This document shows, one piece after another, positions 1 to 55,419 of a stretch of 55,419 nt of DNA. The notes beneath the pieces were generated by a model. That model ran no database searches, had not been told where the DNA came from, and saw only the letters and a program-made list of their open reading frames with translations. The stretch spans positions 1 to 55,419 of the forward strand of contig CAZBIU010000002.1 of NCBI GenBank assembly GCA_964491625.1, given 5' to 3'. This DNA comes from an uncultured Myxococcales bacterium. Its GTDB lineage: Bacteria; Myxococcota_A; Polyangia; Fen-1088. Made by a program: the position numbers and the translations under genes. Numbering within the stretch: the stretch's first letter is position 1; the number at the start of each line of letters is the position of its first letter.

Positions 1-2
1 CC

Positions 3-572
3 ATGCTGGCGCACTACCACGGCCAAACCTGGAACAGCTCCGAGCTCGCGCGCGCGTTCGGCGTGGGTGACACCACGGTTCGCCGCTATCTCGATCACCT
101 TGCCGCAGCCTTCATGGTCCGCGTCCTTCAGCCGTGGCACGAAAGCCTGGGCAAGCGACAGATCAAGGCGCCCAAGGTCTATCTTGCCGACAGCGGCCTT
201 CTGCACCAGTTGCTCGACATCCGCGATAGGGATCAACTGGAGACCCATCCCAAGGTGGGGGCATCATGGGAGGGTTTTGCGTTGCAGGAGACAATCCGGA
301 AGCTGGGTGCTCATCCTGATGAGTGCTACTTCTGGGGCACCTACGCCGGCGCTGAGCTTGACCTGCTCGTGGTCCGGGGCAAGCTGCGCCTCGGCTTCGA
401 AATTAAACGCACCGACACGCCCGTGCTCACGCCCTCGATGAGGCATGCCTTGCACGATCTAAAGCTCGACCGTCTGTGGGTCGTGCACGCCGGCCGCGAC
501 GAGTTTCCGCTCCACGAGCGAACCACCGCCATCGGCCTCGACAACCTGGTGGCGCGCAAGAGTCTGGGATAG
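3..572 (+). CDS. C-terminal part of an AAA+ ATPase of the AAA_14/DUF4143 type (5' end outside window)
   Basis: ORF is open to the window edge. A wHTH-like 'SSELARAFGVGDTTVRRYLDHL' is followed by an endonuclease-like 'AELDLLVV...LGFEIKR' tail, the usual DUF4143 layout. Confidence 0.6.
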   Translation: MLAHYHGQTWNSSELARAFGVGDTTVRRYLDHLAAAFMVRVLQPWHESLGKRQIKAPKVYLADSGLLHQLLDIRDRDQLETHPKVGASWEGFALQETIRKLGAHPDECYFWGTYAGAELDLLVVRGKLRLGFEIKRTDTPVLTPSMRHALHDLKLDRLWVVHAGRDEFPLHERTTAIGLDNLVARKSLG

Positions 573-840
573 TCCGCGACGAAGCGGCCTATTTCGGTAC
601 GGCTTTCAACCTGATCCTGGCCCTCTACGAGATTCTGCCCAGAGATCCAACCTGGCCGATCTGATCGAATCGCTCAGACGCGATGCCCCGCGGTGCTTAT
701 GCGTCGAACCACATTGAGTCGTGGCATCGTTGGCGATAACGCCAAAGCGCGATTCGGCGATCGCGCTGTTACTCGGACGATTGGTATTCCGTCCTCCGAC
801 TGGCTGTCCAGGTTGGACGATTCCGCAACCCCTTGGCCGG

Positions 841-1695
841 CTATCCGATCGCCGCCAGCGCGTGCTCGACCTGCGCGACGTAGCTGCCGCCGAAGAGATT
901 CACGTGCACCATCAGAAAATAGAGTTGGTAAAGCGGCACGCGCTGCTGGTGGTCGGGAGCGAGCGGGAGGGCTTCGTGGTACGCGACGAAAACCCGCGAA
1001 CCGAAGCCGCCAAACAGCCTCATCATGGCTAGATCGAGCTCGCGATGGCCGCCGCAGACCGCGGGGTCAATCAGGCAGGGCAGGCCGCGGTCGTCGACCA
1101 TGGCGTTTCCGCCCCATAGGTCGCCGTGCAGGCGAGCGGGCGGCTCGGGTGGGCCGACCAAGTCGTCCATGCGGGGCAGGATGCGGTCGAATCCACGGCG
1201 CATGGCCGGGCTTGCGCGGCGGGCGTCGACGGCGAGTTGCAGTTGCGGTTCCAGCCGGCGCGCGCGGTAGAATTCGGCCCAGGAGGAACTTGCGCGATTG
1301 TCTTGGTCGAGTCGGCCAATGAAATTGTCGTGGTCAAGCCCGAATCCAGGCGCGCCAAAGGCGTGCAAGGCGGCCAAGCCGCGGCCCAGTTGCTCGTCGT
1401 AGTCGGTCCTGCGCTCGGCCTCGTCGATATGCTCCAGCACAAGGAAGTCCGGGCCTTGCGCCAGCACTGCAGGAACCCGCAACGCGTGCGCTTCGTCGAG
1501 CCACGCAAGCCCACGCGCCTCAGCCGCGAACATGGTCGCCGGCGCGCGGTCGTTACTCTTCACGAACACGACCCGCCCGTCGGACAATTCCGCCCGGTGG
1601 GCCTGGTTGATGTCGCCGCCTGAAACCGGACGCCAGCCCAGGACCTCGGCGCCAAGCGCCGCCCCCACCGCCTGGACGACCGGGTCCTTGCTCAT
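841..1695 (-). CDS. fructosamine/ketosamine kinase family protein
   Basis: Start taken at the internal ATG at 1693-1695 (MSKDPVVQ...). The upstream part of the 400-aa ORF is Arg/Pro-rich shadow overlapping the next gene. Family motifs 'ARLHGDLWGGN' and 'DPAVCGGHRELDLAM' are present. ATGA overlap with the upstream gene. Confidence 0.85.
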   Translation of the reverse strand: MSKDPVVQAVGAALGAEVLGWRPVSGGDINQAHRAELSDGRVVFVKSNDRAPATMFAAEARGLAWLDEAHALRVPAVLAQGPDFLVLEHIDEAERRTDYDEQLGRGLAALHAFGAPGFGLDHDNFIGRLDQDNRASSSWAEFYRARRLEPQLQLAVDARRASPAMRRGFDRILPRMDDLVGPPEPPARLHGDLWGGNAMVDDRGLPCLIDPAVCGGHRELDLAMMRLFGGFGSRVFVAYHEALPLAPDHQQRVPLYQLYFLMVHVNLFGGSYVAQVEHALAAIG

Positions 1696-2189
1696 GGCAG
1701 GCGATACGTGCGCCGTAGGTGATCGAGCAGCCCGTGACAGGCCGACAGACAGACGTCGAACACGTGCTCGAACCCGTCGGGGCCGCCGTAGTACGGATCC
1801 GGCACTTCGGCGTTCTTGCCGGCCGATGGGTCGAACTCGCGCAGCAGGTAGACCTTGCTTCGCGCTTCGTCGTTCGGGGCCAACTGGCGCAGGTCGCGGG
1901 CGTTGTCCTGGTCGAGCGCCAGCACCAGATCGAAGCGTTGGAAGTCCTCGCGCTCGAACTGTCGCGCGCAGCCCTCGATGGGCATGCCCCGCCGGTGTGC
2001 CATCGTGCGGCTGCGCCGGTCGCGCTCTTCGCCCACGTGCCACGCGCCCGTGCCTGCGCTGTCGACCTCGATGCTGCCCTGCAAGCCGGCCTCGCGCACC
2101 AGGTGGCGCATGATGGCCTCGGCGGTGGGTGAGCGGCAGATGTTGCCCATGCAGACGAAGCTGACGGCCACACGCTTCTTGTCGTTCAT
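1692..2189 (-). CDS. low-molecular-weight protein-tyrosine phosphatase
   Basis: P-loop 'VCMGNICRSP' (C-X5-R-S) near the N-terminus and a 'VPDPYYGG' Asp loop. About 165 aa. ATGA overlaps on both sides. Confidence 0.9.
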   Translation of the reverse strand: MNDKKRVAVSFVCMGNICRSPTAEAIMRHLVREAGLQGSIEVDSAGTGAWHVGEERDRRSRTMAHRRGMPIEGCARQFEREDFQRFDLVLALDQDNARDLRQLAPNDEARSKVYLLREFDPSAGKNAEVPDPYYGGPDGFEHVFDVCLSACHGLLDHLRRTYRLP

Positions 2190-3526
2190 GACGACGGATT
2201 ATCCGATCCCGGAAGGCGACCGTACAGGGTTCCCGGTCCGGCGCGGTGGATGACGACGTCGACCAAGGCCCCTACCTCGATGCCGTCGGCGGTGACGATG
2301 ACCGGGCGAAAGGTGTCGGTGCGGCCGAGCAGCTCGCTGGTCGAGCGGCGCGACAGCGATTCGCACAGCACGCGCTCGCGCCGGCCCACCTGGGCGGCGT
2401 AGATCTCGGCGGTGATCTGGCGCTGCTGCTCGATGATACGTGAAAGGCGGCGCTGCTTCACCTCGGGCGCGACGTCGTCGGGCAGTTTGCGCGCGGCCAG
2501 GGTGCCCTTGCGTTCTGAATACGCGAACATGAAGGCGTTGTCGAAGCGCAATTCCGCCTGCGCTTGGAAGGTCTGCTCGAAATCGGCCTCGCTCTCGCCG
2601 CAAAAGCCGACCAGGAAATCGGTGGTGATGGCGATCTCGGGCATGGCCGCGCGCAGGGCCGTCACCAGATCTCGGTATTGGGTGAAGCTGTAACCGCGGC
2701 GCATGCGCTCCAGCACCGTGTCCGACGCGGATTGCAGCGGCAGGTGGACGTGCCGACAAATCTTGGGCAGCTCGGCCATGGCGGCGATGACTTCCGCGTT
2801 GAACCCGAGCGGGTAGGGCGAGACGAAGCGAATCCGATCGATGCCGTCGACGGCGGCGACCTGGCGCAGAAGCGCCGCGAAGCCGACCTCGCGCTCGGCC
2901 TGCTGGAAATGGTACGAGTTGACGGTCTGCCCGACCAACTGCACTTCGCGAAAGCCCGCGTCGGCCAGTGCGCGCACCTGGCGCACGATTTCCTCTGGCG
3001 CGGTCTCGCGCTCGCGCCCGCGCGTGAACGGCACCACGCAGAAGGTGCAGAACCTGTCGCAGCCACGCTGGATGGCCACGTGGCCGGTCACCCCACCCGT
3101 CATGGTGCGCGAGGGATCCAAACCCTCGTAGGTCTCATGCGGATCGAGCATGGTGTCTTGCACCACCTCGCCGCCGCGCGCGCGTTCGATGTGCTCGGGT
3201 AGCCGGCGGTAGCTGTCCGGGCCCACCACCAAGTCGACGTAGGGGGCCTTCTCGTGCAGCTCCTCGCGCAGGTGCTCCGCCATGCAGCCGGTAATCCCCA
3301 GCACCACCCGCTTGCCGTTCGCCTTGTATCGCGCCAGCGTGCTGGCCCGGCCGCGCACCCTTTCCACGGCGCGTTCGCGCACGGCACAGGTGTTGATAAG
3401 GATGACGTCCGCACCCGCCGGATCGAGCGTCCGCGCATAGCCTGCCTGCTGCAGAAGCCCGAGCACCATTTCGGTGTCGGCCACGTTCATCTGGCAGCCG
3501 TAGGTTTCGACGTACACGGTAGGCAT
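2186..3526 (-). CDS. miaB: tRNA-i6A37 methylthiotransferase MiaB (radical SAM)
   Basis: N-terminal 'VYVETYGCQMN' and 'NTCAVRE', radical-SAM 'CDRFCTFC', and a C-terminal TRAM-like region. 446 aa. Confidence 0.93.
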   Translation of the reverse strand: MPTVYVETYGCQMNVADTEMVLGLLQQAGYARTLDPAGADVILINTCAVRERAVERVRGRASTLARYKANGKRVVLGITGCMAEHLREELHEKAPYVDLVVGPDSYRRLPEHIERARGGEVVQDTMLDPHETYEGLDPSRTMTGGVTGHVAIQRGCDRFCTFCVVPFTRGRERETAPEEIVRQVRALADAGFREVQLVGQTVNSYHFQQAEREVGFAALLRQVAAVDGIDRIRFVSPYPLGFNAEVIAAMAELPKICRHVHLPLQSASDTVLERMRRGYSFTQYRDLVTALRAAMPEIAITTDFLVGFCGESEADFEQTFQAQAELRFDNAFMFAYSERKGTLAARKLPDDVAPEVKQRRLSRIIEQQRQITAEIYAAQVGRRERVLCESLSRRSTSELLGRTDTFRPVIVTADGIEVGALVDVVIHRAGPGTLYGRLPGSDNPSS

Positions 3527-3660
3527 CGGGCTTTTCTTATAGCATCCGGAAAGCCTGCTGCCCGCGCCGCAGGCACCTGGCTGGCTACGTCATGGGTGAC
3601 AAGGCGCCCGGCGGCGCTCGGCACAGCCAGCGGGGCATTTCGTCGACAGACCCACCAGGG

Positions 3661-4158
3661 TCACTGGCAGATACTCGCCTGGAATTGTCCCTCAACGGTG
3701 TTGTCGCCGTTGTACGTGATCTTGGCGCCGCCGGTGATGGTGGTGGCCGTGACCTCGCTGATCTGGACGTGCCCTTGCAAGGCTACCCAGTTGTCGGAAG
3801 GCGGGATCGAAAAGGTCGCGCTTCTGGCCGCGCTGAGGTCGTAGCTGCCGGGCGTCCTCGGAATCACCATGATAATGGTGCCCGCGTCCTCCGGAGGCGC
3901 GAGGGTCGAGCATGCCGTGAATGTGCTCGCGTACAGGGTCATGAAGAATGTGCTGCTGTCCGAGAGGAACGAGTCCGTCTCGCCTTGCGTGAAGGTCCAT
4001 GCCTGCCCACCGACCTTCCCGGAGAGTTGCTGGGAAGAGATCGTTGTGGTCCCGCTGCTCGAACCGTCGCAACCGGCGAATAGCAGAAGGCACGGCGAGA
4101 AGGCCGCCAAAATGCTCCATCGTCTTCGCGAAAAGGTCGTCGTTTGCATGGCCGGCAT
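3661..4158 (-). CDS. lipoprotein, function unknown
   Basis: Internal start MPAMQTTTF... followed by lipobox 'LLFAGC', then a beta-rich ~140-aa domain. The exact start (4158 or 4149) is uncertain. Confidence 0.6.
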   Translation of the reverse strand: MPAMQTTTFSRRRWSILAAFSPCLLLFAGCDGSSSGTTTISSQQLSGKVGGQAWTFTQGETDSFLSDSSTFFMTLYASTFTACSTLAPPEDAGTIIMVIPRTPGSYDLSAARSATFSIPPSDNWVALQGHVQISEVTATTITGGAKITYNGDNTVEGQFQASICQ

Positions 4159-4469
4159 TGTACATCGCCCGGGGCCAAGGTGCGATCCCGTGCAGGGCCC
4201 TTGAAGGGCGATGCAACTCGTCGAGCCATTACCCTCCTGCGCTTCGGCAAGTCGGCCAAGAAACACTTGCAGACCACCCAGGTCCCAACCCTTGCTCAGG
4301 CAACCCTATGGCTGGCATCACCGCTCGGGCACTAGGGGGTGTCCCCAATTCCCTCCCGTCGCCGGGGTTGCTGCGGACCTCGTGCGCTTCCTCGCTCCTC
4401 GGTTACATGGCTTTGGCCATGCGCCCTCGTCGCTCGTCGCGCCCGAGGTTCTTCGCAGCCCCCAGCTCG

Positions 4470-5156
4470 CTATTGCGGCGTCGGGCACCCGACGGAGACG
4501 GTGCCGCTGCACACGTTTGTCGTTCCGTCACATCCTGCGGCACTATGCCAGGTGAAGCTACCGGACAGGGTCGACGCCGCCGCTGTCGCGCCGGGTGTTA
4601 TGGTCAGACCTTCTGCAGTGTAGCTGAGGGCGTATCCGACCGAGGTCGGAAGCGGATCCACAGAATCCCAGATCACCTTTGCACTCGTGCCTGCCATGAC
4701 AAAGTGACCTGTGTAGACCGAGCCCGAATAAATACTGTTGGTCATCGTGAACTGGCAGCCTGGAGCGGTCTGCGTGAAGGTATACGTCGATGCCGTAATC
4801 GCGTTCAATCCCACCCTGCAGGTCGTGCTTACAATCTGGGTCGTGACTGCGTAGGCCCCCGCGAGGCTTGGGCAGCCGTCACCGGAACCGGTTCCGCCGT
4901 CGCTGCCAACCACGCCGCCGTTGCCGGGCGATCCCCCTGCTCCTAGAGCCCCGTCGAGCCCCACGCTCCCGCCCGTAGCGCTGGCCAGTGGTGACGCGTC
5001 CGTGTCGTCCGGCGTTGGCGCGGGCGCGCTGTCGGAACGCGCACCGTTGTCGGCTCCGTCAGTAGCGATGTTTCCGTTGCTTCCGCCCCCTCCGCTTCCA
5101 CAGGCAATGAAGCAAGAGCAAGAAACAAGAGCCGTGAACAGTCTAGTCTTTGTCAT
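4470..5156 (-). CDS. lipoprotein with Gly/Ser/Asp-rich linker, function unknown
   Basis: Start at MTKTRLF, lipobox 'CFIACG', a low-complexity linker, then a Cys-containing beta-rich C-terminal domain. Confidence 0.6.
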   Translation of the reverse strand: MTKTRLFTALVSCSCFIACGSGGGGSNGNIATDGADNGARSDSAPAPTPDDTDASPLASATGGSVGLDGALGAGGSPGNGGVVGSDGGTGSGDGCPSLAGAYAVTTQIVSTTCRVGLNAITASTYTFTQTAPGCQFTMTNSIYSGSVYTGHFVMAGTSAKVIWDSVDPLPTSVGYALSYTAEGLTITPGATAAASTLSGSFTWHSAAGCDGTTNVCSGTVSVGCPTPQ

Positions 5157-5272
5157 TGGTTGGTCCCTTCGAAACAATCGCGACTGCTCGGGAGAATAGC
5201 GAATATCGGGTCCTTATGTACATCAATTTTTCTTCCAGCCCATCTACAGGCGCGCAGATCGGAGCCAGCCGG

Positions 5273-5696
5273 CTACTCGACCACCATCGTGGATGCCATC
5301 AGCAAATCGGGCCTTTCGGGCTGCGCGCGCGCAAGCAGGTAGGAGATCTCGGCGGAGGCTAGGCCGAAGCTTGGGCCGTGAACCGTGTTTCCGTCGAGCT
5401 CGACCAGGCCGAGCAGTCGTCCCCGCCGAATGTCGGTTTCGACGCGCGCGCGCCGGATCAGCAGTCGCTCCTGATTGAGCGGCTCGGAGGTGGTCGGCGT
5501 GATCCTCCGAGCTTTGCGCCCAGGCAACGCCGTCGGCCTGCAAATAGCCGTGCAGCTCGACCTCGGTTTGGCCGGGAGGCGGCGCCGGCCCGTCGGGCAG
5601 GAAGGGAACCGAAGGCGTCGCCCACGCCGTCCCAGCGACGAGGAACAGGAGCAACGCGGGCGGCAGGCTATGGCAGCGGAGGCAGCGTTCCACCAT
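5273..5696 (-). pseudogene. frameshifted, truncated porin-like (phosphate-selective porin O/P-like) remnant
   Basis: ATG at 5694-5696 opens a signal-like 'LLLFLVAGTAWA' plus 'EVELHGYLQADG'. Sensible sequence ('NQERLLIRRARVETDIRRGRLLGLVELDGN') continues in another frame and stops at 5273. Confidence 0.3.
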
Positions 5697-6915
5697 TGTC
5701 CTTCTGGACTTGCGGCATCGGTTCCTTCGGACTGGTCAGGCGGCTGGCAGTGCATGCGCTGTTGATAAAACTGGCGTAGTCGGCGCCCGGCGCCGCGCAG
5801 TCGCCGAGAGAGGTTCGGCCGTCGGCGGCCTCGCAGAAGCCGCGCAGGCAGCGACCTGCAGTGCATTGCGCGTCGGTGGTGCAGGCGACACAGGTTGCAG
5901 GCGCCTTGCCCACGGTGGCTTCGAAGGCACAGCCGCACGGGTCGGGCGGCACATAGGTCGACAGGCTTCCGCCCTCGGTCGAGCGCGACACCGTCATGGC
6001 GCAGCTTGGAACCAGGCCCCTGGCGGCAAGGGTGGCGATGGAGTCGACGCCGGCACCGGCCGCGCCCGGGCCGCCGGTGAAGATATCGACCAGAGTCTTG
6101 ACCTTCGCATTGGTGGGCGTACCAGCGGCGTCGAGGGTGGTCAGGTAGAAGACGTGGGACCAACCGACGTAGTGTCCGTCACGCACGCTGCGTTTGTCGA
6201 AGCTGGTGGCGCTGGAATCGGGCAGGTACCCTAGGTCCTGTCCTTAGGCCTCGAAGGTCAGCGCGCGCAGGGCCGCGCGGTTGCCCGAGCTGTCGTAGAT
6301 CTCGGAGCCGAGAATACCAATGGCTTGATCGGGCGAGCTCGCGGTCGCCAGGCTGGACGCGACGGCAGTGGATTGGTCGAGCCGTACGCCCTTCCACTTG
6401 GCGGCCGGGACGTCGATGATTGCACCCAGGCTGACTTGGGTTCCCTTGGTGGCAGGGCGGACGAAGTAGAACGATTCGTTGATCCACGGCGAGACCTTGC
6501 CGTTCTGCCCGAACCCAAACACCAGGTACGCCTCCTCGGCGCTGATGGCGGTGGCGACGCTGGCGGAAGGAACTGCGAACACGAAGCTTTGGACGGGACC
6601 TTTGATGGCGCCGAGGGTGGTGGGAGGTATCACCGCGGAATTGCAGGCCGCCGGGAACACGATGGGGATGCCCATGTCGGGTGGAACCCCGCCAGCGGGC
6701 ATGGCGCAGGTGGGAACGGTGCCGGCCTGCGCATCCCAATTCGGATCCGACGGAATATACGATCCGTTGGGTGTGATGTTGGCGCCGTTGTAGACGGTAT
6801 CGATGATCGAGCAGGAACCGGTGGCGTACCAAACCACCGTGATCGGGTTGGCCAGGGCACGCAGCTTCTTGCCCACGTCCTTGAGGATGGGCACCTGGGT
6901 GTAGGCGCGACCGGC
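5668..6915 (-). pseudogene. PstS-like (type 2 periplasmic binding protein) gene with in-frame TAA and no N-terminal signal; Cys-rich C-terminal tail
   Basis: ORFs 6244..6894 and 5668..6186 share one frame and are separated only by TAA at 6244-6246. Motifs 'VVWYATGSCS', 'AIGILGSEIY' and 'DGHYVGWSHVFYL' span the stop. The frame is closed upstream by TAG at 6916-6918. Confidence 0.6.
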
Positions 6916-7246
6916 CTAGGTTTGTCCTGGAGCAATCGCGTCTTCGCGGCGTGGGCTACCCCTGCCTCACCGGCATCACGGTCTACGCCCACTTCGGCTG
7001 GGCTTACTTCGAGCTTCAGCTTGACGGCTATTCCGACCAGACCTCGAGCAGCCAGGCAGCGCCCCGCTGCTGAAGGATCTTGAGCGGAAGAGCCAGTGAG
7101 TCGCGCGCCGAAGGCCTACTCCTTCGCTTGGGTTGCGGGCGGGTAAATTCTCCCTCTCTCGGCCCTGCGCGCGTTGACAGAGCGCTGGCCGCAGATGATT
7201 CTTCAGGCCGATGCAGTCGGTAACGGCTACACCGGAAAGGAAGACC

Positions 7247-7449
7247 ATGGAAATCAGCGCACGCAATCAACTTAGGGGCACGGTGAAAAAGGTCACTCGC
7301 GGCGGGGTCAACGGCGAAGTGGTGGTCGATATCGGCGGTCAGGAGATGGTCTCATCGATCACCTGTCCTCGATTGATCGGCTGGCGCTCAAGGTGGGCGA
7401 TGCGGTCTACGCGATCGTGAAGGCCACCGACGTCATGATCGGCAAGTAG
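7247..7449 (+). pseudogene. mop: molbindin (Mop/TOBE single-domain molybdate-binding protein) with a 1-nt frameshift
   Basis: 'MEISARNQLRGTVKKVTRGGVNGEVVVDIGGQEMVSSIT' in one frame and 'SSIDRLALKVGDAVYAIVKATDVMIGK*' in the next. The span is 203 nt (not a multiple of 3). A GGAAAGGAAG RBS lies upstream. Confidence 0.75.
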
Positions 7450-7533
7450 GCACACCCGCTGGTCTCAATTTTCCCGCTGCAGTTGGGTCGCGCCTAGGAG
7501 TAGCGCACCTGGTGTACAATCTGCGCCGCGCGC

Positions 7534-8493
7534 ATGCGACGTTGCCTCTTGCTCTTGCTGATCCTGATCACTCCGCTGCTTTCCAAGGGCGCGCGCGCCG
7601 CCGTCACGGTGATCCCCAACGATGGATGCCCGGCCAGCGAGGCCATCGATGCGAATCTGGAGCGCTTGGGTGCGCTGACACTCCTCTCGCAGCTTGGCAC
7701 TGCCGAGGTTCGCGTCGAGGGTCCGTCACTGTACGTGAGCCTCCGCGATCGTCGCGGGGAGCCCATCGGGGCGCGGGCGGTGGCTGCGGTCGGGGACTGC
7801 GCGGGTCGCGCCGCGCTGGTTGCCGCGGTGATTGCGGCCTTCGTCGGTGATTGGGCACAGACGGAGATCGCCAGACCGCAGCCCGCCGCCCCGGCGGCCA
7901 CACGAAAGGCGGATGCGGTGCCCGCAGCGGCGCCGGCCACGGCGGAGGCGGGTGGGGTTCCTGCAGCAGCGGCGGCCAAGCTTCTGCGCCCCTGGCACGC
8001 CGAGCTTGGCGTGATGGCTCTCGGCCTGTACGATGGCGATGTCGGCGGTTTCGGTTTGGGGGGACGCGTGGATCTAGGCCGCGGCGCATGGACGCTCGCC
8101 GGGCTCGTCGAAGGTTCTTTCGATCGCCAGCAGGCGCTTGGTCAGGGCCAAGGCACGTATCAGTTTCTGCGCGCCGGCCTCGGGCCGGGCCTGCGTCATC
8201 GCTGGTCGCGCGTTTTTGTGGACGTGACCTTGGTGCCGATGGTCGCCCGGCTCTCCCTACAGGGAAAAAACCTCGCGACCAACCAGGCCGCCACGGCTTG
8301 GGAATTCGTCGCGGCCGGCCAGGCCCGGATCGGATGGAATGTCTGGCGTCTGCGACCTTTCGTGTTTGTGGGCGCGAGCTATGACACCCCCGCCCAGCGA
8401 ATGACTCTGCGCGATGGTTCCGCCCCGGCGGTGTCGTTGTCGCCCTTCAACGTCGAGGGGGGCCTGGGGATTTCCTTGCCGATTCTTCCATGA
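7534..8493 (+). CDS. secreted hypothetical protein (signal peptide, Ala/Pro-rich spacer, beta-rich C-terminal half)
   Basis: 'MRRCLLLLLILITPLLSKGARA' signal peptide. Lies directly upstream of the ECF sigma gene on the same strand. Confidence 0.6.
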   Translation: MRRCLLLLLILITPLLSKGARAAVTVIPNDGCPASEAIDANLERLGALTLLSQLGTAEVRVEGPSLYVSLRDRRGEPIGARAVAAVGDCAGRAALVAAVIAAFVGDWAQTEIARPQPAAPAATRKADAVPAAAPATAEAGGVPAAAAAKLLRPWHAELGVMALGLYDGDVGGFGLGGRVDLGRGAWTLAGLVEGSFDRQQALGQGQGTYQFLRAGLGPGLRHRWSRVFVDVTLVPMVARLSLQGKNLATNQAATAWEFVAAGQARIGWNVWRLRPFVFVGASYDTPAQRMTLRDGSAPAVSLSPFNVEGGLGISLPILP

Positions 8494-8559
8494 CCGATCG
8501 CGTTTCCACGTTTGACTGAAACGACTTTCGGTCTGCCGTCACCAACCATTAGTATCGTG

Positions 8560-9117
8560 ATGATGCCCGCTGTTCCGCAGACTCTGCCCAGCGCGGAGTC
8601 AATGTACCAGCGCTATGCGCCCGACGTGGCTCGTTGGGCTGAGCGGTTGGCCGGCCCGAGTTTGGACGTGGAGGACGTCGTGCATGAGGTATTTGCTATC
8701 GCCTACGAGCGTATTCACAAGTTCCGTGGCGATTCCAGCCTTCGTACTTGGCTGTTCGCAATCACCACTCGAGTTGTATGGCACCGTCGACGCAAGGAAC
8801 GTTGGCGGCGATGGCTCAGCGGATCGGCCGACGAAACCGCCGGCCACATCGCGAGCGAGAGTCCCGATCCCCTGCGCCTGGTCGAACGGAACCAGGCCGC
8901 AGTTGAAGTGTATCGAGTGCTGGATCACCTGTCGGATCGAGATCGACAAGTGTTGATCCTGTGCGAGCTTGAGGAGCTTGACGCCGCAGAGGCAGGTCAG
9001 CTCTTGGGAATCCAGCAGGCTACTGTCCGCGTGCGCCTGCACCGTGCCCGAGCACGGTTCACGCGTGCCTACCAGGAATTCGTAACCAAGAAGACCACCC
9101 CAGGAGGCTGCCCATGA
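8560..9117 (+). CDS. ECF (sigma-70 family group 4) RNA polymerase sigma factor
   Basis: Region 2 'DVVHEVFAIAYERIHKFRGDSSLRTWLFAITTRVV' and region 4 'LILCELEELDAAEAGQLLGIQQATVRVRLHRARARF'. Start taken at ATG 8560; the tabulated ORF starts at TTG 8512. Confidence 0.85.
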   Translation: MMPAVPQTLPSAESMYQRYAPDVARWAERLAGPSLDVEDVVHEVFAIAYERIHKFRGDSSLRTWLFAITTRVVWHRRRKERWRRWLSGSADETAGHIASESPDPLRLVERNQAAVEVYRVLDHLSDRDRQVLILCELEELDAAEAGQLLGIQQATVRVRLHRARARFTRAYQEFVTKKTTPGGCP

Positions 9118-10223
9118 GTATCGAGCAGCAGTCCACGTCAGCCGAGGAACGTGAAGCGCTCGAGTTTCTCAAGCGTGGACGGAAACTGCGCGGGCTTTCC
9201 CAGATCCAGCTTCAGCGCATCGAACGACGTTTGGAGCACCCGGCCCGTCCCAACCGAAAGCGGATCTGGCTGCCCGTGCTGGTCACGCTCGGCCTGGGGC
9301 TGATTGCGGAAACCGCGGTAGCCCACATCACCGATCTTTCGCATCTCCCGCTCATCGGGCCACTCTTTTCACCTGCGAATCCAGGCACTACGCCCGAACA
9401 GCGCCGCCCGCCGAAGAAGGCCAGGACCCCCAGTGCCGCGGTCACTTTACCCAGCCCGGCCAATCCGACAACACCTCCCGTGGCGGCGACAGCAAGCTCG
9501 TCGGAGGTCTCCGAGAATCTCGGACCGTCCCGTCCTGTGGCTCCGCCACCAACGAAGGCTGTGCTTCCTGCTCGGGCAGGCCTGTCGGCCGCCCCAGCTT
9601 CGGGCGCCATCCGTCAGGTGAGCGTCGTGACTGCGCGCCGCCCTGGTCCGGTCAGCGAAACGAAATCCCGCGACCAGGCCGAGCCGGGGCTGCCCACGAT
9701 GGGAACACCCGCCGGAGCGGAGGCGACACCCATCGCAAGCGCTTTCATCGAGCCGCCCTCGGTTCGTGAACCGGCACCTGTCGCGTGGCCGGGGAAAAAT
9801 GCTGTCCAACCGACGCCCGCCGCGCCCGCGCCGCCACCGGAGGATCCGATTACGATCGAAAGCCGGTCCTTTTCGGCCGCGCTCGCCGAGTGGCACCGCG
9901 ATCACAACGCTCAAGCCGCGCTGGTCGCGCTGGACTCGCATGAGCGGCGATTTCCCAATGGACATCTTCAATTGGAAGGAAGGCTCTTGCGCGCGGAGAT
10001 TCTCCTCAAGCAAGGTCGCGAGCGCGAGGGCTTGGTCCTGCTCGACGCCGTGCCCCTGACCGGGCTGCCGCGTGGCCGTGAATTGCAGACCGTGCGCGGC
10101 GAATTGCGTATCAAATACGGCCGGTGCGCTGACGGTCGCAGCGATCTTGCCAGCGTGTTGGCCAAGGACTCGACGGACGTGCTGGGGCGCCGGGCCGCGC
10201 GCGCAATTTCGCTTTGTCCCTGA
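9114..10223 (+). CDS. membrane-anchored anti-sigma-like protein (Pro-rich spacer, C-terminal TPR-like domain)
   Basis: ATGA overlap with the sigma gene. Single TM 'IWLPVLVTLGLGLIAETAVA', a ~200-aa Pro/Ala-rich region, and a helical tail 'EGRLLRAEILLKQGREREGLVLLD'. Confidence 0.55.
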   Translation: MSIEQQSTSAEEREALEFLKRGRKLRGLSQIQLQRIERRLEHPARPNRKRIWLPVLVTLGLGLIAETAVAHITDLSHLPLIGPLFSPANPGTTPEQRRPPKKARTPSAAVTLPSPANPTTPPVAATASSSEVSENLGPSRPVAPPPTKAVLPARAGLSAAPASGAIRQVSVVTARRPGPVSETKSRDQAEPGLPTMGTPAGAEATPIASAFIEPPSVREPAPVAWPGKNAVQPTPAAPAPPPEDPITIESRSFSAALAEWHRDHNAQAALVALDSHERRFPNGHLQLEGRLLRAEILLKQGREREGLVLLDAVPLTGLPRGRELQTVRGELRIKYGRCADGRSDLASVLAKDSTDVLGRRAARAISLCP

Positions 10224-10277
10224 AACGCCGGCGCGCATCCCTTCACTAATAGAACGTAACTACCCGAGAGGATCACA

Positions 10278-11525
10278 ATGCTCACCAACCGACGAGGCTC
10301 TCTATGGACCGTACTGTTCTTGTCAGCGCCTTTGATGGCCGGCTGTCCCACCAACGACGACCCCTTGGGCACCGGCGTGCAGCAGGATGCAGCTGCACCC
10401 GGCGGCTCAGGAGGAGTCACGAGCACAGGCGGCTTGGCGGGCACGGGTAATGCGACAGGCGAGGGTGGCGTTGCGACCTCAGGTGGCGCGACGGAGACGG
10501 GTGGTGCCACCGGCTCTGGCAATACCTCAGGCTCGGGTGGTTCCACCGTAACATCCACCGTAACATTCGACCCCACCAAGCTGCCGTGCGATATCTACAA
10601 GGATGACGGCGGCCCCTGCGTGGGGGCCCACAGCACGGTTCGGCGCCTTTCGAGCGCGTACACCGGCGCCCTCTACCAGGTCAAGAAGACCGACGGCACC
10701 ACCAAAGACATCACGGCTCTCTCGAACGGGTTCGCAAACGCAGCTGACCAGGACAATTTCTGCGGCACCGATGCCTGTACCATCTCGATCATTTACGATC
10801 AGTCCGGACAGGGTAACGATCTCACCAAGGCGCCCCCGGGCGGCAACAAGACGACCCCTGGGAACGAAGCGAAGGCAAAGGCTTTGCCGGCCACGATCGG
10901 TGGCAACCCGGTCTACGGCGTTCACGTGGTGGCCGGGGTCGGCTATCGGAACAACAGTGCCAAGGGCACCGCGACCGGCGACAATCCCCAGACCATGTAC
11001 ATGATCGCGGGCGGCAGCTACTACAACGGTGGCTGCTGTTTCGATTACGGGAACGCCGAGACCAACAGTCGCGACAACGGCGAGGGCACGATGGAAGCGG
11101 TCTACTTCGGAACTTGCACCATCTGGGGCAAGGGCGCCGACAATGGCCCATGGGTGATGGGGGACCTCGAGAACGGCCTCTGGGCCGGCAACGTAAGCCC
11201 CTACAACCAGAACACACCGGTGAGCTACACGTACGTCACGGGCATGGTGAAGGGTGACGTGACCGCGTCGGGAACCCAGGGCCACTGGGCCATCAAGGTC
11301 GGGAATGCACAGTCCGGACCCCTGTCCAAACCGTTCGACGGAGTGCGACCGAACTCAAGATACATCCCCATGCGCAAGGAAGGCGCCATCATCCTTGGCA
11401 CCGGCGGCGACAACAGCAACTCCGATCAGGGGAACTTCTTCGAAGGGATCATGACTGCCCGCTATTCATCGGATGCGGCCGACGACGCCGTGCAGGCAAA
11501 CATCGTTTCCGTGTACGGGCAGTAG
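10278..11525 (+). CDS. lipoprotein with GH54-type alpha-L-arabinofuranosidase B catalytic domain, no arabinose-binding domain
   Basis: Lipobox 'LMAGC' and a Gly-rich linker. Then 'CDIYKDDGGPCVGAHST', 'FCGTDACTISIIYDQSGQGNDLTKAPPGG', 'CCFDYGNAETNSRDNGEGTMEAVYFG' and 'KEGAIILGTGGDNSN' closely parallel fungal AbfB. Confidence 0.85.
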   Translation: MLTNRRGSLWTVLFLSAPLMAGCPTNDDPLGTGVQQDAAAPGGSGGVTSTGGLAGTGNATGEGGVATSGGATETGGATGSGNTSGSGGSTVTSTVTFDPTKLPCDIYKDDGGPCVGAHSTVRRLSSAYTGALYQVKKTDGTTKDITALSNGFANAADQDNFCGTDACTISIIYDQSGQGNDLTKAPPGGNKTTPGNEAKAKALPATIGGNPVYGVHVVAGVGYRNNSAKGTATGDNPQTMYMIAGGSYYNGGCCFDYGNAETNSRDNGEGTMEAVYFGTCTIWGKGADNGPWVMGDLENGLWAGNVSPYNQNTPVSYTYVTGMVKGDVTASGTQGHWAIKVGNAQSGPLSKPFDGVRPNSRYIPMRKEGAIILGTGGDNSNSDQGNFFEGIMTARYSSDAADDAVQANIVSVYGQ

Positions 11526-11551
11526 CCAATTCCAACCAAACTTGGAGCGGA

Positions 11552-12310
11552 TCAATTGGTGGGGTTGGAGGTTGCCGACTGTTTGCCAGCGAGACGGGCG
11601 ACGAAGGCGGTAGGCGGCGACGCCTGCGCTTCCGCCACACCGACGCAGGCAACCAGTCGGCCCGACTCCATGACCGCCACCCGCGAGGCAAGACTTGCGA
11701 CATCGCCGAAGTCGTGCGTGACAATCAGCGCGGGGATTGCCAACTCGCGCAGGCTGTCCCGGATCAGCGCGCGTACGTCGTCCCGGGCGCCCACGTCCAG
11801 CGCGGCAGTCGGCTCGTCGAGCAGCATCGCCCGCGGCTGGGACGCAAGGGCGCGCGCGAGGGCTACCCGCTGGCGTTCCCCGCCCGACAACTGTTGCGGA
11901 CGACGGGCGGCCAACCTGGCGACGCCGAGACGATCGAGATAGTCGAGAGCCAGCCTCCTGCGTGCGCCGCGGCTGCTTTTTTCGCCCCGGCAGGCAATCG
12001 CGAAGGCCACGTTGTCCTCGGCGGAAAGAAAGGGGAACAGGCCGAAATCCTGCGGCAAGTAGGCCAGCCGTCGCTCTTCGGTCGGGCAAGAGACGGTGTT
12101 CTCGGAATCCAAGAGAATTCTGTCGCCAAGGCTGATGTGACCTCGCTGCGGAACGCGGATGCCGAGGAGAGCCAGCAGCAGGCTGCTCTTGCCCGAGCCG
12201 TTGGGGCCGACCAAGGCCACCGCCTCGGCGCCCACCTCCAAGGAAGCACGAAGCGAGAAGTCGCCCATGGCATACTCAACTGAAAAAGAAAGACTATGTA
12301 GCTCGCTCAT
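11552..12310 (-). CDS. modC: molybdate-type ABC transporter ATP-binding protein, short form without C-terminal TOBE domain
   Basis: Walker A 'GPNGSGKSS', signature 'LSGGERQRVALARAL' and Walker B 'LLDEPTAALD'. ATGA-coupled to modB. Only ~252 aa. Confidence 0.8.
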   Translation of the reverse strand: MSELHSLSFSVEYAMGDFSLRASLEVGAEAVALVGPNGSGKSSLLLALLGIRVPQRGHISLGDRILLDSENTVSCPTEERRLAYLPQDFGLFPFLSAEDNVAFAIACRGEKSSRGARRRLALDYLDRLGVARLAARRPQQLSGGERQRVALARALASQPRAMLLDEPTAALDVGARDDVRALIRDSLRELAIPALIVTHDFGDVASLASRVAVMESGRLVACVGVAEAQASPPTAFVARLAGKQSATSNPTN

Positions 12311-13143
12311 CGGCTCGACGTCGCCTTTCTGCCGATGGCGGCCGGCGATTGATTCAGCCGCCGCAGTGCGAGCAGCAATCCGAACGCGAACACCACCAGC
12401 AAAAGCGAGAGTGCCTGTGCGGTTCGCAGATCGATCTCAAGCGCGGTGTAGATGGCGAGCGGCAGCGTTTGCGTCTTGCCCGTCATGTTGCCGGCGAACA
12501 TCAGGGTGGCGCCGAACTCGCCCAGCGCCCGCGCCCAACTCATGGCTGCGCCGCCGATCAGCGCCGGTTGGGCCAGCGGCAATGCGACTCGGAAGAACAG
12601 CCTGGGTGGCGAGGCGCCAAGGCTGCGTCCAACCGCGAGCAGATCTTGGTCAAGGCGTCCGAAGGCCAGGGTTGCCGCGTGCAAATAGAACGGCGCCGAG
12701 ACGAAGATCTGCGCCATCACGACCGCGATGGTGTTGAAGGTCGGGGCGAAGCCGACGCGTTCGAGCCAAGGGCCGAAGATCCCGCGCCGTCCGAACGCCA
12801 ATAGAAGCGCGATGCCGCCCACCGCGGGTGGAATCACGACCGGCAATTGCAGCAGCGTCTCAAGCCACTTGGCCGAACGCCACTTCGAACCGGCCAGCCA
12901 CCATGCCAGCGGGGTCCCGCCAAGCACGACGAAGACAAGTGAAATGACCGTGGTTTCCAGGCTGAGCCACAGCGCCGGCAAAGTCAGCGAGCATTGGAAA
13001 CCGCGTAGGATGGCAAGCGGTCCGCCGTCAATCAGCAGGGCGATGAACGGAACCACCAGCAGGGTGGCAAGCCCCAACGCCAGCACGGCCATGCCCACGC
13101 GGTAGCCGAGGTTGCGACCCAAGCCGTAGCGGGATTGAGTCAT
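12307..13143 (-). CDS. modB: molybdate ABC transporter permease
   Basis: Multi-TM protein with an EAA-type loop 'AVGRSLGASPPRLFFRVALPLAQPAL'. ATGA overlaps with modA and modC. Confidence 0.85.
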   Translation of the reverse strand: MTQSRYGLGRNLGYRVGMAVLALGLATLLVVPFIALLIDGGPLAILRGFQCSLTLPALWLSLETTVISLVFVVLGGTPLAWWLAGSKWRSAKWLETLLQLPVVIPPAVGGIALLLAFGRRGIFGPWLERVGFAPTFNTIAVVMAQIFVSAPFYLHAATLAFGRLDQDLLAVGRSLGASPPRLFFRVALPLAQPALIGGAAMSWARALGEFGATLMFAGNMTGKTQTLPLAIYTALEIDLRTAQALSLLLVVFAFGLLLALRRLNQSPAAIGRKATSSR

Positions 13144-13937
13144 GGCTTGCCTGCACCTCGGACCGGGCCGGGCTCGGGCCGAAAGCCGGCGGCCTTGAGC
13201 GCCTGCTGCCCTTCCTCACCTGCGACAAGGCTGACCCATTCCCTGGCTAGCGCGGACTGGGGCGCGGAGGCCAAGACCGTGATGGGATATTCGGCGATGA
13301 CATTGATGCTGTCCGGAATCGCGATGGCGGAAACCCTATCCTTGGCCGAAAGCGCATCGGTCTTGTACACAATGCCGGCGTCTGCCTCGCCCAGAGCGAC
13401 CTTGGTGAGCACCTGTCGCACGTTGAGCTCGCGTGAGCGAATACGCGCCAGCACGGAAGCGCGGAACTTCTTTCCGTAAGGTTTTTCGGCGTTGGCTAGG
13501 ATGGCCTCGGTGTAGGCCCCGATGGGAACCTCGGCGCTGCCGACCACGATGCGTGAGGCTTTGGGCAAGTCGGCGAACCCCGCCAGCCTGGCCGGATTGT
13601 CCGTGGGTACCACCACCACGGGCTCGTTGCGGGCGAAGATGCGGGGCTCGGTAACCAGGCCTTGTTGCTGAAGCGCTCGCATATGCGTCGCATCGGCCGA
13701 GGCGAATACGTCGGCCCTTGCGCCATGCTCGATCTGAACCCGCAGCTCCTGGCTGCCGGCAAAATTGATTCGCACCTTCACGTCGGCGTGCTTCTTCTCG
13801 AAGCTGTCGGCCAGATTCTGGAACACCTCGCGCAGCGACGCGGCGGCGAAGACGACCAACTCTCTCGACTCGCCGGCGCGGGCGCCACCGAAGAGCGCGG
13901 AAGCGAGCGCAGCGGCAAGCAGCGAGCTTCGCTTCAT
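13140..13937 (-). CDS. modA: molybdate ABC transporter substrate-binding protein
   Basis: Start at MKRSSLLAAALASALFGGARA (signal peptide). ModA-like 'VVFAAASLREVFQNLADSFEKKH...INFAGSQELRVQIEHGARADVFASAD'. Confidence 0.85.
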   Translation of the reverse strand: MKRSSLLAAALASALFGGARAGESRELVVFAAASLREVFQNLADSFEKKHADVKVRINFAGSQELRVQIEHGARADVFASADATHMRALQQQGLVTEPRIFARNEPVVVVPTDNPARLAGFADLPKASRIVVGSAEVPIGAYTEAILANAEKPYGKKFRASVLARIRSRELNVRQVLTKVALGEADAGIVYKTDALSAKDRVSAIAIPDSINVIAEYPITVLASAPQSALAREWVSLVAGEEGQQALKAAGFRPEPGPVRGAGKP

Positions 13938-15088
13938 GCGCCGAGTCCCGCGACGGTGTCTCCGGTCTTGCTTGCGTGATAGCCGACCATGGCTCCCAGG
14001 TCCTTGCGGAAGCGATCGCTCGACAAGCACTCGAGCATTGCCTGGATGCGCTCGTCCGAGGCCGATTCGGCAACCATGGCCAAGTCGAAGCGCGATTCAG
14101 CCAGCGATACGAAGGCCAGTCCGAAGGGCAGGGCCGCGGCCCGGGTGGCAATGCCAGCGTCGCCGACCTGACTTGCCACCAGCTGCGCGACCGCGCGATG
14201 TCCGCGCGCGATGGCCGAGACGTCAAGTTGGCGCATCGAAAGACCGGCGCAGTCAAGCGCGCTTTCTAGCAACTGCTGTGCCCCCGAGCCCGACTCGCGC
14301 GCGACGATGCGCAGCCCCTTGTGCGTAAGATCGGCCACGCCTCTCAGCGCTCGTCCGGGCCGAGCCCGGTACACGATGCCAAGCTCCCAGGTCGCCAGTG
14401 TCACCAGCAACATGGGCGTCGTGCCGAAACGACTGCGCACGGTGGCAGCGTTGAGATTACCGGCGCTGAGGTCGTCCAGATGCAAGCCCGCCACGTGAAC
14501 CCGACCGGCCGCAAGCTCGTCGAGCGCCGGCCGGCTCGCCAGGTCGATCCAGTGCAGCCTCGGCCCGCGCAGGCGCTCCTCCACGTGGCGCCCGAGGAGC
14601 CCGAGCGCCGGATCGCACCCGGCCACGAACAGATTGCGCAAAAGCGCGTCCAGATCGCGAAGCGGGCGTACGCGCGCGCCCGCGACGGTCGTCTTTCCCG
14701 ACGGCGCGGTCGCGATGCCGTCGGCCGGCGTTCCCGGCGTGAAGCCCTGGTCTCCGTCCAGTGTGCGCGCTATCCATTGCGAGCCGACCTGGGCCATGGC
14801 TACGCGGAGCCGCTGGGGCGCTCGCGCGAGGCCAGCCGGCGGGGCGGAGTCCCTGAACAATTGTGCTTCGATTCCCTTCGTGTCCTCGTCGAGGGAGAAG
14901 ATGTCCTCCACCCGACACCGGAGAGCTCGGGCCAGACCGAGCGCGATCTGGGTCGAGGGAATGGTGGTCCCAGCTTCGATCGCGCTCAAGGTCTGCCGGC
15001 TGACGCCGACCTGGGCCGCGAGGTCGCGCTGCTGCACACTGTGCCGCTGGCGCAGAGTCCGAAGACAGCTTCGAATTGCAGAGGCCAT
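13934..15088 (-). CDS. XRE-family HTH regulator fused to a periplasmic-binding-protein-like (molybdate-binding type) domain
   Basis: N-terminal 'QRDLAAQVGVSRQTLSAIEAGTTIPSTQIALGLARAL' HTH. The C-terminal ~270 aa is PBP-like. First gene of the ATGA-chained mod operon. Confidence 0.7.
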   Translation of the reverse strand: MASAIRSCLRTLRQRHSVQQRDLAAQVGVSRQTLSAIEAGTTIPSTQIALGLARALRCRVEDIFSLDEDTKGIEAQLFRDSAPPAGLARAPQRLRVAMAQVGSQWIARTLDGDQGFTPGTPADGIATAPSGKTTVAGARVRPLRDLDALLRNLFVAGCDPALGLLGRHVEERLRGPRLHWIDLASRPALDELAAGRVHVAGLHLDDLSAGNLNAATVRSRFGTTPMLLVTLATWELGIVYRARPGRALRGVADLTHKGLRIVARESGSGAQQLLESALDCAGLSMRQLDVSAIARGHRAVAQLVASQVGDAGIATRAAALPFGLAFVSLAESRFDLAMVAESASDERIQAMLECLSSDRFRKDLGAMVGYHASKTGDTVAGLGA

Positions 15089-15115
15089 GGCCGGATCTTC
15101 CCGAACGCGGGCGCG

Positions 15116-15157
15116 GAAGTCAATGAAACTAGAGCCACGTAACGAATCATTGACTTC
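15116..15157. promoter_or_regulatory. perfect 11-bp inverted repeat GAAGTCAATGA-N20-TCATTGACTTC, candidate operator or 5'-UTR hairpin of the mod operon
   Basis: Read directly from the sequence. The left arm starts 28 nt upstream of the regulator ATG (15086-15088, minus strand). Confidence 0.5.
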
Positions 15158-15619
15158 GATGTCCGAAAAGACCGAACTGAGCGGGCTCCTCCGGAAGCTC
15201 CATCAGCGGCGAACGTGCACCGCCGGAAGGCCACCCGACGGAGCTGCCGCCGGCTGCGTGTACGAACCGTAAGTGAGCAATGCGAACGAGGCGGTCAGGG
15301 CAGCCAGCACCAAAGCCCTGGCCCGGCGACCCAGACCCGCGCTGGCCCGAGCCAGCCGTCCCTGGTGTTGCGGTTCCTGCTGGTTGGGCAAGCCATGCGC
15401 AACATCCCGGCACGAACCGCCTTGCTTGCCGCGCTGGCATGACCGCTTGGGATGGAATGGGCGAGGGCCAACCCTGCGCGAACGAAAGCTGAGCGCGTGC
15501 TGCATGCCTTCATGTTGGCGCCGCGACGGAGGAGGTCAACGACGCCGCCACGGCTCGACGACGAGTTAACCCCAGCGAAACCTGGAATTCTCAGATTGTT
15601 TCGCAGGATGAAAGGCTGC

Positions 15620-17557
15620 CTAAATCTGCCGTCGTGCGCGGCTGAACGCGAGGCCCAATGCCGCCATCAGCAACCACGTTAGAGACGGGCGCGGGTGTGC
15701 TCCACCTACGGCGCAGCTACAGCCCGATGAGCCCGCAGGCATGGTCGCGCCGGAGCCGCCTTGCCCTGAGGCCGTATTTCCACCGGTGCCGGCCGTGCTG
15801 ACCGCGCCGCCAGAACCGGGGTTGCTGGTTCCGCCGGTGGCGCCCGTGGACGAGATCCCGCCCGCGCTGCCGACCGAGCCACCGCTCGACGCCGTGGCCC
15901 CTCCGCTGGCTGCGCTGGAGCGCCCTCCGCTGGCGACAGAACCACCCGAGCTTGCGCTTGTGGCTCCACCTGCGACGGCAGCACCACCGCCGGTGCTGGA
16001 GCTGCCACCGCTGCCGACAGCGCCGCCGGCGCTCGTTGCCGCGTCGTTCGTGCCCGCGTCGGCGCGACTGGCTCCGCCGGTCCCGGTGTTTCCGCCCGCT
16101 CCGGTGCTGCCGCCGCTTTGCTGGCTTCCCCCGAGACCCGAGCTCCCGCCGGCGCCGGTGCTGCCTGCCGACCCCGAGCTTCCGCCTGCGGACGTGGCCG
16201 CTCCGCCCGCGCCACCCGCCGAGGTCGTGGCGCCGAATTCGAAGGCGCCAAGGTCGGGCGCTTGACCCACGAAGGGAAGGCCGACGTCCTTGCCCTTGTC
16301 GATGAGCGGGCTGCCCGACTTGAGGCGCATGAACGTGCAAGCCGCCGGCATACTGCCGTCGGTTTGCCTGGGACCGTCGCAGCCGGTGGGATCGGTGCTG
16401 GCGAAGTCGGAGCTGCTTTCGCTGATGGCCAAGTCCCACGTGTTGCTCGCCGTATCGACCCCGTCCATGTTGCTGTTCTTGTCGGGGAAGCCGATGTTGT
16501 TGCGCATGATGTGGACCTTGCTGCCGGTCAGCACAATCGTGCCGGTGACGTTCCCCGACGAGTCGAAGCTGCTCGCCAGCATGTTGTATTGCACGCCGTT
16601 GTTGTAGGACGTGTTGTTGTACCAGGTGTTGCCGCCCGTGGAATGGTTGGCGTAGAAGCCGGCAGCCTTGTTCTTCCAGGCCACGTTGTTCTGCACGATG
16701 TGCCGGATGCCGGTCTGGCTGCTGCCCATCTTGAAGCCGTTACCGTTTCCGTCGCTGCCGTAGCCGTTCTGAAAGGCGAAGCTGCCCTCGACCGTGACCG
16801 GGACTTCCTGCGAGATGAGGTCGTAGCCGTCGTCCGAATCCATCCACGCGCGGCAGCCGCGGATGGTGGTGCTAGGGCCGGTCTTCTGGTAGTGCACGCC
16901 GAAGCCATCGCCGTTTTGACCGTCGCCCTGGCTGCCAGCCTTGTCGTAGTTGTCGTGCGAATCGCAGTTGAGAATCAGATTGCCCCCAGTGCCGGTGTCG
17001 ATGAACAGCCCCGGCCCGAAGCCGTGGTGGATGTTGAGCATCTCGAAGGTGTTGTTGCTCGCGTTCTTGGTACGCAGCAAGGAGTACGAATGGTCGCCGC
17101 TGGCCCCCACCTTGGCGTTCGCGATTTCCAGGCCCCGAAGGTGCATGTAATTTCCCGTCACCAGGACCACCGGCACGTCGACGGCGGCGTCGCTGGTCAC
17201 GTACCTGGAAGCGTCGAGCACCGGGGTTTCGCCCTGGACCGCCCAAATCTTGGTGCGGCTGGTGTCCGAGGTGCCGCTCTTGGACAGCACGAGCTGGGTG
17301 GTGAGGTAGTAGCTACCTCCGTGCACCCAGATGGTATCGCCCGCGGCGGCGCTGCTGTTCGCTTTCGACAAGCTGGCGAACGGCGCCGACGAGCTGCCGG
17401 CGGCGGAATCGCTGCCGTTGGGTGCCACGTAGTACTCGGCCGCGCGCGCGGACACGGGCGTTATCGCCAAGGCAGCCAGGCAGACCGCCAGAGCGAATCC
17501 GTTCCGGCCGGCCACTGGCGTGAGGCGCCGATGCGACAGTAGACCCGTGTGCTTCAT
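15620..17557 (-). CDS. secreted right-handed beta-helix enzyme (pectate lyase family 9-like) with Gly/Ser linker and MYXO-CTERM-type tail
   Basis: Signal peptide, 'YYVAPNGSDSAAG', 'GDGFGVHY', 'GCRAWMDSDDGYD' and 'GNGNGFKMG'. A ~170-aa Gly/Ser/Ala/Thr linker. Tail 'GSSGCSCAVGG...WLLMAALGLAFSRARRQI' (15623-15733). Confidence 0.7.
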   Translation of the reverse strand: MKHTGLLSHRRLTPVAGRNGFALAVCLAALAITPVSARAAEYYVAPNGSDSAAGSSSAPFASLSKANSSAAAGDTIWVHGGSYYLTTQLVLSKSGTSDTSRTKIWAVQGETPVLDASRYVTSDAAVDVPVVLVTGNYMHLRGLEIANAKVGASGDHSYSLLRTKNASNNTFEMLNIHHGFGPGLFIDTGTGGNLILNCDSHDNYDKAGSQGDGQNGDGFGVHYQKTGPSTTIRGCRAWMDSDDGYDLISQEVPVTVEGSFAFQNGYGSDGNGNGFKMGSSQTGIRHIVQNNVAWKNKAAGFYANHSTGGNTWYNNTSYNNGVQYNMLASSFDSSGNVTGTIVLTGSKVHIMRNNIGFPDKNSNMDGVDTASNTWDLAISESSSDFASTDPTGCDGPRQTDGSMPAACTFMRLKSGSPLIDKGKDVGLPFVGQAPDLGAFEFGATTSAGGAGGAATSAGGSSGSAGSTGAGGSSGLGGSQQSGGSTGAGGNTGTGGASRADAGTNDAATSAGGAVGSGGSSSTGGGAAVAGGATSASSGGSVASGGRSSAASGGATASSGGSVGSAGGISSTGATGGTSNPGSGGAVSTAGTGGNTASGQGGSGATMPAGSSGCSCAVGGAHPRPSLTWLLMAALGLAFSRARRQI

Positions 17558-17669
17558 GTGAGTTTCCCCCGCCTTGATGGCGTACGCTGCGATCCAGATG
17601 GTAGCTGCTTCTAGATAAGTGGCCTCGCCGCACGGAATAGGTCATTGCCATGGGGCGGCAATGTGGGCG

Positions 17670-19049
17670 CTAGATCGGCGTGATGCTGGTGATGCAAACA
17701 TTGCTGAAGGCGCCGACCTTGTCGGTCGCTGCCGAGCCGCCCGGGATCTGGACTTTGAGGGAGTAGGCCGCGTTGCCCGAAACGACTGCGCACTTGGTGC
17801 CGGTCGCCCAGGCCGGGCAGGTTGCGTCGCTAAACAGGACTGAGTAGGTACCCAGGCCCGCCACTTCCTTGTAGGGCGCCGTTCCTCCCGTGGGATCGGT
17901 GGCGGCGCTGCCGTACATAATGCGGATCACCTGGCCCGTGGCCACCGTCCCGGTGATGGTGATCTTGAAGCCCTTCGCGGCACCCGCATAAGCACTCTTG
18001 GTGGCCGAGGTGCCGGCGCTCGAATTCAAATCGAGAACAAGCCCGCATCCCCACTTGGCGCTCGTGCTGTCGATGACCGTCGTGCCCGAGATGCAGCATC
18101 CCGCCGTTCCCGAGGCGCACGCGCTGGCCGTGATGGGCGAGGGCGAGGTGCAAGTGGAACCGTCGCTGTACGCGGAGAGCGAACCTTGAATGCCGCAGCT
18201 TGGCGGAGTGCTGGGGATCCAATTGTTGTCCGTGCCGGTTCGCAGGGTCATCAGGTCTGTCGTGCAAGTGGCGGCGGTCCCGATGACGGTACTGCCGCCC
18301 GAGCCGCCCGACGGCTTGGCCCCAGTTCCACCTGAGCCGACAATGCCCCCGGTGCTCACGCTGCCGCCCGACCCTGTGCTTCCTCCTGCACCAGCTTTCC
18401 CGCCAGCTCCGGTGCTGCCGCCGGTCCCCGCAACGCCCCTGCCACTGAGGGACACGGCAGCGCCGTTGACGGTCAGACTGCCGCTGGCCAACCCCTGAGC
18501 AGCCGGGGCGAACTGCACGCTGATGGTGCAAGTTCCAACCGGTTGCAGCGCGGCGCAGGTATCTGCGGAAATGGCGAAGCCAATCCCCGACACTGCCGCA
18601 TTGATGGCAACCGCCGTGCCCGATACGGTCACGGTGACTGCTTGAGCCGCGCTTACCGCACCGACGTCAATCGTGCTGAAATCTAACGTTGTGGGATTTA
18701 CCGCTACCAGGCCCGCGGAGACGTCAGCACCCGACGAATCCGGCCGCCCCACCGTGCCTCCATTGGAGCTCAGCCCCCCCGATCCAACGCCGCCCGCAAC
18801 GGGTCCGTCGCCAGTCGTCGTTCCCCCAGACCCACCCTTCGCCATGGGTGCGTCTATCGTATCTGTTCCCCGCGGGCCGTCCGACCGGATTGGGCCGCTC
18901 GTGTCGGCATTCCCAAGCGAAGCGCCATCGATCCTAGTAGCAGAGCCGTCGAGGCCCTCTACCGGAGGGCCGGCCAACTGACTCGCGTCGTAGGAGCACG
19001 CGACCGCGCTCGCAAAAACAAGGATCCAGAGCCTCGACGGTAACATCAT
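17670..19049 (-). CDS. secreted protein with Ig-like (choice-of-anchor-D-like) segment and Cys-rich beta-sandwich C-terminal domain
   Basis: Start at ATGATG 19044-19049 (MMLPSRLWILVFASAVAC), 2 nt after the upstream stop. 'LVAVNPTTLDFSTIDVGAVSAAQAVTVTVSG...CTISVQFAP' is the Ig-like segment. The longer 644-aa ORF N-terminus is shadow. Confidence 0.6.
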   Translation of the reverse strand: MMLPSRLWILVFASAVACSYDASQLAGPPVEGLDGSATRIDGASLGNADTSGPIRSDGPRGTDTIDAPMAKGGSGGTTTGDGPVAGGVGSGGLSSNGGTVGRPDSSGADVSAGLVAVNPTTLDFSTIDVGAVSAAQAVTVTVSGTAVAINAAVSGIGFAISADTCAALQPVGTCTISVQFAPAAQGLASGSLTVNGAAVSLSGRGVAGTGGSTGAGGKAGAGGSTGSGGSVSTGGIVGSGGTGAKPSGGSGGSTVIGTAATCTTDLMTLRTGTDNNWIPSTPPSCGIQGSLSAYSDGSTCTSPSPITASACASGTAGCCISGTTVIDSTSAKWGCGLVLDLNSSAGTSATKSAYAGAAKGFKITITGTVATGQVIRIMYGSAATDPTGGTAPYKEVAGLGTYSVLFSDATCPAWATGTKCAVVSGNAAYSLKVQIPGGSAATDKVGAFSNVCITSITPI

Positions 19050-19051
19050 CG

Positions 19052-20032
19052 TTAGTACCTCACACTCGCGACGAGGCCGTTCATCTCCCCGGCCATGGGC
19101 GACACAGTTACGCCGTGTCGTTCGACAAAGAAGAGAGCGCCCGTGGTCACGACGGCAGCGGCACTGAGGCCCCAGAACACGTTTGCGACGTCTTTGCGTG
19201 TGTCCAGGGAACTGATGTCGCCTGAGCTGCAGCCCGTCCAATGAGTACCCGCGGCCTTGCCACATGTGTTTCTGAGATCGTCGTACTTCGATTGCATCAA
19301 CGAGCCTGCGATTGCACCAGCGGTGACGAACACCACCGTTGAACCCGCAGCCACCCAAGTCCATTTGCGCCCCAGCCACCAGCCCTTGCTCTCGGCTGAC
19401 GAGGTCGTCGGTCTCGCGGCTTGTAGGGCGGCTGCTGGTGCTCTCGATGAGCTCGGCACTCGCCCTACTGCGGACGCCAGGGGGATGCTGCGAGGTCGAA
19501 TCGCGAGAGGCTCGATCGTCCCCGGGGCGACGCTCACCGTCTGCACGACAGGGATAATCGAGGGATGGGTCGCCGTAACCTGATGGCTCCCGCCGCTCAC
19601 CCAAATGAAGTCCGCAAGGGGTGTCTTCCCGATCTTCCTCCCATCGACTGTAATCTCGACGCCGTCGATGCTGCAGTCGATGAGCATCTTCCCGATCTTG
19701 GGTGCGAGCTCATTCACGGACCGCTTCGCTTCCGATACCAATTCGGGAGAGGCGTCGGTAGCCTCAAAGAGAAACCGCTCGAAGGACTCGACAGCCTCGA
19801 CATCCCGCCCCAGCTCGCGGTTGGCTTGGCCGATGTTGAACAATAGTTTTGGGCTTGGAAACACCTCGTAGGCCTGCCGGAACTTCTCAAGAGCCTCAGC
19901 GAAAGCTCCTTGCTGGTAGTGCTGTGCCCCGTCCTTCAACAGGACTTGCGCCTTCGCCTTCGGTCCTGGGTCCGCGGGTGGTGTGCTCGTTTGTGCCAAC
20001 AGCAACGCCGACACGAGCAGGGCTGCGTTCAT
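19052..20032 (-). CDS. TPR + PEGA domain protein with C-terminal TM segment
   Basis: Signal-like N-terminus, TPR 'GAFAEALEKFRQAYEVFPSPKLLFNIGQANRELG', PEGA 'IDGVEITVDGRKIGKTPLADFIWVSGGSHQVTA' and TM 'WVAAGSTVVFVTAGAIAGSL'. Confidence 0.75.
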   Translation of the reverse strand: MNAALLVSALLLAQTSTPPADPGPKAKAQVLLKDGAQHYQQGAFAEALEKFRQAYEVFPSPKLLFNIGQANRELGRDVEAVESFERFLFEATDASPELVSEAKRSVNELAPKIGKMLIDCSIDGVEITVDGRKIGKTPLADFIWVSGGSHQVTATHPSIIPVVQTVSVAPGTIEPLAIRPRSIPLASAVGRVPSSSRAPAAALQAARPTTSSAESKGWWLGRKWTWVAAGSTVVFVTAGAIAGSLMQSKYDDLRNTCGKAAGTHWTGCSSGDISSLDTRKDVANVFWGLSAAAVVTTGALFFVERHGVTVSPMAGEMNGLVASVRY

Positions 20033-20034
20033 GG

Positions 20035-21666
20035 TCAGAGCTCCTCTATGATCTGTCGTGACGGCCGAGCCTTGGTCGGCTTGCGCTCAGCGGGTCTCCT
20101 GCTTACACGATCTGCCTCGAACGGATCTGCGAACGGCGATGGTTTGCCAGTTTCGCGGAACGATTCGGCGGGTCTGGTGGTTGAGCGCTCCGGCTCGAAC
20201 GGATTGGCATATGCCGACGGTTTCTCGCGCCCTCGCGGAGAGTCGGCTGGCTTGCGTTCCCCAGCGCCTGGAGACTTCGCGGTGGCAGCCTCTTTCATCA
20301 GGCCTTCCAACGCCGTGCCCTTGCTTGGCGTCGTCCTGGCTGGGCGCGCAGGATCGCTTTCCGGGGGAAGAGCCGAAGTTGGAGGTGCCGTCGGAAGTGG
20401 GGGCAAGGCGAGCACCTCTGGCGATTTGGGCAGCGCAGGTAGTGTCGTGGGCAGGCTGGCCGATGTCTGCGGCTTGCGCGGCCAGAATACCAGCACCCCT
20501 ACGAGCAGCAAGACTAGCGCAGTGCCAAGGATGGCGTAGGCTCGATTGCGCCCTCGCGAGCGTAGCTCCTCTGCAAAGTCGTCAGCGACGTCAGAATCGT
20601 TGGCGAGACTTTCTGCGTGAAACGCTGCGCCTCGGCGTGCGCTTGTGGCGGCGTTGGGGGCCGCAACCACGGATTTTGCAGAAGGAAGAGCATTCGAGTA
20701 CGCCAGGGTCCCCTTCGTCGCAGCCATCCGAGGGGTCATAATCGGTGGTGGAGTCACTTCGCGAGGGAGCCCCGTGGCAGCAGCCTGCAAAGCGCGAGAG
20801 AAGTCTTTGATCGATGGGTATCGGTCCGCTGCTCGCTTAGCCAAGGCACGACGAAGCGCCGGCTCAACCGCGGGAGGCAAACCAGGCGCTCGCCGCGATA
20901 GAGGGTGCGGATCCATCTTGATGACCTGGTAGAAGAGCGCAGCCATATCATCGGCAATGAATGGCGCATAGCCAGACAGCATCTCCCAGGCGATACAACC
21001 GAGCGCCCACTGATCGGTCCGATCATCGATCTCCTCGATAAGACCGGTGGCCTGCTCGGGAGACATGTACTCGGGTGTTCCTATCACCGCGGTCGCGCGG
21101 GTGAGCTTGGTTCGAGACGCTTTGATCTTTGATATGCCGAAATCGAGCACCTTCACGAAATCCGCCTCGCCTCGGACCTTGACGAGGAAGACGTTTCCCG
21201 GCTTGAGATCGCGGTGCACGATCCCCTCCTCGTGGGCGGCTGCGAGGGCCGAGGCGACCTGCTTGGTGATTTCGACCACGATATCCAGGGGCAGACGCCC
21301 CACACGCCGAATGCGATGGTCGAGGTCCTCTCCGTCCAGATACTCCATGACCAGGTAGGGCTCCCCGGTGTCCATGGCGCCGAAATCGATTACGCTAACC
21401 AAGTGGGGGTGACCAAGCTGCGACGTGACCTCGGCCTCGCGGCGAAAGCGCGCCAGCGCTTCCGAATTCGCAGCCAACTCTCGGGACATCACCTTGACGG
21501 CGACGCGTTTGTTCAGCCGGAGTTGACGGGCCTCGTACACCCAACCCATACCGCCCTCGCCAATCAGTCGCGTGACTTGATAGGCACCACCTAGCGCAGT
21601 CCCGGAAAGGGCGCCCAGCTGGGTTTCAGGCGACACTCCAGACGCCTCCCAGGCTGGTGGATCCAT
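20035..21666 (-). CDS. Hanks-type Ser/Thr protein kinase with TM segment and Pro-rich C-terminal tail
   Basis: 'IGEGGMGWVYEA', 'VAVKVM', 'HRDLKPGNVFL', 'DFGISK' and 'GTPEYMSPEQ'. TM 'AILGTALVLLLVGVLVFW'. The stop is 2 nt before the next ATG. Confidence 0.9.
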   Translation of the reverse strand: MDPPAWEASGVSPETQLGALSGTALGGAYQVTRLIGEGGMGWVYEARQLRLNKRVAVKVMSRELAANSEALARFRREAEVTSQLGHPHLVSVIDFGAMDTGEPYLVMEYLDGEDLDHRIRRVGRLPLDIVVEITKQVASALAAAHEEGIVHRDLKPGNVFLVKVRGEADFVKVLDFGISKIKASRTKLTRATAVIGTPEYMSPEQATGLIEEIDDRTDQWALGCIAWEMLSGYAPFIADDMAALFYQVIKMDPHPLSRRAPGLPPAVEPALRRALAKRAADRYPSIKDFSRALQAAATGLPREVTPPPIMTPRMAATKGTLAYSNALPSAKSVVAAPNAATSARRGAAFHAESLANDSDVADDFAEELRSRGRNRAYAILGTALVLLLVGVLVFWPRKPQTSASLPTTLPALPKSPEVLALPPLPTAPPTSALPPESDPARPARTTPSKGTALEGLMKEAATAKSPGAGERKPADSPRGREKPSAYANPFEPERSTTRPAESFRETGKPSPFADPFEADRVSRRPAERKPTKARPSRQIIEEL

Positions 21667-21941
21667 TGGCCGAGTCAGCCAGGACTGCTCTCGTTAGACG
21701 CCCAAGCACACGATGCAACATGACAGCACGGCGATAGTATCGCCTTTCGGGCTGGCTCGATAGGCTACACTCGCAAGGAGTGGCCCGTAAGCTTTCAAGC
21801 GGTGTAGCCGCCTTGCTTGGCCAATGCTCCAATGCGCCAGTGACATAAGTCTTGTTGGCAACCGCATCGGTATCCGGCCGTGGAGAGCTGGCTCTCGCTG
21901 CGTCCCAACGACAAGCGGCCCCGTGCCGCACTCTTCCGGCG

Positions 21942-22427
21942 TTACTTTACGGCCTTGATCGGAAGCGCGGCCGACTCGCACTTGAGCGTGGTCGGACGCT
22001 TGTCGCTCGGGAACGTGTAGACGATCATCCGCGTGCGAGCCTCTCCTGGATTGAAGGACTCGGCTCGGTCGGCGGCCGTGTTCAGTTCCGGCATGTGTTT
22101 GTCGATGACCGAAGGTCGGCGGGCCTCGCCCGGACCCTCCAGGAAGCACTTCTCATACTCGAAGGTTTGTTCTTGCGGGCCGTCGTTTCGCACGGTCACA
22201 AGCGCCCAGACGAGCTTCTGGCCGTCCCCGGCTTCCACCAAGACCCCGCCCTCGCCCACATACTCGTCGGGACCTTCCTTGGCCTGCTCAAGGGTCACCG
22301 CCCAGCCATCTCCGCTCTTCGACACCGGGGTGCTCGACAAAACCGTGGAACCACACGCGGAAATCCCGCCAAGCGACATGCCCAACAACATGATCGAGGT
22401 GATAGAGCGCATGGATCGCATCTGCAT
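21942..22427 (-). CDS. lipoprotein, function unknown
   Basis: 'SIMLLGMSLGGISACG' lipobox followed by a ~135-aa beta-rich domain. Confidence 0.6.
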   Translation of the reverse strand: MQMRSMRSITSIMLLGMSLGGISACGSTVLSSTPVSKSGDGWAVTLEQAKEGPDEYVGEGGVLVEAGDGQKLVWALVTVRNDGPQEQTFEYEKCFLEGPGEARRPSVIDKHMPELNTAADRAESFNPGEARTRMIVYTFPSDKRPTTLKCESAALPIKAVK

Positions 22428-22512
22428 TCCTCCAGGTTTCCGCAGCGGCCTTGTGTTTTCTTCTAGGCCAACGCGCGATGAAACACAAGCTCCGCCGGAC
22501 GATATCGGGATG

Positions 22513-22602
22513 ACCTCGGATGGCTACGCCGACACAGCCACCCAGGACCCCTTCTGTGGCACCACGACCTGCACAGTATCGATCTTGTATGACCAGTCCG
22601 GG
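22513..22602 (+). pseudogene. 30-codon relic of a second GH54 arabinofuranosidase gene
   Basis: 'TSDGYADTATQDPFCGTTTCTVSILYDQSG' aligns with 'LSNGFANAADQDNFCGTDACTISIIYDQSG' of the intact gene at 10278 (19/30 identical by hand). No similarity on either side. Confidence 0.5.
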
Positions 22603-22763
22603 AGTCGGACGCCACCGACCTCGCGGTCATGAAGAACCTCAAGGCCGTGGGGTACACGAAGTAGAGCGAGGCTTCGGCGACCGGGCAAGGCCCGCTGCCG
22701 GGAAAACCGGCGATGGATCCTGCCCGCGTGCGTTCCCCAGCCGGTCCTGAGGGCAAGCCCCGC

Positions 22764-25700
22764 TTACTCTTGCGTCTTGATTTGCATGTGGCTCATGCGG
22801 CGCTTGGGCTGCGGATCCGGCTCGCTCGGCTGGTTCAGGTTGACCTGCAGGCCAAGGGCCGCTCGCACCGCGAAGTGATCTTCGCTGACGAAGTAGCTGA
22901 GCAAATCGTAGATTCGCTCGGGCACCGGCACTGGGCTTTGTCCCGTCGGTTCCAGCGAGAGAACCCGCGCTGCCGCACCGATATCACCGCAGATGGCGAG
23001 GGCCGCGCGCGATGCCGTCAGATCGGAAGCGATCATCCACTTGCCAGCGTCGATGGCGCCGCCGGATGACTCGACGTACTTCTTGGCCAGCACTTTCAGC
23101 TCGGTTCGCAGCGAGGCGCCGAGCAGCCCGTCGAGCTGCTTGGCCAGCTTCGCGACCTCAGCGCGGTGCTCGCCCGGATCGACCGGAGCGCCGCCCAGTT
23201 GCAGCCCGGCCCGAATCGCCGTGTCCAGCGCGGACTCGGTGCCCATGGAGATGCGCGCGAAGCGCTCGGGTCGCAGGTGCACCATGCGCTTGGCCAAATC
23301 GAACACGACCTGGCTTTGCGACGACAATTGATCGAACCCAAGCCCGATGATGAAGGCTGGCACGGCCGCGGACTTGTCTTTCACGTTCACCAAGGTCACG
23401 GTCCCCGGCGCTTCGGGCTTGAGGTACACCTCGGGCAGCGGCGTCTCGATAGTGTTCGCTACGTAGCGCAGAGCTCCGGCGTAGGACCAGGCGTTGCCGG
23501 ACACGTCCACGCGCGTGTTCTTGTCCAGCCCGAACGATTTGTAGGGCTCGCCTGCTATCGAGGCCAGGGCAGGGGAGAGCAGCGCCAGCAGCGCACCGAG
23601 ATGCTGGTTCTCGTCGGGGTGGACGATCCGACGCCACAGCTCCTGGGCCAGCTTCCCTGGCGACGTTGCAGTCTGCGTGGGCCGCAGGTTCTCGTACAGC
23701 GTGCGCAGCGGCGGGTCGGCCTTACCGAGGCAGGTCATGGCGCCGGCCACGCACCACATCTTGTCGTGGGCACCGGCCTGGAAGAACAGCGCGGCCAGCG
23801 CCTTGTACGAATCGATGCGGTCGGGTTTCTGCACCAGCAGGCGCTGGTGCTGCGCGATGGCTTTGTCGGCCGCGGACGGCCCCATGCTGAAATAGAGATT
23901 CGCGAGCCGCTCTTGCCTTGCGACGTCGTCGCGATCGAAGGAGGCCGCTTCCTCCATCGCCTCGGCCGCAGCATCCTTGTCGCGCGACTTCAGTGACAGG
24001 TCGGCCAGCGCATCCAAGAGGCGCAGCTTGAGCTGGGGCGACGCGTCCTCGGGCAGGCGCTTCAATTGCTTGCGGTACGCCCGATCGAGGTCCTTCCATT
24101 CCTTGGCCTCGCCGAGGAGCTTCTCGACGGCCTCGAAAGCTTTGGGGTACATCGGGCTGTCGTCGAGCACGCGGGAGAACAGCTCCACCGCCTTGGCGGC
24201 ATCCTTCATTTCGTCGCGGTAGATGGCGGCCATGGCGTAGCTCAGCTTGGCCCGGCCGGCGGGATCGTCCTCCAGCCCGGCCAGCTTCTGTAGCGTCTCG
24301 ACCGCGGGCGACCATTGCTTCTGCTGGGTGTAGTAATCGAGGGTCTTGTAAAGCGTCTGCCGGCGCGCGGGCTGGGCGGCGAGGGCTTCGCGGTAGGCCT
24401 GCATGGCCGCCGGCCAGTCGGAGAGCTGCTCCTGCTCGACATCGCCGATTTCGTCGAAGATGCGTGCCTTGTCGTCATCCGCAGTGACGAGCGCAAGCAT
24501 CTGCTGCTTGAGCGCGACGACCTCCTTCCACTCTTCGCGGGCGGCGCGCAGATCGATCAAGGTTTCCAGGGTGCTGCGCTTGTTCGGCTCCAGCGCCAAG
24601 GCGTCGCCGTAGTAGCGAATGGCCGCGTCGATCTGGTCCAGATGCACCGAGCACGCGCCCAACCTTTCGCACAGGAAGGCGCGCTCCTCGGCCGGCGTCT
24701 TTTCGTCGAGCAAGCCGCGGGCGCGCTCATACTCGTCGCGCGCCTCGGCCCAAGCCTGCCGTTCAAACAGGACGTCCGCATACTCCCGCGCAAGGGGCGC
24801 CGACTGGGGTTCGACCTTGCTCGCGGCCGCGAGCGCTGTCGCGAGCTTGTCCGGCTTGCCGAGGTTGCGCGCGAGGCGGACCTGGCGCAGGTATAGGTCG
24901 CGCTTGCCGCCGGCGCCGTCGTCGGGCGTCTTGCGCAGAAGCAGGTCGAGCAAGGGCTCGGCCGCGGCCCAATCCTCGGCCTTTTCCCGCAGCGCCAGCA
25001 GCCGTCCCGCCGCCGTGGTCTGTTCCGGATCGGAGGCGAGGGCGCGCTCGAAATATTCGATAGCCTTGCCCTGGTCGGACAGATGGTCGAGGTAGACGCT
25101 GCCGGCCTCGGCAAACAGCCGGCCCAGCTCGAGCGGATTCTGCGTGCGAAGGGCGGCGTCGAGGATGAACTTGGCCGCGCGCAGGTGATCCCCCTTGTCG
25201 CGCGCGAGATCCGAGAGCGCCAACAACGCGTCGGCGTTGCCCGGATCGCGATCCAGACATTTGGCGTAGATCTCCTCGGCGGTGCCGGGATCGCGCGCGG
25301 CCAGACCCTTGGCCACCACCAGCGCCGCGTCGAAATCCTTCAGCTTGTCGATGAAGATCGAAGCGCGTTCCATGCGCATGGTGCGCGCACCGGCCGGCTC
25401 TCGCCGCTCGGCCCGACGCTCAAGCAGGTCGGCCAAGGGCCGCCATTGCTCGCTCTTGCGGTAGAGATCCTCGACCTTGTTCAGCGCATCGACGCTGTCG
25501 GGATTCTTGACCAGCTCGCGTTCGAGCAGCATGCCGAGCGGCTGCCACTGCTGGGTCTTGTGGTACAGCGCTTCGAGCTTCTCGCGTAGGTCCCGGTCAT
25601 CCGGGTCCTTCTCTATCCGGCGCTCGTACATGGTCGCCAGCGGCTGCCAGCGCTGATTCTCCTCGTACAGGGTCTCGAGCCGGGCGCGCGCTCCCGCATC

Positions 25701-27197
25701 GTCGGGATTTCTGGCCAGGCGCGCCTGCAGAAGCTCGATGAGCTCGGGCGTCTTCTGGGTGCGCTGGTAGACGTCTTCAAGACTCGATTCCACGTGCGGG
25801 TTGCCCGGATTTCGTTCCAGAAGCTTTTGATAGAGGGCACCCAGAGCATCCCAGCGGTCGGCCTTGCGCAGAAGCGATTCGACATTGGCGAGCGCCTCCG
25901 CGTTCTTGGGATCGCGGTCGAGCAGCTTCTGATACGCGGCGATGGCCTCGTCTTGCCTTTCCGGATCGTCGCCCAGCATGCGCGCGACGCCCAGGCTCAT
26001 CGCACCGAGGTTGGCCGAATCGCCGGCCTCGCGCTCGATCTGGCGCAGCTCGTCCAGGAATTCCTTCGCCTGCCCCGCCTTGTCCGCGGCTTGCTTGGCA
26101 TCGCTGAGCAAGGAAGCGTCGTGGGGAGTCAGGTGAAGAGCCATGAGCAGGACCGGGTAGGCCCGGTCGGGCGCGGACAGGTCCTTTTCCAGCACGCGGC
26201 CCGCCTCGTACAGGTCGGCCGCCTGATCCTCGGGGTCGGGCTCGACCTCGGCCCGGCTGATGAGGGCGCCGACCACGCGCTCCCATTCCTTGTCCTCGCG
26301 CAGCTTGGCCAATCCCTGCTCGACCATGCCCTCTGCTTCCTTGTCCTCGGGGTCGGAGGTCAGGATCCCAAGCCAGGCCTCGACGTCATCCGCCGACGGC
26401 TTGTTGCTGGCCAGCGCGCAGCCCTCGGCAAGGGCCTTGAGCGCGTCCTCTAGCGTGCCCTCGACGGACACGGGCGTAAGCCCGAACTCGGCCTGCACCC
26501 GACGGGCTACGGCCGAAGGCAGATCGGGCGCCACGAAGAAGTGCTGCACCGTCGACGTGCTGGCGCCCAGGATCCGGCCGGCCAACAAGGCCAAATCCGG
26601 ATCGTCGGGCGAGAAGCCGGCAAACACCAGCGACCACTTCTGGTAAAGCCCGTCGAGAAACTTGGCTGCGCCTGTGGCCACGATCTTGGGCGCGATGTCA
26701 GAAGGCGCCAGACACAGCGATGCCGGCACGTCCGGTCGACCGAAGGGCTGAAGCAGAAAGCGCCCGCGGCCATTTTCCAGCGCGGCTGCGCTGGCGGCGA
26801 ATACCATGCGTCCGGCCATGTCCGGGCTGGCCGCGAGGGCGGTCGTCCAAATCGAATCGAGACCGGTCGTGATGATGCCGCGCCACGGCGCTTGGGCGAG
26901 CGCTTGCACGGCCTCCGGGGCTTGCCCGCGCGCGGGAAGAAGTCCCTGCAGCGCTTCCGCCAGCTCGGTCTCGGGCAAGGTGGAGCGCAGCATAGCCAGC
27001 GCGGCTGAAAGTTGGCGCGCCTCCGCCAGGTCGAGAATCGCCCGCTTCTCCGACTCGTCCTGTACGCGCTCCGCCAGGGCCGAAACCAGTGCGCGCCAGC
27101 CGGGAAGGACTGCAAGCTCCGAGCACCCCAGACCTGCGACCAAGACCGCCTGGCGATTCTTGAGCCGTTCGAGAAGTGCTGAAGACAGTTGGTGCAT
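22764..27197 (-). CDS. 1477-aa protein: degenerate SIR2-like (SIR2_2-type) N-terminal domain, ~900 aa of TPRs, unknown ~400-aa C-terminal domain
   Basis: N-terminal 'AVLVAGLGCSELAVLPGWRALV', 'GIITTGLDSIW', 'LLQPFGRPD' and 'SLVFAGFSPDDPDLALL' follow the SIR2_2 layout. Many 34-aa TPR units ('...ALANVESLLRKADRWDALGALYQKLLERNP...'). Confidence 0.85.
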   Translation of the reverse strand: MHQLSSALLERLKNRQAVLVAGLGCSELAVLPGWRALVSALAERVQDESEKRAILDLAEARQLSAALAMLRSTLPETELAEALQGLLPARGQAPEAVQALAQAPWRGIITTGLDSIWTTALAASPDMAGRMVFAASAAALENGRGRFLLQPFGRPDVPASLCLAPSDIAPKIVATGAAKFLDGLYQKWSLVFAGFSPDDPDLALLAGRILGASTSTVQHFFVAPDLPSAVARRVQAEFGLTPVSVEGTLEDALKALAEGCALASNKPSADDVEAWLGILTSDPEDKEAEGMVEQGLAKLREDKEWERVVGALISRAEVEPDPEDQAADLYEAGRVLEKDLSAPDRAYPVLLMALHLTPHDASLLSDAKQAADKAGQAKEFLDELRQIEREAGDSANLGAMSLGVARMLGDDPERQDEAIAAYQKLLDRDPKNAEALANVESLLRKADRWDALGALYQKLLERNPGNPHVESSLEDVYQRTQKTPELIELLQARLARNPDDAGARARLETLYEENQRWQPLATMYERRIEKDPDDRDLREKLEALYHKTQQWQPLGMLLERELVKNPDSVDALNKVEDLYRKSEQWRPLADLLERRAERREPAGARTMRMERASIFIDKLKDFDAALVVAKGLAARDPGTAEEIYAKCLDRDPGNADALLALSDLARDKGDHLRAAKFILDAALRTQNPLELGRLFAEAGSVYLDHLSDQGKAIEYFERALASDPEQTTAAGRLLALREKAEDWAAAEPLLDLLLRKTPDDGAGGKRDLYLRQVRLARNLGKPDKLATALAAASKVEPQSAPLAREYADVLFERQAWAEARDEYERARGLLDEKTPAEERAFLCERLGACSVHLDQIDAAIRYYGDALALEPNKRSTLETLIDLRAAREEWKEVVALKQQMLALVTADDDKARIFDEIGDVEQEQLSDWPAAMQAYREALAAQPARRQTLYKTLDYYTQQKQWSPAVETLQKLAGLEDDPAGRAKLSYAMAAIYRDEMKDAAKAVELFSRVLDDSPMYPKAFEAVEKLLGEAKEWKDLDRAYRKQLKRLPEDASPQLKLRLLDALADLSLKSRDKDAAAEAMEEAASFDRDDVARQERLANLYFSMGPSAADKAIAQHQRLLVQKPDRIDSYKALAALFFQAGAHDKMWCVAGAMTCLGKADPPLRTLYENLRPTQTATSPGKLAQELWRRIVHPDENQHLGALLALLSPALASIAGEPYKSFGLDKNTRVDVSGNAWSYAGALRYVANTIETPLPEVYLKPEAPGTVTLVNVKDKSAAVPAFIIGLGFDQLSSQSQVVFDLAKRMVHLRPERFARISMGTESALDTAIRAGLQLGGAPVDPGEHRAEVAKLAKQLDGLLGASLRTELKVLAKKYVESSGGAIDAGKWMIASDLTASRAALAICGDIGAAARVLSLEPTGQSPVPVPERIYDLLSYFVSEDHFAVRAALGLQVNLNQPSEPDPQPKRRMSHMQIKTQE

Positions 27198-27382
27198 GCG
27201 GTTTCCCTTCCTTCGTTGGCTAAGTAAGGGCCAGGAATCTATCTGATTGTTGACTCAGGGTACACCTAGCCCCGTGTGATATAGCCTGGCTGGGAAAAAG
27301 CAAGCCACCGCGGTGCCCATTGGCCCATGGCGCCATAACGGAGACTTCGCCAACCGAAGCCCACCCGCGGTACCATGGGTTG

Positions 27383-28774
27383 ATGGTCCGACTGACTTCG
27401 ACCTTGGCTCTACTGTTGCTCGCGGGTGGATCGGCTAGTTGCGGCAGCTCAGGGGCTGGCGCGGGGATCGCTCGTGACAGCAGCATCACAGACAGCGGCG
27501 GCGCGGTTGGTAGTGGCGGGGCTTCGACGTCCGGCGGAGCCACGGGGTTAGGAACCGGCGGCGCTGGATCGAGCGGGATGGCGGTCGCGGGTGGCACGCT
27601 GGGAAGCGCGGGCGTGAGCACGGCGGGCGGCTTCACCTCGGCCGGCGTCGGCGGATCGGGAGGCGGCGAGAATACTGGCGGCATCGTCGGAGGCGGTGGG
27701 GTAGTCGGCACAGGCGGGATCGGGCGCGGCGGCGAGTTCGGCACGGGCGGCGTCAGCGCCGCAAGGGGTGGCGTGGCGGGCTCCGCGGGCGGGGCGGGCG
27801 GGCGTTCTGCATCCGGCGGCATGAGTGCAAGTGGAGGCGCGGCTGGATCCGGGGGCAGTGAGGGCGGTCGAGGTGGCGCGGGTGGCGTAAGTGCGGGGGG
27901 CGGTGCCGGCGGTGGGGCTGGCACCGGCGGGTCGAGCGGAGGCGGCACGTCCGCGGGCGTGGATCGCTTCGGCGTCACAGAGCTTTATCCCGCGCTCGCG
28001 GGTGGCAAGGCGTGGTTCTCGTCGTGGGACAATGGCAGCGCGCGCAGCTTCACCGGAATCGACCCTGGCGACCCCTGGTTTGACGCCGACCATGGTGATG
28101 CTTCCTATTCCACCGACGGCGCCGGCACCTTGAAGATTTCGGGCGGTGTACCGCGCATGTACGTGCACGACCCGGCCAAGCTCGACCAGTGGCGTGACGT
28201 GGAGATCACCATGTACTTCATGCGCACGCCCGCCTTCACCTGCTCGGCGGCGTACGCAGGCATGGCGGCACTGGCGCGCACGAACCACGGCACCACCGGC
28301 CAAGAGACCGTCGACCTGTGCGACACCCGCGGCATCAACGCCCGCATGCGCTGCGACGGCCACATCGATTTTGAAAAGGAAACCAGGCATCCCGATTCCA
28401 CCGCGATCCTGAACAAGTCCTACTGGAGCGCGGGAACCTTGCCTACCAACCAGTGGATCGGCTACAAGCACGCGGTGTACGATCTGGCCGACGGCGGCGT
28501 CAAGCAAGAGCTTTGGATCGACGAGACCGACGGGAAAGACGGCGGTACCTGGCGCAAGCTCGACGAGCACGTCGACTATGGCCAAGACTTCGGCATGGGC
28601 GCCACGCCGTGCGCGGCTGGGATCGATCCTGCCTTGCCTCTCACCCGCGCCCCGACGCGCGCCGGCTCGGAGAGCGGCAAGCCCAACATCACGGTGTATT
28701 TCCGGAGTGACAACGTCGGCAGCGAAGGTCTCGTCTTCAAGAAGGGCAGCGTACGCGAGGTCAGTGTGCCGTAG
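27383..28774 (+). CDS. lipoprotein with ~190-aa Gly-rich linker and jelly-roll-like C-terminal domain (possible polysaccharide lyase/glycanase)
   Basis: Start at ATG 27383 ([21 protein letters not shown] lipobox). The C-terminal ~270 aa are beta-rich. I cannot name the family. Confidence 0.6.
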
Positions 28775-28891
28775 CGGTCGACGACGGTCCACTGACGCGA
28801 GCACCCCCAATTCGATTTACCGTCGCCGATCTTCTGCAACAAGCGTGTATGTAAGCCACCTACTCTCAGTGGCGGCATCCAACTGCCGTCG

Positions 28892-30436
28892 ATGAAAGGG
28901 TTGGTCAAAACGCAGATGGACCTCGGGGCCGTCCTTCGCCCCGGTCAGCTGGTGGGCGAAAGGTACCGTGTCGAACAACTCTTGGCTGAGGGGGGAATGG
29001 CTGCCGTTTGGGCGGGAACCAACGAGCGCACCGGCAAGCACGTTGCTCTCAAGGTCATTCTTCCCACATTCGCCGAAGTGGGCGGCGCGGCCGAATTGTT
29101 CCGCCGCGAGGCCCTTGCCGCGAGCATGGTCAACCACCCGAGCGTGGTTAGCATCTTTGACGTCATCGAACATGAAGGCACGACGTGCATCGTGATGGAG
29201 CTTCTGGAAGGGGAAACGCTGCAAGCGTACTTGGGCGAGCACGGGCCCTTGCCCGTCACAGAGGCGGTTGCATTGCTATTGCCCGCCATGCGCGGCGTTG
29301 CGGCCGCCAATGCGAAGGGCGTCATCCACCGCGATCTGAAACCAGGAAATCTCTTTCTGTGCAAGGATCCCGAGGGACGCTTGCTGACCACCAAGGTCCT
29401 CGACTTCGGCATCTCGATGTTGGCCGAGCGGGTCGTGGACTTTACGTCGGCGTCGGGAAACCCAGGCGCGCGCTTTGGCACGCCTGCCTATATGGCGCCC
29501 GAGGACATCGAGTTCCCGCACATCGTCGACAGCCGAACCGACGTCTACGGCTTTGGCGTCCTGATTTTCGAAGTGCTGACCGGCCAAGTGCCGTTCCCGG
29601 GAGAGCCGAGCCAAGAGCTGCTAGCACGAATTCTCACCGAGCCGCCACCCAAGGTCACGAGCTATCGTCCCGACCTCCCCGACGCAGTTCAGCCCATCCT
29701 AGACCGGACGTTGGCGAAGAATCCGGCCGAACGCTTCCCCGATGTGGAGCACCTGATTCGGGCGATGGAGGATCATCTGCTGCCGCCGTTGCCGGTGCAA
29801 CGCTCGCTGTCGCCAATTGCGGGCGTGGCCTTCTTGCCGCGCGGACCATCGAACGCGCTTCCCGCTGCCCTGGCCCAGGCAGATGAACCGAGCTCGCCGC
29901 CCGGGCGCGCCCGGGCGGGAGAGACGCGGGCCTTGTACTCGCTTCCTGCCGATGACTCGCACGTCGCTTCCGGGGCGGGGGTAATCTCGAGGCTGGGGTT
30001 GTCGCAAGCCGTCGCGATACGGGCAAGAGCGTGGCAGATGCTCCGACGTGGGGTCTTGCAAAGACCCATCGCCGCCGCGTTGATCGTCGCGATCCTCCTC
30101 TTGATACCGTGGTTCCTGCTTTTCCGAGGAAAAGATGCCGACGGTCGCGGCAGTCCCAAGGAGGTCCGTGTGGAACCAGGCGACCCCTCGGCACGTGGCC
30201 CGCAGGTTACGCCGCTCCCCATCCCGCCTCCTTCGAGGCTCCCGACCATCGCTGATGTGGAGGAAGAATCGGGAGGCTCTGTGAGGCCGCCTCCGGCTGC
30301 CTATGCCGACCACGGCGGGCCGCCGCAGCCCCGTGCCAAGGCCATCCTGCGGGCCGCGCCTGGGCCGCGTAGGAGCAACCCCGCGTCCCGATCCGGTTCG
30401 CATCGGGCAGGTACGTTGTCGGCGTCGGACTTCTGA
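28892..30436 (+). CDS. Hanks-type Ser/Thr protein kinase with TM segment and Pro-rich tail
   Basis: 'LAEGGMAAVWAG', 'VALKVI', 'HRDLKPGNLFL', 'DFGIS' and 'GTPAYMAPE'. TM 'IAAALIVAILLLIPWFLLF'. Confidence 0.9.
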   Translation: MKGLVKTQMDLGAVLRPGQLVGERYRVEQLLAEGGMAAVWAGTNERTGKHVALKVILPTFAEVGGAAELFRREALAASMVNHPSVVSIFDVIEHEGTTCIVMELLEGETLQAYLGEHGPLPVTEAVALLLPAMRGVAAANAKGVIHRDLKPGNLFLCKDPEGRLLTTKVLDFGISMLAERVVDFTSASGNPGARFGTPAYMAPEDIEFPHIVDSRTDVYGFGVLIFEVLTGQVPFPGEPSQELLARILTEPPPKVTSYRPDLPDAVQPILDRTLAKNPAERFPDVEHLIRAMEDHLLPPLPVQRSLSPIAGVAFLPRGPSNALPAALAQADEPSSPPGRARAGETRALYSLPADDSHVASGAGVISRLGLSQAVAIRARAWQMLRRGVLQRPIAAALIVAILLLIPWFLLFRGKDADGRGSPKEVRVEPGDPSARGPQVTPLPIPPPSRLPTIADVEEESGGSVRPPPAAYADHGGPPQPRAKAILRAAPGPRRSNPASRSGSHRAGTLSASDF

Positions 30437-30450
30437 TGAATGGACGCAGT

Positions 30451-32418
30451 CTAGCTTTTCACCGGAACCACGAAGGTCGTGACCGAATTGGCGGGAATGG
30501 TGGCGGTGAAGCTCCAGCCTTGCGGCGAGGCGGAGGTCAGGTGCGCCAGATCCTCGCTGGTGGAAGTTCGGTACGCGTCGATGCTCGTGCCGAGCGAGGG
30601 CAGCGAGGTGAGGTCAAAGGTGAATCCCTTGCTGCCCGACGTGTCGCCGTTGCGAACCACAATCGTTAGCGTCGCCCCGTCGGCCGACAGGGCAGCCACC
30701 ATGTCCGCGTTGTTGATGTCGACAAATGTGGCGCCCGGGCGAATGTAGCGGGTGAATCCGGACTGCATGTAGAAGCGTTTGAGCGGCGTCCAAGTCTGCT
30801 GGGAATCGTCCACGGTGAAGCTGGTCCAGGTTTCGCCTGGGTCCACCACCTGCCACTCGATCCAGGCTTCGGGCTGCAAATCGCGCAGATCCTGAATGAT
30901 CCGTCCCGCCATGAAGATGGCCGCAGCGGCGTTGTCGGCCAAGGTCACGCTCAGCGGGCCGCTTTCCGACTGCCACAGGCGTTTGCCCTTGCTGGTGGCG
31001 AGCGCGCGAAGCTGCGTGCGCTTGGAGCCTGCGTAAGAGTGCACGTTGATTTGCGCCATCGCGGCTAGCGTCGTCGCGTCGTAAGCGCCGATGATGCTGT
31101 AGGCGTCGTCCATGCTGTTTTCGTCCGAGGCACTGAGGTGGGTGTCGGTGATGCCCTTCGTGCCGAGCGACGCCGAAACAGCTTTGATGACCTGCTGCTG
31201 ATTGGCGGCGCTGAAATGACAGCCCTCTTGGCTGCCGTTTGCCGTCCACCAATTGGCGTTGGGCTCGTTCATCGGTTCCAGGGTGCGGAAGGTGATGCCG
31301 AGCGCGTCGTGATAGTGCTTGGTCACCTCGGTCAAATAGTCTGCAAACGTGTCGTAGGAATCGTCCTTCAGGTTGTTGGAGCCGTCGGTGTTGCCGGAGG
31401 CGCAGCCGCTCTTGGTCATCCAATACGGCGGCGAATTGGAGAACGCCTCGATGATCACGTCCTTGCCGGTCGACACCAGGCGCGTGAGCACCGACGTCTG
31501 GCGCGAGTCCGCGTTCCAGTCCCAGGTGCCGCTGCTGGATTCGAAGCCCGGCATCTGCCGATTGGCTTCCATGTGATTGTGGCCCGGGGCATCGCCGCCG
31601 CCGATGTTGTAGCGGAAGACGTTGTAGCCAAGCCCGGCCACCGGGTCGACGATGAGGTCGAGGAACTGATTGCGCTTGCTTTCCGACCAGCCGCCGATGC
31701 GGTAGGCCCACCAAGCGAGGCTGGTGCCCCAGCCCTCGAAGGTCTGGTGTTTGGTGTTGACGTCGACCTTGACCAGGGTGGTGCCCGGCGCGGCGACCAC
31801 GGTGGTCTTGCCGCCGGCACCGGTGGCACCGCCGGTCGCCATGGTTCCCGCCGAGCCGCCTCTGCCGCCGCCCGCCACGCCGCCGCTGCCTGCGGCATCG
31901 GACAGCGGGACGTCACCGCCGGCCCGCGCATCTGCGGATGTGCCTCCGCTGCCAGGGGCGCCGCCGGTGATGATGGCCGCGTCGGCCCCCGATCCACCCG
32001 CGGCGCCGCCCGCGCCCGAGAACCCGCCTGCTCCGCCCCTGCCGCCGCTTCCCTGACCGCCGGATGCTTGACCGCCCGCTGCCTGACCGCCGCTTCCCTG
32101 ACCGCCGGATGCTTGACCGCCGGCGGCTCGTCCGCCGGTCGGCTGTCCGCCGCTTGGGACCACGGCTCCGCCCGATCCTGTGGCTCCGCCGGCTTGACTC
32201 GCGCCTCCCGTTGCCGCCACGCCACCACTGCCGCTGGAATTCGCGGTGTTGCCGCCCTTCGCCTGACCGCCCGTGCCCATCTGGTCACCAGTGCCGGCTC
32301 GGCCACCGGACGATAGTGCACCACCCAATCCAGCGCCCGCCGGTTGGGTTCCACATGCGCCCAGCAGGATCGTCGATGCAAACAGGACGACAACACGTCC
32401 TTCGAGATTGTCTTTCAT
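30451..32418 (-). CDS. lipoprotein glycoside hydrolase family 30 (beta-1,6-glycanase/glucosylceramidase-like)
   Basis: Start at ATG 32416-32418 (MKDNLEGRVVVLFASTILLGAC). Gly/Ser/Gln linker. 'HQTFEGWGTSLAWWA', 'FRYNIGGGD' and 'LEPMNEPNANWW'. C-terminal beta-sandwich. Confidence 0.85.
   Translation of the reverse strand: MKDNLEGRVVVLFASTILLGACGTQPAGAGLGGALSSGGRAGTGDQMGTGGQAKGGNTANSSGSGGVAATGGASQAGGATGSGGAVVPSGGQPTGGRAAGGQASGGQGSGGQAAGGQASGGQGSGGRGGAGGFSGAGGAAGGSGADAAIITGGAPGSGGTSADARAGGDVPLSDAAGSGGVAGGGRGGSAGTMATGGATGAGGKTTVVAAPGTTLVKVDVNTKHQTFEGWGTSLAWWAYRIGGWSESKRNQFLDLIVDPVAGLGYNVFRYNIGGGDAPGHNHMEANRQMPGFESSSGTWDWNADSRQTSVLTRLVSTGKDVIIEAFSNSPPYWMTKSGCASGNTDGSNNLKDDSYDTFADYLTEVTKHYHDALGITFRTLEPMNEPNANWWTANGSQEGCHFSAANQQQVIKAVSASLGTKGITDTHLSASDENSMDDAYSIIGAYDATTLAAMAQINVHSYAGSKRTQLRALATSKGKRLWQSESGPLSVTLADNAAAAIFMAGRIIQDLRDLQPEAWIEWQVVDPGETWTSFTVDDSQQTWTPLKRFYMQSGFTRYIRPGATFVDINNADMVAALSADGATLTIVVRNGDTSGSKGFTFDLTSLPSLGTSIDAYRTSTSEDLAHLTSASPQGWSFTATIPANSVTTFVVPVKS
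32042..32121 (-). repeat. 35-nt exact direct repeat with 45-nt period inside the GH30 linker (GGQASGGQGSGGQAA unit)
   Basis: 32042-32076 and 32087-32121 are identical when read base by base. Confidence 0.85.
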
Positions 32419-32595
32419 AAGAGTGGCTCTTTCCCAGCGCTGCGATCCGACCGGCGGCCGGACGGCTGATGCCGAAACCCCAATTATGGCACGCGCAATT
32501 GTCCGTCGGAACACAGTTCTTCGCGGATGCATGGCACGTCAATTCGAGCCAATTCGCCCTTGCCGACCTGGTGCATTCGTGGGCAGCATGCAGAC

Positions 32596-33072
32596 ATGGA
32601 GCGCCTCCGGATGCCGGAGTTTTTCGCACCCGCGCCGCTTCTGGCCGTGGCGCTGATGGTGGTGAACGACCGCATGCTCAAGCCCTGCTTTCACAATGCG
32701 GTCACCGGCAAGCTTTCCGATCTGGCGATTTGCTTCTTCCTGCCGCTATTCACGTCGGCGCTGCTGGGGCTCATTTGGCGAGGCCGGGACCGCGCGCGCG
32801 TGCTGATGGGCGCCGGCCTGGCGACATTCGTCTTCTGCGGCCAGGAGATCTGGCCTGGCTTCCAGCGCCTTTTCCTTGGCGCCCTGCATGTGCTCGGCAG
32901 TCCGTTCGGGCTCAGGCACTTCGTCTTGACCAGCGACCCCAGCGACCTTTGGGCACTGCTCATGGTGCCAGTTGCGGTAAGCTATGGATGGCGTCGTCTC
33001 AGGCTGTCTCGTGCGCGCGTGGACCCAACCGCGACATCTGCGTCCGGGCTTCGTCCTGGAAAGGAAGGGTAA
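32596..33072 (+). CDS. small polytopic membrane protein, function unknown
   Basis: Start taken at MERLRMPEFF. Four hydrophobic segments (e.g. 'LLAVALMVV', 'LAICFFLPLFTSALLGLI'). Confidence 0.45.
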   Translation: MERLRMPEFFAPAPLLAVALMVVNDRMLKPCFHNAVTGKLSDLAICFFLPLFTSALLGLIWRGRDRARVLMGAGLATFVFCGQEIWPGFQRLFLGALHVLGSPFGLRHFVLTSDPSDLWALLMVPVAVSYGWRRLRLSRARVDPTATSASGLRPGKEG

Positions 33073-33117
33073 CCCTTGAAATCAGCGTTGGCCCAAGTCC
33101 TGCATCTGAGCGGTAGC

Positions 33118-34728
33118 ATGACAAAGTACCTCCTCATCGTTCTGTCGATGCTTGCAGCACTGGGCTGTTCGTCGTCGGACAACGGATCGGGCTCCACCGG
33201 CGTTTCCGTGCAGCCCCCGCCCTTGGATCGCCTGATCGAGGAGGGCGACATCGTGTGGCTTGACGGTTCGACCCTGTACGTCCTCAATCAGAGCAAGGGT
33301 CTGTCGGTGATCGGGATTGGCGATCCGTCGGCGCCGACCCTCATGAGCCGGGCTTCGCTTTCGGGCACGCCGGTCGAGATGTACCTGCACAACGGCTACA
33401 TCTTGGCGTTGAACTCGGGGATCTCGTCCGCGTCGTCTTCCACCACGAGCTCGCGCATGACGGTCATCGACGTGCGCAAGCCCGGCTCGCCGTTGCTGGC
33501 CGGCTACGTGGGGCTTTCCGGGACGACCACCAACTCGCGCTTGGTGGGTGACGTTCTCTACACGGCATCTGACTCGGGCGCGGTGATCGAATCGGTGAAC
33601 GTCGCCAACCCGGGCTCGCCGCAGTTGGTGGACCGGATCACCCTGCCGCTCGGCACGTCTGGCAGCAACGTGCTGGCGACGGAAAACGTCTTCTATGTGG
33701 CGACCGAATCCTATCAAGGGACAGCCATGGGCGAGTGCGCCTCCAGCTACTACGACAACGAGGGTTGCACCACGATCTTTGCCATCGACATCAGCTCGCC
33801 GGTCGGGGTTCTTCGCTTCGGCGCCAACTACGCGATGGCTGGGATGCTGAAGGATCGCTGGGGCATGGACGCCTATGGCGGTGTCTTTCGGGTCCTGGTC
33901 GCGCGGGACGGTTGGTGGACCTCGACCGGCAGCTTGACCGCGACCCTGCGCACCTTCAACTCGCCCGACGCCAGCCATCTCGATCCCATCGCCACGCTCT
34001 CTCTCGACACGGCTCACCTGGAGAAGGTGATGGCGGTGCGCTTCGACGGACCGCGAGCATACCTTGTCACCTATCGGCAAGCGGATCCCCTCTTCACCAT
34101 AGACCTGTCCGACCCGGCCAACCCCACTATCGCCGGCTATCTGCAGACGCCCGGATGGCTCGACTTCATCATCCCGCGGGGGAACCGCTTGCTCGGCATC
34201 GGCCGCGATTGGAACAGTCAGTCCGCGGGCTGGCACCTGCAAGCTTCGATCTACGACGTGAGCAATCTGGGATCGCCCCGGCTCATGGACCGAATCCCGT
34301 TCGGCGACAGCTACTCCGCGCTGCCGGATCAGGCCGACAATTTGGCCAAGGTGGTGCGGACGGTTGACGATCTCAGTCTGCTTCTGGTGCCCTACAATTC
34401 GACGTCAACCGGCTACTCACAAGACAACACCGGCGGCCGGGTCGAAATCGTTTCGTATGCCAACGACACCCTAGGCACCTTCGGCCAGATTGCCGCCGCC
34501 AGCGAGATCGTGCGGGCCGTGCCCTTGCCGCCGAACCACATCGCCGTCGTAACCGAGCCCGCGGTGGGCGTCGTTCAATTGACCCCGAGCTTGGAAGTGT
34601 CCGGCGTTGTGGACCTGAATCAGTCGCTCGCCGGGACACCGACAAAGCCAGACGCAGGTTCCCCCGTGGATGGAGGTTCCCAGCCCGGGGACGCAGGTTC
34701 CCCCGTGGATGGAGGCTTCCATGACTAG
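33118..34728 (+). CDS. lipoprotein with secreted beta-propeller domain (Beta_propel/PF09826-like)
   Basis: Start at MTKYLLIVLSMLAALGCSS (lipobox). 'EEGDIVWLDGSTLYVLNQSKGLSVIGIGDPSAPTL...' repeated blade-like pattern. Confidence 0.7.
   Translation: MTKYLLIVLSMLAALGCSSSDNGSGSTGVSVQPPPLDRLIEEGDIVWLDGSTLYVLNQSKGLSVIGIGDPSAPTLMSRASLSGTPVEMYLHNGYILALNSGISSASSSTTSSRMTVIDVRKPGSPLLAGYVGLSGTTTNSRLVGDVLYTASDSGAVIESVNVANPGSPQLVDRITLPLGTSGSNVLATENVFYVATESYQGTAMGECASSYYDNEGCTTIFAIDISSPVGVLRFGANYAMAGMLKDRWGMDAYGGVFRVLVARDGWWTSTGSLTATLRTFNSPDASHLDPIATLSLDTAHLEKVMAVRFDGPRAYLVTYRQADPLFTIDLSDPANPTIAGYLQTPGWLDFIIPRGNRLLGIGRDWNSQSAGWHLQASIYDVSNLGSPRLMDRIPFGDSYSALPDQADNLAKVVRTVDDLSLLLVPYNSTSTGYSQDNTGGRVEIVSYANDTLGTFGQIAAASEIVRAVPLPPNHIAVVTEPAVGVVQLTPSLEVSGVVDLNQSLAGTPTKPDAGSPVDGGSQPGDAGSPVDGGFHD
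34651..34715 (+). repeat. 26-nt exact direct repeat, 39-nt period (13-aa duplication DAGSPVDGG..) at the 3' end of the beta-propeller gene
   Basis: 34651-34676 is identical to 34690-34715 when read base by base. Confidence 0.85.
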
Positions 34729-35290
34729 CCGCAAAGTCATTCGAGTCCGGCCCCTGGCGCGCCTTTTGGCCCTACTGGGAACCAGTTACTTCCTGATCGC
34801 GACGTCTCAGTACGAGCCCACCTCGTACCACGACGTCTGCAATCACCCAACCCAGTCCGTGGTGTTCCACGTCACCGGAACCTGCGGACCCGAAGGCGAC
34901 GTCACCATGATCTCACTGGCCAACGACTGTGCCATCTCCGTGAAAGGCGGTGGTGACGTAGGGCTGCCCACGGCGGGAAGGTTCGAGAGTGCCACCGGCA
35001 AAAACGTTGGCCTGACCTCCGATGCGTGGACCTTGTCCGGTTACTTGCAGGAAGGCTCGTCCCTGCCGGCGAACGCGTACCGCGATGCCGGTTTCTTCAC
35101 CGTGCAAAGCGACGCGCAGGTCGGCGCCGATTCGGGGTTTTCCACCAGCGGTGGCACGCAGACCCCGACGGTAACCCACGGTAATCTGGTGAAACGGGAG
35201 TGCGACAACAGCACTGCCAGTCCGCTCTCGGCGTCGTGCCAGGACCAATCGACCGGGTCGACCTGCCGGGCGCAACTGACGGTGAAGTAG
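34721..35290 (+). CDS. signal-anchored Cys-containing hypothetical protein
   Basis: ATG 34721 overlaps the upstream stop (ATGACTAG). 'LARLLALLGTSYFLIA' hydrophobic N-terminus and several Cys. Confidence 0.5.
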   Translation: MTSRKVIRVRPLARLLALLGTSYFLIATSQYEPTSYHDVCNHPTQSVVFHVTGTCGPEGDVTMISLANDCAISVKGGGDVGLPTAGRFESATGKNVGLTSDAWTLSGYLQEGSSLPANAYRDAGFFTVQSDAQVGADSGFSTSGGTQTPTVTHGNLVKRECDNSTASPLSASCQDQSTGSTCRAQLTVK

Positions 35291-35327
35291 TTACTTCGAA
35301 AGCGCACTCGCGAAGAGCCCGCAGTGG

Positions 35328-38300
35328 CTAACCCGCCGTCTGGATGTCTTCGTCGGGCAAGAGGGCCGCGATCATCGTCGCGCCCGAGGTCTGCTGTGCG
35401 GTGGTCAGGCTCAACGGATTCTCGTCGGTGATAGCCAGGCCCGTGAGCTTGCCGGCGCCATCGTTGTAAAGGCCAACCAAGGTGTCCCAGTTGCTGGCGA
35501 GGTTGCTCGAAGCATCAGCAACCGCCACCGAGTGAACCGTGGCGTTGCCCGCCAGCGTCTGCGCGTCCCCCGCCACGGCATTGGTGACGTCTACCTGGTA
35601 GTTCAGGTTGTCGATCGTACCTAGCGCGGAGGCGCCTGTGGTCCAATCGGATTCGGAGAGGGATAGCATCGGCGAGTCGTCGGTGAGGTGGAGTTGGGAG
35701 AGAGTGTCTCCCAGGGCGAGCACGTCGCCGAAATTGTTCGACACGTTGTCGGCGCTGTCGCTGATGCTGATCGACGTGACCTCAGGGATATTCTGAAGGT
35801 TGGCAAGATCCGCCATGGCCGCTCCCGTGGCTTCAAGCTGGTAGGACCCGTCGATCTTGGACAGCGTGTCCCCGTTGTTGAGCACTTGTGCCGCCGTGAG
35901 CGAGATGGTTTCGTCCTGGTCCGTAAGCGAGATGGAATTCAGGTTCGTCGCGGACGCGAGCGCGTCGAAATTCGCCGCAATTTCCGTGCTCGAATCGCTG
36001 ACGTCCATCGAGGCGACGTGCGTGTCGCTGGCCAGGGTTGTCGCGTCCTGTGCCGAGACATCACTGAGGGCGACACTGTATTGGCCGTCCTTCACTTGCC
36101 CGAGGATGGCGGCCGAGTCGGCGTAGGTCTGGGCGGTCATTTCCATCGCGACGGTCGGATCTTCCACCACAAGCTGGGTGACTTTCGACTGTCCCGCCAG
36201 ATCGCCAAGGGCCGCCGTCAGCGCACTTGCGCTGTCCAGCACCTGGATAGATGTGACCTCGTCCGCGCTTGCCAGGTCGGACACCTGCGACACGCGAGCG
36301 CCCTGGATGGCGGCGGTAATGTCGGTGCTGAACTTCTGGCGTAAGGCATCGCCATTGTTCCAATCGTCAACCCCGATCTGCAGCGCCGAGGAATCGGTCT
36401 CGGCCACGTCGGTAAGCTTGGCGCCGATCTGCGCGAGCGAGCCCCAGGCGGACGACAAATTCGCACCGGTGTCGGACACGGCGAGGCTTGCGACTTGGGT
36501 GTCGGAGGCAAAGGTGGCTGCCTTGGCTGCCGAGACTTGCGAAAGGGAGGCCAGGTAGCCGCCCTGGATCTTGGCCAGCGCCGCCGCGTCTTGTTCGTAC
36601 TGTGCCCCGGTCAGGCTCAGCATGGTGCCGGGTGCGTCGGTCTGGGTGATGCTAAGGAGCTTCGATCCGAGGGAATTGAGATCCGATAGATTGGTGGCGA
36701 TGCTGTCGGCGTCGCCGGAGACATCGACGGTGGCGATCTTGTGGTTGTTGGTGACCAGGGTCTTCGCGTCGCTCGCCGCGACTCCCGTCACCGCCAGCTT
36801 GTAGCTGCCGCCCTTGATGAGAGACAGAACTGGCTGCGCGTCCGACAGCGCGCTTTCATCCAGTGACAGACTCACGGTCGGCGTCTGGTTGGTGATGCTG
36901 TGGATCTTGCTCCCATTGTCTCCGCCGACCAGAGTTTCGAGCGCCGAGAGGTTGTCCTCGATGGCACTGCCCTCGTCGCTCATGTCGATTTGGGTCACCG
37001 CCGTATCACCGGCAATGGCTTGCGCTTGCCCGACGCTGGCGCCGGTGACCGCGAAGGTCGCGTTCTGGTCGAATTTGCTGACGAGATTGTCGTGGACACC
37101 TGCCTGGTAGTTGTCCGCTGACAGCGAGATGGCGCCGCCGTCGCTCTTGGTGATCGAGGTGAGCTCTGCGCCGAGCGTGCGCAGCGCCGACCACTTGGCC
37201 AAGATATTGCGTCCGGTGTCGGTCACTGCGATTTGCCCCACATGCAAATTGGTGGCATCCGCCACCGCCTTGGCCGCGGATACTCCCGTCAGGTTGGAGG
37301 TGTAGCCGCCCCTGATCTTTGCCAACACGGAGGCGCGCGAATCGAGCTGCGTCTGGGTCAGGTCGAAAGCCGCGCCGACATCGGTCTGCTCGATGCTGGT
37401 AAGTCGGGAACCCAGGTGATAGAGCGCATCGAGCCCCGATTTGATATTGGCGCTGGAATCAGCGACCTGGAACTGGACGATGTGCTTGTTGCTGGCCAAA
37501 GTGGTCGCATCGGCTACGCCAGCGCCCGCAATCGCCACCTTGTAGTTGCCGCCCTTGACCTTGTCGAGCACCGCCTGGGTCGCCGCCATGTCGGCAGCTT
37601 GGAACCGCGACACGTCCATGACCAACGGTGTGCTGGAGTTCGTGACCGTAACGCTCGTCAGCTTGCCCTGCCCGTTGAGAGTCTCCAGGTCGTCCAGATT
37701 GGCTACGAGGTTCGCGCCCGAGTCAGCCACTTCGACGGTGTCCACATGGCTGGCCCCGGCTACCGTCGTCGCGGTTCCGGCACTCACATTGGTCACTGCC
37801 AGCTTGTAGGTGTGCTGTCCGTCATCGACGAACTTGCTAAGCAGGGTATCGCTTGCCGCGAATTGATCCGACGTCAAGCGGATGGCGTTGTTCTGATCGG
37901 TCACTTGCACCGTGGTGAGATTGTCCGCAAGGTCTTGCAGGAAGGACCAGTTGCGAGCCAGGTTCTTTGCCGTATCCTGGACATCGACCGTCACCACTTT
38001 GTGGTCCGACGCAAGCGCCCTGGTCTGCGTTGCCGATGCGTCGATGACGTCGAGCATATCGGAGGTGATGATCTTGCCGAGCACGACCTTGTCCTGCTGG
38101 TATTGTTGCCCGGTCAGGCTCAGTGGGTTCTGCGCGTCGGTCTGGCTGATGCTCTTGATACGCAGGCCCACCCGTTGCAAATCATCCAAGTGGCTGGCGA
38201 TGGCGTCGGTGGTGTCGGTGATGGCAATCGACTTGACCTTGCTGTTGGTCGACAGCCCGGAACTGCCGTCGGGACCCAGCGCATCGCTGACGCTGGCGCC

Positions 38301-38852
38301 GGTGATGGCGAGCGTGTAGCCGTGGTTCTTGATCTTGTCCAGGGCATCCTGATCGGCGGTCAGTTGTCCGACCGTGATGCTGAGATTTCCCTGGGTTCCG
38401 GTCTGCGAGATCTCTTGCAACAGCCCGTTTGTCGCGAGGGTCTCCAGGCTGTCCAAGTGGCTTTGAATCGAGGCCCGCGAATCAGCGACCTTCACCGAGG
38501 TCACGTAGCTTGGCAACGCAACGGAAATACTCGCCTTGGCCGCCGTGATGGCGACCGTTTGTCCCGAGCCCGCTCCCCAGATCGCAAGCGCTGCACCGTC
38601 CTTCTGATACTGGGCGCCCGTCACCGTCATGGCCGTGCTGGTGTCGGTAGTGGAGATCGATGTGATCTTGCCTGCCACCGACTGCAAGGCGTCCAGGTTC
38701 TTGGCGATGTTTTGGACACTATCGGAAATATCGACGGTGGCAGAAGGGTGATGGCGCAACTGGGCCAGAGCGTTCGCCACGGTCAGCGGCCCCGAGCCCG
38801 AGTAGTTGCCATTTGTTCCAGGAGAACCTGTAATGCCGCCTACGTCAGACAT
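35328..38852 (-). CDS. 1174-aa signal-less, Cys-free, acidic Ser/Thr/Ala/Asp-rich tandem-repeat protein, family unknown
   Basis: Start taken at ATG 38850-38852 (MSDVGGITGSPG...). There is no obvious SD, so the start is uncertain. 14 repeats of consensus V.s[IV].V.D[ST]a.n[IL]..N[LWF][DS].L..LG.kLtSI..TD...l.Lt..Q......L.KI.gG.Y.l.vtGvsa..A..la.... Confidence 0.8.
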   Translation of the reverse strand: MSDVGGITGSPGTNGNYSGSGPLTVANALAQLRHHPSATVDISDSVQNIAKNLDALQSVAGKITSISTTDTSTAMTVTGAQYQKDGAALAIWGAGSGQTVAITAAKASISVALPSYVTSVKVADSRASIQSHLDSLETLATNGLLQEISQTGTQGNLSITVGQLTADQDALDKIKNHGYTLAITGASVSDALGPDGSSGLSTNSKVKSIAITDTTDAIASHLDDLQRVGLRIKSISQTDAQNPLSLTGQQYQQDKVVLGKIITSDMLDVIDASATQTRALASDHKVVTVDVQDTAKNLARNWSFLQDLADNLTTVQVTDQNNAIRLTSDQFAASDTLLSKFVDDGQHTYKLAVTNVSAGTATTVAGASHVDTVEVADSGANLVANLDDLETLNGQGKLTSVTVTNSSTPLVMDVSRFQAADMAATQAVLDKVKGGNYKVAIAGAGVADATTLASNKHIVQFQVADSSANIKSGLDALYHLGSRLTSIEQTDVGAAFDLTQTQLDSRASVLAKIRGGYTSNLTGVSAAKAVADATNLHVGQIAVTDTGRNILAKWSALRTLGAELTSITKSDGGAISLSADNYQAGVHDNLVSKFDQNATFAVTGASVGQAQAIAGDTAVTQIDMSDEGSAIEDNLSALETLVGGDNGSKIHSITNQTPTVSLSLDESALSDAQPVLSLIKGGSYKLAVTGVAASDAKTLVTNNHKIATVDVSGDADSIATNLSDLNSLGSKLLSITQTDAPGTMLSLTGAQYEQDAAALAKIQGGYLASLSQVSAAKAATFASDTQVASLAVSDTGANLSSAWGSLAQIGAKLTDVAETDSSALQIGVDDWNNGDALRQKFSTDITAAIQGARVSQVSDLASADEVTSIQVLDSASALTAALGDLAGQSKVTQLVVEDPTVAMEMTAQTYADSAAILGQVKDGQYSVALSDVSAQDATTLASDTHVASMDVSDSSTEIAANFDALASATNLNSISLTDQDETISLTAAQVLNNGDTLSKIDGSYQLEATGAAMADLANLQNIPEVTSISISDSADNVSNNFGDVLALGDTLSQLHLTDDSPMLSLSESDWTTGASALGTIDNLNYQVDVTNAVAGDAQTLAGNATVHSVAVADASSNLASNWDTLVGLYNDGAGKLTGLAITDENPLSLTTAQQTSGATMIAALLPDEDIQTAG
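35331..38744 (-). repeat. 14 tandem diverged coding repeats of ~80 aa (~240 nt) with a three-unit super-period of ~247 aa (~740 nt)
   Basis: Repeat starts at aa 37, 117, 206, 286, 370, 458, 538, 619, 706, 787, 866, 946, 1025 and 1106 (hand count). Units 5/8/11, 6/9/12 and 7/10/13 resemble each other more than their neighbours. Confidence 0.8.
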
Positions 38853-39006
38853 CAAAGGGTACTTCGACACGCAGACGGCCGAAGTTAAGGCCGAATTGGA
38901 CAGACTTGAGAAGAAGCCCCAACCGCCCGCAACGCTTGAGGTTCTTCGGCAGTGCCTCTGCGGATCGTGAATTGCGGACCATCGCGGGTCATGACAACGT
39001 GCACGC

Positions 39007-40614
39007 ATGACCGGTTCGTCTGCAGGCTCTCCCAACAACTGTCCTACCTGTGGTGCGCCGCTCTCCGGCCCGTCCAGCGAGCGTTGCGACTACTGCGGGG
39101 CCAGCCTGCGCTCACCGGCCGCCGATCTCAATCGCAACCTTTCCAGCGCGATGTCAGCGTCACGCAAGGTTTGGCGACGATCGTGGATCTACACCGGCGT
39201 GGTGCTGGGAGCGTCGCTGCTGGTCGGAGTGGTCGGCCAGTTTGGGACCCGCCAAGCGGTTCGGCGCAGCAGCGAAGCGAGCCAGCCGTCCAGTGGAAAC
39301 GGGGCGAGACAGCCGTCGGCGGCGAACCAGAACAAGCCCAAGTCTCACGAGCTGTCTGAGCTACTGGCCACCCTCTCGCCGGCCACGGGCGACCCGAAGG
39401 TTCTGTTTTCGACCACGCCACCTGGCGCCATAGCCCTGCTGGACGCGGCGACCTCCCAGCAGCTTTGGAATGCGACGCCGGCCAGCGAGCGAGTCTCCCC
39501 GGACGCTGTCGTCGTGATTGGCGAACGCATTCTCGTCGTCACCCAGTCGAGCGTAGTCGCCTTGCAGATTCGCGACGGGAGCATCGAATGGCAGGCCTCG
39601 CTGGTGGCCGATTACTCGCAGTTCGGAAATCCTGCCAAGGTTCTGTCCGAGCGATTGCTTGTCCAACTGCGCGACGGAACCACGCAAGCTTTCGACATCA
39701 ACACCGGCAAGACCGTCTGGTCGGTCAAGCAACCCCCACCTTCTACGCAATGGCGTGCCGCCGGCGACGTGCTCGTGGACATCCGGTACAACGGCAAGAA
39801 GAGGAAAAAGCCGCTCGAGGTGTTCGTCAGCGACGTGGCGACGGGGCAGGAGACTCACGTCTTCGCACCACGCTGCTCCACCCACTCGGTCATCCCTGCG
39901 AACGAGCCCAGTCTGTCGGTGCCCGCGCTGCTCAGCGAGGACGGCAGCGACCTCTACCTGTTTTACGGATTCAATCGCTTCTGCATCGATCGCTGGAATC
40001 TGCGATCGGGCAAGCTGGTATGGCAAACCAACCGGAACGACGGGTTCGTCGACTCGTCACCGAGGGAGTTGCGTTTTCTGATGGATGACGAGCGCATCGT
40101 CTACGTCGGCACCGACGGCGTCTACCAGGTTCGTCGGCGCAACGGAGAGGTGACCAAGATCGTCGATCGTGAGCAGAACAAGCTCGTCCCCACCTACCTG
40201 AAGGACAACCTGCTCGTGCTCGCCGCCACGGCTTCCTGGGACAGTTTCGAGTGCAAAAGAGCGAAGACATGTGCGCTCTGGGGCGTGGACCTGGCCAAGC
40301 GTGAGGTGCTTTGGCGGTACACGCTTCCCAAAGTGGGATCCTTCCCGTCGAATTCGGAGAGGTTCGCCGGTGCCTTGTCCGGGGATGCGCTCGCGCTGGT
40401 GGAGGATGGGCAGGCCGGCCAGATCGTTTTCGATCGCATTGACCCGGCGACCGGGGTCAGCAAGCTTCATCGAGAGCCAAAGCCGGCCTCCACCGAGAAG
40501 TATTACTTCGAGGCACCGGAGCTTTCGCTGTCAGGTGGTTTCGTATGGTTCAAAGAGAACGGATTTTCCGCAATCGATCTGGCCTCGGGCTCGATCCGCT
40601 ATCGACTGCGCTGA
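39007..40614 (+). CDS. zinc-ribbon / single-TM / PQQ-like beta-propeller protein
   Basis: 'CPTCGAPLSGPSSERCDYCG' zinc ribbon, TM 'IYTGVVLGASLLVGVVGQF', then repeated '...G...W' blades ('DGSIEWQASL', 'TGKTVWSVKQ', 'SGKLVWQTNR', 'KREVLWRYTL'). Confidence 0.7.
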   Translation: MTGSSAGSPNNCPTCGAPLSGPSSERCDYCGASLRSPAADLNRNLSSAMSASRKVWRRSWIYTGVVLGASLLVGVVGQFGTRQAVRRSSEASQPSSGNGARQPSAANQNKPKSHELSELLATLSPATGDPKVLFSTTPPGAIALLDAATSQQLWNATPASERVSPDAVVVIGERILVVTQSSVVALQIRDGSIEWQASLVADYSQFGNPAKVLSERLLVQLRDGTTQAFDINTGKTVWSVKQPPPSTQWRAAGDVLVDIRYNGKKRKKPLEVFVSDVATGQETHVFAPRCSTHSVIPANEPSLSVPALLSEDGSDLYLFYGFNRFCIDRWNLRSGKLVWQTNRNDGFVDSSPRELRFLMDDERIVYVGTDGVYQVRRRNGEVTKIVDREQNKLVPTYLKDNLLVLAATASWDSFECKRAKTCALWGVDLAKREVLWRYTLPKVGSFPSNSERFAGALSGDALALVEDGQAGQIVFDRIDPATGVSKLHREPKPASTEKYYFEAPELSLSGGFVWFKENGFSAIDLASGSIRYRLR

Positions 40615-40661
40615 ACCCCGCGATGGCATCCACTATTCCCGCCGACTGGAGGTAATCGCAC

Positions 40662-41072
40662 ATGAACCCAAAGACCAAGCTCGTTCTCCTCGGCTCGGCC
40701 GCGTTTCTCATCGCGGCGGTGCTGTACGGGCAGTTGTCGATGTCCTCGTCCAAACCGGGGACGCCTTTCACCGCGGACGGGGAGGTGGTGTCCCGCGTCT
40801 TTGAGCCCGAGCACGATGCCGTGCCGAGACCGTACACCAAGCAGCAGCTCGGTCACGCCCAGGCGTGGGCCAAAGTCGGGGCCCGGTACCTCATCAACGT
40901 CAAGCTGGACAGTGGCGAGATGCTGACGGGAGACTGCGCGCCTCAAGCGGTCGACCAGTATCCCGTCGGACAGCGCGTGCGCATCCAAGGCGAGCGTAAC
41001 GCCCCCACCTTGTTCGGAAAGGGGATCATTATCCACTCGATGTTGCCCGTCGGTGCGAGCGGCGCGAGGTGA
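40662..41072 (+). CDS. small N-terminally anchored hypothetical protein
   Basis: 'LVLLGSAAFLIAAVLYGQL' anchor, 136 aa, on the same strand 47 nt after the propeller gene. Confidence 0.5.
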   Translation: MNPKTKLVLLGSAAFLIAAVLYGQLSMSSSKPGTPFTADGEVVSRVFEPEHDAVPRPYTKQQLGHAQAWAKVGARYLINVKLDSGEMLTGDCAPQAVDQYPVGQRVRIQGERNAPTLFGKGIIIHSMLPVGASGAR

Positions 41073-41088
41073 CGGAGGCTCTACGCAC

Positions 41089-41107
41089 GCGTCGGCAATC
41101 CCGACGC
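41089..41107. terminator. weak GC-rich hairpin (7-bp stem GCGTCGG / CCGACGC, 5-nt loop) between convergent genes
   Basis: Read from the sequence. There is no U-tract, so terminator function is doubtful. Confidence 0.25.
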
Positions 41108-41245
41108 CGCTCAATCCTCGATCGGGATCAAGAGCCCCTTGTCCTTGTTCGGTCTTGAGGAGAAGGTCCTTATGAGCACACGGCCAGTTCCCTTGCTTCT
41201 TCGGCGCTTACCGTTCGTCTTTGAGCGAGAGCCGGTGATATCGGG

Positions 41246-41773
41246 CTAGTCTTCGAAGCGTAGCCGAGCTGTTCCCGCCACCGGAAGCATGGGCACGCCG
41301 GCACGCTCAAGCGCTTTCGCTCCGTCCGAGAAGCGGTGACTCCTCACGGGCGCAGTCGCCCCAGTCTGGGGGTTGACGGCAGTGACGCCAGTGCGAGTTG
41401 CGGCGATTATCCGCCTGGAGAGCTTCCTCCATATGCCAAGGACGGCCTTGTCAGAAGTGCGGGCGGTAATTCCGGATTCCTGGAGACCAGCGTCGACCCT
41501 TCGGCCGATGTCGAGCAGGAGTGCGCTCGGGTTTCGATCCAAGAAGCCCATCATGCCATTGCCCCGCAGCACCGGCCGCTTGATTGTGAACGCAAGACGC
41601 TCCACATCGGTTTGATGTAGCACCAATACAAGAGCCTGGTTCTCCACGGGGATGACTTTGAACGGCTCGTACTTGATGGCAGAGACAAAGATCCGAGCGT
41701 CCTGGACGAAGTCCTGCACCAGCAAAAGGAGCTCGTCGGGAGTAGCGTGAAATTGAATTGAGATGTCGGACAT
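41246..41773 (-). CDS. candidate immunity protein for the Rhs C-terminal toxin (cytoplasmic, family unknown)
   Basis: 175-aa ORF starting 21 nt after the Rhs stop on the same strand. No signal peptide. Visibly AT-richer than its surroundings. Confidence 0.6.
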   Translation of the reverse strand: MSDISIQFHATPDELLLLVQDFVQDARIFVSAIKYEPFKVIPVENQALVLVLHQTDVERLAFTIKRPVLRGNGMMGFLDRNPSALLLDIGRRVDAGLQESGITARTSDKAVLGIWRKLSRRIIAATRTGVTAVNPQTGATAPVRSHRFSDGAKALERAGVPMLPVAGTARLRFED

Positions 41774-41794
41774 TTCTTTTCGAGCACCTGATTC

Positions 41795-44700
41795 TTAGTT
41801 GTTGTAAGCAACGAAGTCCGTTGGGAGTCCACCCGGACCATTCAGGTCCGCCAAAGCAGTCCGTTCGCGTGTTACTGGCTGCCCACTGGCGTCAACCTTA
41901 CCAACGTTTCGCCCACGGAGCTCGCCTTTCTTTGTCCGGTACAGGATGTCCGGTCGGCGGCCATCCTTCTGTCCGCCAGGCGTGGGGATGAGCTTTTCCT
42001 TCGCACGCCCGCCGCCAGCGAGAATGGTGTTTCCCTTTCTCTGGAGCTTGTTCGCCTCTGCGCGAATCTTGGCGTTGTGGGGTGCCTTGGGATCCGTCTT
42101 CGGCCCACGCTTTTTCCCCTTCCCACCCTTCTTTGCGTCCTCCTTGTTCTTGCCCTTGGCGTCCTTCTTGGCCTTCTTTGCCGCCTTCTTCGCGGCCTTC
42201 GCTCGCGGACACGCCTTCAGGCCATCCAGATCCACCGCCCGCAGTGGATTCTCGGTATAGGCGTATAGGTTGAGACTGCCCTCGGTGCCTGCGGGATCGG
42301 ATTGCAGATAGCGGCCGAGCTCGGGGCTGTAGGTTCGGAAGCGGTTGTCGTGTAGGCCCGTTTCGGAGTCGTAGTAGTGCCCTGGCCAGCGTAGTGGCTG
42401 GTGGAAATCTGCGCCCACGTCGATCTGGGCCGTGCCGTACGGGTCTATACGCGCGCGCCAGACAGCACGGCCGGCGTCGTCCAGCACCAGCTCGGGACAG
42501 CCGAGGTGGTCGGTATGGATGTGATAGCGCTTGCCGGTGGCCGGGTCGGCATCAACGCTCTCATACTCCAGGAACAGGATTGGTACCAGGGCCGCGGCGT
42601 CCGGGTAAACGTACACGCGCAGCCGGCCGTCGGGGAAGATCTCTGCGGCCAGGCGATCGGTATCCCAGTAGTACTGCCAGGTCTGGCCGCTGATGGTCTT
42701 CCGGGTCCGACGACCCAGACCGTCGTGAACCGCCCGGTAGCTGATGCCCGGCCCATCGATCGCGTTTAGTAGGTCGCGCGAATCGTAGGTGTACTTGGTG
42801 GTGCCCGCGCGACCTCGGCGTTGCGAGAGGTTGTCACGCTCGTCGTAGCTGAACTGGTCGTCGTTGGCCTCCAGCAGACGGTTGCCTGTCTGCATGCGTG
42901 CGGAGAGACCTGGGGCCTTGAGCAAGTTGCCCGCCCGGTCGTAGGCGTATTCATGGGCCGTGCCGTCCCACAAGCGCACCTTCGACAGCCGGTGTACTTC
43001 GTCGTGCTCGAAGATCGTGGTTCCGCGGAGGCTGTCATCGCGTTGGACCAGATCGCCTTCACCCGAGTACGCGAAACGCCGAGCCCACCCACCAGTCTTC
43101 CTTAGGCCGGGGCCTTCTGCGGCCTTGAGCAGACAACGTCCGCTGGGGTCGTAGTGGCTCAGCTCTTCGACGTCGTTGGAGCAAGCCCGTTCGACCAGGC
43201 CCGGCCCGCGCAGGTGCAGGCGCTGGGTCTGACCTCCCGGGTCCAGTACCACGGTCGTGGTGTCGTCGGTCTGGATGTACCTGGTGACGAATCTCCCGAG
43301 GACGCTGGTTTCGGCAAGGCGATCCGCCTCGAAGCGGTGGCGCGCGCCTTTGCCATCGCGTTCGTCCGCCGTGCGCTGGCCCTGGTCATCGTAGGCAAAG
43401 GTGACGGTGCCAGCCTGATTCTTGGCCTGGGCCAGCCGGCCGTTGGGTAGGTATTTGAAGTCCTCCACATCGCCAGAGCCCAAGAGGCGCTGTGCGATCT
43501 CATTGCCCTTGGTGATGGCCAGCTTGAGCAGCAAGCGCCCCTGGCCGTCGCGCTTTTCGGTAAGGTTATCGGCGGCGTCATAGACGTATCTCTCACGCAC
43601 CTTGCCGTGGCGACGTACTTCGACCAGGCGGTCCTTGAGGTCGTAGCTGTACTCGCTGCGGGTGCCGCCCGGATCGACGATGGCCGAGACCTCTTCGCTC
43701 TTGGTGTATGCGTATTCGGTAACGCTGCCTTGGCCGTCGATCTCGCGCAGTAGGAAGTTCCAAGACCCGTTTTCGTAGCGCGTGGTGCGGCCGTCGAAGT
43801 CGGTGTACCAGCGCTCGAAGCCGTTCTGGTCGTAGCCCCAACGCCGGCTCTTGCCGTCTTTGCGTTCCTCGCGAAGTAGTAGCCCCTGGACGTCCCTGAC
43901 CTTGGTGGGATCGGGCAGCGCGGCGCTCGGGTTGGGTCCCCACAGGTCGACCACCCAATGGGGCAACCAACGTTCCAGGGGCACGTCCGCGGGAACAACC
44001 TCGATGGGACCAGGCCATTCGCCGTGCTCCCATTCCACCGGGGTATCCGGCAGCTCGTGCGACAGCGGGTGCGGGGGAGGATTCTCTTGTTCTTCTAGCA
44101 GCTCCGGGTAGCCGAACGGGTCCAGCTTGGCGTAGGGCAGGTCGCCTTCGTCGTAGAGGATCTCGCTCTCGTTGCCGTTGGGATCCACCTCCTTCACAAC
44201 CCGCCCGTCCTCGTCCTTCAGATAGGCAGTCACCCCGCCGCATGGATCGATGATCTGGACCAGCTCTTTCTGGTCGTCGTAGTAGTAGCTGGTGACCGCG
44301 CCATCGCCGCGGGTGACCACAGTCAGGTGCTCTTCCACCTTGAATTCGAGGCGAAATTCCTCTACGCCGTCCTCGCCCCAGGTGTGGATGCAACGCCCGT
44401 CCTTGTCGTATTCGAAGAAGAAGCTGTAGCCGCGTCGGTCGATGGTTTGAATGACACGGTTGCTGTCGTCGTAGACATAGCGAAGGACGCCGCCGTAGGC
44501 GTTCTCGATCTCGATCAGGCGTCCCTCGCGGTCGTAACCGTAGCGAACAAGACGGTGCTTGTTGGTCGAGCCGGCCTCCAGCAGCACAGCGCCAGCGAGG
44601 TGCGTGCCGGCGTACTCGAACACCACGCGCTTGCTCACGTCGACTTGGATTGCGGCCAGCAGCCCCTTGTCGTACTGCAAGCGTAGGGGCGGGCGCGGGT

Positions 44701-45148
44701 CGTCCTCCTCATAGAAGATCCTGGTCGGTCGGGCGACCGGCTCCCGGTCGAAGCGGAACTCCAGGCTCGGGGCATCGCCCGGGGGATGGATTCGGAAGGT
44801 GGTGGAGCTGACCCGTTCCAGCTCGTGCCCACTGCGCATGCAGCAGTCGCGGTCGGCGGCAGGGAACGGGAACTGGATGTTGTCGGCCTCGGGGCCGGCG
44901 AAGGTCAGGCCGTCCAGGTCGAAGCGGAGCTCGAAGTCGAGCGAGAACCAGAACCCATGCCCGACGCCACGATCGATCTGGTTGCGATTGCTATCGTAGT
45001 AGCGAGCGCCGGCAAGGAAGATATGCGCTCCCTGAAGCTGGAAATCCGTCACGACCGACGTCTGCGCACCGGTCACGACGTCCACGGGATCGCCCACCAG
45101 GTGGAGGCTGTCCTTCCATGGCAGGCTGCCGCAACACTTGGTGGTCAT
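41795..45148 (-). CDS. Rhs-family T6SS effector: DUF6531-like N-terminus, YD-repeat shell, core with DLDGL cleavage motif, 140-aa unknown C-terminal toxin
   Basis: Start ATG 45146-45148 (MTTKCCGSLPW..VGDPVDVVTGAQ). YD repeats ('YGYDREGRLIEIENAYGGVLRYVYDDSNRV'). Core end 'RFRTYSPELGRYLQSDPAGTEGSLNLYAYTENPLRAVDLDGL'. The longer ORF N-terminus is shadow. Confidence 0.9.
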   Translation of the reverse strand: MTTKCCGSLPWKDSLHLVGDPVDVVTGAQTSVVTDFQLQGAHIFLAGARYYDSNRNQIDRGVGHGFWFSLDFELRFDLDGLTFAGPEADNIQFPFPAADRDCCMRSGHELERVSSTTFRIHPPGDAPSLEFRFDREPVARPTRIFYEEDDPRPPLRLQYDKGLLAAIQVDVSKRVVFEYAGTHLAGAVLLEAGSTNKHRLVRYGYDREGRLIEIENAYGGVLRYVYDDSNRVIQTIDRRGYSFFFEYDKDGRCIHTWGEDGVEEFRLEFKVEEHLTVVTRGDGAVTSYYYDDQKELVQIIDPCGGVTAYLKDEDGRVVKEVDPNGNESEILYDEGDLPYAKLDPFGYPELLEEQENPPPHPLSHELPDTPVEWEHGEWPGPIEVVPADVPLERWLPHWVVDLWGPNPSAALPDPTKVRDVQGLLLREERKDGKSRRWGYDQNGFERWYTDFDGRTTRYENGSWNFLLREIDGQGSVTEYAYTKSEEVSAIVDPGGTRSEYSYDLKDRLVEVRRHGKVRERYVYDAADNLTEKRDGQGRLLLKLAITKGNEIAQRLLGSGDVEDFKYLPNGRLAQAKNQAGTVTFAYDDQGQRTADERDGKGARHRFEADRLAETSVLGRFVTRYIQTDDTTTVVLDPGGQTQRLHLRGPGLVERACSNDVEELSHYDPSGRCLLKAAEGPGLRKTGGWARRFAYSGEGDLVQRDDSLRGTTIFEHDEVHRLSKVRLWDGTAHEYAYDRAGNLLKAPGLSARMQTGNRLLEANDDQFSYDERDNLSQRRGRAGTTKYTYDSRDLLNAIDGPGISYRAVHDGLGRRTRKTISGQTWQYYWDTDRLAAEIFPDGRLRVYVYPDAAALVPILFLEYESVDADPATGKRYHIHTDHLGCPELVLDDAGRAVWRARIDPYGTAQIDVGADFHQPLRWPGHYYDSETGLHDNRFRTYSPELGRYLQSDPAGTEGSLNLYAYTENPLRAVDLDGLKACPRAKAAKKAAKKAKKDAKGKNKEDAKKGGKGKKRGPKTDPKAPHNAKIRAEANKLQRKGNTILAGGGRAKEKLIPTPGGQKDGRRPDILYRTKKGELRGRNVGKVDASGQPVTRERTALADLNGPGGLPTDFVAYNN

Positions 45149-46149
45149 CACGACTCTCCCGCCGGGGCCGGAGGGGGGGGCGGACACCCACAGTCCCCGC
45201 CGACTCCCTTCTTGTTGCCGCCACCGCCCTTGCCGCTCAACTTTTTCGCCAGCCCCTTCAGCTTGTTCTTCAGCCACTTCGCGATGGCGTCGGTGGCGGG
45301 CACGGGCACGCCGGCGACCAGCACGGTGGGCGCGCCCATCATCACGAAGCCGGGCAGCTTGGGCGGAATCGCCGGGTCCGAGCCCATCATGGCACTGAGC
45401 GCGGCGGCGATGGCGTCGGCCACGGTTTGCGCCGCGGTCATGGACGCTGCCAGCACCTGGGCCGCTGCCATGGCCGCGGCGCCTTCCGTCTGGCTCGCGG
45501 CGGTGTCGGCCGCGCCCTCGAGCCCCTCGACCAGATCGATGCCGGCGCTGAGCAGCGCCAGCGCGCCCATCGGGCTGCGCGGCTTGCCCGGCGAGCACAC
45601 CGTGCACATGTCGGTCATGCGCGCGGCTCGGGCACCGCCGATGAAGACCTTCGACGATCCCAAGAACACCGTAAAATACGGCGCAAGGCCACCGCAGGTA
45701 GGCGCCATGCCCAAATCGCCCACGCGCGCTGCGGGCATGCCGCCCACCAGAACCCGCACGCAGGTTCCCAGGGTGATGGCGCCCATGCTGGGCAGGGGCA
45801 CGGGCGGCGCGGGGGGAATCAAGCTCGGCGGATGGGCGTGTGCGTGGGGCGCGCCGACGTAGAGCGAACCCAACTGCGCGGCCGGGAACGACGGCAAGAT
45901 GGCCGCAATGGCGTTGGTGGCCACCGCGACGCCGGTCTCGACCAGGTTGGTGTACATCTTCTCGGGCAGGCCCTTCACGGCGTCGATGGCGCCCGATACT
46001 TTTTTCACCGCTCCAATCGGATCCTTCAGGATCTCTTGCGGATGGGTTACCACATCGGCGGCAGCGCTGACCGAATCGGTGGTCGACTTGATGGTCGATT
46101 CCACCGTCTGGCCGAGAGCCGTGAGTCCAGAGTCGACGTAGCCACTCAT
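45148..46149 (-). CDS. PAAR-domain protein with helical N-terminal region and Ala-rich hydrophobic insertion
   Basis: 'HAHAHPP...VLVGGMPAARVGD', 'VFIGGARAARMTD' and, ~85 aa later, 'VLVAGVPVPATD'. The TGA overlaps the Rhs ATG by 1 nt (TGATG). Confidence 0.8.
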   Translation of the reverse strand: MSGYVDSGLTALGQTVESTIKSTTDSVSAAADVVTHPQEILKDPIGAVKKVSGAIDAVKGLPEKMYTNLVETGVAVATNAIAAILPSFPAAQLGSLYVGAPHAHAHPPSLIPPAPPVPLPSMGAITLGTCVRVLVGGMPAARVGDLGMAPTCGGLAPYFTVFLGSSKVFIGGARAARMTDMCTVCSPGKPRSPMGALALLSAGIDLVEGLEGAADTAASQTEGAAAMAAAQVLAASMTAAQTVADAIAAALSAMMGSDPAIPPKLPGFVMMGAPTVLVAGVPVPATDAIAKWLKNKLKGLAKKLSGKGGGGNKKGVGGDCGCPPPPPAPAGES

Positions 46150-47399
46150 GCGGGATAGGGCCTTATGCCTTGCTGTCGCAGCCAGGCGATTTCGGGTTCA
46201 ATCTCACGGCGGCGCGCCGTCAGGTTCGCTTCTTTGTAAAGGCCGTGGATGCGTTCGAGGCAGTCGAGCAGGTGCTCCTTCGACTGGGCATCGCGGGCCA
46301 GGGCCACGCCGGCGTTCCAGCTTTCCCAGGCCGCCTTGGTGTCACCGAGCTTGTGCTTGCAAAACCCCATCTGTTCCAGGCAGCGCAACTGCAGCTCGTC
46401 GTTGCCGACCACCTTGGCCAGCATGGAAAGTCCCTCGTAGTAACCGAAGGCCGACACGAAGTCGCCGGCCAGGCGATGCAAGTTGGCCAGGTTGCCGGTG
46501 ACGTTGATGAGCGACGCGGGATCCTGGGCCTGCACCGCGGGCACCAGGGCCAGCTCGTAGTGGCGCTTCGCCTCTGGCTTGTTCCCCATCCGATCGAACA
46601 CCTCGCCGAGGCCGTTGAGGCTTAAGGCATGCAGGGGCTTGGGTCCGAGTGCCCCGTGGTAGCGAGCGAGCAAGGCGTATTTCTTCGACGCCTCGGGGAA
46701 GCGGCGATACGCCAGATCCATACCGGCCAGCAGCAGCACCGCCTGCATCCGCTGCGGTAAGGGCAGAGCGGCGTCGTTCATTTCGTCTTCCAGCGAGGCC
46801 TGCACCGCGTTTGGTCCCATATCCGGGGCGTAGACCTCGATGGCCCGCTTGGCCTGGGCGGCGGCGGCATAGAGCGGCGCCGGCTGGGCTTCCTCGCGCA
46901 CGAGGATGCGCATGTGGTGACACCAGGGTTGCGGCATTTCGTGCGCGGCCAGCGCGAGAATCAGTTGCGCGAAGTCTTGCGGGTCGCTGATCTTGCTGGG
47001 CAGAAAGCCCGCCACCAGATGAGTGACTTCCAGATCGTCGATAAGAGATCGCGCGAACACCAGCAAAGCCCGAAGGCGATCCACGGGGGGCAGCCTCGGG
47101 TTGCTGATCTCTGCCGGCAGCTCGCCGGGAACCTCGGAGCGGGCCTTGCGCAGCTCGGGCACCAGTACGACGTAGCGCACGCGGAAGGACTCGACCACGG
47201 CCTGGGCGTATTTGCTTGCGCTTTCGAAGGGCTCTTGGAACAGCCAGAAGGCGTCCGCTGACTCTTGCTCGATGCCGTCTAGGGTGGAAACCAGCGGCAG
47301 GAGCTCGGCCGGCCCGGCGCGCACCACCAGCAAGAGCGCCCGGCGCTGCGCCAAGAATGCCTCCAGGCGGAGGCGCATGTCCGCGAAGAGCTTGCGCAT
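46146..47399 (-). CDS. 417-aa protein with unknown N-terminal half and C-terminal TPR half; candidate T6SS adaptor/chaperone
   Basis: Start ATG 47397-47399, 2 nt after the vgrG stop. ATGA overlap with the PAAR gene. TPR-like 'EASKKYALLARYHG...GLGEVFDRMGNKPEAKRHYELAL...GNLANLHRLAGDFVSAFGYYEG'. Confidence 0.75.
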   Translation of the reverse strand: MRKLFADMRLRLEAFLAQRRALLLVVRAGPAELLPLVSTLDGIEQESADAFWLFQEPFESASKYAQAVVESFRVRYVVLVPELRKARSEVPGELPAEISNPRLPPVDRLRALLVFARSLIDDLEVTHLVAGFLPSKISDPQDFAQLILALAAHEMPQPWCHHMRILVREEAQPAPLYAAAAQAKRAIEVYAPDMGPNAVQASLEDEMNDAALPLPQRMQAVLLLAGMDLAYRRFPEASKKYALLARYHGALGPKPLHALSLNGLGEVFDRMGNKPEAKRHYELALVPAVQAQDPASLINVTGNLANLHRLAGDFVSAFGYYEGLSMLAKVVGNDELQLRCLEQMGFCKHKLGDTKAAWESWNAGVALARDAQSKEHLLDCLERIHGLYKEANLTARRREIEPEIAWLRQQGIRPYPA

Positions 47400-47401
47400 G
47401 G

Positions 47402-49753
47402 CTAGCCGATTTTGATGAGCGCCCCGCTGATCTCGTGCATGCCCACCGATGCCGAGGTGACCTTCACGCCGTTGACGGTTGTTCCGGACGGCTCGAAGGC
47501 GGCGTTGTTGTTGGCATTGCCTATCTTGACCTTCACACCCGTGATCTCGATGGTGCCGTCGCTCTTCATCGAGATCGAAGCCGAGCCGCACTTGATGGCC
47601 ACCTCGGAATTGGCGGTGACGGTGGCGGAGCTGCCCGACAGGTTGACCTCGCAGCCACCGTTGTTCACCACGATGTCTTTACCTTTCATAAAGAGGGTGT
47701 TGCCCCCTTGGGTCACCTTGAACTGGGTGTCCGCGGTGGTGTTGTACTCGCCGTGAACCGTGACGGTCTTGTCCGACCCCACCACCTCCAGCGTGTCGCC
47801 TTTCTCGACGGTTTCGGTGCGGCCGGCGTGGTACTTACCGGTGTGCGCGCCGGTGATCTCGTCGAGATTGGTGCCGGTCACCTTCATCTCGCGCTCGGCC
47901 TTGTAGGTCTGGGTTTCTTTCTTGGTGACGGTGGTGCTCTGGGTTCCCGTCACGCTGACCGAGTGATTGCCACCCACGCTGACGCTGCGGTCGGCGCCCA
48001 CCGACGTCGACTGGTTGTGCTTGACCGTCGTCGACATGTCCTTTTCGGCCTGGATGTGCAGCTCTTCCTTGCCCTTCAAGTCCTCGAACCGGATCTCGTT
48101 GAAGTTCTGGTCGGTGCCACCCATGCTGCTGCGGCTCTTGATTCCGCTTTGGGTCTTGTTCTTGGGCAGCGTGTAGGGCGGCATGTTGTCGGTGTTGTAG
48201 ACCCGGCCGGTGATGATAGGTCGGTCGGGATCGCCGTCGAGGAACTCGACGATGACCTCTTGCCCGACGCGCGGGATGTGGATCGCTCCCCACTGCTGGC
48301 CCGCCCAGACTTGTGCTACGCGCACCCAGCAGGAGGCCTTCTGGTGGCGGCGGTGCGACCTGTCCCAGTCGAGCTTCACCTTCACGCGCCCGAGCTTGTC
48401 AGTGTAGATCTCGTCCTTGTCCTTACTGGGTGGCTTTGCGCTCCCGCTTCCGCCCTCCTGCTGATCGCCCTCGCCGTCGTCGTCGTCCTCGTCACCTTCC
48501 CCGACCACGACCGCGGTCTGCGGCCCTTCGATTCTCGGCTTGAAGGCCGTTCGCCGCGGGCGGAATTGCAGCTCGGAATCGAGCAGGTTGTACCGCGCGG
48601 TGAAGGCATCGCCGGCCCCTACGGTGTCGCCGCTTTCGTGCTCGTTGATGGAGATGGAGTACGTCGCCTGGGTGATAAGGTATTTCTTGTCCAGGTCGGC
48701 GTCGCTCCAGAACGGATTGTAGTGCTCGTCAGTGGCTCTGGTCAGCTTCACAAGGTCACCGACGCCAAGACCCAGCGTATTGCCCTCCACCTCGATCACC
48801 GTGTTGGCGGCTTGCTCGGTTTGCATCCGAACCATGGCATCTTGCGATGCCTGCTCTTCCTCGGTCAGACCCCCGGGATAGTCATACGCTTCGAATTTCG
48901 ATCCCGGCTGCTCCTCGCCGCTGACCTGCCATTCGATCTGCGCTTGCTTGGCTCGATTCGTGGTGTAGTCGTAACCCCGCAGAACGCTGAACTTGGAAGG
49001 GTACAGCGCACCGGAAGCGCGCAGCCCCCAGAAGTGCTCACTGACGGTGTTTCGGTCGTCCCGGTTGACCCGGCACAAGACCGAATCGTAGCCCGGAACC
49101 GTGTCGTGGTTGGCCATAAGATTGGCGAGCACCAAGGTGTGTTTGTCGGCTTCGTGGGTGAAGAAGTAGTAGATGCCTTCGTCCTCCAGGAGGCGCTGCA
49201 CGAAGTTGAGGTCCGTCTCTCGATACTGCACGCAGTACCGCCGATCAACGTCCACGTTGGAGTCCGCCGTGATGTCCTTGATCAAGGTGACTTCGCGTTG
49301 CTTGAGGACCTTCTTGACGATGGTGAGGGTGTCCTGGGAAGGCGGGCCGCTTTCGGGGTCAAGCCCGGCATTGCTCGCGTCGTTGAAGATCCGGCAGTTC
49401 TGCGCGTACGCCAGTCGGGCGAGGGTGGGGACCAAGACCACGGCGTACCGGGTGTGGCGCAAGGTCGGGCCCACCTTGGCAAAGTAGGCGACGATGCCGT
49501 TGAAGTACCGGTACTGGTGCTGTGGATCGACGTCGGCGCCGCGGTCGATGCGCACTGTGAGCGGCTTGCCCAAGAGATCGCCGACCGGAATCGCGGCGTT
49601 TTCGGACAGAATGGTCAGGTCGTACCGATAGGGAGCTCCCAGCGCCTCGCGACCCTGAAAGGTTTCGAGGAGCAGGTCGGTCTTAGGCTCGAGGTCTGAG
49701 CTGCTGCCGCTCTTCGGTCCGAGGATGGTGATGTTGCTGGCATTGGCTGGCAT
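47402..49753 (-). CDS. vgrG: type VI secretion spike protein VgrG (TssI)
   Basis: Start ATG 49751-49753 (MPANASN...). 'ETFQGREALGAPYRYDLTILS', 'YCVQYRETDLNFVQRLLEDEGIYYFF', 'NFNEIRFEDLKGKEELHIQAEKD' and a gp5-like beta-helix tail. Confidence 0.92.
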   Translation of the reverse strand: MPANASNITILGPKSGSSSDLEPKTDLLLETFQGREALGAPYRYDLTILSENAAIPVGDLLGKPLTVRIDRGADVDPQHQYRYFNGIVAYFAKVGPTLRHTRYAVVLVPTLARLAYAQNCRIFNDASNAGLDPESGPPSQDTLTIVKKVLKQREVTLIKDITADSNVDVDRRYCVQYRETDLNFVQRLLEDEGIYYFFTHEADKHTLVLANLMANHDTVPGYDSVLCRVNRDDRNTVSEHFWGLRASGALYPSKFSVLRGYDYTTNRAKQAQIEWQVSGEEQPGSKFEAYDYPGGLTEEEQASQDAMVRMQTEQAANTVIEVEGNTLGLGVGDLVKLTRATDEHYNPFWSDADLDKKYLITQATYSISINEHESGDTVGAGDAFTARYNLLDSELQFRPRRTAFKPRIEGPQTAVVVGEGDEDDDDGEGDQQEGGSGSAKPPSKDKDEIYTDKLGRVKVKLDWDRSHRRHQKASCWVRVAQVWAGQQWGAIHIPRVGQEVIVEFLDGDPDRPIITGRVYNTDNMPPYTLPKNKTQSGIKSRSSMGGTDQNFNEIRFEDLKGKEELHIQAEKDMSTTVKHNQSTSVGADRSVSVGGNHSVSVTGTQSTTVTKKETQTYKAEREMKVTGTNLDEITGAHTGKYHAGRTETVEKGDTLEVVGSDKTVTVHGEYNTTADTQFKVTQGGNTLFMKGKDIVVNNGGCEVNLSGSSATVTANSEVAIKCGSASISMKSDGTIEITGVKVKIGNANNNAAFEPSGTTVNGVKVTSASVGMHEISGALIKIG

Positions 49754-49855
49754 CGCAGGTAGTCCTCGGGGCGAAGGCCCCAGTGGGTACTTCGGGAGTG
49801 GATCCTTTGATACAAGGCGCCAGTCTAGCACCACAAAAAGCGCGGTCACGCACGT

Positions 49856-49873
49856 CCTGACGTGCACGTCAGG
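49856..49873. promoter_or_regulatory. perfect 18-bp palindrome CCTGACGTGCACGTCAGG in the divergent vgrG / lipoprotein promoter region
   Basis: Read directly from the sequence. It lies 103 nt upstream of the vgrG ATG and 88 nt upstream of the lipoprotein ATG. Confidence 0.45.
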
Positions 49874-49960
49874 TCCACACGTCATTGTCACTGCAGCCTT
49901 CGCTCGGTACACTGTGACCGCGTTGACGCGGCGACGCTTACGCACCGAAAGGGGAATCGA

Positions 49961-50692
49961 ATGCGCGGTTGCTTGATATTGCTGGTCCCGGCCCTGGCCG
50001 TTGCTTGTTCCAAACCGCTCCCCGAGGATCAGAAGGGATGGGTTGGGTTATGGAAGAACGAGCAGGCCAGCCTTCTTGTCACCGCCGACGGCCGGCTGGT
50101 ATGGCACCGAAGCTCGGGAGGCAGCGACAAGTCGCTCTCGGCACCTATCCAGGAGATCGGCCAGCGCAAGATTGTCGCGGGCGCCTGGTTCCTGAAGACC
50201 ACCTTCGACGTGGCCCAGCCGCCCAAGCAAAGCGATGACGGATTCTGGACGGTGACCGTGGACGGACAGGAGCTGTTCAAGACCGACAAGCTCGGCCGGG
50301 ATCCTCGCGCGACCACGGTTCCGCCTCTCAATCGACTGCGCGCGCTGGTGGCGGCCGATCTACGGCGCCTGGATCAGGGCATCCGCACCGGTAACTACGC
50401 CGCCTACCTGGCGCAATCCTCGCAGATATTTCAGAGCCAGTTCACCAACGAGAAGCTGCGGCAGGCCTTCCAGACGGCGCACGAGCAGAAGGCCGAGCTA
50501 ACTCCGCTCATGGTGGGTGAGCTGGCGTTGACCTCCGAGCCCACCCTCTCCCAGGAAGGCGAGCTGACGGTGAAGGGCCGATACCCCGACGTCCACGGCC
50601 TGGTGCTGACGGTGGATGCGTCCTACGTCTATGGCCAGGGTGGGTGGAAGACGGTGGGGGTGAATTTCACGATGCTCAAGGCGGTGGAGTAG
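49961..50692 (+). CDS. lipoprotein, function unknown, sitting between the two vgrG islands
   Basis: Start ATG 49961 (MRGCLILLVPALAVACS lipobox). 243 aa. Confidence 0.6.
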   Translation: MRGCLILLVPALAVACSKPLPEDQKGWVGLWKNEQASLLVTADGRLVWHRSSGGSDKSLSAPIQEIGQRKIVAGAWFLKTTFDVAQPPKQSDDGFWTVTVDGQELFKTDKLGRDPRATTVPPLNRLRALVAADLRRLDQGIRTGNYAAYLAQSSQIFQSQFTNEKLRQAFQTAHEQKAELTPLMVGELALTSEPTLSQEGELTVKGRYPDVHGLVLTVDASYVYGQGGWKTVGVNFTMLKAVE

Positions 50693-50714
50693 GTCGAGCC
50701 TAAGGTCGAGCCTA
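50691..50714. repeat. tandem 12-mer AGGTCGAGCCTA x2 filling the gap between two convergent stop codons
   Basis: 50691-50702 is identical to 50703-50714. The plus-gene TAG (50690-50692) and the minus-gene TAG (50712-50714) are both embedded in it. Confidence 0.8.
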
Positions 50715-51818
50715 CCCGCCCAACCAACGAACCAGCGTGAGCGACGGTGCGTAGGTCCAGCCTCCGTCGACCACGGCTTCGACCAACGGGTTTCGCATCT
50801 CGGTCGCGGAGAAGCGGTAGCGGTACGCCTCGGCCAGTTGCCACTTGCCGTCGCGGAATCCGAGCCCCACTGCCGCGTCGCTTTCGTACGCAAAGAAAGT
50901 GATTCCACGCCAGTACGAAAGGTTGGCGAAGAAGCCTGTGAGCCCGGCTCGCCAAGATAGGGAGCGGGATGACTCGATCACCGAGACTCGCGTCCGGTCC
51001 GGGTCAAGCCGCAGCGTCAGCCGCTGTGAAAAACGGATCCGTCCGGCCCCCTGTAGCTGCAGCCAGCGCGCATCGGCGTACACCCACTCGGCTTGGAAGA
51101 CGCCCGGGCGGATCTCCTCAAGGCGCCAGGGCAGGTCGAGCTGGTTGACTTGCAGGAGTCGTGACTGTAGCTCGTCGGCGGATACCGGGACCGCGTCCGG
51201 ATCAGGTTCAATGCGTCCGGCCCACGACGCACCTCGGAGCATGAAGAAGGCGATGGCCAGCATGTAGATACCGATGCCGATCGCAACGCTTCCAAGGTGC
51301 CGGTCGAACAATTCGAACAGCGGGTCGATGTGTGGGTTCTTGGTCACAACCGCAAGGTGTGCCAGCCGGCGATCGACCGCTTCACGATCCGCCGCCTCCA
51401 CACCGATTGCGACGCGGTCGATACGCAGCCAGGCCACGGCCCTGCCGCTTGCGGAGTTGAAGAAGCGGGTTATCGAAACCTTGGCGTTTGTCTCACTGAG
51501 TGACCGGGTGGGGGGCGCGCGCCAGATGCCTTCGATGGCCGCCTTCGCCGCCGCGCTCGACGAACGAACCAGCACGGTTACTGTCGAACCGTCGTCGAAG
51601 CGCTGCACCGACGAGCCTCCGCGTGGGAGGAGCTCGGGGTGGACGGTGTACGGCGCGGGCCCGACAGCGAAGTCCAGACCCACCAGGGCGAAGGGCAAAA
51701 GAAACAAGCCGAATGTGATGCTGAAATAGATTGCGACACGGGACAGGCGTGGCCCCAAGCTCCGGGCGCTGCGCGTGGCAAGATCGTGTCCGCCGGGGCC
51801 GAGGTTTATCGCAGACAT
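50712..51818 (-). CDS. two-TM membrane protein, family unknown (last gene of vgrG island 2)
   Basis: TMs 'VAIYFSITFGLFLLPFALVGL' and 'VAIGIGIYMLAIAFFML' flank a ~130-aa loop. ~170-aa C-terminal domain. Starts 27 nt after the upstream stop. Confidence 0.6.
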   Translation of the reverse strand: MSAINLGPGGHDLATRSARSLGPRLSRVAIYFSITFGLFLLPFALVGLDFAVGPAPYTVHPELLPRGGSSVQRFDDGSTVTVLVRSSSAAAKAAIEGIWRAPPTRSLSETNAKVSITRFFNSASGRAVAWLRIDRVAIGVEAADREAVDRRLAHLAVVTKNPHIDPLFELFDRHLGSVAIGIGIYMLAIAFFMLRGASWAGRIEPDPDAVPVSADELQSRLLQVNQLDLPWRLEEIRPGVFQAEWVYADARWLQLQGAGRIRFSQRLTLRLDPDRTRVSVIESSRSLSWRAGLTGFFANLSYWRGITFFAYESDAAVGLGFRDGKWQLAEAYRYRFSATEMRNPLVEAVVDGGWTYAPSLTLVRWLGG

Positions 51819-51845
51819 TGCAGGCCTGCCGGGTTGCAGAATAGG

Positions 51846-52388
51846 TCAGGCCTTCGGCGATTGAGCTGGGTCATCGGTTTGCGCCGGCTCTGCATCGGCG
51901 TTCAAGTCAATGTTCGTGTAGATGGCGGCCCAAGCCATGAACCAAGCGACAGACACAATGAAGGCGGGGATCAGCCAAGTCACGACGATGAGGATGGGCT
52001 CGCGAGGTAGAATGGCCATGATAAGTAGGCCCATACCGATACACCAGCAAGACATTATGCTGGGCCAAAGCCAGAACGTCAGCCAGTCGCCCCTGCGAGC
52101 GGCCCTTCGAAGCGTGTCGATGTTGGCGGTCAGCACAGCCTTGACGCCGATAATCGGCCCCACTGACTGCATATCGCGGCGAACGTAGGGCTCCGTCGTG
52201 GCACCGTAATCGAACATGTCCCGGGTCTCCTGCTCGCTCATGCGTTCGATCTTGCCCTTCACGTGCTTGAAGAGGACTACAAAGAGGCACACACCCAGCA
52301 GCATGAGAACTGCTCCCGCAACCGCAAGGCACACGGTCGCTGTCCAATCGATGCCGAGCCAGTGAAACCAGACTGAGCTATGGGACAT
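51846..52388 (-). CDS. small polytopic (about 4 TM) membrane protein, family unknown
   Basis: Start at MSHSSVWFHW. TMs 'ATVCLAVAGAVLMLLGVCLFVVLF', 'WLWPSIMSCWCIGMGLLIMAIL' and 'ILIVVTWLIPAFIVSVAWFMAWAAIY'. Confidence 0.6.
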   Translation of the reverse strand: MSHSSVWFHWLGIDWTATVCLAVAGAVLMLLGVCLFVVLFKHVKGKIERMSEQETRDMFDYGATTEPYVRRDMQSVGPIIGVKAVLTANIDTLRRAARRGDWLTFWLWPSIMSCWCIGMGLLIMAILPREPILIVVTWLIPAFIVSVAWFMAWAAIYTNIDLNADAEPAQTDDPAQSPKA

Positions 52389-52421
52389 CGTTGTCCCTCC
52401 GAGGTCCAATACCCACTGCCA

Positions 52422-53489
52422 TCAAGCGATCTCAATCGTGTCGTGTGCGATCTCGAAAACACGTTGCGCCCGCAGAACCGTCAGGGCGTCATTCTCGAAC
52501 AATGGGCTGAGCATCAACAGCGTGATGCTGTATCCGGGTCGTGCGATGAAGCCCATCCGACTCGTGACCTCAGCCTTGGCCAGACGGCCCTTCCCGACGA
52601 AACCGCCCCGCCAACCCGGTACCGCGAGAGATCGAGGATCGTCATCGACGGTGAACGGGCGGGGCGCTTGGGTTGGCGCAAAGCCTGTCTTCTGCAGCTT
52701 CGCCGAGGCTTCTGCGACCATAGCGTCGAGCGCCGGTGGCGGCTGGTTATCGGCAAGCCTCTCGACCTTTGCTTGCACATAGGCGAGCAGGGTCTTGCCG
52801 TAGGCGTCGATGAGTCGGAGGTGGACAGCCGAGATTCCGTCGGAGGCCGAGGTCTGCGACTCGACCGACCAACTTCTTGGGTAGGCCAATTGAAAATCGG
52901 GATTCTCCGCCTTGGCGACCATCCATGGCTCCATCTGGGTGGTCCCGGTACCGTTTTCCACCTGGAACGTATCGTGCGCCACCCAAAAAATCTCCTTGGC
53001 CTCATCCCAATACTTCCGTGCGCACAGACAATTCACGGCAAAGATATTGTGGGCATCAAGGCGGACGCTGGTGCGCCGAACCTCCGGAACGTTGTTGACA
53101 ACGCGTGTGGCGACCACGTCGTAGAACAGCCGAGCCCCTGCAAACCACTTTGCCGAAACCAGATTCCATCCCTCGACGGTCAGGCTCTGCCTGATCCAAG
53201 CGTCGATGGGGATTTCGTATGGCATTGGCGTGACAGTGACCGCGATGACCGGTGCGCCTGGCTGGACCGAGCCAGTCATGAACCCGATACCCCGGGTGGC
53301 GAAGGGCCCACTCGCGACCGGGCCGAATTGCTTGGAATAAGCCCAGGTTCGAGGAACGGCGAGGCTATAGACATAGGTTGGAGGGCCCCCAGCGCTCATC
53401 TTGAGCTTGATGTGGGTCTGCTCCAGTGTTTGCAGTACACGCGGTGCAGTAAACGGAACATCAGGAGGCAATTGATTTGCAGTGGCCAT
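52422..53489 (-). CDS. cytoplasmic protein with two tandem DcrB/PsbP/Eag(DUF1795)-like halves (tentative)
   Basis: Start ATG 53487-53489, 16 nt after the PAAR stop. No signal peptide. 'YVYSLAVPRTWAYS' at about aa 39-52 and 'FQLAYPRSWSVES' at about aa 202-214 each open a ~150-aa beta-rich half. Confidence 0.55.
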   Translation of the reverse strand: MATANQLPPDVPFTAPRVLQTLEQTHIKLKMSAGGPPTYVYSLAVPRTWAYSKQFGPVASGPFATRGIGFMTGSVQPGAPVIAVTVTPMPYEIPIDAWIRQSLTVEGWNLVSAKWFAGARLFYDVVATRVVNNVPEVRRTSVRLDAHNIFAVNCLCARKYWDEAKEIFWVAHDTFQVENGTGTTQMEPWMVAKAENPDFQLAYPRSWSVESQTSASDGISAVHLRLIDAYGKTLLAYVQAKVERLADNQPPPALDAMVAEASAKLQKTGFAPTQAPRPFTVDDDPRSLAVPGWRGGFVGKGRLAKAEVTSRMGFIARPGYSITLLMLSPLFENDALTVLRAQRVFEIAHDTIEIA

Positions 53490-53505
53490 CAGTGCTGTGT
53501 CTCTT

Positions 53506-54708
53506 TCATTTCTTTGAGATATCCACGCCAAAGCCGAGGCCGAGACCCGCGAGGCCAGCGTCGACCTTCGCACCGGCGGTCGCCTCAAAGAGAGTCTTGC
53601 CGTCGTTGATCTTCACACCAGCATGGGCTTCAGCGCCGAGGGTGAGTAGGGCGCCTTCGCCCTTGACGCCGAGACCGACATAGTAGGAGGTGAAGGGAAT
53701 CCGGATGCGGACTTTGAGAGGCAACTCTCCCTTCAGGACCGCAACCTCAATCTCGCCTTTCGCTTGGGCCTTCCCCTTCATCTTGCTCAGGTCAGCCTCG
53801 ACGCCAAGCTCCGCGCCTGCCTTCCCCTTACCAACGTCAGCCGAACCGACCGATTCGAAGATGACCCACGGATCTGACTTATCTCCTTCCGTCTTCGCCC
53901 CGGGCGGAGGTGGTGTTGCTTTTCCTATCATCACCGTGGGACAGCCGATGGCAATAACGTCCGGGCCTCCCGCAGGTTCGACCACGTAGTCCGTGGCTCG
54001 TGCCGCTGGCGAGCCGTTGATCAGAACCGTCGGTTCCCCTGGAAGGGTCGGACCGCCTCCGTGTGGTGTGGCACCGGGCGCAGGGCAGAGGTGCATGTCC
54101 AGACCGGCCCGCCAGGCGGGCACACCTCCGATGAAGACATTCGAGCTACCTGGCCCAGGCGCCAACGGCCCCAGGTGCATCGTAAGATCGGAGATGCGGG
54201 CTGCCATGGGGGCGGTGGGGGCAGGAGGTGGCGCCGGGGGAGGGGGCCCGAAGATCAGATGTTTGATCTTGTCGATGAAATCAACTTGGCCGTGGACCAG
54301 GGATCCTTCGGCCTCGGCGTCGACCACCGTCAACTCTGCGCTCTTCTTGTCGAGATCGTAGGAGGCTTTGAGAGCCTCGACCTTCACCTCGCCCCTCACG
54401 AACTGAATGAATGTCTTGTCGTCTCCAAACTTTCGCGAAACTGCGCCTTCTGCCTTCTTCTCGTAGAAAGGTCCAACCGAGGCCTTCTTTGCAAAGCCGG
54501 GCTTTTTCTCAGGCTCGCCGGGCTTCGGTTTGTCGTCTCCTACGGCCCACAACTCTTTCTTCTTGGTTTCCCACTTCTTCGAATCGGTGGCGCCCGCCTT
54601 CGGGACCTGCCAGCCACCTTCCGACTCCTTGCCTCCCTCGCCTTCCTTCTTGGGTAGCTGGCCTTCCCCTGGCTGGCCTTCTCCCGGCTTATCTTCCTCG
54701 TTCGCCAT
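53506..54708 (-). CDS. PAAR-domain protein with charged/disordered + beta-rich N-terminal region and 129-aa beta-rich, Gly-zipper-ended C-terminal domain
   Basis: 'MAARISDLTMH', 'VFIGGVPAWRAG', 'VLINGSPAARATD' and 'CPTVMIG' form the central PAAR. Tail '...AGAKVDAGLAGLGLGFGVDISKK'. Starts 24 nt after the vgrG2 stop. Confidence 0.8.
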   Translation of the reverse strand: MANEEDKPGEGQPGEGQLPKKEGEGGKESEGGWQVPKAGATDSKKWETKKKELWAVGDDKPKPGEPEKKPGFAKKASVGPFYEKKAEGAVSRKFGDDKTFIQFVRGEVKVEALKASYDLDKKSAELTVVDAEAEGSLVHGQVDFIDKIKHLIFGPPPPAPPPAPTAPMAARISDLTMHLGPLAPGPGSSNVFIGGVPAWRAGLDMHLCPAPGATPHGGGPTLPGEPTVLINGSPAARATDYVVEPAGGPDVIAIGCPTVMIGKATPPPPGAKTEGDKSDPWVIFESVGSADVGKGKAGAELGVEADLSKMKGKAQAKGEIEVAVLKGELPLKVRIRIPFTSYYVGLGVKGEGALLTLGAEAHAGVKINDGKTLFEATAGAKVDAGLAGLGLGFGVDISKK

Positions 54709-54732
54709 GGGTCTTCAAGCTCGCCGCGGCTA

Positions 54733-55419
54733 CTAGTTGATCTTGACCATCGTCCCGGTCACGTCGACCCCGGACGGGCTCGTCTTGACAGTGCCTCCGG
54801 CGACCACCGTCGCCTCCGATGCCCCTTGCACCGTCGCTTTGCCCTTGCCCTCCATCATCGCGTCGGCATTCAGGGTGACGTGGCTTTGGTCCTTTGACGC
54901 CATACTGGCTCCCGCGTCGAGCACAAGGATACTGTTGTCGTTCGAGTTGAGGCAGACGGTCTCGTCGAGGGTCATGAAGGCCCCACCCTTGGCGAGCGCC
55001 TCTATGTCCTCGGTTAGCTCGACCTTCGCGGTTCCTCCAGAGGTTAGGGTGATCGCGTCCGGGGTCATCACGATGGTGCTGTTCTTGCACCGCAAGGTGA
55101 TGGAGGTTGGCGCCGTTATCTCGATCGTCTCGGTGGCGTCAAAGGTGTGCTTGCCCGTGACTTTCGTCACGCTCTGCACTGGGAGCTTCTTTCCCGTCTT
55201 CTCGTCCGAACCCTCGACGGTGATGGTTTGGTTGCCGTGAATGGTAATCCTCTGGTCGCCGCCGACGTGGAGGGTTTGGCTACGCTTCACCAGCGTCGAC
55301 ATATCCCTCTCGGCCTGGACGTGCAGCTCTTCCTTGCCCTTGAGGTCCTCAAAACGGATCTCGTTGAAGTTGCTGGGGGTGCCAGCGTTGGCGCTGCGGC
55401 TCTTGATTCCGCTCTGCGT
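54733..55419 (-). CDS. vgrG: second VgrG (TssI), C-terminal ~228 codons only (5' end outside window)
   Basis: The frame stays open to the window edge. '...QSGIKSRSANAGTPSNFNEIRFEDLKGKEELHVQAERD' parallels VgrG1, followed by a gp5-like beta-helix and '...VDVTGTMVKIN*'. Confidence 0.9.
   Translation of the reverse strand, partial: TQSGIKSRSANAGTPSNFNEIRFEDLKGKEELHVQAERDMSTLVKRSQTLHVGGDQRITIHGNQTITVEGSDEKTGKKLPVQSVTKVTGKHTFDATETIEITAPTSITLRCKNSTIVMTPDAITLTSGGTAKVELTEDIEALAKGGAFMTLDETVCLNSNDNSILVLDAGASMASKDQSHVTLNADAMMEGKGKATVQGASEATVVAGGTVKTSPSGVDVTGTMVKIN

Follow-up and report, generated by a model that had tools for sequence, protein, structure and literature searches.

The gene analyzed here lies on the reverse strand of a 55,419-nucleotide stretch of DNA from an uncultured Myxococcales bacterium, which we call the window. 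Its longest open reading frame extends from 39038, with a TTG start, to 35328. The product of 1174 amino acids begins at the ATG at 38852, a start which gene callers also chose on 11 metagenome contigs and to which the N-termini of about 90 orthologs align. The protein is rich in alanine, serine, threonine and aspartate, contains no cysteine and is strongly acidic (129 Asp and Glu versus 56 Lys and Arg residues, pI 4.23). We found neither a hydrophobic N-terminal stretch or Sec signal (the maximum KD19 hydropathy over the first 40 windows is 0.19) nor a recognizable Tat signal in it. Together with the Pfam scan these values agree with the earlier note, which had described the protein as acidic, cysteine-free, signal-less and RTX-free. 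The features of the locus are collected in Table 1.

Table 1. Features of the 14-unit repeat gene and its upstream region (positions in the window)
Feature	Position	Strand	Basis and remarks
CDS, 1174 aa and stop codon	35328..38852	(-)	ORF analysis, composition, unit HMM
N-terminal 36 residues	38745..38852	(-)	AlphaFold2 and ortholog alignment
Unit 1 (aa 37-116)	38505..38744	(-)	unit HMM
Units 2-4 (aa 117-369), first three-unit block	37746..38504	(-)	hhalign, unit 2 similar to unit 5
Units 5-7 (aa 370-618), second three-unit block	36999..37745	(-)	hhalign; also modelled alone
Units 8-10 (aa 619-865), third three-unit block	36258..36998	(-)	hhalign
Units 11-13 (aa 866-1105), more diverged block	35538..36257	(-)	hhalign
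Unit 14 (aa 1106-1174), truncated, conserved tail ..MI.ALLPDE.IQTA	35331..35537	(-)	unit HMM, ortholog alignment
-10-like element GTCGAAGT (consensus GCCGATAA)	38861..38868	(-)	ends 8 nt before ATG, 15-nt spacer to -35
-35-like element CTTAAC, sigma-28-type	38884..38889	(-)	weak by PWM; position conserved in orthologs

At the N-terminus residues 1-19 are predicted to be disordered, are rich in Gly, Ser, Asn and Thr and vary among the orthologs; the conserved motif GP.TVA.ALA.LR comes after them. After these first 36 residues the whole protein consists of 14 tandem units of about 80 amino acids, and in the ortholog alignment its C-terminal tail is more conserved than the body (column identity 0.74 versus 0.66). 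A unit HMM placed the unit starts at residues 38, 117, 206, 286, 370, 458, 538, 619, 706, 787, 866, 946, 1025 and 1106, in agreement with the 14 starts listed earlier, and did not match any of 200 shuffled versions of the protein. The super-repeat of about 247 amino acids which had been noticed as well proved to be real. The BLOSUM autocorrelation of the protein peaks at a lag of 249 residues, and the mean identity between units is 32.7% at lag 3 compared with 27.7% at lag 1 and 27.1% at lag 2. When the units were compared by hhalign with ortholog profiles, the pairs 2/5, 5/8, 6/9 and 7/10 scored 96, 108, 107 and 101, while other pairs scored about 50; units 8-10 are the closest paralog of units 5-7. 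A mod-3 permutation test on the unit-profile scores gave z=3.4 and p=0.002. The super-period is strong in units 2-10 and weakens in units 11-14 (lag-3 scores 48, 48 and 16).

Structure prediction with AlphaFold2 was confident both for the full-length protein (pLDDT 88.8) and for a single super-repeat comprising units 5-7 (pLDDT 95.4, pTM 0.84), so that the proposed alpha/beta repeat architecture is retained as a high-confidence prediction. Per unit the predicted secondary structure is E-HH-E-E-HH-E-H. It divides into three strand/helix segments as had been suggested, with lengths of about 26, 35 and 19 residues instead of the equal 26-28 residues assumed before. Homologous sub-repeats within the unit were rejected, the similarity between the sub-units not being significant. 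Judging from the pTM and the secondary structure pattern, the overall shape of the array would be a rigid rod.

Neither the fold nor the sequence led us to a described family. A Foldseek search of the PDB with the full-length and the three-unit model yielded no counterpart (best TM 0.05-0.27) and only local beta/alpha likeness to TIM barrels, Rossmann folds and a de novo design. With hmmscan against Pfam at E<=10 the protein retrieved three sub-threshold, unrelated families only, NCBIfam gave 0 matches, and PDB sequence and profile searches with the protein, the unit profile and the ortholog profile returned nothing usable. The earlier note, which could not assign the repeat to any family, is supported in this respect. 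The closest structural analogy is with leucine-rich repeat and ribonuclease-inhibitor-type solenoids, in which strands and helices likewise alternate regularly over short distances and stack into a rigid array, as is predicted here, and LegL1 and SKP2 were among the weak Foldseek matches (E ~0.03). The LRR is, however, a repeat of 20-30 residues, whereas the present unit is a compound module of 80 residues with four strands and three helical segments of unequal lengths, and the 14-unit protein contains no LxxLxLxxN-type motif. As there was also no Pfam LRR match and no superposition on solved LRR structures, we rejected an assignment to the LRR proteins.

A search with the unit profile retrieved 1386 independent protein clusters (at 50% identity), all of them unnamed, and looking up the clusters returned "hypothetical protein" or no name throughout; a word-indexed search with the same profile found 4 short fragments only. 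The 14-unit gene is a member of an uncharacterized family without a curated name or a solved structure. Its closest relatives are found in Myxococcota MAGs (genome scan with an alignment of 22 close sequences), and the gene itself comes from a Myxococcota-like organism of the rhizosphere. The largest arrays of the family reach about 70 units. Complete stand-alone genes in 50 loci comprise either 14 or 17 units without exception, also where they share no more than 29-45% identity; of 204 pure arrays, 97 consist of 14 units, 45 of 17 and 8 of 26. The 17-unit clade differs from the 14-unit clade by an additional contiguous block of three units (about 240 amino acids), inserted near residue 958 (about position 35978 of the window, within units 11-13). 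The super-repeat is therefore the evolutionary unit of change. Unit types A, B and C defined on the 14-unit clade could not be transferred to other clades and were dropped in favor of a lag analysis; the 17-unit clade and a 41-unit giant likewise show their highest similarity at lag 3. We conclude that the copy number is held at 14 or 17 by selection and that the arrays grow and shrink by three-unit blocks. Such strict conservation of copy number suggests a length-dependent structural role.

Of the genomic surroundings of the 14-unit gene, its proximity to type VI secretion cargo genes and to a divergently transcribed zinc-ribbon/propeller gene had been pointed out earlier. In the window an Rhs gene with a DUF6531 domain (41795-45607) is located 2.9 kb from the repeat gene, and in the closest ortholog, P0002, a VgrG gene follows 245 bp downstream with a DUF2169 gene nearby. 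One could thus regard the protein as a T6SS cargo or as an accessory of the neighboring Rhs/VgrG islands. These are, however, the only 2 of about 12 distinct neighborhoods of 14-unit genes with T6SS genes, and none was found near any 17-unit gene. When the neighbor proteins of the window were compared by tblastn with the first 13 ortholog loci, representing six distinct neighborhoods, only one Ser/Thr kinase recurred; on three further ortholog contigs the called genes did not repeat the arrangement of the window. The orthologs are instead surrounded by pilus, RND, rhamnogalacturonan-lyase, kinase, radical-SAM and other genes. Since 14-unit genes have no conserved neighborhood, the link to type VI secretion is unsupported, and the divergent neighbor, which was not found again in these ortholog loci, does not seem to be meaningful either. 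We rejected the zinc-ribbon/propeller, Beta_propel, GH30 and Rhs neighbors as functional partners because none of them recurs in the 13 ortholog loci. The protein moreover lacks PAAR, MIX, Rhs, adaptor and toxin domains (Pfam), and the gene carries a putative promoter of its own and is transcribed from the strand opposite to a small ORF (40662-41072) which separates it from the Rhs gene. A role as T6SS cargo or accessory is thus highly improbable.

Directly upstream of the start codon we found a motif resembling promoters of the sigma-28 (FliA) type. In both clades it ends about 7-10 nt before the ATG. Of the 18 17-unit loci examined, 14 have the sequence TCAAG-N14-G[CT]CGAT with its end 8 nt ahead of the ATG; in the remaining four this distance is 2-9 nt. 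A position weight matrix trained on these 17-unit sites only ranked the start-codon site of the 14-unit loci L001, L005, L008, L011 and L013 first to fourth among about 94,000-141,000 candidates; in the background the motif occurs at a rate of 4.8e-5 per position. As a positive control, where flagellar genes share a locus with the repeat gene, the same matrix marks the promoters of flagellin, FlaG, FliD, FliS and FlgM. These precede the start codon by about 40-220 nt, in most cases by about 50-130 nt, and the promoter of the repeat gene differs from that of the flagellin genes in abutting the ATG. The spacing agrees with that of the fliC promoter of P. aeruginosa, which has its -35 element TCTAAAG at -36..-30 and its -10 element at -15..-8 (PMC12784957). 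For the family as a whole the sigma-28 form TAAAG/TCAAG-N14-15-GCCGATAA is clearly present. The site of the window itself, CTTAAC-N15-GTCGAAGT, is degenerate with 4/6 and 4/8 consensus matches, and its PWM score of 4.7 ranks 84th of 332,322. In the orthologs the -35 element reads CTCAAG or CTTAAC, and its position in the window is conserved in L003, L051, L052, L009, L008, L010 and L013. A variant of the Myxococcota lineage, CTTAAC-N15-GCCGAA, is shared by the window, L003, L052 and L009 at this position, where L051 has ATTAAC-N15-GCCGAA. No sigma-70-like promoter was found in the promoter region, and a search of RNA-seq runs retrieved no run containing the gene. Because the promoter ends directly before the ATG, a leaderless or near-leaderless mRNA is implied. 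Judged by this motif, the 14-unit gene would be transcribed by sigma-28 and translated from a leaderless mRNA.

The 17-unit sister clade is linked to flagellar genes. Its genes lie inside a flg cluster, between flagellins, after a FlgK-FlgL-FliD-FlaG-flagellin series and 7 kb from FliHIJ. At 13 further metagenome loci the 17-unit gene is also near flagellar genes, 12 times with flagellin, FlaG, FliD or FlgL and once (L039) with MotAB, and this association with flagellin/FlaG/FliD loci extends over several lineages. A tblastn search with flagellins matches the neighbor genes and not the repeat family. No flagellar genes were found within 8-10 kb of any 14-unit gene or among the window genes scanned against Pfam, and a literature search for the locus tag of the gene in Burkholderiales bacterium JOSHI_001 (BurJ1DRAFT_1363), a cultivable carrier, and for repeat proteins of flagellin loci brought nothing relevant. 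With the exported products of the late flagellar genes (class III, sigma-28), such as flagellin, FliD and FlgM, the 14-unit protein has in common the sigma-28-type promoter of its family (degenerate in the window), the missing signal peptide, a predicted disordered N-terminus and a sister clade encoded inside flagellin/FlaG/FliD loci. It differs from them in having no Flagellin_N or Flagellin_C (D0/D1) domains according to Pfam and no rod or hook domains, and its clade is not linked to flagellar genes; unlike theirs, its export is putative. Cultured members of the Myxococcota are not known to have flagella. Flagellar assembly genes have been reported for some uncultured Myxococcota lineages, in a preprint only.

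The repeat unit is also used in relatives that have RTX, HCBP_related, Peptidase_M10_C, DUF4214, Big_5 and PPC domains. In distant relatives the units are fused to RTX blocks and encoded in type I secretion operons, and a Methylovirgula plasmid encodes a protein of about 8 units that has an HlyC-type acyltransferase, a T1SS ABC transporter and HlyD as neighbors on its flanks. The 14-unit protein could therefore be imagined as a non-RTX surface protein, adhesin- or S-layer-like, that would be secreted by a type I system through a C-terminal signal, with the ABC, MFP and TolC components encoded elsewhere. Like the RTX and type I giant adhesins and S-layer proteins (LapA-type, RsaA) it is an acidic, cysteine-free, Sec-independent protein with a long tandem array; its composition rich in A, S, T and D and its conserved C-terminal tail would fit as well. 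Unlike these it contains no RTX nonapeptides (GGxGxDxUx, Pfam HemolysinCabind), which occur only in the distant relatives, and no ABC transporter with an HlyD-type adaptor was found in the window or in the ortholog loci, nor beside any of about 25 stand-alone 14- and 17-unit genes. Such a linkage was seen for the Methylovirgula relative only, the RND genes next to L003 coding for an efflux pump and not for a T1SS. The adhesins have Ig-like units in variable copy number, whereas here beta/alpha units are present in a strictly fixed number, which would be unusual for an adhesin. Since the sigma-28 promoter and the flagellin synteny would also be left unexplained, we consider type I secretion of the 14-unit protein unlikely.

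The promoter would equally fit a protein of the motility regulon that is not secreted at all, e.g., a cytoplasmic or periplasm-independent scaffold such as a polar or motor-associated structural protein. The sigma-28 regulons of model bacteria include non-exported proteins, and the predicted rigidity, the fixed length and the lack of a recognizable secretion motif would be compatible with such a scaffold. The unit is, however, repeatedly found in proteins with extracellular hallmarks (RTX, PPC, Big_5, a T1SS operon), and the absence of cysteine and the variable, disordered N-terminus suit an exported substrate better. We regard an intracellular scaffold as rather improbable.

Taking together the missing curated name and solved structure, the fixed copy number and the sigma-28-type promoter, we tentatively favor a hitherto unrecognized, Sec-independent, exported rod-like protein of fixed length that would be co-expressed with late motility genes. 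The stand-alone gene would be transcribed from a promoter of the sigma-28 (FliA) family into a leaderless mRNA alongside these genes. The absence of Sec and Tat signals and of cysteine, the variable, disordered N-terminus, the acidity and the occurrence of the units in RTX and type-I-secreted giants point to a protein which would be exported unfolded and would fold outside the cell. The whole mature chain, a rigid array of beta/alpha units, would there form a rod of defined length, possibly a ruler, serving as a structural or adhesive element of the surface. Proteins of the 17-unit clade, which is linked to flagellins, would most likely be exported by the flagellar type III apparatus. Against an exported, motility-tied rod stand the weak promoter match of the window, the lack of flagellar genes near the 14-unit genes and the origin of the closest relatives from Myxococcota, whose cultured members are not known to be flagellated; the relatives with RTX fusions, moreover, speak for type I and not for type III export. 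The earlier interpretation, which held as to alpha/beta repeats, super-repeat and lack of a described family and found no support as to the T6SS and divergent-gene context, did not include the promoter at the start codon, the sister clade in flagellin loci or the fixed copy number.

The 80-residue unit defines a large family of 1386 clusters which has no Pfam or NCBIfam model, solved structure or functional name, and its fold is predicted with enough confidence to direct crystallographic work on three units and to serve as the seed of a new family model. Among bacterial tandem-repeat proteins it is uncommon that 14 or 17 units are strictly maintained across phyla, with changes only by blocks of three. 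With the promoter abutting the start codon and the sister clade in flagellin loci, a concrete hypothesis can be formulated, namely that the gene codes for a product of the late flagellar regulon made from a leaderless mRNA. More specifically, though this bolder version is doubtful, the 14- and 17-unit beta/alpha rods could be an unrecognized component of this regulon, transcribed by sigma-28, exported by the flagellar type III apparatus, placed on or beside the filament or on the cell surface and set in length by three-unit quanta, with the 14-unit form and its promoter being retained in, e.g., uncultured Myxococcota. If this were true, the 14-unit form in uncultured Myxococcota may be a marker of cryptic flagellation or of an export route put to a new use.

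The longest open reading frame at the repeat gene, which begins with a TTG codon, runs into the 5′ end of the divergent propeller gene. The 1174-aa product starts at the internal ATG, the called start on 11 metagenome contigs with an identical protein, and this start lines up with the N-termini of the orthologs. The actual intergenic gap (in the region 38853-39038) is only ~154 bp, and both promoters must fit inside it. As the earlier note had claimed, the protein contains no Cys, is acidic (129 D+E versus 56 K+R, pI 4.23) and has no signal peptide, a hydrophobic N-terminal segment being absent. It is rich in A, S, T, L and D, and its N-terminus is disordered, variable in sequence and G/S/N/T-rich, followed by a conserved helix.

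A unit HMM found 14 copies starting at residues 38, 117, 206, 286, 370, 458, 538, 619, 706, 787, 866, 946, 1025 and 1106, in agreement with the list of the note, and gave no match in 200 shuffled versions of the protein (0/200). The BLOSUM autocorrelation has its maximum at a lag of 249 aa, and units share on average 27.7% and 27.1% pairwise identity at lags 1 and 2, against 32.7% at lag 3 (unit-order permutation on the single sequence, p=0.03). With ortholog-derived unit profiles the suspected three-unit super-period is unambiguous: hhalign scored the pairs 2/5, 5/8, 6/9 and 7/10 at 96, 108, 107 and 101 and other pairs at about 50, and the mod-3 statistic reached z=3.4 (p=0.002), no other modulus being significant in this test. 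The lag-3 signal is strongest in units 2-10 and weakens towards the C-terminus. A proposed division of each unit into three pieces of ~27 aa holds only loosely: the segments are of unequal size (about 26, 35 and 19 aa) and show no significant homology to each other.

AlphaFold2 predicted the full-length protein with a mean pLDDT of 88.8 (67 aligned sequences), with disorder confined to residues 1-19 and a regular E-HH-E-E-HH-E-H pattern in each unit. The pTM is low (0.39), as is expected for an elongated chain. Modeling of one three-unit block, a check which the note had proposed, gave pLDDT 95.4 and pTM 0.84 for units 5-7 alone, and the units are therefore predicted to pack rigidly on one another and not as beads on a string. 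Foldseek found no PDB match to the full-length model at E<=1e-3. With the three-unit model it returned TIM barrels, Rossmann-type enzymes and one de novo design (TM 0.16-0.27, rmsd above 14 A), a predicted likeness which amounts to local beta-alpha-beta elements only, while the global fold differs. The secondary-structure pattern, taken with the confidence scores, leads us to infer an open beta/alpha solenoid or rod.

The note could assign no repeat family, and this is borne out by our searches: Pfam gave sub-threshold noise only, and NCBIfam, PDB sequence and profile searches gave no match. Among 5.8 billion proteins we found 144 relatives, all annotated as hypothetical protein and without Pfam domains. 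Orthologs make up about 90 of them (1145-1212 aa, mostly 1164-1180; 45-69% identity), and a second clade has 1359-1484 aa and ~30% identity. The nearest genome matches are MAGs classed as Myxococcales, Polyangia or 'delta proteobacterium', and further ones come from Opitutae/Opitutaceae MAGs; named protein matches include Burkholderiales bacterium JOSHI_001 and a Rubrivivax MAG, and the window itself was detected in rhizosphere metagenomes. An exhaustive search of 1.84 billion cluster representatives with a profile built from the 14 units matched 1386 proteins at E<=1e-3, of which 401 reach E<=1e-30; the longest arrays, of ~70 units, are found in 5290-aa proteins. No curated model, name or solved structure exists for the family, and a search of the literature available to us found no description of it.

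In the 50 loci compared, all complete genes have exactly 14 or 17 units, even among proteins sharing only 29-45% identity. The 204 'pure array' proteins include 97 with 14 units, 45 with 17 and 8 with 26; the unit count is of the form 3n+2 in 165 of the 204, counts which are not phylogenetically independent. When the two clades are aligned jointly, the 17-unit proteins show a single contiguous insertion of ~240 aa, i.e., one three-unit block, relative to the 14-unit proteins, at about residue 958 of the window protein. All four 17-unit proteins tested are likewise most self-similar at lag 3, and a 41-unit giant strikingly so (313 versus 92); in some other giants lag 1 or lag 2 is best. The lag-3 similarity together with the one-block difference between the clades indicates that the super-repeat is the quantum of evolutionary change in the 14-/17-unit part of the family. 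The copy number of these genes appears to be under selection, in which they differ from typical adhesin arrays.

The window encodes three Ser/Thr kinases, SIR2-TPR, Rhs, GH30, arabinofuranosidase and pectate-lyase-like beta-helix proteins, a content which fits a myxobacterium-like polysaccharide degrader. The repeat gene is divergent from a PQQ-like propeller with a zinc ribbon and convergent with a 189-206-aa ORF and a Beta_propel protein; GH30 is a further neighbor, and the Rhs gene lies 2.9 kb away. Except for one Ser/Thr kinase, none of the neighbor proteins recurred in tblastn searches of the first 13 ortholog loci. Elsewhere 14-unit genes adjoin an MSHA-type pilus operon (JOSHI_001), an RND pump, three rhamnogalacturonan lyases (Opitutaceae), a radical-SAM gene, sigma-54 activator operons with a pectate-lyase-fold gene, or VgrG and DUF2169. 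The T6SS proximity to which the note drew attention therefore recurs only once, at the VgrG locus, and that the window protein is T6SS cargo is highly improbable. The Rhs gene and the small ORFs beside it are probably a toxin/immunity island, which by comparative context is not related to the repeat gene.

Plant-cell-wall-degrading enzymes lie near 14-unit genes in three lineages, a proximity that could be coincidental where genomes encode many carbohydrate-active enzymes. The SIR2_2-TPR architecture recalls SIR2-based defence or NAD-depleting systems.

Coordinates of the features in the window and at loci of related genes
Feature	Locus	Position (strand)	Remarks
Repeat gene, longest ORF	window	35328-39038 (-)	TTG start
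Repeat gene	window	35328-38852 (-)	ATG start
Propeller gene	window	39007-40614	ATG at 39007
Promoter site	window	38889-38884, 38868-38861	CTTAAC-N15-GTCGAAGT-N8-ATG
Promoter site	L051		ATTAAC-N15-GCCGAAAC-N8-ATG
Promoter site	L003		CTTAAC-N15-ACCGAAAC-N8-ATG
Promoter site	L052		CTTAAC-N15-GCCGAAGA-N10-ATG
Promoter site	L009		CTTATC-N15-GCCGAAGA-N10-ATG
Arabinofuranosidase	window	10278-11525	
Pel9A-like beta-helix	window	15620-17557	
GH30	window	30451-32532	
SIR2_2-TPR protein	window	22764-27197 (-)	1477 aa; N-terminal SIR2_2, then many TPR repeats
Rhs/YD-shell protein	window	41795-45607 (-)	DUF6531
Small ORF	window	41246-41773 (-)	no Pfam match
Small ORF	window	40662-41072 (+)	no Pfam match
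14-unit ortholog, divergent from MSHA-type pilus operon	L001 (JOSHI_001)	1-9804	PilN-like, secretin, MshE ATPase, T2SSF, pilin, DUF6701/MshQ
Three rhamnogalacturonan lyases	L005 (Opitutaceae)	13650-20394	
Pectate-lyase-fold protein	P0022 (L052)	11558-13120	
523-aa protein	L019	8187-9758 (-)	no Pfam match
Giant downstream ORF	L016	14653-19479	
Giant downstream ORF	L019	14315-24110	incomplete
Giant downstream ORF	L029	from ~12750	

In several lineages the 17-unit genes, unlike the 14-unit ones, are found in flagellar surroundings. One lies in the order FliK-like, FlhB-like, 17-unit gene, FlgN, FlgM, FlgA, FlgB to FlgG; a second is flanked by flagellin genes beside FlaG, a third follows FlgK-FlgL-FliD-FlaG and two flagellins, and a fourth has FliH/I/J 7 kb off. 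A tblastn search with flagellar proteins of 26 further 17-unit metagenome loci found flagellin, FlaG, FliD or FlgL within 10 kb in 12 and MotAB in one. The flagellar-linked loci span lineages at only 29-44% identity. Near the 14-unit genes (L001-L013, L020-L024) flagellar-protein tblastn gave no match.

Directly 3′ of the 17-unit gene in flagellin loci there is a giant ORF (1608 aa in one case, at least 4010 aa in another) with neither a Pfam match nor ~80-aa units and with its own sigma-28-like site, which may encode a further very large and uncharacterised protein of the late flagellar regulon. In one freshwater lineage (L019, L025-L029, L042 and L046) a conserved 523-aa protein is encoded divergently, directly upstream of the 17-unit gene; it adjoins an IspD/short-chain-dehydrogenase fusion and may belong to a flagellin glycosylation module.

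In all 18 loci of the 17-unit clade examined, including those away from flagellar genes, we find TCAAG-N14-G[CT]CGA[TC], with the -10 block ending 8 nt before the ATG in 14 loci and at 2-9 nt in the remaining four. In the fliC promoter of P. aeruginosa the -35 element is TCTAAAG, at -36..-30, and the -10 element is GCCGATAA, at -15..-8 (PMC12784957). Since the spacing is equal, transcription is predicted to start on the A of the ATG or within ~3 nt of it, which would imply a leaderless mRNA. As a positive control, a weight matrix trained only on the 17-unit sites also marked sites ahead of the flagellin, FlaG, FliD, FliS and FlgM genes of the 17-unit loci, which, unlike those of the repeat genes, lie ~40-220 nt (mostly ~50-130 nt) from the start codon. 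At the 14-unit locus of JOSHI_001 the ATG-abutting site ranks 1st of 140,976 and is the best in the 23.5-kb locus; at L005, L008, L011 and L013 it ranks 4th, 2nd, 3rd and 2nd. The window site is weak by this matrix (score 4.7, rank 84 of 332,322), and the orthologs of its lineage share a nearly identical layout. A degenerate pattern covering all variants occurs at the fixed place in 10 of 11 loci, against a background of 4.8e-5 per position which is indicative only, as the pattern was defined after the sites were seen. No sigma-70-like promoter was detected in the region. Start codons are ATG throughout and no Shine-Dalgarno sequence is evident, which would agree only mildly with leaderless translation. 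A search for RNA-seq runs carrying the repeat gene found none.

Among 23 distant relatives with non-repeat regions we found RTX nonapeptide blocks in four, HCBP_related in four, DUF4214 in two, calpain-type protease domains in two, and Peptidase_M10_C, Hint_2, Big_5 and PPC in single proteins. A Methylovirgula plasmid protein (3459 aa, ~8 units) has as flanking genes those for an HlyC-type acyltransferase, an ABC transporter with a peptidase domain and an HlyD adaptor. The domains and these flanking genes suggest that the unit is employed in proteins which are exported unfolded and fold extracellularly. That the window protein is likewise a type-I-secreted surface protein is unlikely, as this would leave the sigma-28-type promoter and the flagellin loci of the sister clade unaccounted for.

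We consider it possible, at somewhat less than an even chance, that the window protein is exported independently of Sec, has a defined length and is expressed together with late motility genes. For this speak the missing Sec signal and Cys, the acidic composition, the disordered, variable, G/S/N/T-rich N-terminus with its conserved helix, the predicted rigid and length-conserved array, the putative sigma-28-type leaderless promoter, the sister clade in flagellin loci, and the extracellular use of the unit in other proteins. A non-secreted scaffold of the motility regulon would also accommodate the promoter; with the unit used extracellularly elsewhere, we regard it as rather improbable. For an exported protein of the 17-unit clade, the flagellar type III apparatus would be the most economical route. 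For the 14-unit clade, and the window gene in particular, we favour no single route: no flagellar gene is nearby and cultured Myxococcota are not known to be flagellated, although genes for flagellar assembly are reported from novel Myxococcota MAGs in a preprint (10.1101/2021.07.06.451402).

By the features that define the LRR, RTX, flagellin and T6SS-effector families, the window protein is a member of none of them. It belongs to the class of Sec-independent tandem-repeat or solenoid proteins and is predicted to work as other solenoid repeat proteins do, resembling RTX-type giant surface proteins in some respects and late flagellar substrates in others. What sets it apart is a copy number that is strictly fixed, size steps of three units and a putative sigma-28 promoter that is fused to the start codon.

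Follow-up and report, generated by a model that had tools for sequence, protein, structure and literature searches.

A probable auxiliary T6SS cargo operon with a TPR accessory protein, a stand-alone PAAR protein and an Rhs toxin in an uncultured Myxococcales bacterium

Five minus-strand genes of an uncultured Myxococcales bacterium most probably form an auxiliary orphan T6SS cargo operon. It would comprise a TPR adaptor, a PAAR-capped VgrG, an Rhs toxin and its immunity protein. We give this reading a probability of roughly 0.8. The genes lie in a window of 55,419 nucleotides, which is the whole stretch of DNA that was analysed.

The vgrG gene (tssI, the T6SS spike) occupies positions 47402-49753 of the minus strand and encodes 783 aa; its ORF and start codon were checked. 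It is followed on the same strand by the TPR accessory gene (46146-47399, 417 aa), the gene of a stand-alone, extended PAAR tip protein (45148-46149, 333 aa), the Rhs gene (41795-45148, 1117 aa) and the immunity gene (41246-41773, 175 aa). All five ORFs are intact. The first-pass annotation had described five minus-strand genes with near-zero spacing, and on re-reading their coordinates and all four junctions were exactly as it gave them. More precisely, 2 nt separate the vgrG stop from the TPR start (TAG-CC-ATG), the TPR and PAAR genes overlap in ATGA (46146-46149), and PAAR and Rhs overlap by 1 nt in TGATG. Finally, 21 nt lie between the TAA of Rhs and the ATG of the immunity gene. A terminator scan of the minus strand found no terminator-like site between the genes of the cassette.

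The tight spacing is conserved in 12 related loci and so is more than a product of chance. In these loci, the gap between vgrG and the TPR gene is 1-15 nt, and PAAR and Rhs overlap or are separated by no more than 43 nt. A candidate PAAR start overlaps the TPR stop in nine of the 12, and in eight the overlap has the ATGA form. For L003, our script picked an upstream in-frame GTG at this junction; the gene call gives a 4-nt overlap. The junctions of the Planctomycetota loci are looser, with gaps of 15-43 nt. The sequences agree with a single, translationally coupled unit of five genes, whose tight arrangement has been conserved in evolution. A programmed frameshift fusing PAAR and Rhs was also considered. 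It was dismissed, as GAGTCGTGATGACC contains no slippery site.

Each of the 15 related loci whose flanks are long enough (L001-L004, L017-L023, L025, L027, L040 and L041) has the order vgrG-TPR-PAAR-Rhs, and in every one the TPR gene lies between vgrG and PAAR. The TPR proteins of these loci are 32-80% identical to that of the window. Their host MAGs are delta-proteobacterial/Myxococcales/Polyangiaceae, Bdellovibrionales and Fimbriiglobus (Myxococcota-like, Bdellovibrionales and Planctomycetota, respectively). The TPR gene is also found on cut contigs of Gemmatales (L026) and Longimicrobiales (L024), the latter from Gemmatimonadota. The compared loci show that the four-gene synteny and the tight junctions are conserved across phyla. 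The toxin/immunity end of the cassette is polymorphic among the relatives. The Rhs protein of L003 ends in an SCP1201-like deaminase with Imm1, that of L040 in Ntox46 with a Tsi6-like protein, and that of L041 in Tox-GHH with SMI1_KNR4.

In the TPR protein, about residues 1-210 form an N-terminal alpha/beta domain, and a TPR solenoid takes up the C-terminal part, from about residue 214 to 409. Its AF2 model has a pLDDT of 92. Pfam finds only TPR families in it (TPR_12), and the profile matches in the PDB are likewise generic TPR. The best Foldseek matches of the model are TPR domains of the LGN/KLC type. A groove of this type binds peptides, and the model thus fits an adaptor or a chaperone. 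With the full model, the TPR half dominated the Foldseek matches, and the fold of the N-terminal domain was not assigned from them. A permissive Pfam scan of this domain gave no match at E<=5, and a homologue search with the domain alone returned three fragments of its own family. Across the family, the domain contains a nearly invariant PWCHHMR motif. The conserved Cys-His-His (C160, H161 and H162) hints at more than passive binding.

A 2023 review recognizes only three classes of T6SS adaptor. The TPR protein matches none of these established families (no Pfam match to the DUF4123, DUF1795 or DUF2169 signatures), so the non-canonical adaptor claimed by the first-pass annotation is upheld. 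The literature search found no TPR-type T6SS adaptor; where TPR was mentioned, it concerned immunity or unrelated proteins. In our view, the TPR protein probably serves the PAAR/Rhs cargo as an adaptor or chaperone. It probably represents an adaptor class not described before.

The PAAR protein is also unusual. PAAR_motif (Pfam, 1.8e-11) scores 44.5 bits against a cut-off of 27, and it covers residues 123-183 only. The protein contains three motifs of PAAR type: PAAQ at residue 89, PAAR at 139 and RAAR at 174. According to the family alignment, an N-terminal extension of about 85 aa precedes them. An Ala-rich insertion of about 70 aa (approximately residues 190-260) lies ahead of the last strand, and a basic C-terminal tail finishes in a Gly-rich GCGCP. 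These three additions bear out the claim of a non-canonical PAAR protein. Against the compact cone model of about 95 aa (NF033420, T6SS_PAAR_dom equivalog), the protein reaches 21 bits, with a cut-off of 124. Tox-PAAR-like gives only E=0.19. Direct reading of the N-terminal 85 aa reveals no AARxxDxxxH prePAAR motif. There is no TM-like segment, as the Kyte-Doolittle value stays below 1.7 in every 19-residue window. The protein consequently falls outside the prePAAR/TMD class of PAAR effectors.

The main competing explanation concerns the role of the TPR protein. Instead of serving as an adaptor, it might help to assemble the spike, act as an enzyme, be co-secreted or have a regulatory role, and the island would still be T6SS cargo. 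We judge this unlikely, although several observations speak for it. The protein is unlike any known adaptor family, and the near invariance of P-W-C-H-H-M-R in its alpha/beta domain is compatible with an active role. Likewise, the Tvp proteins are examples of accessory proteins that can have a part in assembling the spike rather than in simple cargo binding (PMC13373197). An enzyme could, through the PWCHHMR motif, mature or join two protein ends, namely the PAAR tail with its Gly and Cys residues and the N-terminus of Rhs with its Cys: most PAAR homologues end in a GGGGGCP-like tail, and the Rhs homologues have a Cys in their short N-terminal peptide. However, no catalytic fold was identified in the TPR protein, and the C-terminal Cys of PAAR is missing in L023, L025 and L027, which all retain the TPR gene. 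The peptide-binding type of the TPR half also fits an adaptor or chaperone. We keep the adaptor reading of the TPR protein.

The Rhs protein is divided into a shell (residues 1-977, positions 42218-45148, minus strand) and a C-terminal toxin region (residues 978-1117, positions 41798-42217, minus strand). The shell begins with a short N-terminal peptide that contains a Cys; DUF6531, the YD repeats and the RHS core follow. Pfam identifies DUF6531, RHS_repeat (4.6e-31), RHS and TEN_YD-shell, while TIGR03696 spans residues 902-977. The core ends in the cleavage-type motif PLRAVDLDGL (973-977). Compared with the usual DPxGL, the DLDGL of this motif has L in place of P. Similarity to the relatives stops there, at about residues 977-1000. 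With its repeats, its core with a cleavage-type motif and its variable C-terminus, the protein belongs with the Rhs/YD polymorphic toxins.

Alignments with homologues divide the toxin region into a 36-aa linker, rich in Lys and Ala, and a toxin domain of about 104 aa that begins with RGPKTD at residue 1014. At least 845 representatives of this domain exist, most of them at the C-terminal end of their protein. In 121 of the 149 top matches, it ends at the last residue of the protein. Its carriers are diverse: Rhs proteins with SpvB/TcdB, DUF6531-Rhs, PT-HINT and Big_7. Placed at the extreme C-terminus, on diverse carriers and followed by a conserved small gene, it corresponds to the generic C-terminal class of polymorphic toxins. 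Its family is unclassified. A Pfam scan of 14 family members at E<=10 gave noise only, and seven long carriers had no Pfam match over the C-terminal domain. Sequence and profile searches of the PDB also gave noise (best profile E 0.37).

The family alignments show conserved H, E, RRPD, NxG and RE residues in the toxin domain. They suggest an enzyme, possibly a nuclease. We considered reading RRPD...NVGK as a PD-(D/E)xK nuclease. The domain was not placed in this superfamily, because the residue at the 'K' position varies (K, R or L) and N-V-G stands in place of E-x-K. An AF2 model of the toxin region from the single sequence reached a pLDDT of 58 and was unusable for a fold search.

The immunity gene encodes a protein of cytoplasmic type from an unclassified family. 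In L015 and L016, the gene directly after this toxin domain encodes a homologue with 35-50% identity, and homologues also follow the domain in seven of the ten metagenome loci that have upstream sequence. This conserved pairing agrees with the immunity candidate proposed at first pass and supports the 175-aa protein as the cognate immunity protein of the toxin. At the toxin and immunity genes, GC3 drops from 0.80-0.85 to 0.70. No Pfam, NCBIfam or PDB entry matched either the toxin or the immunity protein, and both are non-canonical, as had been claimed for every accessory part. The statement is largely right as a whole; the Rhs shell itself is canonical.

Upstream of vgrG there is a divergent intergenic region of 207 bp. 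It contains a perfect palindrome of 18 nt, CCTGACGTGCACGTCAGG (49856-49873, without strand), which sits 103-120 nt ahead of the ATG of vgrG. The window has no second copy, and 0.04 matches are expected by chance. Of the loci fetched for comparison, only contigs with this very locus contain it. The palindrome is a candidate operator. By eye, no convincing GG-N10-GC of a sigma-54 promoter was seen 5' of vgrG, and the sigma-70 and terminator scan gave a signal at background level. The window presents a second vgrG-PAAR island at 50712-55419.

The VgrG protein supports a link of the cassette to a T6SS. It has the gp27-like, gp5 OB-fold and beta-helix domains of a T6SS VgrG (TssI), found in Pfam as Phage_GPD (9.5e-62), Phage_base_V and Gp5_trimer_C. 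It scores 494.7 bits on the T6SS-specific model TIGR03361 (cut-off 186) and 380.8 bits on TIGR01646 (cut-off 121.8). Phage_GPD, PAAR_motif, RHS_repeat and DUF6531, the domains named at first pass, are all present, and VgrG, PAAR and DUF6531-Rhs are confirmed. In two relatives the cassette is located inside a tss cluster, directly downstream of tssG-clpV, which links it to the T6SS. The gene order is hcp-tagJ-tssE-tssF-tssG-clpV-vgrG-TPR-PAAR in L004 and tssG-clpV-vgrG-TPR-PAAR-Rhs in L021. Together with the high VgrG score, these neighbours sustain the first-pass designation of a T6SS cargo island.

The absence of core genes from the window had also been stated at first pass, and our scan agrees. 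Among about 45 further ORFs across the 55 kb, Pfam found no hcp, tss or clpV gene; this result rests on Pfam only, and several of the ORFs have no Pfam match of any kind. A contig carrying the same locus extends about 7 kb further upstream of vgrG2, and no T6SS core gene was found there. The coordinates of contig k141_970883 do not match those of the window, which is thus a separate assembly of this locus. In the close relatives L040 and L041, the cassette is an orphan too. As far as these data reach, the term orphan is appropriate, and they support an auxiliary cargo operon that would feed a T6SS encoded elsewhere.

The missing core genes would also be expected if the cassette served another kind of contractile injection system (eCIS, phage-tail-like), or if Rhs were exported in another way. 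DUF6531-Rhs proteins occur in Sec- and T7SS-dependent toxins as well. This explanation is nevertheless very improbable given the T6SS-specific score of VgrG and the tss neighbours of L004 and L021. Moreover, direct reading of the Rhs N-terminus shows no signal peptide, and among the relatives the Rhs gene always accompanies vgrG and PAAR. A decaying or silent remnant without current function, to which the orphan location might point, is hardly credible with five intact ORFs, a high GC3, protein sequences conserved across phyla, and an identical TPR protein, which 23 contigs of several metagenome samples carry in the same gene arrangement.

For the auxiliary cargo operon, we propose the following mechanism. 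VgrG would form the trimeric spike, and the extended stand-alone PAAR would cap it. The Rhs cocoon, which has DUF6531 and lacks a PAAR of its own, may attach non-covalently to the VgrG-PAAR tip. In the producer cell, the TPR protein may act as a dedicated adaptor or chaperone and keep the extensions of PAAR and/or the N-terminus of Rhs in its groove until loading. When the T6SS encoded elsewhere fires, Rhs would be delivered to a neighbouring cell. There, the Rhs aspartyl autoprotease would cut at DLDGL and free the C-terminal toxin of about 140 aa. The 175-aa protein would neutralise the toxin in the producer.

A broader proposal is more tentative, and we place it somewhat short of even odds. 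The TPR protein could found a class of its own among T6SS adaptors or spike-assembly factors. This class would be conserved in at least two to three phyla (Myxococcota-like lineages and Planctomycetota, with the gene also on the cut Gemmatimonadota contig) and, together with an extended stand-alone PAAR, would mount a PAAR-less DUF6531-Rhs on VgrG. The Rhs C-terminus would also represent a large unnamed toxin family of at least 845 clusters. In the boldest version, the Cys-His-His of the TPR protein would act on the PAAR tail with its Gly and Cys residues and on the N-terminal Cys of Rhs, by a metal bridge or by covalent joining.

The discovery of T6SS effectors leans on few adaptor markers, namely DUF4123, DUF1795 and DUF2169. 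To our knowledge, T6SS biology in Myxococcota, Planctomycetota and Gemmatimonadota is almost unexplored. If the proposal is true, the TPR protein would be a further marker for effector mining in these phyla. It would also reveal that the spike can receive Rhs cocoons in a further way, with a non-covalent 'split' arrangement in place of the customary fusion of PAAR with Rhs. The toxin domain is itself of interest, being widespread on many delivery scaffolds and yet absent from Pfam and the PDB.

Among known systems, the TPR gene holds the position of DUF2169 in the vgrG-DUF2169-DUF4150/PAAR-like clusters (Agrobacterium Tde2/Atu3641; Serratia Tvp class I, TvpA). In these clusters, the accessory protein has a stabilising effect on the PAAR-type protein, and assembly of the loaded spike depends on it (PMC10433429, PMC13373197). 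Both arrangements place an accessory gene between vgrG and a PAAR-type gene, with conserved synteny. In contrast, the accessory protein here is of alpha/beta plus TPR type without a DUF2169 match, the tip is a PF05488 PAAR rather than DUF4150, and the toxin is carried by a separate Rhs instead of being fused to PAAR.

The Eag (DUF1795)-dependent PAAR-Rhs systems (Serratia Rhs1/Rhs2-EagR; P. protegens RhsA-EagR1) mount an Rhs cocoon toxin on the VgrG tip with the help of a dedicated gene, release their C-terminal toxin at a DPxGL-type motif and have the immunity gene directly downstream (PMC4524185, PMC8765631). The cassette has its immunity gene in the same place and would share the other features. 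However, their PAAR is part of the Rhs protein, joined to its N-terminus and accompanied by a prePAAR and transmembrane helices shielded by Eag. In the cassette, PAAR is a separate gene without a TM-like segment, and Pfam finds no DUF1795 gene in the window.

The Tap/Tec (DUF4123) adaptors work with co-chaperones, for example in TseT-TecT-co-TecT-PAAR4 (Burkinshaw 2018, as cited in PMC10433429). There, a non-secreted adaptor links the cargo effector to a PAAR or VgrG and its gene marks adjacent effectors, a role that the TPR protein may resemble. It differs in the lack of a DUF4123 match, in its fold and in the fixed order vgrG-TPR-PAAR-Rhs.

Finally, orphan vgrG islands ('a la carte' VgrG delivery) carry vgrG with a cognate effector and immunity gene away from the core and feed a T6SS elsewhere (PMC4067218, PMC4924876). 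The island belongs to this category and does not differ from it in principle. Its overall logic is textbook and its design well known; what is probably novel are the accessory parts, the TPR protein and the unclassified toxin domain, within a known kind of island.

The first-pass annotation had described an orphan T6SS cargo island of five closely spaced genes, and this observation is confirmed. The five minus-strand reading frames lie exactly at the coordinates claimed. They are vgrG (47402-49753, 783 aa), the TPR protein gene (46146-47399, 417 aa), the PAAR protein gene (45148-46149, 333 aa), the Rhs gene (41795-45148, 1117 aa) and, downstream of it, the candidate immunity gene (41246-41773, 175 aa). 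Read in the window, the junctions are in order TAG-cc-ATG, ATGA, TGATG and a 21-nt spacer, in agreement with the near-zero spacing described. A scan between the genes found no terminator-like sites on the minus strand. Translational coupling of the genes is inferred. The first four genes have GC3 values of 0.80-0.85, which favours the minus-strand reading over plus-strand shadow ORFs.

The searches of Pfam and NCBIfam confirm the gene identities. VgrG matches TIGR03361 in NCBIfam (495 bits, cut-off 186). In Pfam, the TPR protein matches TPR_12 and the PAAR protein matches PAAR_motif (44.5 bits against a cut-off of 27). The Rhs protein carries DUF6531, RHS_repeat, RHS and the RHS-associated core in the two databases together, and the 175-aa protein has no match in either. 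The intergenic region between vgrG and its divergent upstream neighbour contains a perfect 18-nt palindrome, CCTGACGTGCACGTCAGG (49856-49873). It occurs once in the window and, elsewhere among the fetched loci, only on contigs of this same locus. It may be an operator.

The TPR protein gave a confident AF2 model, with pLDDT 92 and pTM 0.76, from a 34-sequence alignment. The model shows an N-terminal five-strand alpha/beta domain (about residues 1-210), and ten TPR-type helices make up residues 214-409. Among PDB structures, Foldseek places it closest to TPR domains that bind peptides, those of LGN/Pins and kinesin light chain. The N-terminal domain contains a nearly invariant PWCHHMR motif and has no Pfam match even at E<=5. 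The protein is not DUF4123, DUF1795 or DUF2169, the three adaptor classes named in a 2023 review. The claim of a non-canonical accessory protein is supported, and our literature search found no TPR-type T6SS adaptor. The protein's likely role would be to serve the PAAR extensions, the Rhs N-terminus or both as a dedicated adaptor or chaperone. An assembly factor or enzyme, and not a passive adaptor, is an unlikely alternative.

Three PAAR-type motifs are present in the PAAR protein, together with an N-terminal extension (about 85 aa) and, ahead of the last strand, an Ala-rich insertion of roughly 70 aa, as had been noticed from the sequence. The protein further has a basic tail, which ends GGGGGCP-like in most homologues. 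No TM-like segment was found in it, so it is not of the prePAAR/Eag type. The Rhs protein lacks a PAAR of its own; its short, variable, Cys-containing N-terminal peptide runs straight into DUF6531. Together, VgrG and the extended PAAR protein would form the spike tip, and the PAAR-less Rhs would dock on it non-covalently.

The ends of these two proteins present a further feature. The C-terminal Gly-run with Cys of the PAAR protein takes the forms GGGGGCP, GCGCP and GCGK in most homologues (L002-L022; window 45148-45200), and is without the Cys in the PAAR proteins of L023, L025 and L027. The Rhs homologues have a Cys in the short N-terminal peptide (window 45090-45148). With the PWCHHMR motif of the neighbouring TPR protein, these cysteines may point to a metal-bridged or covalent PAAR-Rhs link.

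Full-length homologues of the TPR protein, of about 417 aa, reach down to 45% identity among protein-database entries and 32% among species-representative genomes. They come from MAGs labelled delta proteobacterium, Myxococcales, Polyangiaceae, Bdellovibrionales, Fimbriiglobus/Gemmatales (Planctomycetota) and Longimicrobiales (Gemmatimonadota). The order vgrG, TPR, long PAAR and DUF6531 Rhs is present in every fetched locus with enough flanking DNA (L001-L004, L017-L023, L025, L027, L040 and L041). The L004 contig stops just within the gene that follows PAAR; L024 and L026 are truncated. Across the related loci, 1-15 nt separate vgrG from the TPR gene. In 9 of 12 a candidate PAAR start overlaps the TPR stop; the overlap is ATGA in 8, and for L003 the gene call gives the same 4-nt overlap. 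The PAAR and Rhs genes overlap or leave a short gap. Since this geometry is kept in relatives, the near-zero spacing is a conserved property and not chance. In L019, a Myxococcales MAG, two fragments lie downstream of the full cassette (13557-14807): 54 aa of PAAR, which share 80% identity with window PAAR residues 139-191, and a C-terminal piece of the Rhs shell with 77% identity (residues 651-981). This resembles a displaced or orphan module that recombination left behind.

In L004 the cassette directly follows hcp-tagJ-tssE-tssF-tssG-clpV, and in L021 it follows tssG-clpV. No other evidence ties the module to a T6SS as strongly as this adjacency, and the interpretation of the island as a T6SS satellite is supported. 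L040 and L041, both close relatives, carry the cassette as an orphan, as in the window, where the annotation had reported no hcp, tss or clpV genes; Pfam scans of the roughly 45 other ORFs likewise found no T6SS core genes. Service to an injection system that is not a T6SS, or to some other export route, is very improbable beside the core-gene linkage in relatives. It is also very improbable that the island is a silent remnant.

Similarity among the Rhs homologues ends at about residues 977-1000, in the window at the cleavage-type motif PLRAVDLDGL of the RHS core (residues 973-977). Beyond this point, related shells carry other toxin/immunity pairs of known kinds: an SCP1201-like deaminase with Imm1 (L003), Ntox46 with a Tsi6-like protein (L040) and Tox-GHH with SMI1_KNR4 (L041). 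In the window, this region opens with a Lys/Ala-rich linker of 36 aa and continues as a domain of about 104 aa. GC3 drops to 0.70 here and in the 175-aa gene, consistent with a swapped-in module. Once fired, the toxin would be freed at the DLDGL motif.

The 104-aa domain has no sequence match in Pfam, NCBIfam or PDB. An exhaustive HMM search (E<=0.001) gave 845 representative proteins that carry it, among them SpvB/TcdB-type Rhs, DUF6531-Rhs, PT-HINT and Ig-repeat proteins. It runs to the final residue in 121 of the 149 best matches. Because the representatives are this numerous, mostly C-terminal and on diverse carriers, we judge from distribution that it is a genuine, widespread, unnamed polymorphic-toxin domain. 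Its conserved residues (G-P, H-N, GG, E, RRPD, N-x-G, R-E, A..DL) include acidic, basic and His positions, which suggest a putative enzyme. A PD-(D/E)xK-like nuclease was considered and could not be supported.

In L015 and L016, the gene directly 3' of the same toxin domain encodes a homologue of the 175-aa protein (35-50% identity). The same is true in 7 of the 10 metagenome loci with upstream sequence. This conserved pairing supports the predicted immunity role, and the protein is a putative cognate immunity protein that would shield the producer. A lone homologue (L036, 3995-4573) directly follows a dnaN-like gene, with the toxin domain not nearby. By its context, it is an orphan copy of the putative immunity gene.

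A second minus-strand vgrG island (50712-55419) lies immediately upstream of the cassette, without TPR or Rhs genes. Its vgrG is cut by the window end (767 aa in contigs L005 and L011). Its PAAR protein gene (53506-54708) encodes 400 aa with a long charged N-terminal region. Three further minus-strand genes follow (about 355, 180 and 368 aa, no Pfam match); they are probably another cargo set. By weak matches, the 180-aa product looks membrane-like. Longer contigs with the same locus show no tss genes in the next 7 kb beyond the second vgrG, a stretch that holds genes for a two-component system and a sigma-54-type activator. In L011 (2331-6628, outside the window), a histidine kinase, two response regulators and a sigma-54-interaction-domain protein are encoded upstream of the second vgrG. 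These genes are divergent and adjoin both islands, and could possibly regulate them. The locus is known from metagenome assemblies: across several ENA and JGI samples, 23 contigs encode an identical TPR protein in the same gene arrangement.

Among the other window ORFs, Pfam identifies ordinary genes, including kinases, an ABC transporter, glycosidases and an ECF sigma factor. A 1477-aa protein (22764-27197, minus strand) begins with a SIR2-like domain (SIR2_2, 27 bits, cut-off 24.5) and continues with many TPR repeats, an architecture that recalls NAD-depleting defence or STAND-like proteins. A 1236-aa minus-strand ORF (35328-39038, GC3 0.79), called as a 1174-aa gene on metagenome contigs, matches no Pfam family at E<=0.001.

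The island is of a standard kind, an auxiliary vgrG cargo operon. The TPR gene occupies the same position as DUF2169 (TvpA) in vgrG-DUF2169-PAAR-like clusters (PMC10433429, PMC13373197). What is new is the helper protein, the split PAAR/Rhs arrangement and the toxin/immunity pair, all of undescribed families.

Follow-up and report, generated by a model that had tools for sequence, protein, structure and literature searches.

Rhs proteins and other polymorphic toxins are a main source of new antibacterial enzymes, and toxin-immunity cassettes with restriction-endonuclease (REase) folds on Rhs carriers are already known. The Tox-REase-1 to -10 clades are small C-terminal cassettes on Rhs, HINT or other carriers, each with a dedicated immunity gene next to it; their predicted core is of the alpha-beta-beta-beta-alpha-beta type, strand beta2 opens with a conserved Asp, and all ten carry the classical D-[EQ]xK signature (PMC3482391). 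[quoted passage not shown] Among the carriers, RhsA of P. protegens (PMC8765631) and Rhs1/Tre23 of P. laumondii (PMC8636562) form a cocoon, bear a DPV...TG cleavage motif near the N-terminus and two DPxG motifs, spaced 22 residues apart, near the C-terminus, and are associated with VgrG and PAAR.

We analysed an Rhs effector locus on a metagenome contig of an uncultured Myxococcales bacterium (CAZBIU010000002.1, positions 1 to 55,419; this whole stretch of 55,419 nucleotides is called the window hereafter). The locus shares the carrier type, the cassette arrangement and the predicted core topology with the systems above, and thus introduces no new principle. Differences are seen in the toxin itself, which has N-V-G where the Tox-REase clades have D-[EQ]xK and which, as compared to PoNe and TseV / VRR-Nuc, lacks the canonical motif, has no profile similarity to them and is a predicted nuclease. 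The reading that we favour, with a probability of roughly 0.55, is that the Rhs protein is a T6SS cargo whose C-terminal domain adopts an REase-like fold and is likely a divalent-metal-dependent DNase, that the 175-aa product of the next gene is its cognate immunity protein, and that the stretch linking the domain to the Rhs core is variable.

Organisation of the locus and release signatures of the Rhs protein

The features on which the analysis is based are as follows.

47402-49945, minus strand: VgrG spike protein (Phage_GPD 1.5e-61, Phage_base_V, Gp5_trimer_C); ORF given from the first possible start, the true start may be downstream
46146-47399, minus strand: TPR-repeat protein of about 417 aa (TPR_12 1.8e-10)
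45148-46149, minus strand: PAAR-domain protein of 333 aa (PF05488 PAAR_motif 1.8e-11)
45148-41795, minus strand: Rhs effector gene, 1117 aa, with ATG at 45148 and TAA stop at 41795-41797
45065-45091, minus strand: DPVDVVTGA, aa 20-28 of the Rhs protein, within DUF6531; N-terminal Rhs autocleavage signature of the D|PV..V.TGE type
42218-42298, minus strand: C-terminal aspartyl autoprotease signature, DPAGT (aa 951-955)...NPLRAVDLDGL (DLDGL aa 973-977), recognised by motif and spacing
42113-42217, minus strand: K/A-rich low-complexity linker of 35 aa, KACPRAKAAKKAAKKAKKDAKGKNKEDAKKGGKGK, lineage-specific and recognised by composition
41798-42112, minus strand: conserved toxin domain of 105 aa, Rhs aa 1013-1117, delimited by the family alignment and the AF2 model
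41246-41773, minus strand: cognate immunity gene for a product of 175 aa, 21 nt past the stop codon of rhs

All five genes lie on one strand in the order vgrG-TPR-PAAR-rhs-imm and are tightly packed. The likely ATG of the TPR gene, inferred from the sequence, stands 2 nt past the vgrG stop, the ATG of the PAAR gene overlaps the TPR-gene stop (ATGA), and the ATG of rhs at 45148 shares 1 nt with the TGA of the PAAR gene. The linkage to VgrG and PAAR by which T6SS cargo effectors are recognised is therefore present, and the gene arrangement points to type VI secretion of the Rhs effector, with the TPR protein as a possible adaptor or chaperone. Within the subset of window ORFs that was scanned, VgrG and PAAR were the only T6SS modules matched and no core component was found, the source being a metagenome contig.

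The 1117-aa protein matches RHS_repeat (2.2e-32, in 10 stretches), DUF6531, RHS and TEN_YD-shell in Pfam as well as TIGR03696 Rhs_assc_core (5.9e-22) and TIGR01643 (6e-28) in NCBIfam, and with these shell repeats and an Rhs-associated core it is, as judged from its sequence, an Rhs / YD-repeat polymorphic toxin. The DPVDVVTGA stretch matches the described N-terminal Rhs autocleavage motif (PMC8636562) and is a predicted site of this kind. Towards the other end, D951 and D973 are separated by 22 residues, the same spacing as between the catalytic D1324 and D1346 of P. protegens RhsA (PMC8765631) and between the paired DPLGL motifs reported in PMC8636562, with Leu instead of the usual Pro in the second motif (DLDGL vs DPxGL). 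Cleavage is therefore predicted after L977. By analogy with those proteins, the piece past L977 would be cut off by the D951/D973 autoprotease and kept unfolded in the cocoon until delivery. Besides the altered second motif, the window protein differs from RhsA and Rhs1/Tre23 in having PAAR as a separate upstream gene rather than fused, in showing no evident Eag chaperone or transmembrane-helix region, and in carrying an unrelated toxin domain.

The initial annotation of this DNA had read the end of the Rhs core at DLDGL (42218-42232) followed by a C-terminus of 140 aa; these features and the peptides quoted with them are correctly placed on the minus strand, and exactly 140 aa (42217-41798) follow the motif. 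This C-terminus comprises a K/A-rich tract of 35-40 aa and the domain of ~105 aa. Four independent metagenome assemblies contain the 3' end of rhs and the immunity gene with 0 or 1 mismatch, and all of them yield the identical pair of gene calls (1117 aa + 175 aa), so an assembly artefact at the rhs 3' end is excluded. The G+C content is 0.55-0.60 across the toxin and immunity cassette as compared to 0.64-0.66 in the Rhs core.

An unnamed toxin family and its immunity partner

The ~105-aa domain is a widespread polymorphic-toxin family which is unnamed in any source. With a threshold of E<=1e-3 the family comprises 768 representative clusters (50 % identity), or 111 if E<=1e-30 is required, and the existing names are 'hypothetical' or 'RHS repeat-associated core' only. 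In 143 of 173 members the domain runs to the very C-terminal residue, and it is borne by RHS repeats, PT-HINT (pretoxin-HINT), Ig-repeat proteins and others; one C-terminal domain is thus found on differing N-terminal carriers, as is characteristic of polymorphic toxins. The assignment as an Rhs C-terminal toxin, which had been made from the window alone, is borne out by this placement and by the RHS matches. The domain occurs in 34 species genomes of Myxococcota, Planctomycetota, Verrucomicrobiota, Acidobacteriota, Fibrobacterota, Hydrogenedentota and Alpha-, Beta- and Gammaproteobacteria; Paenibacillus, Tyzzerella and Streptomyces are further hosts and Burkholderia is also within its range, so that at least 8 phyla are covered. 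Searches of plasmid and phage collections with the domain (tblastn) gave no match.

No relevant match to the toxin domain was obtained in Pfam, NCBIfam, PHROGs or PADLOC, and its earlier description as unclassified therefore stands. When 45 diverse members were scanned against Pfam at E<=10, only noise appeared (DUF4124, IHABP4_N) and there was no match to the PDDEXK clan; PDB searches with the single sequence and with a profile likewise returned no nuclease, and thus neither type of search gave a sequence-profile link to any PD-(D/E)xK family. Membership in Tox-REase-1 to -10 was considered and rejected: the motifs listed for these clades (e.g. GxxxE/IxD/ExK/Q, FDG/EAK) do not fit, no family with RRPD, PHN or NxG appears in the table of PMC3482391, and the Pfam models of Tox-REase-2, -3, -5, -7 and -9 do not match the toxin family even at E<=10. 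A literature search for an Rhs/T6SS REase-like toxin of this type gave nothing that could be linked to it, although the search was keyword-based and a report under another name may be hidden.

The ORF at 41246, which the initial annotation had proposed as a partner of the toxin, proves to be a regular companion of the family. In 28 of 34 genomes the gene right after the toxin encodes a homolog of the 175-aa protein (E 1e-27 to 1e-79), at a distance of no more than about 70 nt from the toxin stop, and from this gene arrangement the two form a conserved toxin-immunity cassette. No additional orphan copies of either gene were found in the window. The 39 database homologs of the 175-aa protein are all named 'hypothetical', and the protein has no match in Pfam (including its Imm families), NCBIfam, PHROGs or PADLOC. 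Its AF2 model is of high confidence (pLDDT 95.1), and a Foldseek search of this model against the PDB gave random-level matches only (TM <=0.35). Presumably the protein binds and blocks the toxin.

In a subclade of Pseudomonas and Paraburkholderia the toxin is followed by a different ORF, which has no Pfam match; it was considered as a diverged immunity homolog, and with an hhalign probability of 0.3 % this homology is unsupported.

The isoelectric points of the cassette are a separate observation. The window immunity protein is basic (pI 10.1), as is the toxin (pI 10.7). Inhibitors of basic nucleases are not usually basic themselves, and this was counted against the favoured reading, although pI ranges widely across the family.

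Naming the toxin and immunity families would permit annotation of thousands of effector loci. For the catalogue of such systems, the gain would be a small nuclease-fold toxin of ~105 aa whose catalytic constellation is unusual, together with an immunity protein that has no structural relative.

Predicted fold, candidate active site and substrate

The AF2 model of the toxin domain, for which no more than 15 sequences were aligned, has a pLDDT of 90.4 and a pTM of 0.80 (88.7-90.4 pLDDT across five models); its confidence is low (pLDDT 55) over the first 10 residues, which contain the invariant KRGPK. The model consists of a helix (residues 12-26 of the domain), three strands (30-34, 57-60 and 66-72), a second helix (82-92) and a last strand (99-103), that is, an alpha-beta-beta-beta-alpha-beta arrangement. 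By a hand count of the Foldseek results, ~38 of the 50 top PDB neighbours are PD-(D/E)xK nucleases, among them bunyaviral cap-snatching endonucleases, Cas4/ACE1, VRR-NUC, PspGI (TM 0.54), NucS/EndoMS, McrC, TnsA, AdnAB and FAN1. Single matches are weak: the best PDB neighbour by E-value, the SFTSV L endonuclease, has an E of 0.08 and none reaches 1e-3, and the alignments, those to PspGI and the cap-snatching enzymes included, have TM 0.3-0.6 and 11-18 % sequence identity. In the comparison with viral models, the list is headed by phage endonucleases, VRR-NUC and proteins labelled 'PD-(D/E)XK nuclease' (probability to 1.00, E >=3.6e-3, TM 0.5-0.6). We therefore predict from the model that the domain is a minimal REase-like core of the PD-(D/E)xK superfamily. 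A PD-(D/E)xK nuclease had been suggested tentatively from the window sequence, and the model and its neighbours agree with this suggestion at the level of the fold; structural neighbours of this superfamily dominate, with weak scores, and no described toxin family is matched by profile.

Conservation was measured across 173 diverged sequences. The near-invariant residues are G1015, P1016, H1024, N1025, G1045, G1046, E1051, T1056, G1059, K1061, R1064, R1065, P1066, D1067, G1075, N1081, G1083, G1089, P1091, R1094, E1095, A1098, D1101, L1102 and Y1115, which gives the pattern KRGPK...PHN...E...K..RRPD...N.G...RE...D; the window copy retains all of the invariant residues. D1067 of the invariant RRPD is present, but the position of the (D/E)xK motif is occupied by N1081-V-G1083 and the canonical signature is therefore absent. 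The distance from D1067 to N1081, across the beta2-beta3 hairpin, is 14 residues, and such a distance between the Asp and the following (D/E) is usual in the PD-(D/E)xK superfamily. The segment from RRPD to NVGKV had been called faintly reminiscent of a PD-(D/E)xK core; RRPD is indeed invariant, whereas the last Lys is not conserved, since the residue after N-V-G is K in 88, R in 68 and L in 10 of the 173 sequences. Likewise, the remark that a second acidic residue is not evident is correct for the canonical (D/E)xK and overlooks two invariant acids elsewhere, E1095 (in 'TRERT') and E1051 (in 'AKEKL').

A relocated active site is possible on the basis of the model. In the proposed site, D1067 would stand at the start of strand beta2, with N1081 and G1083 of strand beta3 at the places of the usual (D/E) and K. 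E1095, where helix alpha2 begins, and/or E1051 may supply the missing carboxylate, and K1061, R1064, R1065 or R1094 the missing cation, while H1024 and N1025 of helix alpha1 may act as further ligands. These roles are assigned from the order of secondary-structure elements and the register of the hairpin alone. Precedents for a relocated catalytic acid or Lys are the Cfr10I/NgoMIV/PspGI group, influenza PA-N and the cap-snatching endonucleases of bunyaviruses, to which R1094-E1095 (in the helix after beta3) and the alpha1 His may be likened. With such a site, the toxin would be a divalent-metal-dependent nuclease that acts in the cytoplasm of the target cell, DNA being the most likely substrate.

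The same fold and delivery could instead serve cleavage of RNA (tRNA, rRNA or mRNA), through a His-assisted Mn2+-type site as in the cap-snatching endonucleases or in the manner of the Burkholderia CdiA-CT tRNases, and we regard this as rather unlikely. The SFTSV L endonuclease, first among the PDB neighbours by E-value, cleaves RNA, the endonucleases of Toscana virus and other phenuiviruses recur in the list, and an emaravirus polymerase fragment is found among the viral-model neighbours. H1024 at the start of alpha1 is invariant, as are E1051 and D1067, and the resulting order H...E...PD resembles the one found in influenza PA-N and in bunyaviral endonucleases. PD-(D/E)xK tRNase toxins also exist, e.g. 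CdiA-CT Bp1026b. However, the structural scores behind the viral neighbours are weak, and the DNA enzymes PspGI, VRR-NUC, NucS and the phage endonucleases match equally or better by TM; moreover, the characterised REase-fold polymorphic toxins are mostly DNases (PMC3482391; PMC6688995; PMC9635880), which favours a DNase.

A further-reaching proposal, which we put forward tentatively and against the odds, is that the family represents a new REase-like branch in which the (D/E)xK of beta3 was lost (N-x-G) and catalysis was rebuilt from the His/Asn of alpha1, the Glu of the beta1-beta2 insertion and the Arg-Glu of alpha2. If true, the metal need or the substrate might be unlike those of known REase toxins, e.g. 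a His-assisted Mn2+-dependent RNA/ssDNA endonuclease resembling the cap-snatching enzymes, and the antidote to this branch would be an immunity protein for whose fold no relative has been solved.

It is very unlikely that the REase-like scaffold has been kept with no phosphodiesterase activity and poisons the cell by binding nucleic acid or a protein (e.g. RNA polymerase) tightly, or by other chemistry. The absence of the canonical (D/E)xK and the very basic nature of the window domain would suit such a binder, but the polar set (H, N, E, K, R, R, D, N, R, E, D) has stayed invariant through hundreds of diverged sequences, as is typical of enzymes, and we know of no non-catalytic toxins with an REase fold. 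With a profile of 45 sequences, the C-terminal part of plant PAP8/pTAC6 is hit at borderline significance (E 0.0044, 19.7 bits). PAP8/pTAC6 is a non-catalytic subunit of the plastid RNA polymerase, located at its secondary channel (PMC11561172), and kinship of this kind, a remoter variant, would hint at a bacterial-toxin origin of a plastid RNA-polymerase subunit. Homology to PAP8/pTAC6 is not accepted, as this single match is lost with a 15-sequence profile and PAP8 is not among the top 50 structural neighbours.

The lysine-rich linker

Between the Rhs core and the DNase candidate lies a K/A-rich stretch, which is a variable, probably disordered linker and no defining module of the toxin. The initial annotation had drawn it as a tract of ~45 aa, about half Lys and resembling histone H1. 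The tract is real, with 17 K and 9 A in its first 40 aa and 18 K in the first 45, although at 40-43 % Lys 'about half' is a slight overstatement; the conserved domain begins inside the tract as first drawn, at KRGPK (42112), which leaves a variable linker of ~35 aa. The likeness to histone H1 as a feature of the toxin does not hold up: of 159 family members, no more than 3 reach a Lys content of 25 % over the 40 aa that precede the domain, and the resemblance is one of composition.

The tract might nevertheless be a functional H1-like nucleic-acid-binding module integral to the toxin, e.g. a tether to target DNA, which we consider quite unlikely. The A/K-rich tails of H1, Hc1 and the HupB C-terminus bind DNA. 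Against a Lys background of 3.1 % in the Rhs core, the composition is strongly non-random (binomial P 8.7e-16 for >=17/40), the tract is identical in the four independent assemblies, the family members P0057 and P0050 have comparable K/A/Q-rich tracts at the same position, and at least 15 % Lys is reached there in 21 of 159 members. However, the tract is not conserved, the median Lys content at this position being 5 %. In the Rhs proteins of Pseudomonas and Paraburkholderia the toxin domain stands directly after DPLGL with no linker, and therefore the toxin works without the tract. In Pfam and NCBIfam the tract gives low-complexity matches only (TolA E 0.049, IHABP4_N E 0.97), with no Linker_histone or other histone or DNA-binding family among them; identity as a linker histone H1 or a histone-like tail was therefore rejected.

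The KRGPK motif at the start of the domain was also considered as an AT-hook and rejected, since it reads R-G-P and not G-R-P and is merely reminiscent of one.

The DNA of the linker contains a small 12-nt tandem repeat of 2.5 copies, which suggests that the tract arose by slippage. It could equally serve as a spacer within the Rhs cocoon or as an aid to membrane passage.

A predicted Rhs effector within a type VI secretion island

The Rhs open reading frame ends at a TAA stop (41795–41797, minus strand) and most likely begins at the ATG at 45148, which overlaps by one base the TGA that closes the PAAR gene upstream; the resulting protein has 1117 amino acids. The same start was picked by the gene callers in four independent metagenome assemblies with an identical locus. 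The protein matches RHS_repeat (2.2e-32), DUF6531, RHS and TEN_YD-shell as well as the Rhs-associated core TIGR03696 (5.9e-22). Near its N-terminus, DPVDVVTGA (residues 20–28) would mark an N-terminal autocleavage site, a signature described for Rhs1 (PMC8636562). The Rhs core ends with DPAGT (951–955) and NPLRAVDLDGL (DLDGL at 973–977). The two Asp residues of these motifs are 22 positions apart, just as the catalytic D1324 and D1346 are in P. protegens RhsA (PMC8765631) and as the two DPLGL motifs are in Rhs1 (PMC8636562); in the second motif of the present protein, Leu occupies the usual Pro position. The initial annotation had placed DLDGL at 42218–42232 and a 140-residue C-terminus behind it. 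These coordinates are confirmed, exactly 140 residues follow L977, and all of the quoted peptides are found in the sequence, so that the C-terminal piece noticed there is real.

Genes neighbouring rhs on the same strand:
47402–49945, minus strand: VgrG (Phage_GPD, 1.5e-61)
46146–47399, minus strand: TPR protein, likely start 2 nt past the vgrG stop
45148–46149, minus strand: PAAR protein (1.8e-11), its ATG overlapping the TPR stop
41246–41773, minus strand: ORF175, a 175-aa ORF starting 21 nt downstream of the toxin stop

Since VgrG, TPR and PAAR genes lie upstream on the Rhs strand and ORF175 downstream, the genes form a unit vgrG-TPR-PAAR-rhs-ORF175 of the kind typical for T6SS effector islands. 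At sequence level the protein shows the defining features of Rhs polymorphic toxins and of T6SS cargo effectors, and on that basis it is classed as both. The G+C content falls from 0.64–0.66 in the Rhs core to 0.55–0.60 over the C-terminal piece and ORF175. Such a drop is usual in exchangeable Rhs tips and would fit a cassette that is exchanged horizontally. The low zone (41400–42200) spans the toxin domain together with the 5' portion of the immunity gene. Toxin and immunity gene are present in one copy each within the window.

A second T6SS spike/effector module is located just upstream (50712–55302, minus strand):
54733–55302, minus strand: ORF with Gp5_C repeats, probably the C-terminal end of a further VgrG that continues beyond the window
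53506–54708, minus strand: PAAR-domain protein of 400 aa, following the Gp5_C ORF
52422–53588, minus strand: ORF
51846–52409 and 50712–51818, minus strand: ORFs without Pfam match

The ORFs of this module may represent another effector and immunity set.

A widespread toxin family and its linked downstream gene

The toxin domain (residues 1013–1117; 41798–42112, minus strand) has no match in Pfam, NCBIfam, PHROGs or PADLOC, and 45 diverse relatives searched against Pfam at E<=1e+1 (that is, E<=10) gave nothing relevant. A word-indexed search with the domain returned 14 fragments; when 1.84 billion representatives were searched exhaustively with a profile, 768 clusters came up at E<=1e-3, 111 of them at E<=1e-30. 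A scan of species genomes located the domain in 34 species, which include Myxococcota (Sorangium, Archangium and Nannocystaceae among them), Planctomycetota, Verrucomicrobiota, Terriglobia, Fibrobacterota, Hydrogenedentota and Proteobacteria such as Methylomonas, Shewanella, Glaciecola, Pseudomonas, Paraburkholderia and Acidocella. Further searching adds Burkholderia, Paenibacillus, Tyzzerella and Streptomyces. Members are named in their sources only as 'hypothetical protein' or 'RHS repeat-associated core domain-containing protein'.

In 143 of the 173 cases the domain runs to the very end of the protein, and its carriers are proteins with RHS repeats, pretoxin-HINT (VHN junction) or Ig repeats and very long proteins (>2000 aa). 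It thus behaves like a polymorphic-toxin tip. The conserved part begins at (A/K)KRGPK, a motif which in the Rhs proteins of Pseudomonas and Paraburkholderia abuts DPLGL directly (WVDPLGL followed by AKRGPKT). A degenerate copy is seen in Sorangium sp. So ce513 (L014, 5764–6426), where PHN is changed to PRN, several conserved positions are substituted, the frame runs past the usual end and an immunity homologue is absent downstream; this is probably an orphan cassette in decay behind what remains of a HINT domain.

In 28 of the 34 genomes the toxin is followed, at a distance of up to about 70 nt, by an ORF175 homologue (E 1e-27 to 1e-79). The exceptions are a locus truncated by a contig end (L017), the degenerate Sorangium copy and a Pseudomonas/Paraburkholderia subclade (L030–L033) with a different ORF of 172–194 aa. 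The latter has no Pfam match and no detectable kinship to the main immunity family (hhalign probability 0.3 %). This strict linkage over phyla and carriers is, at the level of sequence, the signature of a toxin-immunity pair, and the earlier reading of the locus as toxin plus immunity gene was right. ORF175 has 39 database homologues, all without a name; its AlphaFold2 model is of very high confidence (pLDDT 95.1), and no PDB structure resembles it to a meaningful degree (best TM 0.35).

The subclade comprises Pseudomonas palmensis, Pseudomonas sp. dw_612, P. weihenstephanensis and Paraburkholderia antibiotica. Its toxins have a longer, Cys-containing C-terminal tail and read VYGNVGK in strand beta3, and the consensus of its alternative ORF reads ...GGEDE.AIGAT...GKNWHLFLGRGV... 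Two diverged immunity genes in tandem follow the toxin in two Polyangiaceae/Polyangium loci (L023, 696–1779; L034, 230–1386).

Predicted fold and putative active site

A 106-aa toxin segment, whose residue n is Rhs residue n + 1011, was modelled with AlphaFold2 from a 15-sequence alignment. The model reaches pLDDT 90.4 and pTM 0.80, with agreement among all five models, and in segment numbering contains a helix (12–26), three strands (30–34, 57–60 and 66–72), a helix (82–92) and a last strand (99–103). The probable topology is a restriction-endonuclease-like alpha-beta-beta-beta-alpha-beta core with an insertion between beta1 and beta2. Foldseek against the PDB found nothing significant (best E 0.08); by our own count, about 38 of the top 50 neighbours, all with weak scores, are PD-(D/E)xK nucleases, including bunyaviral cap-snatching endonucleases, Cas4-family ACE1, VRR-NUC, PspGI (TM 0.54), NucS/EndoMS, McrC, TnsA, AdnAB and FAN1. 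The top matches among viral models are phage endonucleases, VRR-NUC and 'PD-(D/E)XK nuclease' entries (E from 3.6e-3, probabilities up to 1.00, TM 0.5–0.6). The topology and these weakly scoring neighbours lend support to the tentative nuclease assignment of the initial annotation, as a predicted fold.

Over 173 diverged sequences the invariant polar residues are K1013, K1017, H1024, N1025, E1051, T1056, K1061, R1064, R1065, D1067, N1081, R1094, E1095, D1101 and Y1115. In the model, D1067, the Asp of RRPD, sits where beta2 begins, which is the classical 'PD' position. On beta3, 14 residues further across the hairpin, where (D/E)xK would be expected, N1081-V-G1083 is present instead, followed by K, R or L, which is not invariant; the classical motif, whose second acidic residue had been noted as not evident, is indeed absent. 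Invariant Glu residues are found at the start of helix alpha2 (E1095) and in the insertion (E1051), and K1061, R1064, R1065 and R1094 are invariant cations to hand. Enzymes of the Cfr10I/NgoMIV/PspGI group and influenza PA-N carry a relocated second acid, or lysine, on the helix that follows beta3, and cap-snatching endonucleases use a His of their first helix as a metal ligand. From these residues and precedents, it seems plausible that the toxin possesses a rearranged metal-dependent nuclease site. Because most toxins of this fold are DNases, DNA would be the more likely substrate; RNA is a serious alternative.

The ten Tox-REase clades of Zhang et al. 2012 are all said to retain D-[EQ]xK (PMC3482391). 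None of their motif sets fits the toxin domain, and Pfam models for five of the clades do not match family members. PoNe and TseV (VRR-Nuc) are functional analogues without sequence kinship. The domain carries neither the motif nor a profile match of the PD-(D/E)xK superfamily, and its fold is suggestive; it is described as most likely, judging from the model, of REase-like fold and nuclease-like action, and as a candidate rather than an established member of the superfamily. It represents a new, widespread family without a name, belonging to a well-known kind of system and atypical in its predicted active site. The family merits experiments and would not surprise a specialist.

A 45-sequence profile of the toxin aligned residues 40–92 to residues 264–321, in the C-terminal part, of PAP8/pTAC6, a plant plastid RNA-polymerase subunit (PDB 8qma chain K; E 0.0044), over PGG.K..R..D.L...VG...RE. 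This match is gone with the 15-sequence profile and PAP8 is missing from the structural neighbour list; remote homology is possible.

The lysine tract and other genes of the window

The first 40 residues after L977 contain 17 Lys and 9 Ala (binomial P 8.7e-16 for the Lys count against 3.1 % Lys in the Rhs core). The tract, which includes 2.5 copies of a 12-nt unit, and the rest of the cassette show 0–1 mismatch over 3.5 kb across four separate assemblies. Among the 159 family members with enough upstream sequence, the 40 residues preceding the toxin domain have a median Lys content of 5 %, and at least 25 % is reached in only three: the present protein (35 %), P0057 (33 %) and P0050 (25 %). 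These values mark the tract as a lineage-specific linker, which recurs now and then and which the toxin does not need. Pfam and NCBIfam searches linked it to no histone or nucleoid-protein family and gave only low-complexity matches to TolA and IHABP4_N. The histone-like reading proposed earlier is thus unsupported as a family feature, and the likeness to H1 tails is one of composition. A role in DNA affinity, cocoon packing or membrane passage is possible. A basic low-complexity tail rich in Gly and Lys, with a Pro run behind it, also closes the PAAR protein (45148–45280, minus strand; KWLKNKLKGLAKKLSGKGGGGNKKGVGGDCGCPPPPPAPAGES) and directly precedes the overlapping Rhs start, so such tracts recur in the operon.

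Elsewhere in the window, a 1477-aa protein (22764–27197, minus strand) combines a SIR2-like domain at its N-terminus (PF13289, 4.8e-6) with many TPR repeats behind it, an architecture reminiscent of NAD-consuming defence or signalling proteins and unrelated to the toxin. Just downstream of a PQQ-like beta-propeller gene on the plus strand (39007–40614), the opposite strand carries a very long ORF (35328–39038, minus strand) without Pfam match at E<=1e-3, which is 1236 aa in the ORF listing versus 1174 aa by the assembly gene callers.

What the first reader, a model, noticed from the sequence alone, without database searches (positions are those of the whole stretch)
50712..55419. Orphan T6SS cargo island 2: vgrG2 - extended PAAR - tandem DcrB/Eag-like protein - two membrane proteins
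The second operon on the same strand has short gaps (24, 16, 33 and 27 nt). It contains no recognisable enzyme-type toxin. The only cargo candidates are the unknown domains fused to the PAAR protein. It is followed by a cytoplasmic protein and two integral membrane proteins, none of which I can assign to a family. The region from ~51.8 to 53.5 kb is visibly less GC-rich than the flanks. One working model is a membrane-targeting (pore-forming) PAAR-fused effector, a chaperone, and membrane-embedded immunity protein(s). This composition differs from the usual vgrG-adaptor-effector-immunity layout.
Basis: inference. Interest (0 to 1): 0.75.

Follow-up and report, generated by a model that had tools for sequence, protein, structure and literature searches.

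The report
T6SS spike tip with unknown beta-domain
This is a real but uncharacterised type VI secretion "arrow-tip" gene set from an uncultured myxobacterium: the sharp tip protein is embedded in an unknown all-beta domain, is always encoded next to a two-domain partner protein, and is often encoded with a small membrane protein, while the last gene of the operon does not belong to the set.

Summary
On the minus strand lie vgrG2 (3' end), a 400-aa PAAR protein, a 355-aa soluble protein (P3), a 3-TM protein (P4, 180 aa) and a 2-TM protein (P5, 368 aa). The gaps are 24, 16, 33 and 27 nt. No enzyme domain is detectable.

Comparative data change the picture:
- The PAAR cone splits one all-beta domain (aa 75-158 plus 276-400, long Gly/Ala-rich hairpins) that has no match in Pfam, NCBIfam or the PDB. 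This domain occurs only attached to PAAR: 27 representatives among 1.84 billion proteins.
- P3 is a high-confidence tandem PsbP/Mog1/DcrB-fold protein. That fold is shared by Eag chaperones and by the T6SS immunity proteins Tli4 and Tsi3. A P3 homologue follows the PAAR gene in 12 of 12 loci where the downstream gene could be read. Two of these lie in core T6SS clusters of Gemmatimonadota and Planctomycetota.
- P4 is present in 8 of 12 loci.
- P5 is unrelated to the module. Its few homologues sit in non-T6SS contexts.

Best reading: a spike-tip module in which P3 is the dedicated cytosolic partner (chaperone-like) of the beta-domain, the beta-domain is a probable membrane-active cargo, and P4 is an optional immunity or accessory protein. 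Toxicity and pore formation are untested. I class it as a new variant of a known kind, of moderate interest.

The parts
54733..55419 (-). vgrG2, 3' 687 nt (last 228 codons; the gene runs off the window and is 767 aa on the parent contig)
   Evidence: Gp5_trimer_C 3.7e-22 and TIGR03361 C-terminal end. Full gene with Phage_GPD, Phage_base_V and Gp5_trimer_C in L001.
53506..54708 (-). PAAR protein, 400 aa: disordered Lys/Glu/Gly/Pro-rich head, split beta-domain, PAAR cone
   Evidence: PF05488 50.3 bits. PDB PAAR chains match. About 84 full-length homologue clusters. AF2 model.
54487..54708 (-). aa 1-74: predicted disordered, charged N-terminal region (composition conserved, sequence not)
   Evidence: pLDDT below 50 for aa 1-73. 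Alignment A2. 18-39% identity between loci.
54235..54486 (-). aa 75-158: N-terminal half of the beta-domain (strands 82-90, 100-118, 123-143, helix 145-153), followed by a Pro-rich linker
   Evidence: AF2 secondary structure, pLDDT 60-82. Conserved in 54 aligned homologues.
53917..54213 (-). aa 166-264: PAAR cone. It begins with AARISDLTMH, contiguous with the rest of the cone.
   Evidence: invariant R171, D174, H178 and others. 59-81% identity across loci.
53509..53883 (-). aa 276-400: C-terminal half of the beta-domain, with four strands of about 25 residues (282-306, 311-336, 342-367, 372-399) that are Gly/Ala-rich on one face
   Evidence: AF2 pLDDT 83-91. Strand composition. Found only on PAAR proteins: 27 representatives in 1.84e9.
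52422..53489 (-). P3, 355 aa, cytoplasmic tandem PsbP/Mog1/DcrB-fold protein; obligate neighbour of the PAAR-beta gene
   Evidence: AF2 pLDDT 90.7, pTM 0.88. Foldseek. 34 homologue clusters. Adjacent to PAAR-beta in every informative locus.
51846..52388 (-). P4, 180 aa, three-TM protein with the conserved motif LRxAARRGDWxTFW before TM2; frequent but not universal member of the module
   Evidence: Hydropathy. Homologues in L007, L009, L011, L012, L013, L015 and L017. Alignment A3.
50712..51818 (-). P5, 368 aa, two-TM protein. It is co-oriented and 27 nt downstream of P4, but is probably not part of the T6SS module.
   Evidence: Only 6 clusters. Homologues in L014, L096 and the P0128 locus lack any T6SS neighbour. 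No homologue in any other PAAR-P3 locus.

Best explanation
This is a T6SS spike-tip module whose conserved core is VgrG, a 'PAAR-beta' protein and P3.

The PAAR cone caps VgrG2. The cone is inserted into a roughly 210-residue all-beta domain built from the protein's N-terminal (aa 75-158) and C-terminal (aa 276-400) halves. That domain is the only candidate cargo.

P3 is a single-chain pair of PsbP/Mog1-fold domains, equivalent in domain count to the Eag chaperone dimer. It is made in stoichiometric amounts from the tightly coupled downstream gene. I infer that it binds and shields the beta-domain in the producer's cytoplasm until the tip is loaded.

After firing, the Gly/Ala-rich amphipathic hairpins are proposed to act on the target envelope by membrane insertion or permeabilisation.

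P4 is a 3-TM inner-membrane protein with a conserved cytoplasmic loop. It is an optional partner, most simply a membrane-embedded immunity or accessory factor. P5 is a lineage-specific neighbour with no link to the module.

Shown here: gene identities, folds, split-domain architecture, co-occurrence statistics and taxonomic range. Inferred: P3-to-beta-domain binding, chaperone role, membrane activity, and the role of P4.
For: Architecture:
- PAAR cone at aa 166-264.
- Long-strand beta segments on both sides of the cone, pLDDT 77-91.
- In a permuted relative (P0144, L095) the same beta-domain is one contiguous block inserted before the last PAAR strand: C-half HMM 48-72 bits, PAAR HMM positions 2-78 at aa 2-76. 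The two halves are therefore one unit.

Exclusivity:
- The C-half finds only 27 representatives in 1.84e9 proteins, all on PAAR proteins or fragments of them.

Obligate pairing with P3:
- A P3 homologue lies immediately downstream of PAAR-beta in the window and in L007, L009, L010, L011, L012, L013, L015, L016, L017, L018 and L019. There is also a 351-aa gene at that position in the P0114 locus.
- This holds across Myxococcota, Gemmatimonadota and Planctomycetota. Gaps run from 0 to 36 nt (0 in L019, 16 in the window, 36 in L013).
- The permuted PAAR-beta is followed, with a 7-nt overlap, by a single-domain P3-like protein. It scores 21.2 bits against the P3 HMM, versus a maximum of 4.7 bits in 2000 shuffles.
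- The beta-domain and P3 diverge in step: 54/52, 50/48, 49/46 and 31/25 % identity. The PAAR cone stays at 59-81%.

Fold of P3:
- Tandem PsbP/Mog1-like domains, with Foldseek hits to PsbP, SciW, EagT6 and DcrB.
- Eag chaperones are Mog1/PsbP-fold dimers that form a claw around the effector (PMC12881460).
- PsbP/MOG1-like proteins next to T6SS toxins were proposed as adaptors (PMC3482391).
- P3 has no signal peptide or TM segment.

T6SS linkage:
- clpV-vgrG directly upstream in L018 and L019, with a VipA/VipB fusion nearby in L018.
- tssB, tssC, hcp, tssE and tssF beside the P0114 locus.

P4:
- Present in 8 loci; 3 TM segments; conserved motif.
Against: - Nothing shows that the beta-domain is toxic or membrane-active. 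Foldseek finds no significant PDB match: best E is 7.6e-3 with TM below 0.15, and the weak hits are outer-membrane barrels with long strands.
- The strands carry many charged residues on both faces, so they are not classical lipid-facing barrel strands.
- Every family member carries the same beta-domain, and the domain never occurs on another delivery scaffold. That is unlike polymorphic toxins and would also fit a structural tip decoration.
- P3 lies downstream of the PAAR gene, which is the usual immunity position. It is duplicated in tandem in L009, L011, L015 and L016. Its fold also matches the immunity proteins Tli4 and Tsi3.
- Eag chaperones bind alpha-helical TM domains, and this protein has none.
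- P4 is missing from L010, L018, L019 and the P0114 locus. If the beta-domain were an antibacterial membrane toxin, those systems would lack membrane immunity.
- P3 has no sequence similarity to DUF1795.
- The two P3 domains share no detectable sequence similarity with each other.
Confidence: 0.4

Rival explanations
1. Toxin-immunity pair. The beta-domain is a toxin that acts in or from the cytoplasm, and P3 is its cognate cytoplasmic immunity protein. P3 would clamp the toxin between its two PsbP-like domains, as Tli4 clamps Tle4. P4 would be an accessory or second immunity factor.
For: - P3 is always the gene directly downstream of the PAAR-beta gene, often translationally coupled.
- P3 is duplicated in tandem in L009, L011, L015 and L016, as immunity genes often are.
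- Foldseek aligns both P3 domains collinearly with the two-domain T6SS immunity protein Tli4/TplEi (E 3.5e-5), and single domains with Tsi3.
- The module is complete without P4 in L010, L018, L019 and the P0114 locus, so P3 is the only candidate protector there.
- The beta-domain and P3 diverge in step.
Against: - The beta-domain has no enzymatic signature and no known cytoplasmic-toxin fold.
- Tli4 and Tsi3 are periplasmic proteins, whereas P3 has no export signal.
- The Tli4 superposition has an rmsd of about 22 Å, so only the domain order matches, not the arrangement.
- All members carry the same 'toxin' with no C-terminal polymorphism, and no orphan P3 genes were seen away from a PAAR-beta gene.
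Confidence: 0.25
2. Structural tip rather than weapon. PAAR-beta is the standard, non-toxic PAAR of a particular T6SS lineage. Its beta-domain would help pierce or anchor in the target envelope, or serve as a docking platform for other effectors. P3 would be an assembly chaperone or adaptor, comparable in logic to the Tvp/DUF2169 proteins that stabilise DUF4150/PAAR proteins.
For: - The pair sits directly after clpV-vgrG inside core T6SS clusters in Gemmatimonadota and Planctomycetota, and next to a core cluster in the P0114 locus. No P4 or other immunity candidate is present there.
- The beta-domain is invariantly linked to PAAR and is never polymorphic.
- L009, L011 and L015 carry, after a second P3 paralogue and P4, a 263-aa soluble protein plus a 182-aa lipoprotein that look like a separate effector-immunity pair. 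This fits P3 paralogues acting as adaptors.
- Accessory complexes that stabilise PAAR proteins exist (PMC13373197).
Against: - In the window and several Polyangia loci the module is an auxiliary vgrG island, with lower GC3 than vgrG itself. That is typical of exchangeable cargo.
- P4, a fast-evolving membrane protein (23-39% identity), accompanies it in 8 loci, which is what an immunity gene would look like.
- Plain PAAR proteins need no 210-residue appendage.
Confidence: 0.25
3. P4 is the real cargo. It would be a small TM-helix effector, like other small membrane-disrupting T6SS toxins. Its helices would be shielded by the Eag-like P3 and carried on the PAAR-beta platform. P5 in the window, or other downstream genes elsewhere, would provide immunity.
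For: - Eag-fold chaperones are known to bind TM helices of effectors (PMC12881460).
- P4 has three TM helices and a conserved motif.
- P4 is followed by another membrane protein in the window (P5).
Against: - P3 occurs without P4 in four loci.
- In L013 the operon ends after P4 with no immunity candidate.
- In L007, P4 lies upstream of the PAAR gene.
- P5 has no T6SS association elsewhere.
- The single-domain P3-like protein in L095 follows the PAAR-beta gene directly; the contig ends about 0.5 kb further on.
Confidence: 0.07

Closest known systems
Specialised PAAR effectors with Eag (DUF1795) chaperones, e.g. Tse6-EagT6 and Rhs1-SciW ('prePAAR' effectors)
   Same: - A PAAR protein carries extra domains on the VgrG tip.
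- A dedicated cytoplasmic partner with the Mog1/PsbP-like fold is encoded next to it. Two such domains per complex form the binding unit: an Eag dimer in the known systems, a tandem fusion here.
- Foldseek finds SciW and EagT6.
   Different: - No TM helices in the effector.
- The AARxxDxxxH string is contiguous with the cone rather than a separate prePAAR.
- The partner gene is downstream, not upstream.
- The partner is a 355-aa single chain with no DUF1795 sequence match.
- The extra domain is all-beta and is split around the PAAR cone.
Tli4 (TplEi) and Tsi3, T6SS immunity proteins
   Same: - PsbP-like domain(s). Tli4 has two domains in the same order as P3 (Foldseek E 3.5e-5 over about 370 columns).
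- The gene lies directly downstream of the effector gene.
   Different: - Tli4 and Tsi3 are exported periplasmic proteins that neutralise enzymes (a lipase and a muramidase). P3 has no export signal, and its partner has no enzyme domain.
- The relative domain orientation differs (rmsd about 22 Å).
Tvp / DUF2169 accessory complexes that stabilise DUF4150/PAAR proteins (PMC13373197)
   Same: The concept of dedicated accessory proteins that are needed to form an effector-loaded VgrG-PAAR spike and are encoded beside vgrG and PAAR.
   Different: Unrelated folds and families (DUF2169, DUF4150). No sequence or structural match here.
Membrane-depolarising or pore-forming T6SS effectors with membrane-protein immunity (own knowledge: VasX/TsiV2, Ssp6/Sip6, Tse4/Tsi4, Tse5-CT)
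   Same: No enzyme domain, glycine-rich sequence, and a small multi-TM protein encoded nearby that could act as immunity (P4).
   Different: Those effectors are alpha-helical or glycine-zipper proteins. This domain is predicted to be all-beta, with strands of about 25 residues. No homology was found. Activity is untested.
MXAN_1813 of Myxococcus xanthus (PAAR plus a myxobacteria-only C-terminal domain, reported antifungal; cited in PMC10433427)
   Same: A myxobacterial PAAR protein with an uncharacterised extension and no known toxin domain.
   Different: No Myxococcus protein appeared among the homologues of the PAAR protein or of P3. It is therefore probably a different extension. The original paper was not available.

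Membership tests
T6SS VgrG (TssI) | gp27-like and gp5-like domains (Phage_GPD, Phage_base_V, Gp5 C-terminal beta-helix) | tested here: met
   The window part has Gp5_trimer_C 3.7e-22 and the TIGR03361 C-terminal end. The full 767-aa gene on the parent contig has all three Pfam domains.
T6SS VgrG (TssI) | Belongs to a T6SS rather than an extracellular contractile injection system | tested here: inconclusive
   Homologous modules lie next to clpV and tssBC in L018 and L019, and next to tssB, tssC, hcp, tssE and tssF in the P0114 locus. No core T6SS gene was examined on the window's own contig. The PAAR cone's nearest non-family relatives are archaeal and Paenibacillus PAARs.
PAAR (PF05488) | PAAR-repeat cone domain above the Pfam gathering score | tested here: met
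   50.3 bits against a cut-off of 27. Aligns to the PAAR part of Tre23 (7pq5), to 4jiw and to SalCis10.
prePAAR effectors (Eag-dependent class) | N-terminal prePAAR motif separated from the PAAR by transmembrane domain(s) | tested here: not met
   AARISDLTMH (aa 169-178) is directly contiguous with the cone. No segment reaches the TM hydropathy threshold anywhere in the protein.
Eag chaperones / DcrB (DUF1795, PF08786) | Sequence match to the family profile | tested here: not met
   No Pfam or NCBIfam hit for P3 at E up to 1. Neither phmmer with P3 nor hmmsearch with the P3 profile finds any Eag, DcrB or PsbP chain in the PDB.
Eag chaperones / DcrB (DUF1795, PF08786) | Mog1p/PsbP-like alpha/beta fold | tested here: met
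   AF2 pLDDT 90.7. Foldseek: PsbP 6e-6 (TM to target 0.69), SciW 1.7e-3, EagT6 8e-3, DcrB 1.5e-2.
Eag chaperones / DcrB (DUF1795, PF08786) | Binds and stabilises the cognate effector and is required for its secretion | not testable with these tools
   Only genomic linkage is available: adjacency in all informative loci, and divergence in step with the beta-domain.
T6SS immunity proteins of the Tli4/Tsi3 type | Exported to the periplasm (signal peptide or lipobox) | tested here: not met
   The P3 N-terminus MATANQLPPDVPFTAPRV has no hydrophobic segment, and no TM-like window is found. Homologues start at the same position.
T6SS immunity proteins of the Tli4/Tsi3 type | Neutralises the adjacent effector | not testable with these tools
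   Needs co-expression and competition assays.
Polymorphic toxin C-terminal domains | The same toxin domain is found on different delivery scaffolds, and different toxin domains on the same scaffold | tested here: not met
   The C-half of the beta-domain occurs only on PAAR proteins: 27 representatives in 1.84e9. All of about 84 family members carry the same extension.
Beta-barrel pore-forming toxins / outer-membrane barrels | Significant structural similarity, or amphipathic strands with a continuous lipid-facing face | tested here: not met
   Best PDB hit has E 7.6e-3 with TM below 0.15. The weak hits are Pla/OmpT, FadL and autotransporter barrels. The strands have charged residues on both faces. 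This does not exclude a conformational change on membrane contact.

The most novel reading that the evidence does not exclude
The split beta-domain is a new kind of T6SS payload: a PAAR-borne, beta-hairpin membrane-inserting module, either a beta-type pore former or a translocon. It would be kept soluble by a covalently fused, Eag-like 'pseudo-dimer' (P3). As far as I know, this would be the first beta-structured membrane-active T6SS effector, and the first Eag-type chaperone that handles beta-hairpins instead of TM helices. The module is old enough to be shared by Myxococcota, Gemmatimonadota and Planctomycetota.
Probability: 0.2. Interest if true: 0.8.

Novelty: new variant of a known kind. 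Interest (0 to 1): 0.55.

Why it matters
T6SS tips are the main route for 'specialised' effectors, and how such effectors are kept inert and loaded is an active question.

This module adds three unclassified families:
- an all-beta domain wrapped around a PAAR cone;
- a tandem PsbP-fold partner;
- a 3-TM protein.

The genomic linkage is unusually clean: a P3 homologue lies next to the PAAR gene in 12 of 12 loci where the downstream gene could be read, across three phyla, and a further single-domain relative follows the permuted PAAR variant.

If P3 is a chaperone, the Eag paradigm extends beyond TM helices. If P3 is an immunity protein, it defines a new effector-immunity family. If the beta-domain is structural, it defines a lineage-specific tip architecture. 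Any of these outcomes can be tested with a handful of constructs.

The analysis also gives a practical correction. P5 should not be treated as immunity. The PAAR-P3 pair, not the five-gene operon, is the unit to study.

Tried and rejected
- Sequence searches of P3 against the PDB, both single sequence and a 31-sequence profile, gave only noise.
- I tested whether P4 plus P5 are a split version of the 603-aa FUSC_2 membrane protein that follows P3 in L007. There is no similarity.
- I tested whether the 372- and 393-aa genes after P3 in L009 and L011 are P5 homologues. They are not; they are second P3 paralogues.
- I tested whether the two P3 domains are a recognisable sequence duplication. They are not, by HMM or hhalign. 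Only the predicted structure shows the repeat.
- Foldseek of the PAAR model against the PDB and BFVD gave only the PAAR cone, or insignificant matches to outer-membrane barrels.
- Detection of the N-half of the beta-domain in the permuted variant P0144 was not significant: 6.6 bits against 4.1 bits for the best shuffle. Only the C-half and the PAAR parts are securely mapped there.
- The first metagenome scan with P0144 alone found nothing. The second, with a two-sequence alignment, found one 2.1-kb contig.
- Liu et al. 2021 on M. xanthus PAAR extensions could not be read.
- PADLOC gave nothing, and PHROGs gave only the PAAR motif.
- The promoter and terminator scans are uninformative for this high-GC organism.
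- A prePAAR/TMD reading was rejected, because the motif is contiguous with the cone and there is no TMD.

Full report
**1. What is in the window**

The operon lies on the minus strand:
- the last 228 codons of vgrG2 (54733-55419);
- a 400-aa PAAR protein (53506-54708);
- P3, 355 aa (52422-53489);
- P4, 180 aa (51846-52388);
- P5, 368 aa (50712-51818).

The intergenic gaps are 24, 16, 33 and 27 nt, as reported. Downstream, a convergent lipoprotein-like ORF (49958-50692, + strand) separates this operon from the vgrG1 operon.

Family searches give the following:
- VgrG is confirmed by Gp5_trimer_C (3.7e-22) and TIGR03361.
- The PAAR cone is confirmed by PF05488 at 50.3 bits (cut-off 27) and by alignment of aa 167-263 to solved PAAR chains.
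- Nothing else in the four downstream proteins matches Pfam, NCBIfam, PADLOC, PHROGs or PDB sequences.
- Hydropathy gives three TM segments in P4, two in P5, and none in the PAAR protein or P3.

The GC dip is real but small, about 2 sd below the window mean. Its sharper form is a drop in GC3, from 0.84 in vgrG2 to 0.69-0.735 in PAAR, P3 and P4. The compositional break therefore sits at the vgrG2/PAAR junction.

**2. Origin**

The exact PAAR protein is found on 21 metagenomic contigs, the longest being 74.7 kb (ENA ERZ27245620). There vgrG2 is complete at 767 aa, and the five-gene order is identical. Named homologues come from Polyangia, Polyangiaceae and Polyangiales MAGs of the Myxococcota.

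**3. The PAAR protein**

About 84 clusters share the full architecture. A 54-sequence alignment shows these elements in order:
- a compositionally conserved, sequence-variable Lys/Glu/Gly/Pro head;
- a conserved beta segment;
- a Pro-rich linker;
- the PAAR cone, which starts with PMAARxxDxTxH;
- a second Pro-rich linker;
- a conserved segment of about 125 residues that contains the motif GELPLKVRxRIPFTxYYxGLGV.

AF2 models aa 1-73 as disordered. It predicts three strands and a helix at aa 82-153, the cone, and then four strands of about 25 residues at aa 282-399. pLDDT is 77-91 outside the head. One face of these strands is mostly Gly, Ala or Ser. The other face mixes large hydrophobic and charged residues.

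Foldseek finds nothing significant in the PDB or BFVD apart from the cone itself. The weak hits are long-strand outer-membrane barrels.

A phmmer search with aa 276-400 against 1.84 billion representatives returns only 27 proteins. All are C-termini of the same PAAR family, or fragments of it. The exception is a small permuted class (P0143, P0144). In that class PAAR positions 2-78 come first, the beta-domain follows as one block, and the chain ends with a PAAR-like last strand, DKIITGSPNVIIG.

Two conclusions follow. The two "extensions" are halves of one domain that the PAAR cone interrupts. That domain exists only on PAAR proteins.

**4. P3**

Only 34 clusters were found among 5.8 billion proteins. 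The AF2 model built on 31 sequences is confident (pLDDT 90.7, pTM 0.88). It shows two consecutive alpha/beta units, at about aa 26-173 and aa 189-351.

Foldseek results:
- PsbP is the best single-domain match (E 6e-6, TM to target 0.69).
- The two-domain T6SS immunity protein Tli4/TplEi aligns over both domains (E 3.5e-5, but rmsd about 22 Å).
- The Eag chaperones SciW and EagT6, together with DcrB, Tsi3, LpqN and Mog1, follow with weaker scores.

It is not family membership, because there is no DUF1795 sequence signal. The fold does not separate chaperone from immunity. The two domains share no detectable sequence similarity with each other.

**5. Gene neighbourhoods**

| Locus | Source | Gene order |
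|---|---|---|
| L007 | Polyangiaceae MAG | VgrG, 123 aa, P4-like, PAAR, P3, FUSC_2 membrane protein |
| L009 | metagenome contig | VgrG, PAAR, P3a, P3b, P4, 263 aa, 182 aa |
| L011 | metagenome contig (5' end cut inside the PAAR gene) | PAAR, P3a, P3b, P4, 263 aa, 150 aa |
| L015 | uncultured Myxococcales MAG | VgrG, PAAR, P3a, P3b, P4, 263 aa, 182 aa |
| L010 | metagenome contig | VgrG, PAAR, P3, then a convergent gene |
| L012, L017 | Polyangiales | PAAR, P3, P4. No VgrG beside the PAAR gene in L012; in L017 the upstream 799-aa ORF was not identified. |
| L013 | metagenome contig | PAAR, P3, P4, end (no adjacent VgrG) |
| L016 | Polyangia | VgrG, PAAR, P3, start of a second P3; the contig then ends |
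| P0114 locus | metagenome (no DNA held) | tssF, tssE, impE, hcp, tssC, tssB and impA on one strand; VgrG, PAAR and a 351-aa gene on the other |
| L018 | Gemmatimonadota MAG | ClpV, VgrG, DUF6931, PAAR-beta (41% id), P3 (26% id, E 6.5e-28), Ser/Thr kinase; a VipA/VipB fusion lies nearby |
| L019 | Tepidisphaerales, Planctomycetota | ClpV, VgrG, PAAR-beta, P3 (23% id, E 2.8e-21, 0-nt gap) |
| L095 | metagenome contig | permuted PAAR-beta, then, overlapping by 7 nt, a 191-aa protein |

The 191-aa protein in L095 matches the N-terminal domain of the P3 HMM at 21.2 bits. The best of 2000 shuffles scores 4.7 bits.

Counts across these loci:
- A P3 homologue follows PAAR-beta in all 12 loci where the downstream gene could be read (the window plus the 11 full-length loci with DNA).
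- The gene of matching size in the P0114 locus and the single-domain relative in L095 add two more.
- P4 is present in 8 of the 12.
- VgrG is adjacent in most, but not in L012 or L013.

P5 appears nowhere else in these loci. Its family has only 6 clusters. Its homologues in L014, L096 and the P0128 locus have no T6SS neighbours.

Identity to the window proteins across loci is 59-81% for the PAAR cone, 31-54% for the beta-domain, 25-52% for P3 and 23-39% for P4. The beta-domain and P3 track each other closely.

**6. P4**

P4 has TM1 at aa 21-39, followed by a positively charged loop of about 65 residues that ends in the conserved motif LRxAARRGDWxTFWLWP. A TM2/TM3 hairpin at aa 109-150 and an acidic tail follow. 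By the positive-inside rule, the conserved loop and the tail face the cytoplasm; this is my inference. That topology is compatible with a membrane-embedded immunity protein. It would equally suit a membrane anchor or accessory factor.

**7. Interpretation**

The unit under selection is the PAAR-beta and P3 pair, which sits on a VgrG. P4 is a frequent addition, and P5 is a bystander.

I rank four readings:

(a) P3 is a chaperone-like partner of a beta-domain cargo, and P4 is optional immunity (0.40).
- Support: the cytoplasmic location of P3; an Eag-type fold present in two copies per unit; a single-domain relative that pairs with the permuted PAAR; and the literature precedent for PsbP/Mog1-fold T6SS adaptors.

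(b) P3 is a cytoplasmic immunity protein (0.25).
- Support: its position downstream of the PAAR gene; tandem paralogues; Tli4-like two-domain collinearity; and the absence of P4 in four loci.

(c) PAAR-beta is a structural, non-toxic tip, with P3 as an assembly factor or adaptor (0.25).
- Support: its place directly after clpV-vgrG in core clusters of two other phyla; the complete lack of polymorphism; and the restriction of the domain to PAAR proteins.

(d) P4 is the cargo (0.07).
- This is weakened by loci that lack P4 or lack any candidate immunity gene.

Readings (a) and (c) share the claim that P3 is a cytosolic handling factor for the beta-domain, for a combined probability of about 0.65. 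The pore-forming idea remains a hypothesis. The strands are long, amphipathic and Gly/Ala-rich, but they are not lipid-facing in the modelled state, and no structural relative supports a pore.

**8. Comparison with known systems**

The module works most like Eag-dependent specialised PAAR effectors. It fails their defining tests in three ways: it has no prePAAR/TMD arrangement, no DUF1795 sequence match, and the partner gene lies downstream. It resembles Tli4/Tsi3 immunity proteins in fold and gene order but lacks export signals. It resembles the Tvp/DUF2169 systems only in concept. No Myxococcus protein, including the described MXAN_1813 class, appeared among the homologues.

I therefore class it as a new variant of a known kind (a specialised PAAR tip with a dedicated partner), built from three unclassified families.

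**9. Verdict**

Interest is 0.55. The module is genuinely uncharacterised, rare and cleanly delimited, and it has an unusual split-domain PAAR and a cross-phylum distribution. Its function is not established, however, and new T6SS effector and accessory families are reported regularly.

Noticed in passing
window 41795-49945 (- strand): The neighbouring vgrG1 operon is a classical layout: VgrG (783 aa as called), a 417-aa protein with faint TPR hits, a 333-aa PAAR-motif protein, and a large Rhs/YD-repeat protein (DUF6531, RHS, TEN_YD-shell). It contrasts with the enzyme-less operon studied here.
   Followed up: partly
window 49958-50692 (+ strand): A 244-aa ORF with a lipoprotein-type N-terminus (LLVPALAVAC) lies between the two vgrG operons, convergent with P5. 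It has no family match and is conserved in position on all parent contigs.
   Followed up: partly
window 53506-54733 (vgrG2/PAAR junction): Third-position GC falls from 0.84 (vgrG2, vgrG1) to 0.69-0.735 (PAAR, P3, P4) exactly at the junction, and is 0.77 in P5. This suggests the cargo part has a different history or expression level from the vgrG gene.
   Followed up: partly
L020-L094 (genome scan): Outside its own family, the PAAR cone is 55-62% identical to short PAAR proteins of archaea (Methanosarcina, Haloarcula, Methanoperedens), Paenibacillus, Acidobacteriota and others. Many of these lineages are known (own knowledge) for extracellular contractile injection systems rather than T6SS.
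   Followed up: no
P0143, P0144; L095:86-1018 and L095:1012-1587: This is a permuted relative. The beta-domain is inserted as one block before the last PAAR strand. It is followed by an overlapping gene for a 191-aa single-domain P3-like protein (21.2 bits, against at most 4.7 bits in 2000 shuffles).
   Followed up: yes
L009:9119-12171, L011:2238-5365, L015:12366-15306: Three Polyangia loci carry a second P3 paralogue (about 45% identical to the first, with an N-terminal extension). After P4 they also carry a conserved 263-aa soluble protein and a 150- to 182-aa lipoprotein. This may be an additional effector-immunity pair. Neither protein has a family match.
   Followed up: partly
L018:9047-9631 and L018:14049-15683: In the Gemmatimonadota core cluster, a DUF6931 protein (7e-39) sits between vgrG and the PAAR gene. 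A single 544-aa ORF combines VipA-like and VipB-like regions, which looks like a sheath subunit fusion.
   Followed up: no
L014:10001-11788: The P5 homologue in NCBI MAG GCA_025936045.1 is followed by a 225-aa dual-specificity/PTP-like phosphatase. That protein has a weak hit to the polymorphic-toxin-associated Tc-R-P family. No T6SS genes lie within 10 kb.
   Followed up: partly
window 52380-53609 (+ strand): A 409-aa ORF runs antisense to P3 and the end of the PAAR gene, and other long antisense ORFs are present. I treated them as the usual high-GC artefacts, because the minus-strand genes have conserved homologues. The ORF was not searched separately.
   Followed up: no
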